Assembly: GCA_038817485.1 (NCBI GenBank)
Contig: JAWAZL010000005.1
Span: 12,435 to 36,434, forward strand
Direction: 5' to 3'
From: Nitrososphaerota archaeon
GTDB taxonomy: Archaea > Thermoproteota > Nitrososphaeria_A > Caldarchaeales > JAVZCJ01
DNA length: 24,000 nucleotides
Shown: one piece after another, positions 1-24,000 of the stretch
How positions within the stretch are numbered: the stretch's first letter is position 1
Layout: each line of letters begins with the position of its first letter
Notes under the pieces: model-generated
What the model saw: the letters and a program-made list of their open reading frames with translations, nothing else
What the model was told of the DNA's origin: nothing
The model's database searches: none
Program-made: the position numbers and the translations under genes

Positions 1-2
1 GT

Positions 3-683
3 ACAGGAGCAGGATTACCAAAGTTTTTAGGTATTCCAGGAGAAAATCTATGTGGAGTTTATTCTTTAAATGAATTTCTTATTAGGATAAATTTAATGAA
101 AGCTTATACTTTTCCATATAAAAGCAAAACTCCAATCAAAGTTCAAGGTAAAGTTGCAGTATTAGGTGCTAGAGGAATGGATGCTGCAAGATGTGCTCTT
201 AGATTAGGAGCTGAAGAAGTTTTCATATTCTATCAATATAAAATTGTAGGGAGAGTTGATGATATTAGACGTGGGATAGAAGAAGGTGTAAAACTTCAAC
301 CATTTACTAAGCCAGTAAGATTAATTGGAAATGAAAAAAGATGGGTAAAACAAGTTGAACTTATAAGATTAAAGCAAATGCTAAATAATAAAACTGGAGA
401 AATTGAATTAATTCCAGAAAAAAATTCTAAAATTCTTTATAATACAGAAACTGTTATTATAGCAACAAAACATATTCCTAATACTATAGCAATTAAAAAT
501 ACTTCAAGAAATATCAAAATTTCAGATAAACAAAAAACCATACTTGTTAATCCAGAGACATTGGAAGCTACTAATGGAATTTTTGCAGGTGGAGATGTAG
601 TTAGTGGTGCAGCATCTGTTATAAAAGCTATAGAAGCTGGAAAGAGAGCTGCTAAGTCAATAAACATTTATTTAATGAAATAG
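3..683 (+). CDS. GltD/SudA-like FAD/NAD(P)H oxidoreductase (glutamate synthase small-subunit family), C-terminal part; 5' end outside the window
   Basis: The frame is open from nt 3 (TGAGLPKFLGIPGENLCGVYSLNEFL precedes the track Met at 96), so the gene is cut by the window edge. The dinucleotide-binding motif KVAVLGARGMDAARCALRLGA and the C-terminal IFAGGDVVSGAASVIKAIEAGKRAA are typical of this family. Confidence 0.75.
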   Translation, partial: TGAGLPKFLGIPGENLCGVYSLNEFLIRINLMKAYTFPYKSKTPIKVQGKVAVLGARGMDAARCALRLGAEEVFIFYQYKIVGRVDDIRRGIEEGVKLQPFTKPVRLIGNEKRWVKQVELIRLKQMLNNKTGEIELIPEKNSKILYNTETVIIATKHIPNTIAIKNTSRNIKISDKQKTILVNPETLEATNGIFAGGDVVSGAASVIKAIEAGKRAAKSINIYLMK

Positions 684-1664
684 CTATATTTTATTCATTT
701 CTTCAAGAGGGATTAAACAATGAGGAGCAAATGTTTCAATTTTTGCACCTTCTTCTAAAAGAGCTGCACTTGGAGTAAGACCACCTATCATGCATAAACC
801 AAACCTATCCATAGCTATTGGAACACCAAGAATTGGTTCATTAGGAACGCCTATAGCTAAAATACCTCCCCATCCCCTATCTTTTAATGTTGAAAGAATC
901 TTAAGTGTTTTCTCTCTTGCTTCAGTAACAATTTCTCTTAAAGCTGCAGGCAATAATCCAGATCCAGTTCTCATGACTTTAATAATCGAAGTTTGATTAC
1001 TTCGAACAAAAAGTTCAAGTGGAGGGATAGTAGTCCCTTCATAAGAGATTAATTCAATAATACGTATCGGTTTTCGATTCACTACTTGAACCAATCCACC
1101 ATATTTAAAGAATAAGGGAATTCCTGAACGTATAAGAACACCATCTATAGTTAAATCGCAAACTGTAAAAAGAGCAATTTTTCCTTCTGGAGTAACTATG
1201 TTTTGGTATTCTTCATTTTCATCTAACACTTTAATATATGGAGCTAATAATAAGCCTTCTTTATGTAAAGACTTTATTATTTCAATAGTTTTATCATAAA
1301 AAGATTTATCTATAATTGAAACATTAGCAACTACCATTCCAGAATCTGCAATTGGATCATATGTAACTGAATAAGCCATTGATAAAAAGCGAGTAACAAC
1401 AAAGCCAAGTCTATAAGATACTAAAGCCCTACTTAATTCTTCTAAACCTTTACTAGTTATAGTTCTTCCACTTCGTTCATGTCCTGAAACTAAACCTCTT
1501 AATTCTAATAATTTAAGATGATATCTTATAGTTCTTTCACTAAGAAAAAAACCTCTTTTCTCTAGTTCTCGTCTAATAAATGTTGACCCGACAGGTTCTG
1601 TTGATTCGCTTAATATCTTTAATATCTCAATTTCTTTTCTTGAAATCTCATACTTTTCAGACAT
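684..1664 (-). CDS. nrpR: NrpR-type nitrogen regulatory repressor (winged helix + DUF128 repeats)
   Basis: N-terminal wHTH EILKILSESTEPVGSTFIRRELEKRGFFLSERTIRYHLKLLELRGLV, then GRTITSKGLEEL, followed by the long NrpR-type C-terminal region. I place the start at the ATG at 1664 (MSEKYEISRKEIEIL). The 13 extra residues of the track ORF (MLNILKIIILNRF, to 1703) look like non-coding read-through. The stop abuts the stop of the convergent GltD-like gene (683/684). Confidence 0.8.
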   Translation of the reverse strand: MSEKYEISRKEIEILKILSESTEPVGSTFIRRELEKRGFFLSERTIRYHLKLLELRGLVSGHERSGRTITSKGLEELSRALVSYRLGFVVTRFLSMAYSVTYDPIADSGMVVANVSIIDKSFYDKTIEIIKSLHKEGLLLAPYIKVLDENEEYQNIVTPEGKIALFTVCDLTIDGVLIRSGIPLFFKYGGLVQVVNRKPIRIIELISYEGTTIPPLELFVRSNQTSIIKVMRTGSGLLPAALREIVTEAREKTLKILSTLKDRGWGGILAIGVPNEPILGVPIAMDRFGLCMIGGLTPSAALLEEGAKIETFAPHCLIPLEEMNKI

Positions 1665-1990
1665 AAACCTATTTAAAATAATAATCTTTAAAATATTTAA
1701 CATTAACGTTTAAATTTAAAAGAAAACAATAAGTTTAGATTATAATATAAAATGAAGTATAAATTTATCCATTCCTTAAAAATAATTGTAGAAAAGATCT
1801 AGAATTGAAGTAAAGACTTAAAAAGCTAAGCTATAAATAGTAATTTATATTAATAAATTTATTGAATCTAAAAATATCTTTTGATTCTCCAATTAATTTT
1901 AACTTTTCTATAGGAAAATAAAAAGCATTAAAATTTAATTCTTCTGGCTATAAATTATTAAATAAAAAAAGAGAGGTAAAAGAAAAAGGA

Positions 1991-2698
1991 TTATAGTTGA
2001 GTTGGTGGTAATTGCATCGCTTCTTTAGCTTTCATAGAATAATAAAAGAATGTTAAAACTACTACAAAATAAGGATAAGCTAAAATCATAAGTAATGGTC
2101 CTATTAATGGTATCATGGAAATTATAATAGAGATTATAAGTATTATGATTATTAGTAAGAAAGCACTTAACCATCTTTTATTTACTAAATTTTTGCTTCT
2201 TGACATTGCTTCGATTGCACTTTTTCCTTCTAGCATTACTACATGTATTGTTAACATAAACATTATACCAAGTATTATGCCAGGAATTATTAATAGTATA
2301 AGCCCTATAAAAACAACTATTGATACTATTATAGATGCGATTATTAAATCTACAATTCTACTAATCGTATAATTTAATGCAGTGCTTAAAGTTGGAGAGC
2401 CACCTTCAATTACATCTCCAGTATATTTTATAGCTATTCCTGCAACAATTAAATTGATAATAAAGCTAACAATTCCAGCTAAAAATATTAAGCCAATCAA
2501 TCCAGGAAGAGCAGCGAATCCTCGACCCATAAATCCAAAAAATGCAAAAAATCCAAAAGATGCCATTAAAATAAAACTAATTACTCCTGATACGATAAAA
2601 GGTATTATTAAATTAATGAAATGTTTTTTATAGAGATCAAATGAAATAGTTAGTATTTCACTAAGACTTAATTCTTTACTTGGTTTTATACTATTCAT
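1991..2698 (-). CDS. polytopic integral membrane protein, function unknown
   Basis: 235-aa ORF with about 6 long hydrophobic segments rich in I/L/F/G, separated by short polar loops. I recognise no catalytic motif. The antisense ORFs at 2115-2372 and 2382-2633 are mirror artefacts of the hydrophobic codons. Confidence 0.7.
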   Translation of the reverse strand: MNSIKPSKELSLSEILTISFDLYKKHFINLIIPFIVSGVISFILMASFGFFAFFGFMGRGFAALPGLIGLIFLAGIVSFIINLIVAGIAIKYTGDVIEGGSPTLSTALNYTISRIVDLIIASIIVSIVVFIGLILLIIPGIILGIMFMLTIHVVMLEGKSAIEAMSRSKNLVNKRWLSAFLLIIIILIISIIISMIPLIGPLLMILAYPYFVVVLTFFYYSMKAKEAMQLPPTQL

Positions 2699-2722
2699 TG
2701 CAATAAATTAATCAATTTTAAG

Positions 2723-2730
2723 AATATAAA
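2723..2730 (-). promoter_or_regulatory. TATA-box-like element (TTTATATT on the minus strand) about 28 nt upstream of the ATG at 2698; implies a leaderless or near-leaderless mRNA
   Basis: Plus-strand aatataaa at 2723-2730. The distance from its centre to the start codon matches the usual archaeal TATA-to-TSS spacing of 26-27 nt. An AT-rich background makes chance matches common. Confidence 0.35.
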
Positions 2731-3068
2731 CTTTTATATTTACTAATTTTCTATGCTTATAAGGAAAAATAATAAAAGAATTTTAAACAAGCTAAAAACG
2801 CATAGCTATTAAGATATAACAATATATTTCATTTTTTAGCTCAATCCTATGATTTTATTTCTTTTTAAAATACTAACTTATTAAAAAATTAAGCGAGTAC
2901 CTAACTCTTGGGAATTTCTTCGAAGTTCTCAGCTTGCTGAAGCACTTATTTCTGACTATTCAACTATTTCGTTAATCTCTTTAAGGAGAATAACTCCTAC
3001 TTCTCAGTAGTTAATATTAAAAGAAAGATTTATTTATCAAATAAGACAAAAAATTCGTGGTGTTTTAA

Positions 3069-3368
3069 GTGTCCAGATTGTATCGATTGCTTAGCTTTAT
3101 AGTTTTGATATTGGGTATTCTGGGTGTGTTAGGATCGCCCTATCTTTTTGGACTTAAAGCTGTTACAACTTCCATTGTTCGAGATATGATAGGGAACGCT
3201 ATATGGGATGTAGCTGGCTCGAAAATAACGGTTTACGAAGGTGTTAAGATTATGAATGAATGGCTAAACGAGTTATCTTTATTATCAGATAAGATTTTGC
3301 TACTTTTCTTAACCTACAGTCTCATATTGATATTGCTATCTGTTGTGATGATTAAAAGATGCATTTGA
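3069..3368 (+). CDS. small membrane protein (99 aa, 2 TM segments), orphan, atypical composition
   Basis: GTG start preceded by GGTG (3059-3062) with a 6-nt spacer, the same geometry as other SD-like sites in this window. TM segments are LLSFIVLILGILGVLGSPYLFGL and ILLLFLTYSLILILLSVVMI. The codons are visibly richer in G/C than neighbouring genes. Confidence 0.5.
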   Translation: MSRLYRLLSFIVLILGILGVLGSPYLFGLKAVTTSIVRDMIGNAIWDVAGSKITVYEGVKIMNEWLNELSLLSDKILLLFLTYSLILILLSVVMIKRCI

Positions 3369-3487
3369 TCCTAACAGTGTATATTATCTTCGCACATTTA
3401 CCACTTTTTACTTTACACATAAAAAGCAACTTTAACTTGAGTTAAGCTAACTAGATTATGGGCAGGTGTAACGCCACATATTCCATT

Positions 3488-3493
3488 AAAAAG
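3488..3493 (-). terminator. oligo-T termination signal directly after tRNA-Val (CTTTTT on the minus strand)
   Basis: A run of five T immediately follows the discriminator base. Archaeal RNAP terminates at oligo-T tracts (established knowledge). Confidence 0.35.
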
Positions 3494-3601
3494 TGGGCCG
3501 GGCCGGATTTGAACCGGCGACCCCCATTCCACGGTTATAAACCACCGCGTCAGGGTGGTTTTGGGAAAACTTTTATCCCAACCAGGCTAGACGACCGGCC
3601 C
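3494..3601 (-). tRNA. tRNA-Val (anticodon GAC), 108 nt, apparently with two non-canonical introns
   Basis: Minus-strand read: GGGCCGG TC GTCT AGCCTGGTTG GGAT A [AAAGTTTTCCCAAAA] CCACC CTGACGC GGTGG [TTTATAACCGTGGAATGG] GGGTC GCCGG TTCAAAT CCGGC CCGGCCC A. The acceptor stem (7 bp), T arm (GCCGG/CCGGC, TTCAAAT) and anticodon arm (CCACC/GGTGG, loop C-U-GAC-G-C) are all intact. About 15 and 18 extra nt lie at the D-arm/anticodon-stem junction and in the variable region. Exact splice sites are not determined. Confidence 0.8.
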
Positions 3602-3626
3602 CACTTTTTTATGCTTTAAAAGAAAG

Positions 3627-3639
3627 TATATAAATTTTT
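3627..3639 (-). promoter_or_regulatory. BRE/TATA promoter of tRNA-Val (minus strand AAAAA-TTTATATA)
   Basis: TTTATATA is centred about 29 nt upstream of tRNA position +1 (3601), with a purine-rich BRE-like run immediately upstream. This is the canonical archaeal geometry. Confidence 0.5.
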
Positions 3640-3668
3640 AAATCTAAAATCTATTATAAAATTTAGTT

Positions 3669-4406
3669 TTAATAAGAAAAAATTGAAATTGCCTTTCTCC
3701 AATTAAAGCTTGATGTAACAATATCTATTCCAATTTCTTCAAAGCTTTTCTTTATTTCATTTTCTACTACTTCTGGTGCAGCTCCTATTCTTAAAACTAA
3801 TCTATATGATAATAATGTTAATGGATAAATTTTAATTATAACTTTATCAAGATTTCTTTCCGAAATAACATTTTTCAGTTCTGTCATTGTTACATCATTT
3901 ACATTTACTGCACTAAGACCTTTTTTATACCATTCATTAATCATATTTGCATGATAATACGATATATTTTTCTCTCTTCCTAAATAAACATGGATAGGCG
4001 ATAATTTTTTTATATGAAGCATTTCTTTCAAAGAATTATTAAAATCTATTTTAGAAATACCAATTTTTCTTATTAAATTTTTTATTTTAATATTTAACAT
4101 GGAAGTTTCTCCTTTCTCATTTGGAAAAATTATTCCTATATAATCATTTTCAACTTTTTCTATTTTCCCAGTTATTAGAAATTGTTTATTAAAAACTGTA
4201 AGAGGAAAAATAGTTAATTTATTTATAGTATTTATGAAAAATTTTTCTTCACTTACATCTATTATTAGCCATCCATCTTTATTAAAAAACATATTTTTTA
4301 TTTCAACATCTGTTTTTGAATATTTTTCTTTAATCTCTTCCATTAAATTTTTTAAAACTTCATATTTATCTTTCCTATTTGTTCTTTCTGATAATACTAT
4401 TTCCAT
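3669..4406 (-). CDS. conserved-looking hypothetical protein (245 aa), tightly coupled downstream of tfe
   Basis: The ATG at 4406 lies 2 nt after the TAA of the TFE gene (4409-4411). The protein is soluble and Lys/Glu/Ile-rich, with no motif I can name with confidence. It may belong to an archaea-specific DUF family that follows tfe, but I cannot verify that. Confidence 0.6.
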   Translation of the reverse strand: MEIVLSERTNRKDKYEVLKNLMEEIKEKYSKTDVEIKNMFFNKDGWLIIDVSEEKFFINTINKLTIFPLTVFNKQFLITGKIEKVENDYIGIIFPNEKGETSMLNIKIKNLIRKIGISKIDFNNSLKEMLHIKKLSPIHVYLGREKNISYYHANMINEWYKKGLSAVNVNDVTMTELKNVISERNLDKVIIKIYPLTLLSYRLVLRIGAAPEVVENEIKKSFEEIGIDIVTSSFNWRKAISIFSY

Positions 4407-4408
4407 TT

Positions 4409-4885
4409 TTAACCTGGTTCTTCAGTTAATTCTTTTTCTATTTGTGAAATTTTTTCTTTTATAGCTTCTATTATTTTACTATTATCATACAATTCTAATA
4501 TTTTTCCACAATTTGGACATTTAAACAATTTATTCACACTTTCTTCAAATGTATATTTTCTACATCCAGGAGTTCCACAATAATAAAATTGATGATTCTG
4601 TTCATATTCAAGTTTTAAACGTAATCTTTCTAAAGTTTTTTGAAGAGCAACTTTAATAAATCCAATCATTTGGCTTGTTTGTACATTCCATTTAAATACT
4701 CTTCTACCAAGTTTAACGTCCCTAGCAACATCATATGATATTAATGATAATTCATGTAGTCTATGCAATAACTTTCTAACTTCTTTAATATCAATTTTAA
4801 GAATATCTGCAATTTCTTCATCTGTTAACCATGGTTTTTTCATTAATAGTTTAACAATTTCAACAGCTTGTTTACCTGCTGCCAA
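4409..4885 (-). CDS. tfe: transcription factor E, alpha subunit (TFIIE-alpha homolog)
   Basis: The winged helix (AVEIVKLLMKKPWLTDEEIADILKIDIKEVRKLLHRLHELSLISY) is followed by a zinc ribbon (YYCGTPGCRKYTFEESVNKLFKCPNCGKIL). The track start is a TTG. The in-frame upstream codons (IIDESTAIKTIE) are open back to a TAG, so the true start is uncertain by up to 16 codons. Confidence 0.85.
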   Translation of the reverse strand: MAAGKQAVEIVKLLMKKPWLTDEEIADILKIDIKEVRKLLHRLHELSLISYDVARDVKLGRRVFKWNVQTSQMIGFIKVALQKTLERLRLKLEYEQNHQFYYCGTPGCRKYTFEESVNKLFKCPNCGKILELYDNSKIIEAIKEKISQIEKELTEEPG

Positions 4886-5044
4886 TTCTATAGTTTTGAT
4901 AGCTGTTGATTCATCTATAATAATAAGCAGAAACTATCACCTTTATATTTCTCTCTACAGCAATTTATATAGTAAATTAAAATTTAGGAAGAATATTTAC
5001 TTTTCATATTTATAAATGAAAAAAGGAAAAAATATTAGAAAAAT

Positions 5045-6298
5045 TCAGGGTTTAACACTATATGATAATGCTATAGACCTAAGCTTCTCTGCAAAAAAAG
5101 GTAATGTTTCTAATTCTACTTCTATACCTTTTTCATTATTTGAAAATGATATTATTTTACTATACTTAAGAATATTCGATAAAATTGAGAAATTTTCTTT
5201 TAAATCTTCTAATATTGCATGAATTTTTACATAATTGTTTGAAAGCATAGAGGATAATTTATTAATTAAATCTTCAATATTTATTTTTTCAAGAGCTGAA
5301 ATAGCTACATAAGGTAAATTTAAATTTGATAATTTTTCTTCTTTTTCCCTTAATTCTTCTATAGAAATTTTATCTATTTTATTTAATACTAATAATATTG
5401 GAGTCTCAAAAACATTTATTTCTCTTAAAATTGAAAGTGAGCAATATATTTTATTTAATATTTCTTCTATACTTTCTGAAATATCAACAATTAAAATTAT
5501 TAAATCTGAATAGGATATTTCTTCTAATGTTGAATGAAAAGCTTCAATTAATAATGTAGGCAAATTTTTTATAAAACCAATTGTATCTGAAATAAATACT
5601 GGTTTACCATCAATTTTTATCATTTTAGTTTTAGGTGAAAGTGTGGTAAAAAGTAAAGGACTAATTTTTACTTCACTTTTAGTTAAAGCTTTAAAAAGTG
5701 TAGATTTTCCTGCATTGGTATATCCTGTTATTGTTATAAGTGGTATTCCATTAATTTTCCTTCCTTCTCTTAATCTTATTCTTCTTTTTCTTATAATTTC
5801 AAGCTTTTTATTAATTATAGCTATCCTTCTTTTAATATGAAGATAATAAACTTCAGCATCATACATCCCTAATCCATGAAAACCAGGCTGCTCACCTTTT
5901 TTAGCTAATCTAACTTTTTCTTTTACTCTTGGTAATTCATACATTAATTCTGCAAGTTTTATTTGAAGTTTAGCTTCAATTGAAGAAGCATGCATAGAAA
6001 AAATTTCAAGTATAAGCCTTGTACGACTTACAATAGGAACTTGAAGAACTTTAGCTAAATTGTATTCTTGAACTGGTTTAATGTCATTCTCAAAAATTAC
6101 TTTTTCTATTCCAAATTTTTTTATAGCATCTTTTAAAATTTTAACTTTTCCAGGACCAATATCATATTTTGGATGAGACTCTCTAACTTGAGTTAATTCA
6201 TATACTACTTGATAACCTGCTGTTTTACATAATTCTTTTAATTCAGCTAAATTCGATTCTTCTCCTCTTTCTCTTCTATGTACTATTGCTACTTTCAC
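5045..6298 (-). CDS. hflX: GTPase HflX
   Basis: HflX N-terminal domain (GKVKILKDAIKKFGIEKVIFENDIKPVQEYNLAKVLQVPIVSRTRLILEIF), coiled linker, then G domain with G1 GYTNAGKST, G3 DTIGF and G4 NKID. GTG start at 6298. Confidence 0.9.
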   Translation of the reverse strand: MKVAIVHRRERGEESNLAELKELCKTAGYQVVYELTQVRESHPKYDIGPGKVKILKDAIKKFGIEKVIFENDIKPVQEYNLAKVLQVPIVSRTRLILEIFSMHASSIEAKLQIKLAELMYELPRVKEKVRLAKKGEQPGFHGLGMYDAEVYYLHIKRRIAIINKKLEIIRKRRIRLREGRKINGIPLITITGYTNAGKSTLFKALTKSEVKISPLLFTTLSPKTKMIKIDGKPVFISDTIGFIKNLPTLLIEAFHSTLEEISYSDLIILIVDISESIEEILNKIYCSLSILREINVFETPILLVLNKIDKISIEELREKEEKLSNLNLPYVAISALEKINIEDLINKLSSMLSNNYVKIHAILEDLKENFSILSNILKYSKIISFSNNEKGIEVELETLPFFAEKLRSIALSYSVKP

Positions 6299-6662
6299 TA
6301 TTTTTTTCCTCCTCTATCTTCTTAATTAAATATCCAAGTGGCATAGTACTTGGATGTGAAGATTGAATATATGGCTTTAAAGTAGATGGATGAAAAGTTT
6401 CTACTTTTTCAATAATTTTTATTTTTAAAAATTTCTCAAGTTTTCTAGCCAATTCAATTGGTGGTTTAAATGCTCCTTGCTCAATTTTTTTTATTATTGT
6501 AAGTTTTTCTGAAATTTGTTTTGCTAATTCTTCTTGAGAAAGCCCCATTTTTATCCTTGCATTACGAATTATTTCTCCATAATTTTCTATAAGTTCTAAA
6601 TCTTCACCTATTAATAAATGCTCTTTTTTCTTTTTCTGCTTCTTTTCCTTATTTGCTAACAC
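6276..6662 (-). CDS. mbf1: MBF1-type HTH (XRE-family) protein lacking the usual N-terminal zinc ribbon; start codon unresolved
   Basis: HTH core YGEIIRNARIKMGLSQEELAKQISEKLTIIKKIEQGAFKPPIELARKLEKFL. By my count the first codon of the track ORF (6662-6660) reads TGG directly after a TAG. The first in-frame ATG/GTG/TTG is Met39, which is preceded by AAGGAT. The 3' end overlaps the hflX start by 23 nt. Confidence 0.7.
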   Translation of the reverse strand: MLANKEKKQKKKKEHLLIGEDLELIENYGEIIRNARIKMGLSQEELAKQISEKLTIIKKIEQGAFKPPIELARKLEKFLKIKIIEKVETFHPSTLKPYIQSSHPSTMPLGYLIKKIEEEKNSESSNST

Positions 6663-6794
6663 TATTTTTCTTTATAATTATTAATATTTAAACTTTCAAT
6701 ATTAAGTTCTTAGGAAAGTTAATTATTTAAGCTTTAATTATTTTATAATTAATGTATAGAAGGGATTGATTAAAATAAAAAAGTGGATAATAAA

Positions 6795-7958
6795 ATGAAA
6801 TTTTATCTTGAATGTATTAATTGTAAGGAAAAATATGATGCAAATGAAGTGATTTATAAATGCAATTGTGGAGGATTGCTTGAAGTAAAATATGAAAATA
6901 TAAAAATTTCTAAAAATTTTAAAAAAAGAAAAATTAATGTTTGGAAATATAGAGAGTTCTTACCAATAATAGAAGAAAATAAGATTGTAAGTTTAAATGA
7001 AGGAGGAACACCTTTATATTTTTGCCAAAAAATTTCTAAAGAACTCAATTTAAATATTTTTGTTAAAAATGAAGGAGCAAATCCTACTGGTAGTTTTAAA
7101 GATAGAGGAATGACTGTAGGTATTACAAAAGCTTTAGAATTAAGAATGAATAAAGTTGCTTGTGCTTCTACAGGAAATACTTCTGCATCTTTAGCTGCTT
7201 ATGCTGCAAGAGCAGGAATTAAAGCATATGTTTTTATTCCATATGGAAAAATTGCTTTAGGAAAATTAGCTCAAGCATTAGTTTATGGAGCTGAAATAAT
7301 TGCTATTAAAGGAAATTTTGATGATGCTTTAAGAAAAGTATTAAGCTTAAGCTCTAAAATGTATATTTTAAATTCGATTAATCCATTTAGATTGGAAGGA
7401 CAAAAAACAATAGCTTATGAAATATTTGATCAATTAGGATATGTACCAGATGAAGTTATTGTTCCTGTTGGAAATGCTGGAAATATCTCAGCTATATGGA
7501 AAGGATTTAAAGAATATTATGAATTTGGATTTATTAAAGAATTACCTAAAATGATTGGTGTTCAAGCAAAAGGAGCAAATCCAATTGTAAGAATGTTTAA
7601 AAATAAAAAAGAATGCTTAAAACCAATTAAAAATCCTAAAACAATAGCAACCGCAATTAGAATAGGCTCACCTGTAAATTGGCCTAAAGCAATTAAAGCT
7701 ATAAAAGAATCTAATGGAATAATTTTAGATGTTTCTGATAAAGAAATAATTAATGCACAATATTTATTAGCAAGTAAAGAAGGTATTTTTGTAGAACCTG
7801 CTTCTGCTGCTTCCATAGCTGCTTTATTAAAACTTTCAAAAGAAAGCTTTTTTGATAAAAAAGAGAAAATTGTTTGTATAGCAACTGGAAGTGGTTTAAA
7901 AGACCCAGATATAATTATAGAAAATTATAAAAATAGAATAAAAGTCGCTCACTACTAA
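6795..7958 (+). CDS. thrC: threonine synthase (PLP-dependent)
   Basis: N-terminal Cys cluster LECINCKEKYDANEVIYKCNCGG, PLP-lysine motif NPTGSFKDRG, and STGNTSASLAAYAARAGI. I prefer the ATG at 6795 because GTGGAT (6783-6788) lies 6 nt upstream as an SD-like site. The track starts at that GTG (6783). Confidence 0.9.
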   Translation: MKFYLECINCKEKYDANEVIYKCNCGGLLEVKYENIKISKNFKKRKINVWKYREFLPIIEENKIVSLNEGGTPLYFCQKISKELNLNIFVKNEGANPTGSFKDRGMTVGITKALELRMNKVACASTGNTSASLAAYAARAGIKAYVFIPYGKIALGKLAQALVYGAEIIAIKGNFDDALRKVLSLSSKMYILNSINPFRLEGQKTIAYEIFDQLGYVPDEVIVPVGNAGNISAIWKGFKEYYEFGFIKELPKMIGVQAKGANPIVRMFKNKKECLKPIKNPKTIATAIRIGSPVNWPKAIKAIKESNGIILDVSDKEIINAQYLLASKEGIFVEPASAASIAALLKLSKESFFDKKEKIVCIATGSGLKDPDIIIENYKNRIKVAHY

Positions 7959-8022
7959 AAATAAAGAGTTAAGTATAAGCATGTAATTTTCTTATATATC
8001 TTAAAAAAGGAGAATGATACTT

Positions 8023-8400
8023 ATGAAAAAATTATCTCCTAGAGAATTAAGGAGATTACAATCAAGAATGCTTCAAGGATTAGATTTAAGAAATTATGGT
8101 ATAGCTAATGAAGTTGTGATAAATTTTAATGATAAAAAAATAATTGTAAAATCTCCTTCAGTTACATCTCTTAAAATAGAAGGTGAACAAGTATTTCAAA
8201 TAGTTGGTGGAGAAATTTTTGAAGAAAAAACTGAACTTCCTTTAGAAGAAAAAGAAGAAATAGCTTTAGAAATAAAAGAAGATGATATAATATTAGTAGC
8301 TCAGCAAGCAAATGTTTCCATGGAAGAAGCAAAAAAAGCTTTACAAGAAACTAATGGAGATTTGGCAAAAGCAATTTTGCTTTTAAAATCAAGAAAATGA
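8023..8400 (+). CDS. nac: nascent polypeptide-associated complex protein (archaeal NAC, NAC + UBA domains)
   Basis: NAC domain (VVINFNDKKIIVKSPSVTSLKIEGEQVFQIVG) and C-terminal UBA (DDIILVAQQANVSMEEAKKALQETNGDLAKAILLL). AGGAG at 8008-8012 is 10 nt before the ATG at 8023 but only 1 nt before the track ATG at 8014, so I prefer 8023. Confidence 0.85.
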   Translation: MKKLSPRELRRLQSRMLQGLDLRNYGIANEVVINFNDKKIIVKSPSVTSLKIEGEQVFQIVGGEIFEEKTELPLEEKEEIALEIKEDDIILVAQQANVSMEEAKKALQETNGDLAKAILLLKSRK

Positions 8401-10383
8401 AAAATACGAACTATCTTTAATATATTTTAATGAATTTTCAGATTTGCAAATTGGACATTTTTCAGAAAAACTATAACGTTTACATTTTTCACATAAAAAC
8501 AAACTGTGGCCAAAGCTTATTATTTCTAAGCTTGAAAACAAATTCTTTTTCTCAAAAAATTCATACATCATCTCCATACTCTTTATTGGAATAATTGTAT
8601 AATGCCCCCCTCTTAAATAAGTGTGTATAACAGACTCTATTTCTAGCCTTTTTCTAATATCAATTTCTTCTTCAATCGGTATGAGGTAATTTGAATATTT
8701 TAAATCTTCTTTTTTATAAGCAATTTGATTAACTTTTTTAATACCAAATTGTCGAATGTCATTAAGAATGAATCTTTTCATTGCTTGCATGGAAGAAGTA
8801 GATGAGAGGAGAATTTCTATATTTTTTGAAGAATTTTTACGTGTAAAAGTATCAGCCCATCTAAAAAATTTAATAAGATAATTTAATGAATCTTTATTTT
8901 CAGCAGGATTTCCATTTGTTAATGCTTTTATTGTTTCATAAACCCCTACTAAAGATAAAGAGAAATTAATTTTTTCTTTTATGCCTTTATCTATTAATAA
9001 TTTAGCTAAACTTAAAAATCCTTTATAGCATGTTTTAAAAACTTCTTCAACTTCGCTATGAAATCTTTCTTCATTTCCTTTACTTTCATAAAATATTCTT
9101 GGAATATTTATTGTGAATGATCCATATACATGTTCCCCAGAATATATTGTAAACCCTCCACTACCATAAAGCGCTCTTCGTTCATTTCTTCTAATAAGAA
9201 AATCTATTAAATGAATATTTTCTATTCCATCTTCTATTTCTATTTCTTCAAATGGAATCATTAATCTATATTTATCTATGAGATTTACTTTATCTAAAAA
9301 TTCATTATTTATTTTTTTAATTATTTCCATTATTTCTTTGAAAAAATCCATTTTTTCATAAAGATTTTGATCTGTTAAAGAAATGAATAATTTAGGATTT
9401 TCTTTTTTTCTTTGAGATAAAAGGAAATAGAATATTTTATAAAGATTCTTTTTAAAATTATACTCTCCTGATTTTTTATTTAAATTTAATAAAAATGATG
9501 AAAAATTATTTATAGATTGCTCATAATCAATTTTTTCAGCTTCTTCATTAATATAAAATAAAAATTTTTCAATTAAAATATCATCATTTTCATTAATAAA
9601 TTTATTAATGGAATTGGAAGAATAAAATACTCTATATGGTTTTACTAGCCAAAAATCTAGATTGTCAATATTTATTTTTCCTGCTAAATGCGCATCAGCC
9701 ACGTTTCTTGGAAGAATTTCTAATAAAGTATATTCTCTTAAAACTGCTCCAGAAGTATCCTTTATTATATTATGAATTTCATTCATTGATATTGAATTTA
9801 TTAATTTTGAAATATCATATAATGGTAAACCAACTCTAGTTAATTTATGACGATATTTTTCATAACCTAAATCTATTAATACAGCATTTGCAATTTCTCT
9901 AATAAGTGGTGCTGTGAGATATTCTATTTTTAAATTTTTAATTTTTTCATCTATTACATCAGCTACTTGTTTTGCTAAAGATGCTGGTGTACCAGCTTCT
10001 TTTACTAAAGCATTTATAATTTTATTTTTATCATAAACTTCTATTACAAATTGAGACTTTCTTACGTATAAATGAGTAGTATCTACTTCTTCTATTTCTT
10101 CTAAAATTTTTAATAATGTATCTCCTAAACGAGTTATCGCATACAATTTTGTTTCATTATCAATAGTAATTATTCCATTTTTTAATAATTTTTTTAAATG
10201 ATAGGAAAATTTTCCAGCATCTTGACTTTTAGATAAACCAATAGCTTTCATTAAATCTGTATAACTTAAATTTTGATTTCTTAAAGATTTAACAATTTTT
10301 AATCTTACAGGAGAAGATAAAGCATCTAAAATATTTGTTAAAAATTGTGATTTTTCAATTTTTTCTATTTCAAAATCTTTTAT
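8389..10383 (-). CDS. wHTH (ArsR-like) + ATP-cone + anaerobic ribonucleotide reductase (NrdD)-like domain + C-terminal Zn ribbon; probably non-catalytic
   Basis: The track ORF starts at the ATG at 10251, in the middle of a wHTH. The frame is open upstream to 10386 and encodes NILDALSSPVRLKIVKSLRNQNLSYTDL-MKAIGLSKSQDAGKFSYHLKKLLKNGII. ATP-cone-like segment: LYVRKSQFVIEVYDKNKIINALVKEAG...REIANAVLIDLGYEKY. NrdD-like blocks: ADAHLAGKINIDNLD, GSFTINIPRIF, YLRGGHYTIIPI, then CEKC-x8-CPIC. No Gly follows the Zn ribbon and there are only 5 Cys in total. The proposed ATA start at 10383-10381 is preceded by GGGGAT with a 5-nt spacer. Confidence 0.7.
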   Translation of the reverse strand: MKDFEIEKIEKSQFLTNILDALSSPVRLKIVKSLRNQNLSYTDLMKAIGLSKSQDAGKFSYHLKKLLKNGIITIDNETKLYAITRLGDTLLKILEEIEEVDTTHLYVRKSQFVIEVYDKNKIINALVKEAGTPASLAKQVADVIDEKIKNLKIEYLTAPLIREIANAVLIDLGYEKYRHKLTRVGLPLYDISKLINSISMNEIHNIIKDTSGAVLREYTLLEILPRNVADAHLAGKINIDNLDFWLVKPYRVFYSSNSINKFINENDDILIEKFLFYINEEAEKIDYEQSINNFSSFLLNLNKKSGEYNFKKNLYKIFYFLLSQRKKENPKLFISLTDQNLYEKMDFFKEIMEIIKKINNEFLDKVNLIDKYRLMIPFEEIEIEDGIENIHLIDFLIRRNERRALYGSGGFTIYSGEHVYGSFTINIPRIFYESKGNEERFHSEVEEVFKTCYKGFLSLAKLLIDKGIKEKINFSLSLVGVYETIKALTNGNPAENKDSLNYLIKFFRWADTFTRKNSSKNIEILLSSTSSMQAMKRFILNDIRQFGIKKVNQIAYKKEDLKYSNYLIPIEEEIDIRKRLEIESVIHTYLRGGHYTIIPIKSMEMMYEFFEKKNLFSSLEIISFGHSLFLCEKCKRYSFSEKCPICKSENSLKYIKDSSYFSFS

Positions 10384-10499
10384 CTTTTATCCCCCCAACT
10401 CACCATTTAAAAGATAAATTCTTTTTATGATTTTATAGTATTAAGTTTTTATATTTAAAAATATATTTTTAATTTATTTAAGTATTACTCTTGTATAAC

Positions 10500-10609
10500 G
10501 GGGCCGTGGTCTAGCATGGTTATGATACCCGGCTCGGAACCGGGAGAAAAAATTAATATTTTCCCGAAACAATTGCCCAAAGTCGCGAGTTCAAATCTCG
10601 CCGGCCCCA
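10500..10609 (+). tRNA. tRNA-Pro (anticodon CGG), 110 nt, with an intron of about 35 nt in the variable-loop region
   Basis: GGGGCCG TG GTCT AGCATGGTTA TGAT A CCCGG CTCGGAA CCGGG [40 nt: AGAAAAAATTAATATTTTCCCGAAACAATTGCCCAAAGTC] GCGAG TTCAAAT CTCGC CGGCCCC A. The anticodon arm is intact with no 37/38 insertion. Of the 40 nt between anticodon stem and T stem, only about 5 can be the variable loop. Position 37 reads A, not the G usual for tRNA-Pro. Confidence 0.8.
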
Positions 10610-10611
10610 TT

Positions 10612-11406
10612 TTAAATAATCATTCTTTTAAAACTTTTTAATTTTCCTAAAAATGTCCCATCTAAAAGAAAAATTTCGCTTTCTTCTATTGCTTTATCAT
10701 TTATTCTTAATAATGGACTAACATATTTATTTTCTTTAGTAATATTAATTGGAGTTCCTGAAAGAAAATCATTAAAAGCAGGTAAAATTACAATTTTAAT
10801 TAATGGTTTTTTAATTTTCTTTTTTATCATTAACTTTTTTAAAATTTCCTCTCTTTTTAAAAAGAAATTTATCCAAACTTTTTGTTTAAAAGAGAAACCA
10901 AATGAAGTTTTTAATTGTATTGTTGGATGAATATGAGCAAGGATGATAGTATCTGCTTCAAGCAATATTTTTTTAGATGGCCATGCATGACCATGTATTA
11001 AACCAATCTTTTCATTATCCTCTATTAATATTCCATGGCTTGAATGAAAAAATAATTTTGATGGAATAAGTTTTTTTATAGTACCATCATGATTTCCAAT
11101 TATTAAATTTATTTTATCAACTTTTTCATTCATTAATTCAATTAATTCTGGAAGAATTTTCCATTCAAATTTAGATGCTTTAGGGATATTATGTTTTAAG
11201 TCTCCTAAAATAAATATTTCATTAGGAGAAGTTTTTTCTATAAGTTTTAAAAAATTTTGTGAAATTATTTTTGATTGAGGAGGAATTCTAATTCCTAATT
11301 CGTATAATTCATATTCAAATCCTATATGTAAATCTGCTACTAGAAGCATTCTTTTATTTTTTATAGATAATATTGCAGCTGGCTCATTTTCCACTATTTT
11401 TAACAT
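10612..11406 (-). CDS. calcineurin-like metallophosphoesterase (COG1407/PdeM-like ICC phosphoesterase)
   Basis: The metallophosphoesterase motifs occur in order: LVADLHIG, GDLKHN, GNHD, GHAWP, AHIHP. The track starts at TTG 11409; the adjacent ATG at 11406 is more likely. The stop lies 2 nt from the 3' end of tRNA-Pro. Confidence 0.8.
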   Translation of the reverse strand: MLKIVENEPAAILSIKNKRMLLVADLHIGFEYELYELGIRIPPQSKIISQNFLKLIEKTSPNEIFILGDLKHNIPKASKFEWKILPELIELMNEKVDKINLIIGNHDGTIKKLIPSKLFFHSSHGILIEDNEKIGLIHGHAWPSKKILLEADTIILAHIHPTIQLKTSFGFSFKQKVWINFFLKREEILKKLMIKKKIKKPLIKIVILPAFNDFLSGTPINITKENKYVSPLLRINDKAIEESEIFLLDGTFLGKLKSFKRMII

Positions 11407-11439
11407 CAATTATTTATATTAATAATTATTATTAAATAT

Positions 11440-11790
11440 TTGAGGGAAATGGAAGAAGAAATAAATGATTTAGAAGAATTGAAGAAAAAATATGGAGAAA
11501 AATATATTGAAGCGATTAAATGTGTTAAAGAAAAAAGAGTAAAGAAGTATATTTTCAAACCTAGTAATATTAATTTTTGGATAGTAGTTGGATATACTAG
11601 AGATTATCTTGTTTTACCAGAAGTTAATTTTTGTTCATGTAATGATTTTTTCTTTCACGTTTTAGATAAAAAATATGATTTTTGCTACCATATTTTAGCA
11701 GTTAAAATAGCTTTAAAAAATAATCTTTATGAAGAAATAATAGAAGAAGATACATGGTATGAAAAATTAATTAAGGAGTGGAAAGCATAA
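11440..11790 (+). CDS. small SWIM-type zinc-finger protein
   Basis: SWIM signature CxCx(n)CxH: FCSCNDFFFHVLDKKYDFCYHILAV. The track start is TTG 11440; an alternative ATG lies at 11449 (MEEEINDLEE). It is divergent from the phosphoesterase gene with only about 30 nt between the starts. Confidence 0.75.
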   Translation: MREMEEEINDLEELKKKYGEKYIEAIKCVKEKRVKKYIFKPSNINFWIVVGYTRDYLVLPEVNFCSCNDFFFHVLDKKYDFCYHILAVKIALKNNLYEEIIEEDTWYEKLIKEWKA

Positions 11791-11814
11791 TTTTTTATAT
11801 AAAGGATGAAGAAT

Positions 11815-11931
11815 ATGTCAATAAGCGATTTTTTTAATACTGCATACTTTGGTTTATATGGATTAATTGTTTTAGTTTTTATATTAATAATTATATATAT
11901 TTTCTATACTTCTAGAGGAGAAGAAGCTTAA
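11815..11931 (+). CDS. possible 38-aa single-TM micro-protein (below the ORF-track cutoff)
   Basis: ATG at 11815 preceded by AAGGATGA. Translation is MSISDFFNTAYFGLYGLIVLVFILIIIYIFYTSRGEEA, one clean TM helix with a charged C-terminal tail. It fills most of an otherwise empty 168-nt gap between the SWIM and RPA genes. Confidence 0.3.
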   Translation: MSISDFFNTAYFGLYGLIVLVFILIIIYIFYTSRGEEA

Positions 11932-11958
11932 ATAATACAGTAAATAGGATAATGTAGA

Positions 11959-13374
11959 ATGAAAAATTATGAAGAAATTATTTCTTTAATAATTAGTAAA
12001 AGAAAGGATTTAACAAGAGAAGAAATAGAAAAGAAAATAGAAGAAAAAATTAAAGAAAGTCGTTTTCTTAATAAACTTGGAGCAGCACTTATTTTAGCTG
12101 AAGAATTAAATGTTTTTTTAGATTCTAATATTGGAAATTTTGAAAAAGAAACTTTAACAACAAGAATAATAGATTTAGTTTCGGGATTGAAAAATGTTGC
12201 AATAATTGGAAGAGTGCTTTTTATAACTCCTTTAAGAAAAATTGGTCAACATTCATATATTTTTGGAAAAATTGGTGATAAAACAGGAAAAATTAATTTA
12301 ATTTTATGGAATGAAGTTGCTTTAAATGTAGAAAAATTAAATCTTAAGTCTGGAGATATTATTAAAATAGAAGGAGGATATGTAAAACAAAGGTTTGATA
12401 GATTGGAATTAAATGTAGGAAAGAATGGAAAAATAGAAAAATTAGAAGAAGACTATGAACAACCAGATATATTATTTCATGTTCTTCCACTTAAAGAAGT
12501 TATAGATAAGGAGGGGATTTTTGATATAAAATGTAAAATTAAATCTATTGATCCATTAAAAACTGTTAATATAAAAAATGAAATGGTAAATTTAAGAGAA
12601 GCAATCATATTTGATGATTCTTATGAAGCAAAATTAGTTGCATGGAGAGACAAAATAGATATATTCAATAATATAGGAATAAATGATGAAATAATTTTAT
12701 TTGAAGTTAAATTAAAAAATTCCGAGGTACATACAACTAAAAATACATTCATAATGAAAATCGATTCTAAAAATGTAATGGAGAAAATAAAAGAAGAAAA
12801 ATATGAAATAATTAATAATTTAAAATTAAGAGTTGTTGAAATATTTAATCGTGAAATGTATTTTAAAAATATTCTTGGTTATGATGGAAATAAAATTGTA
12901 AGAATTAAATGCTTTTTAACAAAAAATTTAGATATTAATAAAGATGATATTATTGTTATAAAAAGGGGAATAAAGAATATTAAGGGTAACAGAGAAGAAA
13001 TCATTATTGAGAAAGAGAAAGATTATTTAATTCTTAAAAAAGATATAGAAGATTTCCCATATTATAAAGCAAAGGAATATACTCCAGATGATATTATTAA
13101 AGAAGAAAACGATATTGTTATTTATGGCTTATTAAAATCAAAATCTCCTTTAACAATTGTTGAAACAAAATATGGATTAGTTGAAAAAATTTATTTCTGG
13201 ATTTCTGGAAAAGAAAAAATAATTAGTGGTATTGCTTGGCGTGAAAATGCTTTAAAAATAAATCAAATAAATATAGGAGAAAAAGTTAAACTTAAATGGG
13301 TTAATATAAAAAGAAGATTTAAAGATCTTGAAATAGAAGTTACTTCAGATAGTATAATTGAGATTATTAAATAA
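11959..13374 (+). CDS. replication protein A-like ssDNA-binding protein (multiple OB folds, no zinc finger seen)
   Basis: N-terminal helical module (LTREEIEKKIEEKIKESRFLNKLGAALILAEELNV) as in euryarchaeal RPA. Repeated OB-fold-like units follow (e.g. VAIIGRVLFITPLRKIG...GKIGDKTGKINLILWNEVA...GDIIKIEGGYV and later repeats). There is no Cys cluster. Confidence 0.65.
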   Translation: MKNYEEIISLIISKRKDLTREEIEKKIEEKIKESRFLNKLGAALILAEELNVFLDSNIGNFEKETLTTRIIDLVSGLKNVAIIGRVLFITPLRKIGQHSYIFGKIGDKTGKINLILWNEVALNVEKLNLKSGDIIKIEGGYVKQRFDRLELNVGKNGKIEKLEEDYEQPDILFHVLPLKEVIDKEGIFDIKCKIKSIDPLKTVNIKNEMVNLREAIIFDDSYEAKLVAWRDKIDIFNNIGINDEIILFEVKLKNSEVHTTKNTFIMKIDSKNVMEKIKEEKYEIINNLKLRVVEIFNREMYFKNILGYDGNKIVRIKCFLTKNLDINKDDIIVIKRGIKNIKGNREEIIIEKEKDYLILKKDIEDFPYYKAKEYTPDDIIKEENDIVIYGLLKSKSPLTIVETKYGLVEKIYFWISGKEKIISGIAWRENALKINQINIGEKVKLKWVNIKRRFKDLEIEVTSDSIIEIIK

Positions 13375-13376
13375 TT

Positions 13377-14723
13377 TTACTTCACTATTCTTAATTCATT
13401 CTCATATTCTTTAATAACATCTTCAAATATATTAAGACCAATTTCAAGATATTCCTCCTCTATATTAAGTGGAGGTGCTATTCTAAAAGTAGAAATACCA
13501 CAACTAATAATTGCTAATCCTTGTTTAAAACAACGCATCATAATTTCTCTAACTTCTTTTTTACCAGGATTTTTAGTTCTCTTATCTGTTACAATCTCTA
13601 CTCCTATCATTAATCCTTTTCCGCGAACATCACCAATTAATTCATATTTTTCTTCCATTTCTTTAAGCCTTTTTAAAACACTTCTTCCGAGTCTAGTAGC
13701 ACGTTCCAAAAGATTTTCATTTCTTATAATTGAGATCGTTGCAAGAGCTGCTTCACAAGAAACAGGACATCCTCCAAAAGTTGTTGCATGACTTCCAACT
13801 TCCCAATCCATTATAGATTCTTCTGCTACAGTAGCACCTAATGGCAAACCAGAAGCTAAAGATTTTGCAATACATATAATATCTGGAGATACATTATAAT
13901 GTTCTATTGCAAACCATTTTCCAGTTCTACCCATTCCAGCTTGTATTTCATCATCTATAAGCAATATATCATATTCATCAGCTAATTTCTTTAATTTCAT
14001 AAAATAATCGTCTGGAGGAAATACATATCCCCCTTCTCCTTGAATAGGTTCAAAAACTATTGCTGCAACTTCTTCTGGTGGAACATATTTTTCCAATACA
14101 TATTCTTTTATATAATCAACACACCATAAATTACATTCAGGATATGTTTGTTTAAATGCACATCTATAACAATATGAGAAAGGAACATGAATTACATTTG
14201 GCATAAGTGGAGAAAAATACCTTTTTTGAACAGGTTTGCTTGCCGTTAAACTTAAAGCTCCAATAGTTCTTCCATGAAAACTATTAATAAAAGCAATAAA
14301 ATATGATTTACGTGTATGCCATCTAGACATTTTTATAGCTGCTTCTATTGCTTCAGCTCCACTATTTCCAAAATAGACTCTCTTTTTAAAAGAGCCGGGA
14401 GTTATTTTACAAAGTTCCTCAGCAAGTGTTACAGCATTTTCAAAATAGAAATCTGTTAATGAATAATTTAGAAATTTTTCAATTTGCTTTTTAATTCTTT
14501 CAATAACATATGGGTGACTATGTCCTACATTAGAGCAAAGTATTCCAGAATTAAAATCTATATATTGATTACCATCAACATCTTCTACTATGCTTCCTTT
14601 TGCAGATTTTACAACAAGAGGATAATATCTTGTGAAAGATTGAGAAATAACTTCTTCATCTCTTTTTAAAATCTCTTTAGCAATTGGTCCTGGAGGTGGA
14701 ACTTTAATATTTGGATATTTCAT
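13377..14723 (-). CDS. class-III PLP-dependent aminotransferase (4-aminobutyrate / (acetyl)ornithine aminotransferase family)
   Basis: GNSGAEAIEAAIKM, FHGRTIGALSLT, LLIDDEIQAGMGRTGKWFA, and the PLP-lysine context DIICIAKSLASGLPLG. The exact substrate cannot be inferred. Confidence 0.9.
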   Translation of the reverse strand: MKYPNIKVPPPGPIAKEILKRDEEVISQSFTRYYPLVVKSAKGSIVEDVDGNQYIDFNSGILCSNVGHSHPYVIERIKKQIEKFLNYSLTDFYFENAVTLAEELCKITPGSFKKRVYFGNSGAEAIEAAIKMSRWHTRKSYFIAFINSFHGRTIGALSLTASKPVQKRYFSPLMPNVIHVPFSYCYRCAFKQTYPECNLWCVDYIKEYVLEKYVPPEEVAAIVFEPIQGEGGYVFPPDDYFMKLKKLADEYDILLIDDEIQAGMGRTGKWFAIEHYNVSPDIICIAKSLASGLPLGATVAEESIMDWEVGSHATTFGGCPVSCEAALATISIIRNENLLERATRLGRSVLKRLKEMEEKYELIGDVRGKGLMIGVEIVTDKRTKNPGKKEVREIMMRCFKQGLAIISCGISTFRIAPPLNIEEEYLEIGLNIFEDVIKEYENELRIVK

Positions 14724-14729
14724 ATAAAA

Positions 14730-14735
14730 ATCACC
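14730..14735 (-). promoter_or_regulatory. Shine-Dalgarno-like site GGTGAT, 6 nt upstream of the aminotransferase ATG
   Basis: Minus strand GGTGAT-ttttat-ATG. It is complementary to the conserved archaeal 16S 3' end (GAUCACC). The 16S gene is not in this window, so this rests on established knowledge. Confidence 0.55.
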
Positions 14736-14802
14736 GATTTTCTAGAAACCATATTAATAAGTAGTTTATAATTCTTTATAAAATAAAATTATAGATAGGT
14801 TA

Positions 14803-15093
14803 TTAATGCGCAACTGTGATTTCTATATAGCTAATGTATTTTCTCTCTCCATTTTCTAATATTTTCTCATCACTTCCAATAGAAATTTTCTTAATAATAG
14901 CATCTTTCATAAAGCTTTTACGAAGAGATTCAACAACATCTATACACTTAGGAATAGCTTTTCCTCTTGCTCTAAAAATAACTTCCTTTTTTCCTTCATT
15001 GAATAAAGTTATACATGCTGTAATATAACGATCTATTGGTTTACGACCTATAGCTACAATATTATTTTTTATTTCTTCATTAGACATTTCCAT
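14803..15093 (-). CDS. albA: DNA/RNA-binding chromatin protein Alba
   Basis: NIVAIGRKPIDRYITACITLFNEGKKEVIFRARGKAIPKCIDVVESLRKSF and the C-terminal ISYIEITV match the Alba fold signature. The length (96 aa) is typical. Confidence 0.9.
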   Translation of the reverse strand: MEMSNEEIKNNIVAIGRKPIDRYITACITLFNEGKKEVIFRARGKAIPKCIDVVESLRKSFMKDAIIKKISIGSDEKILENGERKYISYIEITVAH

Positions 15094-15172
15094 TAATTTA
15101 GAATTATTATTTTTCCCTTAAAAATATTTCTATTTATAATTATTTATTTGTATGAAAAAATATTATTAATAG

Positions 15173-15625
15173 ATGAATGAAGGAGAGAAAAATAGAATAA
15201 TTGATGATTTAGAATTAAAAATAATTAAGCTTTTAGAAAATAAACCTATGAGTGCAGCAGAATTAAGTTTAGCTTTAAATGTTTCAAAACCCTCAATTTA
15301 TGTAAGAATCAATAGATTGCTTTCAAAAGGGGTTATTGTAAAAAAGAGAATTGAGAATAAAGTTGTTTTTTGTTTATCAAAAGTTCCTGAAGAAAAACAT
15401 GAAGAAATAGAAAGTATCAAAATTAAACATAAGATTGAAATAAAAAATATTTTAGAAAAAACAATAATATATTCTCTTATATTTATAGGAATGGTGATAT
15501 TTCTTTATACAATTTATAGCGCTATAGAAAAAAGCATGCCTTTAAGAATAGTAGGTGGGCTTATCATCGCATTTCCATTATGGATGATTGCTTTATGGTT
15601 AAAAGGTAAATTTAAAGAAAGTTAA
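15173..15625 (+). CDS. membrane-tethered winged-helix transcriptional regulator (N-terminal wHTH, two C-terminal TM helices)
   Basis: wHTH LELKIIKLLENKPMSAAELSLALNVSKPSIYVRINRLLSKGVIVKKRIENKVVF, a charged linker, then TM helices TIIYSLIFIGMVIFLYTIYSAI and IVGGLIIAFPLWMIALWL. Confidence 0.7.
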   Translation: MNEGEKNRIIDDLELKIIKLLENKPMSAAELSLALNVSKPSIYVRINRLLSKGVIVKKRIENKVVFCLSKVPEEKHEEIESIKIKHKIEIKNILEKTIIYSLIFIGMVIFLYTIYSAIEKSMPLRIVGGLIIAFPLWMIALWLKGKFKES

Positions 15626-15759
15626 GAAGAATTAAGGAAAATTAAAATTAATTAATCAAAAATATTCATTCTTTAACAATTTTTAAGAAATGTTAAGCTA
15701 ATTTTTTAAAGAATGCTTTACGATAGGAATAAATCTTAGAAAATATTAATGAAAAATTA

Positions 15760-17841
15760 ATGAGAAAGAATTTATCGAAAGAAAAATTCGATACAATTTT
15801 AGATGAAGAAAGTATAAATTTCATAAGAAAAATGTTACCCTTTACTACAACATTTTTAATAATTTTTATTTTTATATTGTTTATTCCTTTTATAACAATC
15901 ATAATTTTTTTATTACCAATAATAGCAATTTTATCATTCATATCGAAAAGAATTAGAAAAAGCATAGTAAACTTTTTTAAATTACCATTCATTTTTTCAT
16001 TTAAAATAGCTCTTTTCATATCTAGCTTATTTTCAAAAAATAGAATGCAAATTATTAATAAATTTATTAAAGATAGTTTAGAAATGAATAATTTCTCTTC
16101 TAATAAAATTAAAGCAGATATAATTTTAGGATATAGATGGGTTGGTAAATCTTTTTTTGGATATCTTTCAAAAACAGGAATTAATTTTGAAAACCTTGAA
16201 AGAGGCGTAACAATTCTTGGATCTTATGGATTAAACATTATGCGTAAAATAATTAAAGAAGCTGCTATGAAAGAGATTGGAATAATTATCTTTGACTCAT
16301 CTAATCTTATTGGAACTCCTAAAAATGTTAATTCAACTAAGGTTTATAATGTTGGTATTGATACTTTAATTAATCCAATGGATGCTAAACCATTACCTTT
16401 AAAAATTTGGACAAATATTTTGGCAATGGCTATTTCTGTTGCATGCACATTGGATATTGAAGAAGCAAGTTTATTAGCAGATTTCTTTTATAATCAATAT
16501 GAATATGAAAACATATTAAGAGTTGATCAAGTAAATTTATGGAGTGATGGCTTAAATAGATTTTTTGAAAAAAGGAGAGCGGATATTTTAAAAGCAGATA
16601 TTAAAAAACTTTTATTAACAAAAATTTTTTCTGATGAAGGGAAAAATATTTTAAGCTTTTTACCAAAAAGAGGCGAAATAATATGCTTAAGAGTAGGAGG
16701 AATAGATAGAGAACAAAAAACTTTCCTTTTAATATTGTTCATAGGTGTTTTGCATCAAGTTTTAAAAAAGAAGAAAGAAAGGATTCTTATAGTTATAGAT
16801 GAGTTACAAAACCTTTTGCCTCAAATACATCTTTTACCATATGATTATAGACCTGTAATGGAAAGGTTAATGTACATGCTTAAAGAAGCATCAAAGAACA
16901 TTAGTTTATTATTGCATACTTCTGCAACATGGATAGCAAATTATGCTTACAGCATAACTCCAAATTTAATAATAACAGCTATTGAGGATCCATATATTGC
17001 AAATGAAATATCTAAAGTATTTGCATTAGGAAAAGAAGGGGACAATTTTATATTAAAACTTTCACCTCAAGAAAGCATTGTGAAAGTAATGACACATGAA
17101 GGTATGAAAACTTTCTTAATGCTTACACCTATAATAGATTTTAATACAGATATGAATATGGAAAATTTACTTGAAAAAGAAATAGAAGAGAATGTTACAA
17201 CTCTTAAAAAAGACTTTCTTAATAAAAGTGAAGTTGCATATAATATTATGAAATATGTTTTTCAATTAAAAAATGTGAATATAGCAACAATTCAAGCATA
17301 TCTTTCAGATAAATATGAATTGAATGATATAAGAGAATTAATTAAAGAACTTATTGATAAAAAATATTTAAAATTTCCTTCTATTAATGAAGAAAAAATA
17401 GAAATAACTGAAAAAGGAATTTTTGCAATTAATGAATGGGAAGAAAGGAATTTTATAAAAAAGAAAGAAGATATTAAAGAAGAAGAAATTTATTTAAAAA
17501 TTAATGAAAAACTTGTTAAAAAATTAATTGAAGCAGAGAAAAAATTTTTAAATCAAGAATGGTGCCAATCAATTATTCTATGTTATAATTTAGTTAGGCA
17601 TGTGATGATATTATTAATTTCAAATCCAGAAAAAACTAGATGGAAAAAATTTAAAGCATTATATGAAACTTTATGTATTGAAGGCTTAAAACCAATAGAA
17701 ATGGAGGATATTGAATGGTTAGAAGAAATAAAGAATAAAGCTGAAAAAGCAGATTTAAGCATAGGAGAAAAAGAAGCTGAAAGAGCATTAAAAATTGCAA
17801 AGAATGTCTTAATGAGTATTCTAAGGAAGGGGAAAAAATGA
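15760..17841 (+). CDS. membrane-anchored P-loop NTPase with an internal winged helix and a helical C-terminal tail (HerA/FtsK-like or Arch_ATPase-like; family unresolved)
   Basis: Residues about 26-95 contain 2-3 TM helices (FTTTFLIIFIFILFIPFITIIIFLLPIIAILSFI; LPFIFSFKIALFISSLF). Literal Walker A GYRWVGKS (aa 124-131, nt 16129-16152). A second HerA-like strand-loop VTILGSYGLN...IGIIIFD has no Lys. Walker B is ILIVIDELQNL (aa 342-352). wHTH about aa 485-560 (NIATIQAYLSDKYELNDIRELIKELIDKKYL...ITEKG). A Lys/Glu-rich helical tail runs to aa 693. Confidence 0.7.
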   Translation: MRKNLSKEKFDTILDEESINFIRKMLPFTTTFLIIFIFILFIPFITIIIFLLPIIAILSFISKRIRKSIVNFFKLPFIFSFKIALFISSLFSKNRMQIINKFIKDSLEMNNFSSNKIKADIILGYRWVGKSFFGYLSKTGINFENLERGVTILGSYGLNIMRKIIKEAAMKEIGIIIFDSSNLIGTPKNVNSTKVYNVGIDTLINPMDAKPLPLKIWTNILAMAISVACTLDIEEASLLADFFYNQYEYENILRVDQVNLWSDGLNRFFEKRRADILKADIKKLLLTKIFSDEGKNILSFLPKRGEIICLRVGGIDREQKTFLLILFIGVLHQVLKKKKERILIVIDELQNLLPQIHLLPYDYRPVMERLMYMLKEASKNISLLLHTSATWIANYAYSITPNLIITAIEDPYIANEISKVFALGKEGDNFILKLSPQESIVKVMTHEGMKTFLMLTPIIDFNTDMNMENLLEKEIEENVTTLKKDFLNKSEVAYNIMKYVFQLKNVNIATIQAYLSDKYELNDIRELIKELIDKKYLKFPSINEEKIEITEKGIFAINEWEERNFIKKKEDIKEEEIYLKINEKLVKKLIEAEKKFLNQEWCQSIILCYNLVRHVMILLISNPEKTRWKKFKALYETLCIEGLKPIEMEDIEWLEEIKNKAEKADLSIGEKEAERALKIAKNVLMSILRKGKK

Positions 17842-18680
17842 GATATATTTCTACTGGTTGTAAAATTCTAGATAAATTAATGGGTGGTGGTTTCTTAGCA
17901 AGTGCAATAAATCTTATTTATGGAGATCCTGGAAGTGGAAAAACAACATTAATCCTTCAAACAATTCTTAATTTATCTAAAAATTGTGAAGGAGAATTTT
18001 TCTATTTAGATACAGAACAAGGTTTTCATGAATCTAGATTATTACAAATGGCTAAAGCTCTTAATATTAATAAATCAATTTTGGAACGTATGTATATAAC
18101 TCGTGTAGATAGCTTAAGTGAGCAACATAAAATTATTATTCATAAATGGGAAGAAATAATAAAAAATGAAGGGCTTCAACCATTAGCTTTTATAGTTGAT
18201 AGTTTTGTGAATCAATATCATAAGCAACTATTAGCTGCAAAAACTGCCTTTTTAGCAAGTGAAGCTAGAGAATTACAAGGTAAGCTTGCATATCAATCTG
18301 GAAAATTAATGAGTTTAGCTATAAAGTATGATGTACCTGTTATTCTTGTATCATGGACTAAAAGTGCTGCATATAAAACATTTTTAGATAGGGAAAGGAA
18401 TAAAATGTTAAAAAAACAAGAATTATTAGATTTAGAATTAGGTTTTGATGCAAAAAGGTTTGAAGTAATAGGTGGTTCTCATCTTGAATATGTAAGTAAA
18501 ACAATATTGAGATTATTGATTTTGAAAGATTATAAACGTCTTGCAATCTTAGAAAAACATATAGCTATGCCTACTCCTAAAGTAGTAAAGCTTAAAATGA
18601 GTGAAGAAGGATTGGTTGGAGATGATGAAAAAGTATACGAATTAAATGATTACTGGAAAAAGATAATTAAGGAAACATAG
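17838..18680 (+). CDS. radB: RadB-type RecA-superfamily ATPase (RadA paralog)
   Basis: ISTGCKILDKLMGGGF...INLIYGDPGSGKTTLILQ (Walker A), FYLDTEQGFHESRLLQMAK, Walker B LAFIVDSF, ELQGKL...LAIKYDVPVILVS, and C-terminal GGSHLEYVSKTILRL...LAILEKHIAMP. All are collinear with RadB/RadA core motifs, and there is no RadA N-terminal HhH domain. The ATG overlaps the upstream stop (ATGA at 17838-17841). Confidence 0.75.
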   Translation: MRYISTGCKILDKLMGGGFLASAINLIYGDPGSGKTTLILQTILNLSKNCEGEFFYLDTEQGFHESRLLQMAKALNINKSILERMYITRVDSLSEQHKIIIHKWEEIIKNEGLQPLAFIVDSFVNQYHKQLLAAKTAFLASEARELQGKLAYQSGKLMSLAIKYDVPVILVSWTKSAAYKTFLDRERNKMLKKQELLDLELGFDAKRFEVIGGSHLEYVSKTILRLLILKDYKRLAILEKHIAMPTPKVVKLKMSEEGLVGDDEKVYELNDYWKKIIKET

Positions 18681-18765
18681 AATAAAAAAGGAAAGATTTG
18701 GAAATTTTTAAAATACAAGATTTTTTCTTAATAAATGAAAGCTTTTAAGAAAGTATTAAAATTCC

Positions 18766-18780
18766 GAAAAAGCTTATAAG
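18766..18780 (+). promoter_or_regulatory. BRE/TATA-like promoter (GAAAAAG-CTTATAAG) about 28 nt upstream of the ATG at 18805; leaderless-type geometry
   Basis: A purine-rich BRE-like run is immediately followed by TTATAA centred near 18776-18777. The spacing to the ATG equals the usual archaeal TATA-to-TSS spacing. Confidence 0.4.
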
Positions 18781-18804
18781 TCTTCATTAAAAATTTAAAA
18801 AGTA

Positions 18805-19317
18805 ATGAATGAAAAAATTGTAATATGGTTACTTAGAACGATCACGATTATAGTTATTATAACACCTTTTACATTCTATTATTTTACTTCAGGATCATTA
18901 TTAAATTTCATTATGCCAAATTTAAATTTACCTCATGGATTACCATCATTTGACTTTAGTTCAATCCGTATAGTATCTATAGATTATCTCTCTACTAATG
19001 GAGAATACATATTGAATATTAAATTGCTTAATAATGGAAATACTAGAATTGGTTTAAATAAATTAAACGTAAAAATAATAAATCCCTCTTCAAATATTAA
19101 TGGAGAAATAATTCTCCAAACACCTTTCATTTTAGAACCTGGTAAAGAAGAAAATGTACAATTTTTATTCTCATTAGAAAAAGGGTCTATTGAGGACTTT
19201 ATAATGTTACTTACACAAGGATATCCTATTAATCTTTCAGGAAATGTTACTTTAGTCTTAAATTTAATCGAAATCCCACTCGATTTTTCTATAAATAATT
19301 TTAGTTTTCCAAGCTGA
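18805..19317 (+). CDS. signal-anchored extracytoplasmic beta-rich protein (170 aa), function unknown
   Basis: N-terminal TM/anchor IVIWLLRTITIIVIITPFTFYYF. An alternating beta-strand-like pattern follows (YILNIKLLNNGNTRIGLNKLNVKIINPSSNINGEIILQTPFILEPGKEENVQFLFSL), reminiscent of Ig/LEA14-type beta-sandwiches. That fold assignment is only a guess. Confidence 0.6.
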   Translation: MNEKIVIWLLRTITIIVIITPFTFYYFTSGSLLNFIMPNLNLPHGLPSFDFSSIRIVSIDYLSTNGEYILNIKLLNNGNTRIGLNKLNVKIINPSSNINGEIILQTPFILEPGKEENVQFLFSLEKGSIEDFIMLLTQGYPINLSGNVTLVLNLIEIPLDFSINNFSFPS

Positions 19318-19322
19318 AGAAA

Positions 19323-19919
19323 ATGAAGAAATATAGAATTCTCTATTTAATTAGTGGAATTATTTTTCTAATAGTATCTATAATTGGTGGTGCTTGGTGG
19401 GAATTTATTGGAGGTATAGCTTCTAAACCATTCTTATATATTGGCCTTTCTCCATTTGATTTTAAGTTTGAACTTCTAGGTTTAGAACCCATTAAGCTAC
19501 CACCTCTTATACTGAGTTTATTCTTATGTGAAAGATTACTTGCTATAATTGGATCGATTACAATAATTATTGGATCGTTATTATATAATAAAAAATGGTC
19601 AAGAAGATTTCTTAATCTTAGACCATTCACAATGCCTATAGTATTTACTATCATAATCTTAATTGGCATTATTGTAATAATATCATTGACACAACATTTC
19701 ATACCTATTGTATCTCAAGTTATGCCAAACTTAAGGGATGCATTATTGCCATATTCAAATCAATATTTAATTATAAACCTTCATCCAATATCACATATAG
19801 ATGCTTCCTTAAAGATCAAAGTTTTATCTCAATTCACATTTAGATTTTGGATGGCTTTGTTATCAGGTTTGTTATGTTTGATAGCTTTAATTCTTCATAA
19901 AAAAGAAACTAAGAAATAA
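19323..19919 (+). CDS. polytopic membrane protein (198 aa, about 5 TM), function unknown
   Basis: It starts 5 nt after the stop of the preceding gene. Hydrophobic segments include ILYLISGIIFLIVSIIGGAWW, LILSLFLCERLLAIIGSITIIIGSLLY, MPIVFTIIILIGIIVIISL and FWMALLSGLLCLIALIL. Confidence 0.65.
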   Translation: MKKYRILYLISGIIFLIVSIIGGAWWEFIGGIASKPFLYIGLSPFDFKFELLGLEPIKLPPLILSLFLCERLLAIIGSITIIIGSLLYNKKWSRRFLNLRPFTMPIVFTIIILIGIIVIISLTQHFIPIVSQVMPNLRDALLPYSNQYLIINLHPISHIDASLKIKVLSQFTFRFWMALLSGLLCLIALILHKKETKK

Positions 19920-20058
19920 ATTTTTTAAATATTCTAAAGTACTTTAAAGATTAAAAATTCTTAGATGATATGCTGAATATATTTCAAAATATTTTTTATT
20001 CTTAAATTTTTCTATTTATTTACTTTATTGAGAAGATTAAAGAGAATTACTAATATTT

Positions 20059-22833
20059 TTATGCCTCAATTTCAATAGGCTTTAAGCGTCTTATAAAGAA
20101 TTTTCTTATTTCTTCAGCAAAGAAAATAATTGGAGAAAACATAAATAAGAAAAGCCAATCATATAAACTTAATGGAACTGTATTAAAAACATATTGTAAT
20201 GGTTGGAAATAGATTATAAATAAAGTTATAATCATTTCACCAAGAATACCAAAAAATATCCATTTATTTGATAAGAAACCAACTTTAAATAATGATGTGC
20301 GGCTAGTTCTACAAGCAAAAACATTACCAATTTGAGTTGTAACTATACTTGCAAAAGCCATAGTTGTTCCCTTCTTATATAAGTAACTACTTGTACTTAA
20401 TGGCTGTCCAAAATTCCATCCTCCAGATATCCATGTTGTAAGTGCACTAATCATTGATGCAAAAGCTTCTATCATTCCAAGGAAAAATGAACGCGCTATC
20501 ATTCCCATATCTAAAAGCCTCTCTTTCTGACTTCTTGGTGGTTGTAACATTAAAATAGGTTTTGGATGTTCAACTCCTAATGCTAAAGCTGGTAAAACAT
20601 CCGTTCCTAAATCAACAGCTAATATTTGCATAAGTGTAAGAGCAAGTGGAATCTTAAATAATACAAAAGCAATGAATGGAATTAATTCTGGCCAATTTGA
20701 AGAAAGAATATAAGTAGTAAATCTTTTTATGTTTCTGAATATGCCTCTACCTTCCTCAATGGCATTAACAATAGTAGCAAAATTATCATCAAGCAATATT
20801 ATATCAGCGGATTCTTTTGCTACGTCTGTACCTGCAATACCCATAGCAATTCCTATATCTGCTGCTTTTAATGATGGTGCATCATTAACTCCATCTCCAG
20901 TAACAGCTACAATTTCACTTTTCTTTTTAAGTAATCTCACTATTCTAAGCTTATGTTCTGGAGTAATTCTAGCAAAAACTATTCCATCATTATCCAATTC
21001 TTTTAATAATTCTTCATCACTTAATTTATCTAAATCAGATCCTGTAAAAACTTTACATTTATCATCTTTTATTATTGATGTTTGTAAAGCTATAGTTTTA
21101 GCTGTTAATTCATGATCTCCAGTAACCATTATTATTTTAATTCCTGCCTTTCTAGCTTTTTCAATAGCTTCTTTAACTCCTGGTCTAGGAGGATCGTACA
21201 TTGCCATTAATCCAATAAAAACAAGATCTTTTTCTATATTTTCAATTGTATATTCTTGAATATTTTGAGGTATTTCTTTATATGCAAAAGCAAGAACTCG
21301 TAATCCTTCTCTTGCAAATTCATTTATTTGTGAAATTATTTTATTCTTATAATAAAATGAAAGCTCTTTATTTATTCCATTGATTAATATATACTTACAT
21401 TTAGATAAAACTTCATTTGGTGCTCCTTTAACATAAGCTATCTTTTTATTACCTGTGGTATGAATTGAACTCATCATTTTTCTTATAGGATCAAATGGTA
21501 TCATATGAATACGTGGTTTTTTAGCTAAAGCTAAATTAATATTAAAATCAAGTTTTTGAGAAGCAATAAGTAAAGCAATTTCTGTAGGATCTCCAATTGC
21601 TTCCCATCGAGATTTAGTATCGGATGGGGGGATTATTTTTGCATTATTGCAAAATGTTGCTGCTTCAAATAATAGGTTTAATTCTGGTAAGTCATTTATT
21701 GATATCCTTTTACCATTTAAGATAATATCTCCATGAGGCTCATATCCAATACCTGTAGCTTGTAAAATTTTATCATTTATCCATATTTTTGTTACAGTCA
21801 TTTCTCCTTTTGTTATTGTTCCAGTTTTATCTGTACATATTGTTGTAACGCATCCTAATGTTTCTACAGCTGAAAGACGTTTTACTAAAGCATTTTTACG
21901 TGCCATTCTTCGTATACTCATTGCTAAAGAAACGGATATCGTTGCTTGTAAACCTTCTGGAATACATGCTACCATTACTCCAATTCCAAATAAGAATGCT
22001 TCAATTAAGCTAATCTTTAATAGAATCCCAATAATGGAAAAAATCATACCAATTATAATTGCCATGATCGATAATGTTTTTGCAGTCCTAGAGATTTCTT
22101 TTTGTAAAGGACTTGGTTCTTCCTTAATAGCTTGAGCAAGATTAGCGATCGAACCAAATTTAGTTCTCATTCCGGTTGAAAATACTACTGCTTTACCTTG
22201 GCCTGAAATAACTGTCGTACCCATTAATACAATATTTGGTATATCTGTCCAAGATACATTTTCCTCTAAAAAAGGCTCAGCATTCTTTACTTGAGGTGCA
22301 GATTCTCCAGTTAAAGCTGCGCTACTAATCGTGATTCCAAAGCTTTCAATTAAACGAGCATCAGCTGGAACATTATCTCCCTCTTCCAATATGATAAGGT
22401 CTCCTGGAACAAGTTCACTTGCATATATTTTCTTTACTATCCCATCTCTACATACTTTAGCATAAAGTGGCATAAGTTTCTTTAATTCTTTAACAAGTTT
22501 CTCAGCTCTATATTCTTGTAACAATCCTACAATAGCATTAATAATAACTATTAGTATAATAGCTATACTAAGTTCGATCATATTTAAAATAAAAGCAAGT
22601 AAGCTTGCAATAATTAATAGTATTGCAAATAAGCTTTTAAATTGTTCAAAAAATTTAATAATTATTGATTTTCTCCTAAATTCTCTTATAATATTAGGTC
22701 CATATTCTTTTAAACGTTTTCTAGCTTCTATCTCACTTAATCCATTTTCTGAAGTATTCAGTTCTCTGAGTACTTCTTTGATTGGTAGCATATGAATTTT
22801 CGTATTGACTTCTTTTGTAATATTTGTATTCAT
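20059..22833 (-). CDS. cation-transporting P-type ATPase, P2 (Ca2+ / Na+,K+-like) class
   Basis: All core motifs are present: LTGESAPQ (TGES), PEGLQATISVSLAMSIRRMARKNALVKRLSAVETLG, phosphorylation site ICTDKTGTITKG, KGAPNEVL, MVTGDHELTA, VTGDGVNDAPSLKAADIGIAMG. It has about 10 TM segments and is 924 aa long. Confidence 0.9.
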   Translation of the reverse strand: MNTNITKEVNTKIHMLPIKEVLRELNTSENGLSEIEARKRLKEYGPNIIREFRRKSIIIKFFEQFKSLFAILLIIASLLAFILNMIELSIAIILIVIINAIVGLLQEYRAEKLVKELKKLMPLYAKVCRDGIVKKIYASELVPGDLIILEEGDNVPADARLIESFGITISSAALTGESAPQVKNAEPFLEENVSWTDIPNIVLMGTTVISGQGKAVVFSTGMRTKFGSIANLAQAIKEEPSPLQKEISRTAKTLSIMAIIIGMIFSIIGILLKISLIEAFLFGIGVMVACIPEGLQATISVSLAMSIRRMARKNALVKRLSAVETLGCVTTICTDKTGTITKGEMTVTKIWINDKILQATGIGYEPHGDIILNGKRISINDLPELNLLFEAATFCNNAKIIPPSDTKSRWEAIGDPTEIALLIASQKLDFNINLALAKKPRIHMIPFDPIRKMMSSIHTTGNKKIAYVKGAPNEVLSKCKYILINGINKELSFYYKNKIISQINEFAREGLRVLAFAYKEIPQNIQEYTIENIEKDLVFIGLMAMYDPPRPGVKEAIEKARKAGIKIIMVTGDHELTAKTIALQTSIIKDDKCKVFTGSDLDKLSDEELLKELDNDGIVFARITPEHKLRIVRLLKKKSEIVAVTGDGVNDAPSLKAADIGIAMGIAGTDVAKESADIILLDDNFATIVNAIEEGRGIFRNIKRFTTYILSSNWPELIPFIAFVLFKIPLALTLMQILAVDLGTDVLPALALGVEHPKPILMLQPPRSQKERLLDMGMIARSFFLGMIEAFASMISALTTWISGGWNFGQPLSTSSYLYKKGTTMAFASIVTTQIGNVFACRTSRTSLFKVGFLSNKWIFFGILGEMIITLFIIYFQPLQYVFNTVPLSLYDWLFLFMFSPIIFFAEEIRKFFIRRLKPIEIEA

Positions 22834-23178
22834 TTTTATTTCCCAGTTTAATTTTCATAAGTTTAAGCTCCAATATTTTTATGAAGCGTTTTGTAAAGCC
22901 ATCATTTTTTTAGCTATATATAAAGATTAATATAATGAATGTTCATTTTTTAATACCATTAAAATTTTGCATAATTTTTAATTGAAATTAGATTTTACAT
23001 TCATTTATTTGTATTCCTAGTTTAAAAATTTTAGATTCTTATTAAAAATAGAAAAAAGTATTAATATTATATAGCCATCTAAAGAATTTCATAAGAATAA
23101 TTTCTTAATGGATTTATGATAAAATAAAATGATAAATTAATAATTTTAATAAAATTATTACAATGTTAATCCTTTAAA

Positions 23179-24000
23179 TTAATTATAAGTTTTTCTTGGA
23201 TTTTTTGGTTTAACTACAGTTTCCCATACCTCTTTTCCACTTAAGAAATTTTTAACAGCATTAATAGCTGAATAATCCATGCATTTTATTGCATACCATG
23301 TTGCATATGCTATATGAGGAGTTATTAAGACATTAGGGAATTTAAACAATGGATGTCCCTCATTTATTGGCTCATTCTCAATAACATCAAGAGCCGCGTA
23401 CCCTATTTTTCCATTCTTTAAACTTTCAATAAGTGCAGAAGTATCTATAATAGGCCCTCTTGCTGTGTTAATTATAATCACACCATCTTTCATATTTTTG
23501 AACTCTTCTATTCCAATCATATGATATGTTTCGGATGTAAGTTCTGCATGAATTAGTATTACATCAGATTTTCGTAAAAGATTATAAAGATTATTTGTAT
23601 AATAAAAACCAGCTTCTTTCACTTTCTCTTTAGGAATGTAAGGATCATAAACTATTATTTTTCTTGCATTAAAACCATATTTAAGTATTTGAGCAGTTCT
23701 CGAGCCAATCCAACCAAACCCTATTATTCCTATAATTAAATCTCTTATATTTTTAGTAATAAAATCTGTAGAAACATACCCTTTTTTGTACCATTCTCCA
23801 TTTTTCACCCATTTATCAGCTTCTCTAATTTTCCTTAATACAGTGAGTAAAAGAGCTATTGTATGTTCTGCTACAGCTTCAGCTTCGCACCATCCTGGAA
23901 CTCTTGCAATGAGCACTCCATGCTCTTCAGCAGCTTTTATATCAACATTATCATATCCTCTACCATTAACAAAAATCATTTGAACATCTTTATTTCTTTT
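23179..24000 (-). CDS. D-isomer-specific 2-hydroxyacid dehydrogenase (glyoxylate/hydroxypyruvate reductase or PGDH-like), N-terminus outside the window
   Basis: The frame stays open upstream of the track ATG (23979) to the window edge (KRNKDVQ-MIFVNGRGYDNVD), so the gene is 5'-truncated. NAD-binding IGIIGFGWIGSRTAQIL, catalytic-region INTARGPIIDTSALIESLKNGKIGYAALDVIENEP, and TPHIAYAT. Confidence 0.85.
   Translation of the reverse strand, partial: KRNKDVQMIFVNGRGYDNVDIKAAEEHGVLIARVPGWCEAEAVAEHTIALLLTVLRKIREADKWVKNGEWYKKGYVSTDFITKNIRDLIIGIIGFGWIGSRTAQILKYGFNARKIIVYDPYIPKEKVKEAGFYYTNNLYNLLRKSDVILIHAELTSETYHMIGIEEFKNMKDGVIIINTARGPIIDTSALIESLKNGKIGYAALDVIENEPINEGHPLFKFPNVLITPHIAYATWYAIKCMDYSAINAVKNFLSGKEVWETVVKPKNPRKTYN

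Follow-up and report, generated by a model that had tools for sequence, protein, structure and literature searches.

A Catalytically Dead Class III Ribonucleotide Reductase with a Winged Helix Is Probably an Undescribed Archaeal Regulator of DNA-Precursor Synthesis

RESULTS

Features of the locus

We analyzed a 24-kb stretch of archaeal DNA (here, the window) containing a minus-strand gene that resembles the gene for class III ribonucleotide reductase (RNR), nrdD, and that we refer to as the pseudo-NrdD gene. The features at this locus are as follows, with coordinates given as window positions.

8014..8400, plus strand: gene for nascent polypeptide-associated complex (NAC), convergent with the pseudo-NrdD gene and overlapping its 3' end by 12 nt (Pfam NAC and UBA)
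8389..10383, minus strand: complete pseudo-NrdD coding sequence, 664 codons plus stop, encoding a winged helix, an ATP-cone, and an NrdD-like body (open frame; Pfam and NCBIfam domains)
8401..8427, minus strand: vestigial glycyl-radical hairpin KYIKDSSYF, residues 653 to 661 (ungapped alignment to RFSRITGYL)
8446..8493, minus strand: C-terminal zinc ribbon CxxC-x8-CxxC, formed by C631, C634, C643, and C646 (aligns to the ribbon of true NrdD)
8509..9786, minus strand: NrdD-like alpha/beta barrel body, residues ~200 to 625, predicted to be catalytically dead (profile, AF2, Foldseek)
9106..9108, minus strand: Asn426 of an N-[IL]-P-R-I motif (invariant in alignment A1; Asn in 200 of 203 family members)
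9154..9201, minus strand: finger-loop remnant FLIRRNERRALYGSGG, residues 395 to 410 (ungapped match to 9d3x and true archaeal NrdDs)
9631..9633, minus strand: Arg251, in the column of the beta-A cysteine (Cys125 in Tm, Cys79 in T4; alignment with true archaeal NrdDs)
9661..9672, minus strand: NIDN, residues 238 to 241, at the site of the HxHD triphosphate motif (alignment with true NrdDs, IHLHD or IHIHD)
9814..9921, minus strand: most conserved block, YLTAPLIRE...YRHKLTRVGLPLYD, residues 155 to 190 (last cone helix and linker into the barrel)
9850..10068, minus strand: ATP-cone of a noncanonical "inner" type, residues 106 to 178 (Pfam; alignment with tandem-cone NrdDs)
10084..10329, minus strand: ArsR-type winged helix-turn-helix, residues 19 to 100 (Pfam HTH_5, DUF7347, and HTH_20)
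10183..10221, minus strand: recognition helix DAGKFSYHLKKLL, residues 55 to 67
10381..10383, minus strand: putative ATA start codon (start inferred from alignment A2)
10384..10499, no strand: AT-rich intergenic region with putative promoters of the pseudo-NrdD gene and a divergent tRNA gene (sequence)
10406..10413: TTTTAAAT box within the intergenic region (sequence)
10500..10609, plus strand: neighboring intron-containing tRNA gene (Rfam tRNA, 53.8 bits)

The neighbors found in the window and in relatives are NAC, HflX, an HTH_3 protein, threonine synthase, and a tRNA, and the convergent NAC arrangement recurs in 12 to 16 Nitrososphaeria loci. No RNR gene, pyr gene, or nrdG was found within the 24-kb window. 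ARAGORN detected no tRNA in the window, and the intron-containing one was found later with Rfam. A sigma-70 promoter scan, a model that is not applicable to archaea, gave no signal over shuffled sequences; the sequence ATCTTTTAAATGG is conserved in five of five relatives.

Reading frame and start codon

The minus-strand frame is open from 10386 to the stop codon at 8389 to 8391. Its first ATG is at 10251 (codon 45), and the winged helix therefore relies on a non-ATG start. Alignment of related sequences (A2) indicates that the ATA at 10383 is most likely the start codon. Positions 10387 to 10389 hold an in-frame TAA, 4 nt 5' of this ATA, and a G-rich stretch (GGTGA...GGGGGG) lies just 5' of it at 10391 to 10404; three related genomes share both this TAA and the AAR ATA AAA GAT that comes after it. 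Codons 9 and 12 show synonymous changes among relatives in the same alignment, which argues that the region 5' of both the ATT at codon 18 and the ATG at codon 45 is coding. In addition, NCBI annotates one member of the same 90%-identity cluster (P0257) at 664 aa. Together, this conservation, the ratios of nonsynonymous to synonymous change (dN/dS), and the 664-aa annotation support the ATA start. A frameshift in the poly-G tract that would restore an upstream ATG or TTG start was ruled out, since adding or removing one G does not yield an open frame and the three genomes have the TAA in common.

Winged helix and ATP-cone

The initial annotation of this DNA proposed an N-terminal ArsR-like winged helix, and both sequence and structure comparisons bear this out. 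Pfam HTH_5 (ArsR) matches residues 24 to 72 with an E value of 1.8e-8 (34.5 bits against a cutoff of 22), and DUF7347 matches residues 19 to 90; the NCBIfam HTH_metalloreg subfamily model scores 34.5 against a cutoff of 55 and is thus under threshold. Sequence matches in the PDB are NolR (E = 1.2e-4) and NmtR, and Foldseek likewise finds a resemblance to NolR, including a DNA-bound entry (TM score 0.74 to 0.76, rmsd 2.5). Within the recognition helix, G57, F59, Y61, H62, and L63 are invariant across the family, a degree of conservation that fits a conserved DNA target.

The same annotation held that the protein keeps an ATP-cone, a claim that stands for the domain, although not for its canonical phosphate-binding residues. 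Pfam ATP-cone (PF03477) aligns to residues 106 to 177 of the window's protein at 25.5 bits, against a cutoff of 25.8, and matches all 36 of 36 family members examined at E values of 1e-3 or less, the best being 2.9e-9. Canonical ATP-cones have a V-x-K-R-D-G phosphate-binding hairpin, whereas the cone here begins with V107-R108-K109-S110 and so lacks the K-R pair. It aligns to the second, inner cone of tandem-cone true NrdDs, which has the same V-R-K-S variant. In Pseudomonas NrdA, an inner cone of this type is reported not to bind nucleotides. Nucleotide sensing by the inner cone is plausible, but with the K-R pair absent it appears less secure than the initial annotation assumed. The PDB matches to the cone by itself were all designed helical repeats and are spurious, leaving no solved cone onto which ligand residues could be mapped.

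In the family alignment, the invariant columns fall mostly within the cone. The columns from Y155 to D190 are invariant or nearly so, and this block is common to true archaeal NrdDs.

A reductase fold that has lost its catalytic residues

The remainder of the protein has the ten-stranded alpha/beta barrel fold and the C-terminal zinc ribbon of NrdD. The family profile matches NrdDs in the PDB across the whole barrel (E = 2e-30 to 5e-20), and the AF2 model (pLDDT 84) finds class III RNRs as all of its best 36 Foldseek matches, with E values down to 5e-21. The scores of enzyme models are much lower than for true enzymes: Pfam NRDD gives 73 bits for the window's protein versus 480 to 510 bits for the two true NrdDs encoded downstream in relatives that we scanned, and the NCBIfam NrdD equivalog TIGR02487 gives 71.6 bits, far under its cutoff of 326.35.

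The initial annotation regarded the protein as a pseudo-enzyme, and this holds at every catalytic position tested. The HxHD motif, which binds triphosphate in NrdD (PMC4493059), is replaced by NIDN. The beta-A cysteine, reported to be conserved in all known RNRs (PMC4493059), is replaced by Arg251, and only 2 of 203 family members have Cys in this column. The segment FLIRRNERRALYGSGG, which had been said to lack the thiyl-radical cysteine, indeed has no Cys in residues 395 to 410: Arg398 (nt 9190 to 9192) occupies that site in an ungapped match to PMGCRSF...NLPRIALESKGD of 9d3x and aligns within the MGCR or CCR of true archaeal NrdDs. Cys is likewise found in this column in only 2 of 203 members. 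The protein has exactly five cysteines, as had been counted, at residues 452, 631, 634, 643, and 646, the last four in the zinc ribbon, and all the peptides quoted in the annotation were found where it had placed them. The ribbon itself is missing from a subfamily of ~585 to 603 aa. Asn426 is the sole residue of the active-site region that is retained.

The glycyl-radical site had been described as absent. The glycine is indeed lost, but the loop is not deleted: because KYIKDSSYF and RFSRITGYL align as homologues with no gap, the loop is vestigial rather than simply missing. Ser659 (nt 8407 to 8409) replaces the radical glycine and the protein ends five residues further on; in the AF2 model, strands 651 to 657 and 660 to 663 form a hairpin with S658 and S659 at its tip. 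The R-[IV]-x-G-[YF] context of the glycyl radical occurs in none of 203 family members. Alignment with true archaeal NrdDs thus confirms the loss of both cysteines and of the radical Gly, and by these comparisons the window's protein is a class III RNR fold without catalytic features, that is, a pseudo-enzyme. Public databases name it "anaerobic ribonucleoside-triphosphate reductase."

Family distribution and selection

A survey of phyletic distribution, which the initial annotation had called for, revealed a conserved family. Using the block of residues 155 to 190 as the scan pattern, we found at least 592 Thermoproteota species whose genomes encode this architecture, in Bathyarchaeia, Nitrososphaeria, and Methanomethylicia; not one of 203 representatives retains the radical residues. 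A search at E < 1e-30 yielded 839 clusters at 50% identity, a count that takes in some true ATP-cone NrdDs, and the Nitrososphaerales subfamily alone has more than 4,600 matches. Pseudo-NrdDs without a winged helix exist too. Matches of 2.8 to 2.9 kb in tblastn suggested inteins in the family; these were ruled out, as the matches consist of a pseudo-NrdD gene and an adjoining true nrdD. Compared to orthologues, dN/dS is 0.21 to 0.33 overall, 0.14 to 0.20 in the winged helix, 0.12 to 0.19 in the cone, and 0.18 to 0.47 in the barrel. Values of 0.2 to 0.3 indicate that the gene is under purifying selection.

Gene neighborhoods and candidate operators in relatives

In 12 Bathyarchaeia loci, the pseudo-NrdD gene is directly upstream of nrdD on the same strand. 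The downstream NrdD has the RxxGY motif in 10 of these 12 loci, and a glutaredoxin gene lies between the two genes in 3 of them; at two loci (L008 and L071), the pseudo-NrdD gene and the true nrdD form a tight tandem, with a 6-nt gap or an overlap. The family probably arose via duplication of an ATP-cone nrdD, with a true nrdD still the next gene in the 12 loci. In all six Nitrososphaerales loci, the gene is directly upstream of the class II RNR gene nrdJ. Relatives elsewhere adjoin pyrB/pyrI: pyrB is convergent downstream in 36 to 49 Bathyarchaeia loci, although convergence is not in itself a regulatory arrangement, and divergent upstream in three loci, two in Ca. Terraquivivens and one in Caldarchaeum.

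Two candidate operators emerged from these promoters. In Nitrososphaerales, TTGWCAA flanks the TATA boxes of the pseudo-NrdD gene and nrdJ, with 8 occurrences in 2.9 kb versus 28 in 95.5 kb, for a motif that, like the other, was picked post hoc, with differences between lineages and some loci from close relatives. In Bathyarchaeia, ATACARAATTTTATAC is the candidate in nrdD promoters. TTGWCAA does not occur in the promoter in the window, and a weight matrix derived from six nrdD promoters of Bathyarchaeia finds no site in the window. One extra high-scoring matrix site (L065) precedes not nrdG but an open reading frame that, judged by eye, is integrase-like.

DISCUSSION

Relation to known systems

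The closest parallel in proposed function is NrdR, the bacterial repressor specific to RNR, which is also a DNA-binding module fused to an ATP-cone, is often encoded beside nrd genes, and binds paired boxes in nrd promoters (PMC9110341). The role proposed here, like that of NrdR, is to couple RNR transcription to nucleotide status. The two proteins are homologous in the cone only. NrdR has ~150 aa, binds DNA through an N-terminal zinc ribbon, and has a canonical cone, whereas the pseudo-NrdD has an ArsR-type winged helix, a dead NrdD barrel of 450 aa, and a noncanonical cone; its sole zinc ribbon is C-terminal and derived from NrdD. With ATP-cone class III RNRs (Prevotella copri 8p23, Streptococcus thermophilus 9d3x, and the archaeal tandem-cone proteins P0205 and P0215), it shares a homologous inner cone, linker, barrel, and zinc ribbon. 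Unlike them, it has lost the radical glycine, both cysteines, and HxHD, its C-terminal tail is truncated or degenerate, and a winged helix stands in place of the outer cone. ArsR/SmtB regulators (NolR 4omy, NmtR 2lkp) are alike in the sequence and fold of the winged helix; however, they are stand-alone dimers of ~100 to 120 aa, many of them metal sensors, whereas here the winged helix is part of a 664-aa protein.

Bacillus PurR is a transcription factor with a phosphoribosyltransferase-like domain. NrtR is a transcription factor that combines a Nudix-like domain with a winged helix (PMC2330246). In each, a homologue of a pathway enzyme whose catalysis is lost or weakened is joined to a winged helix and regulates that pathway, the same design principle as proposed here, although their enzyme folds differ from that of RNR. 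In the literature we searched, we found no RNR-derived transcription factor and no description of an architecture combining a winged helix, an ATP-cone, and a pseudo-NrdD.

Proposed role and alternatives

Given the lost enzyme residues, the gained DNA-binding domain, and the true RNR genes adjoining it in related archaea, the gene probably encodes a previously undescribed protein that regulates the synthesis of DNA precursors. Beyond the initial annotation, this reading gains independent support from the size of the conserved family, from purifying selection, and from the adjacency to RNR genes of two classes and to pyrB/pyrI in other lineages. The specific reading we favor, and hold with somewhat better than even confidence, is a one-component transcription factor that evolved from a class III RNR and controls nrd genes in an NrdR-like role. 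The N-terminal winged helix would bind DNA, and the NrdD barrel, devoid of the radical and of the substrate-phosphate residues, would act as a dimeric scaffold, a sensor body, or both. The strongly conserved ATP-cone, perhaps with relic nucleotide sites in the barrel, would report nucleotide status. Its most likely target would be transcription of the RNR gene found in each lineage, nrdD or nrdJ, with pyrimidine biosynthesis genes as a possible further target; the role filled would be that of NrdR in bacteria. The analysis shows the domain architecture, the family-wide loss of catalytic residues, purifying selection, the broad occurrence in Thermoproteota, and the RNR and pyr neighbors in relatives; from these we infer that the protein binds DNA, which genes it targets, and which ligand it senses.

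The alternatives differ in how much of this they retain. An unlikely one keeps the transcription factor but makes the barrel a dimerization scaffold only and the cone a structural relic, so that the protein senses something other than a nucleotide, or controls some general regulon instead of RNR. The missing K-R pair, the loss of HxHD and all active-site residues, and the housekeeping character of the neighbors in the window and in relatives (NAC, HflX, the HTH_3 protein, threonine synthase, and tRNA) favor this view. However, RNR genes of two unrelated classes adjoin the gene in two lineages, which is hard to explain without a link to RNR, and the cone is better conserved than any other part of the protein, more so than would be expected of a relic. 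We consider it more doubtful still that the protein does not act on DNA and instead assists the real reductase as a regulator or scaffold, for example in a heterodimer with NrdD or as a nucleotide-binding buffer, with the winged helix serving protein contacts. NrdD enzymes are dimers, the tandems with true nrdD can be as tight as 6 nt or an overlap (L008, L071), and some pseudo-NrdDs lack the winged helix, all of which would suit such a partner. Members in Nitrososphaerales, however, adjoin class II nrdJ, whose product lacks the NrdD dimer interface, and the winged helix resembles the DNA-binding ArsR/NolR proteins in both sequence and fold and has a nearly invariant recognition helix.

Two further explanations concern the fate of the enzyme. 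The NRDD match in Pfam, the database name, and the NrdD fold could be taken to mean that the protein still works as an anaerobic ribonucleoside-triphosphate reductase, perhaps by way of an atypical radical site. This is very improbable given the loss of the radical Gly, both cysteines, and HxHD, including a beta-A Cys reported in all known RNRs (PMC4493059), the TIGR02487 score of 71.6 bits against a cutoff of 326, and the lack of nrdG in the 24-kb window. Least probable of all is that the gene is a degenerating nrdD copy, a pseudogene that carries an in-frame stop close to its 5' end. The TAA lying 4 nt 5' of the ATA and the lack of any ATG before codon 45 would agree with decay, but three genomes keep this TAA ahead of an intact frame of 664 codons, dN/dS is 0.2 to 0.3 in every domain, and full-length orthologues are present in hundreds of species.

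Returning to the RNR-derived transcription factor, we also entertain a broader form of it, to which we give slightly less than an even chance: across TACK archaea, among them Nitrososphaerales, to which the ammonia oxidizers belong, the protein may be the master regulator of deoxyribonucleotide supply that has so far been missing. Under this proposal, it would have been born of a tandem nrdD duplicate, would have kept the parts with which the enzyme senses nucleotides allosterically (the inner ATP-cone and the dimer body), would have given up radical chemistry in return for a DNA-binding head, and would control whichever RNR class its host has and possibly pyrBI.

Implications

NrdR is rare in archaea (PMC9110341), and for this reason the regulation of RNR genes in archaea is largely unknown. 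The family offers a concrete, testable candidate RNR regulator across Bathyarchaeia, Nitrososphaeria, and Methanomethylicia. Current annotation may mislead, for example by crediting an oxygen-sensitive class III RNR to nrdJ-bearing Nitrososphaerales genomes, and the combined loss of Gly, Cys, and HxHD provides a simple rule for reannotation. If the proposed role is true, this would be the first RNR known to have become a transcription factor, and it would show that the allosteric apparatus of an enzyme can be reused as a sensor.

Reading frame and domains of the pseudo-NrdD gene

The pseudo-NrdD frame is open on the minus strand from 10386 to the stop codon at 8389-8391, and its first ATG lies at 10251. 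Translated from 10383, the product has 664 aa. This translation contains every peptide quoted in the initial annotation at the stated coordinates; it also has the zinc ribbon (nt 8446-8493) and, as reported there, five Cys in all.

Pfam matches of the window protein
Residues 24-72: HTH_5/ArsR (E=1.8e-8)
Residues 19-90: DUF7347
Residues 106-177: ATP-cone (25.5 bits, slightly below the 25.8 cut-off)
Reductase domain: NRDD (73 bits)

Because the wHTH requires residues 5' of the first ATG, an upstream start was sought in an alignment of this part of the gene with its counterparts in three relatives (loci L081, L083, and L085). An in-frame TAA (10387-10389) followed by AAR ATA AAA GAT is conserved in all three; a fourth relative (protein P0005, locus L084) has AAG in place of TAA and an ATG upstream. 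Codons 9 and 12 differ synonymously and dN/dS over codons 1-44 is 0.17-0.48, which argues that the 5' region is coding. A protein from the same 90%-identity cluster (P0257) is annotated by NCBI at 664 aa. Given the conserved TAA, the coding signal, and this annotation, the start is most likely the ATA at 10383; other annotations use an alternative, ATT at codon 18. Upstream of the ATA/TAA region (10381-10404, minus strand), a TTTTAAAT box at 10406-10413 is conserved; transcription driven from it would begin close to the ATA and could yield a leaderless mRNA.

Loss of catalytic residues

We compared a family profile built from 36 members with solved NrdD structures, which it matches across the whole barrel (9d3x, 2e-30; 4coi, 1e-27; T4, 5e-20). 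When the AF2 model of the window protein (pLDDT 84, pTM 0.71) was searched with Foldseek, the top 36 matches were class III RNRs, and its N-terminal domain resembled the ArsR-type regulator NolR. The NCBI NrdD equivalog model scores the protein at 71.6 bits, far below the cut-off of 326.

For alignment, we used true archaeal NrdDs from the representative search (P0205, P0215, P0236, and P0233), which bear RxxCxxHDLR, MGCR/CCR, and SRITGY. Every catalytic position differs between these and the window protein. The beta-A Cys, which PMC4493059 reports for every known RNR, is replaced by Arg251, the finger loop contains no Cys (an ungapped match with 9d3x places Arg398 at the Cys position), and the HxHD triphosphate motif is NIDN. 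'KYIKDSSYF' aligns without gaps to 'RFSRITGYL', which puts Ser659 at the radical Gly position; this Ser caps a predicted hairpin and is followed by only five more residues. The sole survivor is Asn426 of the NxPRI motif. By this alignment the window protein is a dead enzyme; the initial annotation had proposed that both the glycyl-radical site and the thiyl-radical Cys are absent, and the alignment bears this out.

Size, distribution, and selection of the family

A word-indexed search returned 131 relatives with the identical three-domain pattern, every one from archaeal MAGs. An exhaustive profile search gave 839 clusters at 50% identity (E<1e-30), a count that takes in some true ATP-cone NrdDs. 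A scan of species genomes confirmed relatives in at least 592 species genomes (592 of 600 matching stretches), from Bathyarchaeia through Nitrososphaeria (Caldarchaeales-type, Wolframiiraptor, and Nitrososphaerales) to Methanomethylicia, and in Culexmicrobium; the Nitrososphaerales subfamily by itself accounts for >4600 hits. The source labels are anaerobic RNR, ArsR regulator, or hypothetical, and we found no account of the architecture in the full-text literature searched.

The Gly-radical context is kept in none of 203 wHTH-bearing representatives and Cys occurs at each of the two Cys columns in two, while the Asn of NxPRI is kept in 200. The C-termini are variable: some members have no zinc ribbon, some stop just before the Gly ('...FSRI'), and some carry degenerate tails ('SRLSSKYLP', 'YRRRGAYLYS'). 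Against orthologues, dN/dS is 0.21-0.33, with the minimum in the wHTH and cone and values <0.5 in the barrel as well. Judged from these sequences, the combination of wHTH, cone, and dead NrdD is a family and no accident.

Proposed mechanism and origin of the cone

The NrdD body would hold a dimer whose two winged helices face the promoter DNA, and nucleotide bound on the cone, or on relic barrel sites, would alter DNA affinity or oligomeric state. Both the design (NrtR, PurR) and the role (NrdR) are already known. PurR, like pseudo-NrdD, combines an inactivated enzyme with a wHTH. NrtR has the same design, an inactivated pathway enzyme joined to a wHTH (PMC2330246). The nucleotide effect proposed here is the same as in NrdR, which is rare in archaea (PMC9110341).

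The nearest true NrdDs carry two ATP-cones, an outer canonical one (VVKRSG) and an inner one that starts with [IV]-R-T-S and ends with YLTAPLIRE...YRHKxTRLGxPVYD. In the pseudo-NrdD family, the inner cone is nearly unchanged and the wHTH occupies the former place of the outer cone; invariant columns lie mostly in the wHTH recognition helix and the cone/linker. The cone is the weak point of the proposed mechanism: the family has R-[KTR]-S instead of the K-R pair, and in Pseudomonas class I RNR an inner cone of this kind is reported to bind no nucleotides. Even so, the extreme conservation of the cone argues that it has a function.

A second kind of pseudo-NrdD has no wHTH and one or two ATP-cones, mostly two (P0218, P0225, P0227, P0228, P0238, P0248, P0251, and P0256). 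These proteins have no finger-loop Cys and most have no Gly tail; several keep HxHD and some the beta-A Cys. Such proteins may represent intermediate steps in the evolution of the family, or a different type of regulator that binds nucleotides.

Gene neighbourhood in the window

The neighbours of pseudo-NrdD in the window are housekeeping genes, and the gene order around it is retained in close relatives.

Neighbouring features in the window
8389-8400: 12-nt 3' overlap with the convergent NAC gene
684-1703 (-): NrpR-type nitrogen repressor homologue (NRD1_2, 255 bits; HTH_12)
10500-10609 (+): divergent tRNA gene with ~35-nt intron (Rfam, 53.8 bits)
Other neighbours: threonine synthase; HTH_3 protein; HflX; TFE; metallophosphoesterase; OB-fold protein, possibly RPA-like

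NAC is also tail-to-tail with the pseudo-NrdD gene in 12-16 Nitrososphaeria loci, and the NrpR homologue adjoins glutamate synthase-related genes in relatives (L081). ARAGORN missed the tRNA gene; its anticodon loop, read by eye, is CU-CGG-AA, the intron follows the anticodon stem on the 3' side, and it would be tRNA-Pro(CGG). In the Nitrososphaerales loci L077 and L086-L088, the orthologue of pseudo-NrdD likewise has a tRNA upstream. Farther along, a 693-aa ORF (15760-17841, +) that Pfam does not recognise shares its last 4 nt with the start of a RadB/KaiC-like ATPase gene (17838-18680, +; Rad51, E=6.5e-15). Relatives L081 and L082 keep the pair, and L085 keeps the large ORF (694-696 aa in relatives). 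Pfam likewise gives nothing at E<=0.001 for the ORFs at 18805-19317, 19323-19919, 3669-4406, and 11440-11790 (116-245 aa); the last shows by eye a CxC...CxH pattern, SWIM-type zinc-finger-like.

Candidate operators and ribonucleotide reductase genes in relatives

Our survey covered 80 loci of other species. In 12 Bathyarchaeia loci, pseudo-NrdD is followed by a same-strand nrdD, with the RxxGY motif visible in 10 (the other two are interrupted by a contig end or Ns); two of these nrdDs were scanned with Pfam and gave NRDD scores of 480-510 bits. The regulator and nrdD abut or overlap in two of the 12 loci and are separated by a glutaredoxin gene in three, an arrangement that points to a class III RNR operon dependent on thiols. 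Small glutaredoxin/NrdH-like genes (CxxC) in this position were noted in L020 (12450-12755; Pfam Glutaredoxin, E=4e-9), L012, L023, and L076. Of the 80 loci, 51 contain pyrB, which is usually the convergent neighbour (median gap 7 nt), and 22 contain pyrI; in three loci (two Ca. Terraquivivens, one Caldarchaeum) pyrB is divergent on the opposite side.

Candidate operator motifs were chosen after looking and are leads only. ATACARAATTTTATAC, followed after ~8 nt by CTAAAAATTTAAATAG, recurs in the promoters of six Bathyarchaeia nrdD (or grx-nrdD) genes, whose flanks otherwise do not align; GC-rich L008 and L071 have a related element 5' of the regulator-nrdD tandem. In Nitrososphaerales, the candidate operator TTGWCAA adjoins the TATA box of the regulator gene and likewise that of nrdJ. 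Eight sites fall in 2.9 kb of these TATA regions, compared with 28 in the other 95.5 kb. The 14 kb of L086 (61% GC) hold just two sites, both at these TATA boxes. Neither motif is present in the window's pseudo-NrdD promoter.

The next gene in Nitrososphaerales is class II nrdJ (Ribonuc_red_lgN, lgC, and TSCPD) in six of six loci, which include two ~1.5-Mb contigs, one of them chromosome record CP066694.1. The L087 nrdJ (8208-13721) encodes 1837 aa and probably carries one or more inteins, because it matches LAGLIDADG_3 and, faintly, Intein_splicing and Hint_2. Adjacency to an RNR gene persists across lineages while the RNR class changes, and this is the strongest argument that pseudo-NrdD acts on RNR expression.

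Follow-up and report, generated by a model that had tools for sequence, protein, structure and literature searches.

A rare but conserved archaeal gene pair encoding a RadB-like ATPase and a predicted membrane-anchored pseudo-ATPase of the HerA/FtsK superfamily

RadB, a paralog of RadA, is regarded as euryarchaeal. CedD and TedD are the VirD4-like membrane ATPases of the crenarchaeal Ced and Ted DNA import systems (PMC11823120, PMC11868833), and the Ted loci co-localize with HR genes (PMC9905601). The locus described here, from a Nitrososphaerota archaeon, combines relatives of both. It lies within a window of 24,000 nucleotides (the whole stretch of DNA that was analyzed) and consists of 5 plus-strand ORFs, g1 to g5, separated by successive gaps of 134, -4, 124 and 5 nt, exactly as reported in the first-pass annotation. 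The features are the following.

15133..15139, plus strand: TATA-like box TTTATAA, ~40 nt 5' of the g1 ATG, kept in relatives; a candidate g1 promoter element by the archaeal promoter consensus
15173..15625, plus strand: g1, membrane-tethered wHTH protein of 150 aa (Pfam/NCBIfam wHTH matches, hydropathy)
15690..15759, plus strand: nearly invariant 70-nt block 5' of g2, containing GCTTTACGAT (alignment of four relatives); probably a g2-g3 promoter or operator
15760..17841, plus strand: g2, predicted membrane-anchored pseudo-ATPase of 693 aa from the HerA/FtsK superfamily, related to CedD and extended by a wHTH and a HEPN-like tail
15820..15957, plus strand: N-terminal TM hairpin of g2, residues 21-66 (hydropathy), kept in long-form orthologs
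16114..17169, plus strand: predicted HerA/TrwB-like nucleotide-binding-fold domain, g2 residues ~119-470 (hhalign, AF2, Foldseek, motif table)
16129..16152, plus strand: GYRWVGKS, g2 residues 124-131, not a Walker A
17200..17454, plus strand: predicted internal winged helix of g2, residues ~481-565 (AF2 secondary structure H-H-H-E-(E)-H)
17479..17829, plus strand: C-terminal tail of g2, four to five helices, HEPN-like, without Rx4-6H (Pfam HEPN in relatives)
17825..17841, plus strand: translational-coupling junction g2/g3 (sequence; overlaps in relatives)
17838..18680, plus strand: g3, RadB-like RecA-fold ATPase of 280 aa
18681..18804, plus strand: spacer between g3 and g4, with runs of T and, 31 nt 5' of the g4 ATG, a conserved TTATAA (18774-18779); probably an operon boundary
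18805..19317, plus strand: g4, signal-anchored 170-aa protein, a lineage-specific neighbor (hydropathy)
19323..19919, plus strand: g5, polytopic 198-aa membrane protein, a lineage-specific neighbor (hydropathy)

The co-orientation of five genes alone is not beyond chance; the meaningful signal is synteny across lineages, which only g2 and g3 show, joined by g1 in one other lineage. A RadB-/RecA-like gene lies directly 3' of the g2-type gene, usually overlapping it, in 10 of the 13 divergent archaeal lineages (the window clade, L001/L009-11, L005/6, L003/4, L002, L007/8, L014, L018, L026 and L027), and this adjacency persists down to ~17-20% g2 identity. At the junction in the window, the purine-rich, SD-like GGAAGGGG (17825-17832) precedes the g3 ATG (17838), which overlaps the g2 TGA (17839-17841), as the first-pass annotation had it; overlaps of 4 or 8 nt also occur in L001, L009-11, L003/4, L014, L018 and L027. 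The coupling of a RadB-like gene to a membrane-anchored wHTH protein is kept across very divergent archaea, and the synteny whose absence had been set in advance as refuting is present. Fortuitous adjacency of unrelated genes would describe g4, g5 and, in most lineages, g1, which are not conserved with the pair, but is extremely improbable as an account of the locus, and the synteny already rules it out for g2-g3. The g2 family is represented by only 12 cluster representatives among 1.84 billion proteins. A mirror-tree comparison of g2 and g3 gives a modest Spearman coefficient of 0.39 once L018 is left out. The pair is rare but conserved in archaea, and the conserved, functional unit is this two-gene operon of overlapping genes, not the five-gene machine that had been proposed.

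The remaining genes are mostly mere neighbors of the pair. Hydropathy agrees with the N-terminal anchor of g4 and with a polytopic g5 (4-5 hydrophobic segments). Profile searches returned no family matches for g4, the homologs of which are confined to the 87-95% clade (61-65% identity), and those of g5 to the close clade (73-76% identity). Both genes evolve much faster than their neighbors, have no homologs at any other g2-g3 locus and follow a spacer whose length in close relatives ranges from 124 to 290 nt and which carries a conserved TATA-like box of their own; they are thus not parts of the conserved module and are probably an adjacent fast-evolving membrane-protein pair, separately transcribed. 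The description of g1 stands, with a wHTH at ~15200-15370 (Pfam TrmB/HTH_24, E 2e-7) and two C-terminal TM helices at ~15446-15607 that include the motif PLWMIALWL. Its place in the module is borne out in a single other, distant lineage, Bathyarchaeia, where in L003 a homolog with the same architecture and motif is located divergently upstream of the pair, and fails in most lineages, from which g1 is absent. Most likely, g1 is a membrane-tethered transcription regulator associated with g2-g3 in some lineages. The flanking genes (Alba, aminotransferase and P-type ATPase) are housekeeping, as originally noted, and the identities of g1, g2 and g3 to their orthologs in the closest relatives (87%, 87% and 95%, respectively) fall inside the range of such housekeeping neighbors (82-96%). 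Overall, the earlier observation is partly confirmed and its interpretation partly supported.

The N-terminal TM helices, internal winged helix and helical tail previously assigned to g2 are recovered by hydropathy and in the AF2 model (pLDDT 80.6). The gene is preceded by a TATA-like AATAAAT (15728-15734) within the 70-nt block, 32 nt 5' of the ATG, and a conserved juxtamembrane K-L-P-F segment (~15964-16032) directly follows the TM hairpin. The core of the protein is shown by the modeled structure to adopt a predicted HerA/FtsK (VirD4/CedD-like) fold. The fold domain aligns with TM-DUF87 proteins over 333 columns (hhalign E 4.7e-6), and the top Foldseek match is Sulfolobus solfataricus HerA (4d2i, E 6e-12), with further matches to HerA-NurA, DndH-C and TrwB (E ~5e-8, TMt 0.54-0.58), as well as other HerA-type structures (including 9x1m, 8xaw, 8sub and 8zir), defense HerA complexes among them. 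The winged-helix region yields weak wHTH-type matches, namely, Penicillinase_R (5/16 members), MarR_2 and eS19/AspA. In the tail, Pfam HEPN is matched by 4 of the 16 family members (best E 1.3e-5) and not by g2 itself, and the Rx4-6H motif is absent from the family alignments; the HEPN-like domain thus appears to be non-catalytic.

The P-loop NTPase core that had been read in g2 is instead that of a pseudo-NTPase. The candidate P-loop GYRWVGKS lies N-terminal of the nucleotide-binding fold, before beta-strand 1, and is unconserved outside the 87-100% clade, with orthologs showing GKW, GTW, GGY, TSG or a gap at this position. The true structural P-loop position is the degenerate G-SYGLNIMRK (16204-16248), where hhalign sets GSYG---LN of g2 against GSAGVGKSN of the TM-DUF87 proteins. 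A Walker-B-like ILIVIDELQ (16783-16809) is kept, and GK[ST], with the Walker A lysine, is missing in all 15 aligned family members. Given the loss of Walker A across the family, g2 cannot be a motor.

The assignment of g3 as a RadB-type RecA-fold ATPase holds: it matches TIGR02237 with E 1e-29 (103.7 bits, against an equivalog cutoff of 172.4 bits), and RadB of known structure (PDB 2cvf) aligns end to end with the family profile (E 2e-33). The Walker A GDPGSGKTT (17922-17948), the catalytic Glu of DTE, the Walker B FIVDS (18186-18203) and the QG motif are invariant in the family and, since all catalytic motifs are retained, g3 alone is credible as the subunit that uses nucleotide. The family carries a specific insertion of ~43 residues at the L2-equivalent position (~18351-18476) and forms a separate, narrow clade of 10 full-length relatives, followed by a gap to E 1e-11. 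Weak similarity of g3 to FlaH (E 3e-5) and KaiC/ArlH, the adjacency of two membrane-tethered wHTH proteins, and the recurrence of g1 with the pair in Bathyarchaeia could suggest a signaling or transcription switch, in which g2, a membrane-sequestered wHTH protein, together with g1, would be controlled through its availability or conformation by a KaiC/ArlH-like ATPase. This scenario seems quite unlikely: the similarity of g3 to RadB/RadA (E 1e-29 to 2e-33) greatly exceeds that to KaiC/ArlH (E 1e-5 or weaker), g1 is missing from most lineages, and neither the large HerA-fold domain nor the pairing with Hel308 or XPF discussed below would be explained.

The curated family nearest to the g2 family is CedD (NCBIfam NF053655), the VirD4-like DNA-import ATPase of Sulfolobales. 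It is the best match for L008_872 (6e-23), L002_502 (1.4e-16) and L003_725 (5e-7), and for 4/16 family members overall, although every family score is far below the 600-bit cutoff; g2 itself has no CedD or DUF87 match, and the link passes via the family profiles and the fold. Among distant relatives, the L016/17 operon encodes hairpin membrane proteins, a CedB-like protein of 932 aa, a CedD-like protein of 729 aa, a g2-family member (hhalign 98.8%) and Hel308; in L020, the g2-family gene overlaps Hel308; and in L019, it is found 3' of T2SSE/T2SSF genes of the type IV pilus. Surroundings of the Ced-like or pilus type come from three loci of distant members, and CedA, CedB and pilin genes are absent from the window and from the vicinity of most g2-g3 copies. 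The RadB-like gene of L005 is overlapped by one for an XPF/Hef nuclease. The comparison with the Ced importer and FtsK machines made in the first-pass annotation thus gains support from the HerA/TrwB-like fold, from CedD as the closest curated family, and from the distant homolog inside a CedB/CedD-like operon.

The g2-g3 pair probably links membrane DNA handling to recombination or repair. Specifically, we tentatively propose, with slightly less than even confidence, that g2 is a membrane adaptor which, through g3, couples DNA translocation to recombination or repair. By analogy with its HerA/TrwB relatives, g2 would oligomerize into an adaptor ring on the cytoplasmic side of the membrane and bind DNA via the pore and/or the winged helix. 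The dedicated ATPase g3 would dock on this adaptor, so that DNA reaching or leaving the membrane would be handed directly to recombination or repair enzymes. In relatives, the DNA would pass a Ced/Ted-type, T4SS-like translocon of CedB/CedD-like ATPases, and the coupled enzyme would vary by lineage (RadA paralog, Hel308 or XPF/Hef).

The repair enzymes among the partners, the absence of transfer genes near most loci, the proximity of the g2 fold to the repair helicase HerA, and the housekeeping-like conservation and context of the pair also fit a hub independent of intercellular DNA transfer, where a catalytically inactive ring of the HerA type would tether chromosomal DNA or broken ends to the membrane and bring in a RadA paralog (elsewhere Hel308 or XPF) to repair forks or double-strand breaks. 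We consider such a hub unlikely: so rare a family is hardly expected to serve general repair, the curated family that matches best is that of the import ATPase CedD and not the repair HerA, distant members reside within a T4SS-like operon, and no membrane anchor is known from archaeal repair complexes.

Defense systems, too, typically show HerA scaffolds, HEPN domains, partners that vary, and a distribution that is both rare and patchy, which counts against the coupling model. A HerA-type scaffold with a RecA-fold sensor or effector might sense viral or plasmid DNA at the membrane via the wHTH and the RadB-like ATPase; the HEPN-like tail, the exchangeable nuclease, helicase and RecA-like partners, the very rare and patchy family, the defense HerA complexes recovered by Foldseek, HerA_antiphage models as secondary matches of g2 relatives and the HepT/MNT pairs flanking L005 are all compatible with such a role. 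Nevertheless, CedD outscores HerA_antiphage for the family, PADLOC recognizes no system, only a generic 'mad8' ATPase, the window version lacks a toxic effector, its HEPN-like tail is without Rx4-6H, the pair keeps a stable place among housekeeping genes and evolves as they do, viral contigs yielded no copies, and the partners are classical archaeal HR and fork-repair enzymes. A defense function therefore appears rather improbable.

Compared with CedD/TedD, the g2 family shares the HerA-FtsK superfamily fold and the N-terminal membrane anchor, which is missing from some members of both families. CedD is also the best curated match of the TM-DUF87 gene that accompanies the g2 family in three-gene variants, and distant g2-family members are encoded alongside CedB-like and CedD-like ATPases. 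In contrast to CedD/TedD, Walker A is gone in every g2-family member, the wHTH and HEPN-like tail are additional, the partner is a RadB-like gene, and the hosts are 'Nitrososphaerota'-labeled and Bathyarchaeia MAGs, not Sulfolobales or Thermoproteales. TrwB/VirD4 resemble g2 in the two N-terminal TM helices, the nucleotide-binding domain and a helical insertion, whereas g2 has an inactive P-loop and carries in addition a wHTH and a HEPN-like tail at its C-terminus, and relaxosome or T4SS genes are absent from the window. HerA, in HerA-NurA and in the defense scaffolds (Sir2-HerA, DUF4297-HerA and TdpAB), is the top structural match and shows the same principle of a ring with a dedicated, adjacently encoded partner enzyme; however, HerA is a soluble, catalytically active enzyme with a HAS barrel, whereas g2 is membrane-anchored with a dead P-loop, and the partner is a nuclease or Sir2 in HerA systems but a RecA-fold ATPase for g2. 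RadB (the euryarchaeal RadA paralog; TIGR02237, 2cvf) is the nearest sequence relative of g3, which likewise lacks the N-terminal HhH domain found in RadA, being restricted to the ATPase core, and has intact Walker A/B and catalytic Glu; unlike RadB, g3 falls below the equivalog cutoff, carries the ~43-residue insertion and a C-terminal extension, is encoded in TACK-type MAGs and has its translation coupled to that of a membrane protein. Finally, the pair may be likened in design to ArlH-ArlI of the archaellum, where a RecA/KaiC-like ATPase docks on a membrane-associated hexameric ATPase: in both, the gene for a RecA-fold protein accompanies that for an FtsK-HerA-related ring at the membrane, to which the RecA-fold protein presumably binds. 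Specific homology is lacking, however, and the archaellum ring ATPase is active whereas g2 is dead.

The core of the cluster is a translationally coupled gene pair that encodes a membrane-anchored protein with a HerA-type fold and a lost P-loop (g2) and a RadB-like ATPase that retains its catalytic motifs (g3). The five open reading frames described in the first-pass annotation were located precisely as placed there, with gaps of 134, -4, 124 and 5 nt:

15173-15625 (+), g1, winged helix-turn-helix (wHTH) protein
15760-17841 (+), g2, 693-aa membrane-anchored protein
17838-18680 (+), g3, 280-aa RadB-like ATPase
18805-19317 (+), g4, putative membrane protein
19323-19919 (+), g5, putative membrane protein

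The flanks likewise consist of housekeeping genes, namely, those for an RPA-like multi-OB protein, a class-III aminotransferase, Alba and a P-type ATPase and, farther out, NrpR, TFE-alpha, HflX, a PALP enzyme and NrdD; the G+C content of the window is about 25%, with no compositional break at the cluster. A gap of 2 nt separates the gene for the RPA/SSB-like multi-OB-fold protein (11959-13374, 471 aa) from the aminotransferase gene, which is convergent to it, and no synteny of the multi-OB-fold gene with the pair was found in other lineages.

The coupling of g2 and g3 that was proposed from the ATGA overlap stands, with GGAAGGGG just before g3, and the comparison of gene neighborhoods, covering 10 kb on either side of each copy, identifies a RadB-like or RecA-like gene directly 3' of the g2-type gene in 10 of 13 lineages, excluding a fortuitous adjacency. 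The synteny persists down to about 17-20% identity of g2. The pair is present in the window clade, in a 34%-identical clade (L001 and L009-11; 4-nt overlap) and in Bathyarchaeia (L003, L004 and L013; 8-nt overlap), and a g2-type gene is followed by a RadB-like or RecA-like gene also in L005/6 and L027. In the three-gene variants (L002, L007/8, L014 and L026), a gene for a TM-anchored DUF87/CedD-like protein precedes that for a TM-less, tail-less pseudo-ATPase, which is followed by the RadB- or RecA-like gene. The partner in L018 is a divergent RecA-like protein of a different subtype. The pairwise identities of g2 and g3 are broadly congruent, with modest mirror-tree statistics (Pearson 0.68 and Spearman 0.21 for all lineages, 0.89 and 0.39 without L018), which is suggestive, not strong, evidence of co-inheritance. 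The metagenome scan recovered only the two closest clades of relatives, the genome scan detected relatives in at least three species genomes, none were found in the viral contigs searched, and no description of the pair or module was found in the full-text literature.

As originally recognized, g3 is RadB-like (TIGR02237, E 1.2e-29), with a score of 103.7 bits that lies under the equivalog cutoff of 172.4 bits; it passes the gathering threshold of Pfam Rad51 (PF08423; 55.5 bits vs 22) and, at 18-27 bits, misses the cutoffs of KaiC_arch, FlaH and ArlH (194-250 bits). As in RadB, the protein consists of the RecA-fold core only, without the N-terminal HhH domain. The Walker A motif (GDPGSGKTT), the catalytic Glu (DTE), the Walker B motif (FIVDS) and the QG motif are invariant across the g3 family, the profile of which covers residues 2-151 and 170-219 of the 220-aa Thermococcus kodakarensis RadB (2cvf, E 2e-33), the two alignment blocks being divided by a family-specific insertion of about 43 residues at the L2-equivalent position. 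With ten full-length relatives (39-94% identity), followed by KaiC-like proteins at E ~1e-11, this is a narrow RadB-like clade outside Euryarchaeota.

The g2 protein, which is 100% identical to a hypothetical protein from a 'Nitrososphaerota archaeon' MAG, yields nothing meaningful as a direct query against Pfam, NCBIfam, PHROGs and PDB, and its family is tiny, with 12 cluster representatives (E <= 0.001) among 1.84 billion proteins. The whole soluble part of g2 can be aligned with orthologs and partner-linked relatives collected from other contigs, and hhalign aligns the resulting family profile (E 4.7e-6, 333 columns) to the ATPase domain of DUF87/HerA-like membrane proteins whose genes adjoin those of some relatives. 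Residues 105-693, modeled with AlphaFold2 from a 16-sequence alignment, reach a mean pLDDT of 80.6 (the full-length model from a 6-sequence alignment was poor, with a pLDDT of 56), and the best Foldseek match of this model is HerA of Sulfolobus solfataricus (4d2i, E 6e-12), followed by HerA-NurA, the DndH C-domain, TrwB (E 5e-8) and several defense HerA complexes. Both comparisons assign a HerA-type nucleotide-binding fold to g2. At the beta1-alpha1 loop, the position of the Walker A consensus GxxxxGK[ST] is occupied by G-SYGLNIMRK, with 'RGVTILGSYG---LNIMRK' of the g2 family sitting opposite 'RHIVVVGSAGVGKSNFVKH' of the DUF87/HerA-like proteins in the hhalign alignment; GK[ST] is found at the P-loop in none of the 15 aligned family members, and a Walker-B-like hhhhD is mostly retained. 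The P-loop originally assigned to g2, GYRWVGKS, precedes the first core strand and is represented by GKW, GTW, GGY, TSG or a gap elsewhere; being variable and outside the fold core, it is a chance look-alike. C-terminal to the core, the model contains a winged helix (residues ~481-565) and then a helical tail. Pfam HEPN (PF05168) is matched by 4 of the 16 family members (best E 1.3e-5), with g2 itself unmatched, and the family alignments contain no conserved Rx4-6H motif. From N- to C-terminus, g2 thus comprises a TM hairpin, a pseudo-ATPase with the HerA fold, a wHTH domain and a HEPN-like tail, and it clearly exemplifies the conversion of a HerA-type ATPase to a pseudo-enzyme scaffold. The defense HerA complexes among the structural matches would be in line with a HerA-scaffold defense system, a role that we consider unlikely. 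In PADLOC-DB, g2 (E 5e-5) and g3 (E 4e-8) match only the generic ATPase model 'mad8', g1 is matched via its wHTH alone, g4 and g5 are unmatched, and none of the five corresponds to the component models of any described anti-phage defense system.

The cluster had been read as a single five-gene unit, which does not survive comparison with other loci: g4 and g5 have no homologs in the remaining 20-odd loci (tblastn, phmmer), the spacer between g3 and g4 varies, and separate conserved TATA-like boxes precede g1, g2 and g4. Applying the archaeal promoter consensus to this very AT-rich genome, we infer three transcription units, g1, g2-g3 and g4-g5. The boxes of g1 and g2 are located 30-40 nt upstream of the respective genes, and the g1-g2 spacer is 84% identical vs 82-83% at third codon positions, with the proximal 70 nt alone standing out.

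The description of g1 as a wHTH protein (TrmB/HTH_24, E ~2e-7) with two C-terminal hydrophobic helices is borne out. Its reciprocal best match in the bathyarchaeal locus L003 has the same wHTH and two-TM architecture, with a C-terminal PLW(I/M)(L/I)ALWL motif, and is encoded immediately upstream of the pair, divergently transcribed; near the pair in lineages other than the window clade and L003, g1 homologs are absent. A signaling or transcription switch, in which this regulator-like protein would act together with the pair, appears very unlikely. Separately, the wHTH of g1 shows a faint similarity to the Sta1/Lrs14 regulators (E 7e-7 and 1e-5 in NCBIfam, far under cutoff), and Sta1 activates the damage-inducible radA paralog sso0777 of S. 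solfataricus (PMC2175319); this resemblance is a lead only.

Homologs of g4 and g5 are confined to the 87-95% clade, at 61-65% and 73-76% amino-acid identity, respectively, whereas every neighbor shows 82-96% identity at the same phylogenetic distance; such fast evolution would fit membrane proteins that are exposed at the surface or diversify rapidly for other reasons. The g3-g4 spacer is 124-290 nt long, with conservation limited to the 50 nt before g4, including TTATAA; it spans 124 nt in the window (18681-18804) and 214-290 nt in close relatives, the longer versions being:

L012, 8844-9130
L021, 7047-7304
L022, 12922-13135

These share a conserved block of about 100-170 nt (GTACAATTCGTCTATTTTAAGCATTTCACTTC...TAATCCTCCTTTTG...) that is deleted from the window and could represent a small RNA or some kind of remnant. 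In the 95% relative L012 (10417-12820), the orthologs of g5 and the P-type ATPase gene are separated by three additional genes (136, 413 and 171 aa) that the window lacks. The 3' boundary of the cluster is a hot spot for indels. Two antisense ORFs, 15693-16019 (-) inside g2 (108 aa) and 19343-19702 (-) inside g5 (119 aa), are very likely not genes, being rich in Ile, Lys and Asn as AT-rich composition predicts.

Two distant proteins, P0108 and P0105, are genuine members of the g2 family and share its architecture (hhalign 98.8%, E 9e-17, 480 columns). The gene for P0108 belongs to a co-directional operon of overlapping genes (L016/17) that includes CedB-like and CedD-like genes:

gene 1, 121-aa protein with a TM hairpin
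gene 2, 932-aa protein with best matches to CedB/VirB4-like proteins
gene 3, 177-aa exported protein
gene 4, 729-aa CedD/HerA-like ATPase with four TM helices
gene 5, 105-aa hairpin protein
gene 6, g2-family member P0108
genes 7 and 8, 206-aa Zn-ribbon protein, then Hel308

In L020, a Hel308-like gene begins within the P0105 gene, and in L005/6, the RadB-like gene ends within a gene (L005 4446-5243) for an XPF/Hef-type ERCC4-HhH nuclease. The enzymes coupled in these contexts, a RadA paralog, Hel308 and XPF/Hef, make up the set classically used by archaea for recombination and fork repair. A third distant member, P0100, is encoded downstream of the type IV pilus genes T2SSE and T2SSF (L019 61-6150), and the remaining 580 nt of that contig contain no RadB-like gene; in between lies a gene for an 849-aa exported protein that has a Zn-ribbon and a C-terminal part resembling a degenerate ATPase. 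L005 also encodes PCNA about 4 kb downstream and HepT/MNT-type toxin-antitoxin pairs on both sides of the module (506-1101 and 5507-6756). The Ced-like and pilus contexts come from three distant loci; no Ced/Ted genes are found near most copies of the pair, and no CedA/CedB or TedA-C genes in the window. A membrane-tethered repair hub that operates without DNA transfer would accommodate the repair enzymes and the paucity of Ced/Ted genes, and would leave the CedB-like and CedD-like genes of the P0108 operon aside; we regard it, too, as unlikely. The ATPases that accompany the relatives are those of Ced/Ted-type, T4SS-like DNA-transfer systems, for which co-localization with homologous recombination genes has been noted earlier (PMC9905601).

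Our tentative reading, held with somewhat less than even confidence, is that g2, by analogy with its relatives, would form a ring-like adaptor at the membrane. By binding DNA and recruiting g3, this adaptor would pass DNA that crosses a translocon of the Ced/Ted type, or that is retained at the membrane, to recombination or repair enzymes. To our knowledge, the sole hint so far of a hand-over of Ced/Ted-imported DNA to recombination is the co-localization of the Ted genes with rad50 and herA. The pair is a concrete, testable candidate for this hand-over because it combines, in conserved coupling, a membrane-anchored CedD-type protein with a RadA-family ATPase and, in relatives, with Hel308 or XPF, and it would add uncultivated TACK lineages, such as Bathyarchaeia, to those with T4SS-like DNA-handling modules. 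The TM-anchored DUF87/CedD-like ATPases of the three-gene variants retain GxGKS/T in L008 (314-2932) and L026 (799-3453) but are degenerate in L002 (3895-6459; GDDNAGKE, Walker B LGEG) and L014 (4788-6602; GEVGLAK-H), indicating repeated decay of HerA-type sites within the system; the RadB-like motifs are unvarying even there. In a more radical scenario, which seems quite unlikely to us, the RecA-fold ATPase would replace the motor of a T4SS-type coupling protein, with the dead membrane-anchored CedD-like ring serving as a DNA gate or adaptor and a dedicated RadB-like ring or filament pulling in or coating the transferred DNA. If so, import and recombination would be physically fused outside Sulfolobales and Thermoproteales, including Bathyarchaeia, in an undescribed archaeal device; should the defense or repair alternative hold, the pair would still represent a HerA-scaffold system not described before, with a RecA-fold protein as the partner. 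The significance of the pair is bounded by its rarity, its occurrence in uncultivated lineages and a function that we infer.

Among known systems, the closest counterpart of g2 is CedD, the membrane-bound, VirD4-like HerA-FtsK ATPase that is essential to DNA import in Sulfolobales; TedD, encoded in the Ted locus, is its counterpart in Thermoproteales, and the requirement for DNA import is known solely for Saci_0667 and SiRe_1715 (PMC11823120, PMC11868833). The CedD model (NCBIfam NF053655) matches 4 of the 16 g2-family members (family best E 8.3e-12) and is the top match for the short pseudo-ATPase of L002 (L002_502, 1.4e-16, 60 bits), the long form of L003 (5e-7) and the TM-DUF87 protein of L008 (6e-23), all far below the 600-bit equivalog cutoff; g2 itself is unmatched. 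The gathering threshold of DUF87 (PF01935) is passed only by the adjoining TM-DUF87 proteins of the three-gene variants, without a match for g2. With type IV coupling proteins (T4CPs; VirD4/TrwB), g2 has in common the TM hairpin and the fold; however, its P-loop is dead, and T4SS genes are absent from the window. By curated thresholds or defining motifs, the pair lies outside RadB, CedD, DUF87 and the T4CPs, yet it is clearly derived from them.

Follow-up and report, generated by a model that had tools for sequence, protein, structure and literature searches.

A membrane-anchored protein of the HerA-FtsK superfamily, apparently degenerate in its catalytic motifs, encoded next to a RadB-like ATPase in a Nitrososphaerota archaeon

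HerA-FtsK ATPases are DNA pumps that act in chromosome segregation, conjugation, end resection, virus packaging and several antiphage systems. The window analysed here, a stretch of 24,000 nucleotides from a Nitrososphaerota archaeon (GCA_038817485.1 JAWAZL010000005.1:12435-36434), encodes a 693-aa protein whose best structural and profile matches are to HerA, the group that includes the archaeal HerA-NurA end-resection helicase and the bacterial antiphage complexes SIR2-HerA and DUF4297-HerA. Like HerA, it has a helical insertion in its RecA-like core and a dedicated partner gene alongside. Unlike HerA, it appears membrane-anchored, lacks the N-terminal barrel, ends in winged helix-turn-helix (wHTH) and HEPN-like domains, and is without both the Walker A Lys and Ser and the SQRPS Gln and Arg. 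The partners also differ in type, a RecA-family ATPase here as against a nuclease or SIR2 for HerA.

TrwB/VirD4 and, by description, CedB/CedD share the N-terminal transmembrane (TM) anchor and the all-alpha insertion within a HerA-FtsK-type core, whereas the present locus has no transfer or pilus genes nearby and the motifs of its protein appear eroded. FtsK/SpoIIIE shares the superfamily and the order of parts (a membrane anchor, then a motor-type core, then a winged helix at the C-terminus), but the 693-aa protein has a wHTH of MarR/DtxR type and no predicted functional Walker A. RadB/RadA paralogues resemble the partner in being RecA-fold ATPases with Walker A and Walker B intact; in contrast to RadB, the partner carries an extension and is always tied to an apparently dead HerA-like gene. 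In the membrane-embedded archaellum motor, the KaiC-like ATPase ArlH docks on the hexameric ATPase ArlI.

Architecture and superfamily placement

An earlier note, made from the sequence of the window, had proposed an FtsK-like domain order with a P-loop NTPase core and an unusual, ambiguous P-loop. The open reading frame was recovered as described, as was the order of two N-terminal TM helices, P-loop-type core and winged helix (Table 1), and all of the quoted strings were located: GYRWVGKS at aa 124-131, VTILGSYGLNIMRKII at aa 150-165, IGIIIFD at aa 173-179, and IVIDELQ at aa 344-350 (D347/E348). Scans of the 693-aa protein alone against Pfam, NCBIfam, PHROGs and PDB sequences gave nothing significant, and no curated family matched it.

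Table 1. Features of the locus, with positions counted from the first nucleotide of the window
Feature	Position	Strand	Details
Small wHTH protein (TrmB/ArsR/Lrs14-like) with two C-terminal TM helices	15173..15625	+	Pfam TrmB E 2.4e-7, HTH_24 E 4.6e-7
ORF of the putatively degenerate HerA-FtsK-superfamily protein	15760..17841	+	693 aa; membrane-anchored, with wHTH and HEPN-like domains (predicted)
TM hairpin (two helices)	15829..15945	+	aa ~24-62; Kyte-Doolittle window means up to 3.35
Weaker hydrophobic/amphipathic helix	15964..16032	+	aa ~69-91; hydropathy 1.67-1.83; AlphaFold helix 63-90, low pLDDT
Beta-hairpin with literal GYRWVGKS	16120..16182	+	aa 121-141; DSSP strands E121-128, E135-141
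Candidate degenerate Walker A unit	16207..16296	+	aa 150-179: strand VTIL, loop GSYGLN, helix, strand IIIFD
Alpha-helical insertion, Walker A to Walker B	16354..16659	+	aa ~199-300; four helices, pLDDT below 50
Walker B strand LIVIDELQ (D347, E348)	16783..16809	+	DSSP E342-346; aligns with HerA invariant E-A-H of EEAH
SQRPS counterpart strand SLLLHTSATW	16903..16932	+	aligned with HerA SSQRPSE, gap at Arg
Winged helix-turn-helix	17200..17451	+	aa ~481-564; Pfam Penicillinase_R E 0.025; pLDDT 80-93
HEPN-like helical domain (weak assignment)	17479..17829	+	aa ~574-690; no Rx4-6H motif in the window copy
Purine-rich aggaagggg, then ATGA stop/start overlap	17825..17841	+	read from sequence
RadB/Rad51/KaiC-like RecA-superfamily ATPase	17838..18680	+	280 aa; intact Walker A GDPGSGKTT, Walker B FIVDS

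The AlphaFold model (mean pLDDT 65, pTM 0.45) was computed from 7 sequences and is of moderate quality only. Hydropathy analysis gave a main hydrophobic block at aa ~21-66 and a weaker one that may be membrane-associated, and the model placed long helices at 7-61 and 63-90. An N-terminal hydrophobic block was present in every complete gene upstream of the partner in the related loci. In the model, only a helix (93-111) and a hairpin (121-141) lie between the membrane helices and the core, and the HAS-barrel domain of HerA is absent; with only ~55 aa separating membrane segment and core, there is no space for that barrel.

For the core, Foldseek of the model against PDB gave S. solfataricus HerA as the best match (4d2i, E 1.9e-8), followed by HerA-NurA, antiphage HerA, TrwB (1e9r, E 2.5e-6) and VirB4 (8rtd, 1e-5), all at prob 1.0, with TM-scores of the model to HerA of at most 0.44. 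A viral structure library returned HerA_C, conjugal-transfer, FtsK and packaging ATPases. The family profile matched HerA (8xau, E 3e-5) and DptH (E 0.0066, spanning family-profile positions 168-341) in PDB by hmmsearch, and hhalign against five bona fide HerA genes reached 96.9% probability (E 2e-10) over aa 265-441 of the window protein, with Walker B and the subsequent strands aligned residue by residue. The Pfam DUF87/HerA_C threshold was not reached, the sole match being to HerA_C at 15.4 bits in the relative P0012 (cutoff 22), and no NurA, Mre11 or Rad50 genes were called in the window or related loci.

By profile and modelled fold, the core belongs to the HerA-FtsK superfamily, which bears out the P-loop-type core. 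Two alternatives had been left standing in the earlier note. The one that proposed a HerA/FtsK-like fold whose P-loop is displaced or eroded agrees with the top Foldseek matches, all of them HerA, TrwB or VirB4, with the HerA profile matches, and with the placement of VTILGSYGLN at the P-loop position; the other, an Arch_ATPase-like NTPase with a large insertion, does not hold, as PF01637 (ATPase_2) gave no match in the target (the partner gene does match, E 5.5e-9) and GYRWVGKS is not conserved and is a beta-hairpin turn in the model. The comparison with FtsK survives as an analogy of domain order and no further: FtsK_SpoIIIE and FtsK-gamma gave no Pfam match at E up to 10 in the window protein and six relatives, and FtsK lay outside the top 50 PDB matches.

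C-terminal to the core, the wHTH was matched in family members by the Pfam models Penicillinase_R, MarR_2 and TrmB, in PDB by IdeR (E 0.017), and in Foldseek by MarR, CggR and PadR (prob ~1.0, E 0.03-0.15). Support for its resemblance to MarR/DtxR-type domains, from profiles and model, is thus weak yet consistent, and the domain is retained even in short forms of 516-535 aa. The Lys/Glu-rich tail, which had previously been left unassigned, stood out by composition (K+E 32%, against 20% in the whole protein) and may be HEPN-like, a weak assignment for which one relative exceeds the Pfam threshold: PF05168 matched P0013 at 25.8 bits (E 1.3e-5; gathering threshold 22), P0010 at 17.2 and P0009 at 14.6, and did not match the window protein itself. 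The tails of the relatives align over their full length with that of the window protein, and PDB searches with the tail gave weak matches to TT1696 and AF0298. Foldseek with a separate C-terminal model returned wHTH matches only, so the HEPN assignment is unconfirmed by fold search. The window tail has no Rx4-6H motif, reading KNKAEKAD where P0012 has RRYAKYG and P0013 REEVRYH, and the tail is missing altogether in the short forms and in the related locus L029.

Nucleotide-binding motifs

The literal GxxxxGK[ST] string noted earlier exists, but a functional Walker A role for it did not hold up, since it is not conserved: its counterparts are GYSWRGKW in P0009, GYSWRGTW in P0010, GYTVGGYL in P0011 and GRTLTSGL in P0012. 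In a relaxed hhalign alignment GYRWVGKS falls in the HerA element preceding the P-loop strand. Alignment and model together make it an upstream hairpin unrelated to the nucleotide loop.

At the P-loop position the alignment and the model instead place G154-SYGLN, without Lys and without Ser/Thr. The unit around it is modelled as strand, helix and strand (DSSP E150-153, H157-170, E174-179) at pLDDT ~85, and G154 is invariant in 8 sequences. In the relaxed hhalign alignment, GSYG is opposite HerA GSTG and is followed by a 3-residue gap opposite HerA S-G-K, while IIIFD is aligned to the HerA strand ending in D186; the register was taken from that relaxed profile alignment, with moderate confidence for the loop itself. 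The loop reads GSHGTH, GERASD, GGLKDQS, GEESVY, GNPQTL and GSPLNI in relatives, and no detectable relative has GK[ST] at the P-loop position, whereas the HerA G-T-G-G-K-S positions do not vary among five bona fide HerA proteins. Against PDB, a profile restricted to the P-loop region gave chance-level matches only (e.g. SRP54, BIRC2). In L012, the gene that precedes the partner carries GPPLWRKS and was considered as a less eroded relative; it was left out of the P-loop register because hhalign gave it 1.8% probability.

Walker B is intact in the window protein (IVIDE) and variable in the family (IDDLQ, IHEFN, IDEAH, IDRAH, LDAIE, IDGSL, LNGDI). In the SQRPS counterpart, Gln and Arg are both lost and the strand reads HTS-ATW, while Q484, R485, P486 and S487 are invariant in the five bona fide HerA proteins; the SQRPS Arg is what we take to be the arginine finger in FtsK/HerA. 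R364, in a conserved LLPYDYRPV, was considered as an arginine finger and dropped because the HerA alignment puts the superfamily's conserved Arg in SQRPS, where it is absent here. Because the Walker A Lys and Ser/Thr are gone family-wide, the SQRPS Arg is gone and Walker B varies, the family is most likely one of pseudo-ATPases, as far as sequence motifs can tell.

The earlier note did not remark on the family-wide erosion, the loss of the SQRPS Arg, the HEPN-like tail or the coupling to a RadB-like gene.

Partner gene and genomic context

The partner matched Pfam Rad51 (E 6.5e-15, 55.5 bits against a threshold of 22), NCBIfam RadB TIGR02237 (E 1.2e-29, 103.7 bits, under the equivalog cutoff of 172.4) and, in PDB, RadB 2cvf (E 1.9e-17). 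KaiC and ArlH/FlaH models matched as well, with scores higher for RadB/RadA/Rad51 than for KaiC. Among lineages the partner shows 40-59% identity with its motifs invariant, the target being less conserved at 22-34%, and it carries a C-terminal extension of ~100 aa with conserved motifs of its own (SWTKSAA, AILEKH).

All other lineages repeat the stop/start overlap of target and partner (Table 1) or have a gap of 2 nt instead, so that the partner overlaps or abuts the target gene throughout, also in relatives that share 22-34% identity. This arrangement suggests translational coupling of the target to the RadB-like ATPase gene and is the main clue to function. Because the dead HerA-like gene always adjoins an intact RecA/RadB-like gene, the two resemble a two-protein machine not described before.

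Searched exhaustively, a set of 1.84 billion proteins yielded six matches, and two wider-alignment profile searches of a 5.8-billion-protein collection returned only the same nine proteins; the related loci were found by scanning with the better-conserved partner sequence. Upstream of the target lies the small wHTH gene with two TM helices (wHTH-2TM), and proteins of the same architecture, at 22-27% identity, adjoin the module in L011, L012 and L025. The partner in L005/L021 shares its end with an overlapping ERCC4-HhH nuclease gene and PCNA is close by, and toxin-antitoxin-like genes are found near the module in L005 and L025. The window flanks are housekeeping genes, syntenic in close relatives, and the other genomic neighbours vary among lineages. 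Hints of a link to DNA are the wHTH kept in short forms, the partner being nearer to RadB/RadA than to KaiC, and the ERCC4-HhH/PCNA genes of L005/L021, the hint of DNA repair being confined to one lineage. A signalling or a defence role would accommodate the neighbouring membrane wHTH regulator and the HEPN-like domain just as readily.

Possible functions of the pair

On balance, and with middling confidence, we infer that the 693-aa protein is a membrane-tethered DNA-binding scaffold, catalytically degenerate, that recruits or regulates a RecA-like ATPase. Its parts would follow one another as TM hairpin, linker and beta-hairpin, RecA-like core with helical insertion, MarR/DtxR-like wHTH and HEPN-like domain. 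Judged by its motifs, and with the Walker B Asp-Glu still intact in the window copy, it would no longer hydrolyse ATP; it would form a membrane-tethered, probably oligomeric platform, bind DNA through the wHTH and recruit or regulate the RadB/Rad51-like ATPase from the overlapping downstream gene, which would supply the ATPase activity. A membrane-tethered wHTH regulator would often be the third component, and the module might handle DNA at the membrane or serve signalling. With the fold kept and the Walker A lysine and SQRPS Arg lost, the protein would clearly exemplify the evolution of a pseudo-enzyme scaffold from a motor, it would indicate an uncharacterised membrane-associated process in poorly cultured archaea (Nitrososphaeria, Bathyarchaeia), and a function-linked partner would now be assigned to one of the archaeal RadA/KaiC paralogues, many of which are unassigned. 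A bolder proposal, which we hold only tentatively, is that the pair constitutes a novel membrane-bound machine of Nitrososphaeria and Bathyarchaeia in which a former DNA-pump platform positions the RecA-family ATPase and DNA held by the wHTH; incoming or membrane-tethered DNA might then be coupled to recombination or repair, with the HEPN-like domain as a regulatory add-on.

Several other functions were weighed against the scaffold. A membrane signalling module, with a RecA/KaiC-like switch, a dead HerA-like sensor or scaffold and a wHTH output (adjacent wHTH-2TM or fused), is unlikely though it deserves some weight: the wHTH-2TM protein adjoins the module in four lineages, the partner also matches the KaiC and ArlH/FlaH models, and archaeal KaiC-like ATPases are, according to a published proposal, signalling hubs. 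Since the genomic neighbours otherwise differ among lineages, the module would also move as a self-contained unit. The partner is, however, far better matched to RadB/RadA/Rad51 than to KaiC, outside the membrane there is no recognisable sensor domain, and the wHTH-2TM gene is not adjacent in L005/L021, L006 and L029. It is improbable that the protein is a coupling-protein-like or CedB/CedD-like part for DNA transfer or import that passes DNA at the membrane to the RadA paralogue. The layout of TM helices, nucleotide-binding core and helical insertion is that of TrwB/VirD4, to which the Foldseek matches with TrwB and VirB4 also point; CedB and CedD, described as HerA-clade proteins of Crenarchaeota (PMC11868833), are HerA-clade ATPases required for DNA import in Sulfolobales (PMC11868833, PMC11823120). 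Yet pilin, VirB4, CedA and relaxase genes were not evident in the window or related loci, no T4SS-related Pfam model (T4SS-DNA_transf, TraG-D_C, TrwB_AAD_bind) matched, and a motor lacking the Walker A Lys and SQRPS Arg would be predicted not to translocate DNA alone.

Slightly less probable again is an anti-virus, abortive-infection-type system in which a HEPN RNase effector sits on a HerA-like platform, comparable to SIR2-HerA and DUF4297-HerA. Antiphage HerA complexes are among the closest solved relatives, the HEPN-like tail of P0013 has an R-x5-H motif (LREEVRYH), and toxin-antitoxin-like genes occur near two of the modules; but in the window copy the motif position holds no Arg/His pair, L029 and the short forms have no tail at all, the antiphage HerA proteins examined all retain Walker A and SQRPS, unlike the family here, and the window is flanked by syntenic housekeeping genes. 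A PADLOC match to mad8 (E 4.8e-5) was set aside as evidence of defence and read as generic P-loop similarity, because the RecA-like partner is matched by the same model. That the protein is instead an active NTPase, with GYRWVGKS as an odd, Arch_ATPase-like Walker A, or a working FtsK/SpoIIIE-type translocase, we regard as very unlikely. A literal GxxxxGK[ST] is improbable by chance (0.008 expected by composition in a 693-aa protein), G129-K130 is retained in P0009, and the Walker B Asp-Glu is intact in the window; against this, K130/S131 is replaced in P0010 (GT-W), P0011 (GY-L) and P0012 (SG-L), the model gives the motif the form of a turn joining two hairpin strands and not of a strand-loop-helix, the ATPase_2, FtsK_SpoIIIE and FtsK-gamma models do not match, and hhalign sets the motif upstream of the HerA P-loop strand. 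More generally, annotators may be misled by a literal GxxxxGK[ST] string.

Core fold and nucleotide site

The 693-aa protein was confirmed as a real open reading frame (15760..17841, + strand), and every string quoted in the earlier note was located in it: GYRWVGKS at aa 124–131, VTILGSYGLNIMRKII at aa 150–165, IGIIIFD at aa 173–179, and IVIDELQ at aa 344–350. An AlphaFold model built on a 7-sequence family alignment was moderate overall (mean pLDDT 65, pTM 0.45), with confident parts in the P-loop unit (pLDDT ~85), much of the core, the winged helix and the tail. Foldseek comparison of this model with the PDB supported a P-loop-type core, the ranking being led by S. solfataricus HerA (E 1.9e-8), followed by HerA–NurA, antiphage HerA complexes, TrwB (2.5e-6) and VirB4 (1e-5); the top matches were exclusively from the HerA-FtsK superfamily, each at a probability of 1.0 and with TM-scores of at most 0.44. 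Matches in the viral library fell into this superfamily too: HerA_C proteins, a conjugal transfer protein, packaging ATPases of membrane viruses, and FtsK. Sequence-profile evidence was obtained independently of the structural matches: the family profile matched the PDB chains HerA 8xau (E 3e-5), HerA 8ziq (E 0.004) and DptH (E 0.0066), and its hhalign comparison with an alignment of five plasmid-borne, bona fide HerA genes of antiphage systems, every one with a DUF4297 or SIR2 neighbour, reached 96.9% probability (E 2e-10, aa 265–441 of the window protein). Structural and profile matches therefore place the core in the HerA-FtsK superfamily, with HerA nearest.

GYRWVGKS, previously taken as the literal Walker A string, does not lie at the P-loop position: it was modelled in a beta-hairpin turn (strands 121–128 and 135–141) and is not conserved in relatives, which read GYSWRGKW, GYSWRGTW, GYTVGGYL and GRTLTSGL. 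A canonical strand-loop-helix-strand was modelled at aa 150–179 (VTIL, GSY, helix from G157, IIIFD). In a relaxed hhalign run, used to extend the HerA alignment across the P-loop region, G154-S-Y-G157 paired with HerA G-S-T-G, followed by a 3-residue gap at HerA S-G-K, IIIFD paired with the next HerA strand with high posterior, and GYRWVGKS mapped to the element preceding the P-loop strand. Model and profile alignment thus put the nucleotide-site position at the G154 loop, where the P-loop has been lost: G154 is invariant in 8 family members, and GK[ST] was found at this loop in none of the 8. Of the two folds offered earlier, the HerA/FtsK-like fold with an eroded P-loop is borne out, and the Arch_ATPase-like one is not supported, the protein having no ATPase_2 match.

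By sequence comparison, the erosion is family-wide and extends past Walker A to Walker B (IDELQ, IDDLQ, IHEFN, IDEAH, IDRAH, LDAIE, IDGSL and LNGDI across the family) and to the HerA motif SQRPS, of which Q-R-P-S is invariant in 5/5 bona fide HerA proteins; the window protein has HTS-ATW in its place, and the alignment gap falls on the Arg, which is the arginine finger in FtsK/HerA. Jointly, the lost Walker A, the varying Walker B and the lost SQRPS Arg indicate that the protein is most likely a pseudo-ATPase.

Domain order and family

Hydropathy gave a strong hydrophobic block at aa ~21–66, of a length that could hold two TM helices, followed by a weaker block at aa ~69–91, in agreement with the proposed N-terminal TM anchor. 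In the model, one helix and one hairpin are the sole elements between membrane segment and core, leaving no room for the N-terminal barrel of HerA. A separate model of aa 475–693 was good (pLDDT 82.7) and matched the wHTH domains of MarR, CggR and PadR in a fold search, and weak Pfam and PDB matches agreed with a winged helix. The order TM anchor, core, winged helix thus stands as described, but the likeness to FtsK goes no further than an analogous domain order.

The tail is Lys/Glu-rich, as noted earlier (K+E 32% versus 20% for the whole protein), and can be aligned end to end with those of relatives, of which P0013 scored above gathering for HEPN in Pfam (25.8 versus 22 bits, E 1.3e-5) and P0010 and P0009 below threshold. 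At the motif position the window copy reads KNKAEKAD, versus RRYAKYG or REEVRYH in relatives, and so has no Rx4-6H motif. The fold search of the C-terminal model did not confirm HEPN, and the tail profile had only weak PDB matches (TT1696 and AF0298).

Although HerA is the closest family, its barrel, Walker A, SQRPS and NurA context are all absent. TrwB/VirD4 and CedB/CedD, the latter being membrane HerA-clade DNA-import ATPases (PMC11868833, PMC11823120), have a TM anchor, core and helical insertion as here, a likeness of layout; no linked transfer genes of the kind found in these systems were seen. No significant match came from sequence scans of Pfam, NCBIfam, PHROGs and PDB, and the protein falls outside every curated family. 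Relatives are very rare: 1.84 billion representative proteins, searched exhaustively with HMMER, yielded six matches (one close clade at 87%, relatives at 34%, 26%, 24% and 20% identity, and one fragment), and an indexed search of 5.8 billion proteins returned nine, 8 of them close; the nearest public relative (94% identity) is from a MAG labelled Nitrososphaerota archaeon. The literature search found no paper describing the family or its pairing with the downstream gene, with a prior arCOG-level mention possible. We read the protein as a probable pseudo-HerA that is rare, evolves fast, is anchored in the membrane, carries wHTH and HEPN-like domains in the same chain and is locked to a RadB-like ATPase; it is a new variant inside the known HerA-FtsK superfamily.

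The RadB-like partner and its conserved pairing

The stop codon overlaps the start of the partner gene (ATGA), with a purine-rich stretch just upstream. The partner (17838–18680, 280 aa) is an ATPase of the RecA superfamily in which Walker A and Walker B are both intact, and it matches best Pfam Rad51 (E 6.5e-15), NCBIfam RadB (E 1.2e-29, under the equivalog cutoff) and PDB RadB 2cvf (E 1.9e-17). The same overlap, or a 2-nt gap, was found in every relative placeable on a contig. With the partner as query against species-representative genomes and metagenomes, every close homologue (E 1e-22 or better by local phmmer) whose upstream region is on contig was preceded by a gene that encodes an N-terminal hydrophobic block, and most of these upstream genes matched the family profile; short forms from Bathyarchaeia (516–535 aa) matched the family by hhalign (95%, E 3.9e-8). 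Across lineages, identity is 40–59% for the partner versus 22–34% for the pseudo-HerA. The two form a conserved gene pair with translational coupling, and this pairing is the main functional clue.

At locus L029 (2688–5775), a 677-aa member (E 2e-65 against the family profile), which lacks the HEPN tail and has a longer, multi-TM N-terminus, precedes a 371-aa RecA-like gene that is far more divergent (E 1.4e-6 against the partner), so that the pairing takes in a second partner type. At L012 and L022 the upstream gene is alike in position and architecture, without demonstrable homology to the family. The L012 gene (1751–3847), whose downstream partner is 38% identical, encodes TM helices, GPPLWRKS as a near-canonical loop, the strings LLVDAEGMY and VLAIDDASRFF, and a wHTH at the C-terminus, and no homology to the family was detectable by hhalign (1.8%); it is either an extremely diverged member or an analogous protein that has taken the family's place.

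Neighbouring genes and possible roles

In four lineages (see table) the module has beside it a small wHTH protein that carries two TM helices and may be a third component; the window and L011 copies have a C-terminal PLW(M/I)(I/L)ALWL motif in common. In the lineage of relative P0011, an ERCC4-HhH (XPF-like) nuclease gene overlaps the partner end by 4 nt (L005 3935–4732, L021 4446–5243) and a PCNA gene lies ~4 kb downstream, the sole repair-type linkage among the loci examined.

Coordinates of the winged helix and of genes in the window and related loci
Feature	Location	Strand	Basis or setting
Winged helix	693-aa protein, aa ~481–564		MarR, CggR, PadR wHTH matches of model; weak Pfam and PDB matches
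Small wHTH protein, two C-terminal TM helices	window 15173–15625	+	beside module
Small wHTH-2TM protein	L011 954–1604	-	beside module
Small wHTH-2TM protein	L012 845–1291	-	beside module
Small wHTH-2TM protein	L025 3679–4278	-	beside module
Metallophosphoesterase	window 10612–11409	-	Pfam label from syntenic L002
Small protein, SWIM-like Cys/His pattern	window 11440–11790	+	Pfam label from syntenic L002
471-aa OB-fold RPA-like protein	window 11959–13374	+	Pfam label from syntenic L002

What the protein is has good support; for its function we propose a model. It would no longer hydrolyse ATP and would act as a membrane-tethered, probably oligomeric platform, its wHTH binding DNA, that recruits or regulates the RecA-like partner as the source of activity. 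In favour of DNA handling at the membrane as the module's role are the habits of the HerA-FtsK superfamily, the wHTH kept universally in the family, the RadB-like partner and, in one lineage, the link to XPF. The membrane wHTH regulator beside the module speaks for signalling. The HEPN-like tail and the antiphage HerA proteins among the relatives suggest defence, but the ATPase motifs are eroded, the catalytic HEPN residues are missing in the window copy, and the module is flanked by syntenic housekeeping genes.

The window (G+C ~25%) holds archaeal housekeeping genes, among them those for Alba, a TFE-like protein, HflX, threonine synthase, NAC and an OB-fold RPA-like protein. The three-gene cluster at 10612–13374, directly upstream of aminotransferase and Alba genes, may be a DNA-metabolism grouping. 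Rfam placed a 110-nt, presumably intron-containing tRNA at 10500–10609 (+; 53.8 bits, E 3.4e-9); ARAGORN called zero tRNAs across the entire window, this one included. At 19919–20059 a gap of only ~140 nt stands in the window where L002, the locus of the 94%-identical relative, has four further genes (14177–16783; DrsE_2, TusA, Aminotran_5 and NifU_N), flanked by a 198-aa membrane protein and a P-type ATPase; ~2.6 kb of sulfur-relay/Fe-S genes has been gained or lost between these close strains. The NrdD-like gene at 8389–10251 (-) encodes 620 aa in the window and in related locus L003, and 664 aa with an additional N-terminal HTH_5 match in L002 (2646–4640); its start may be mis-called or variable.
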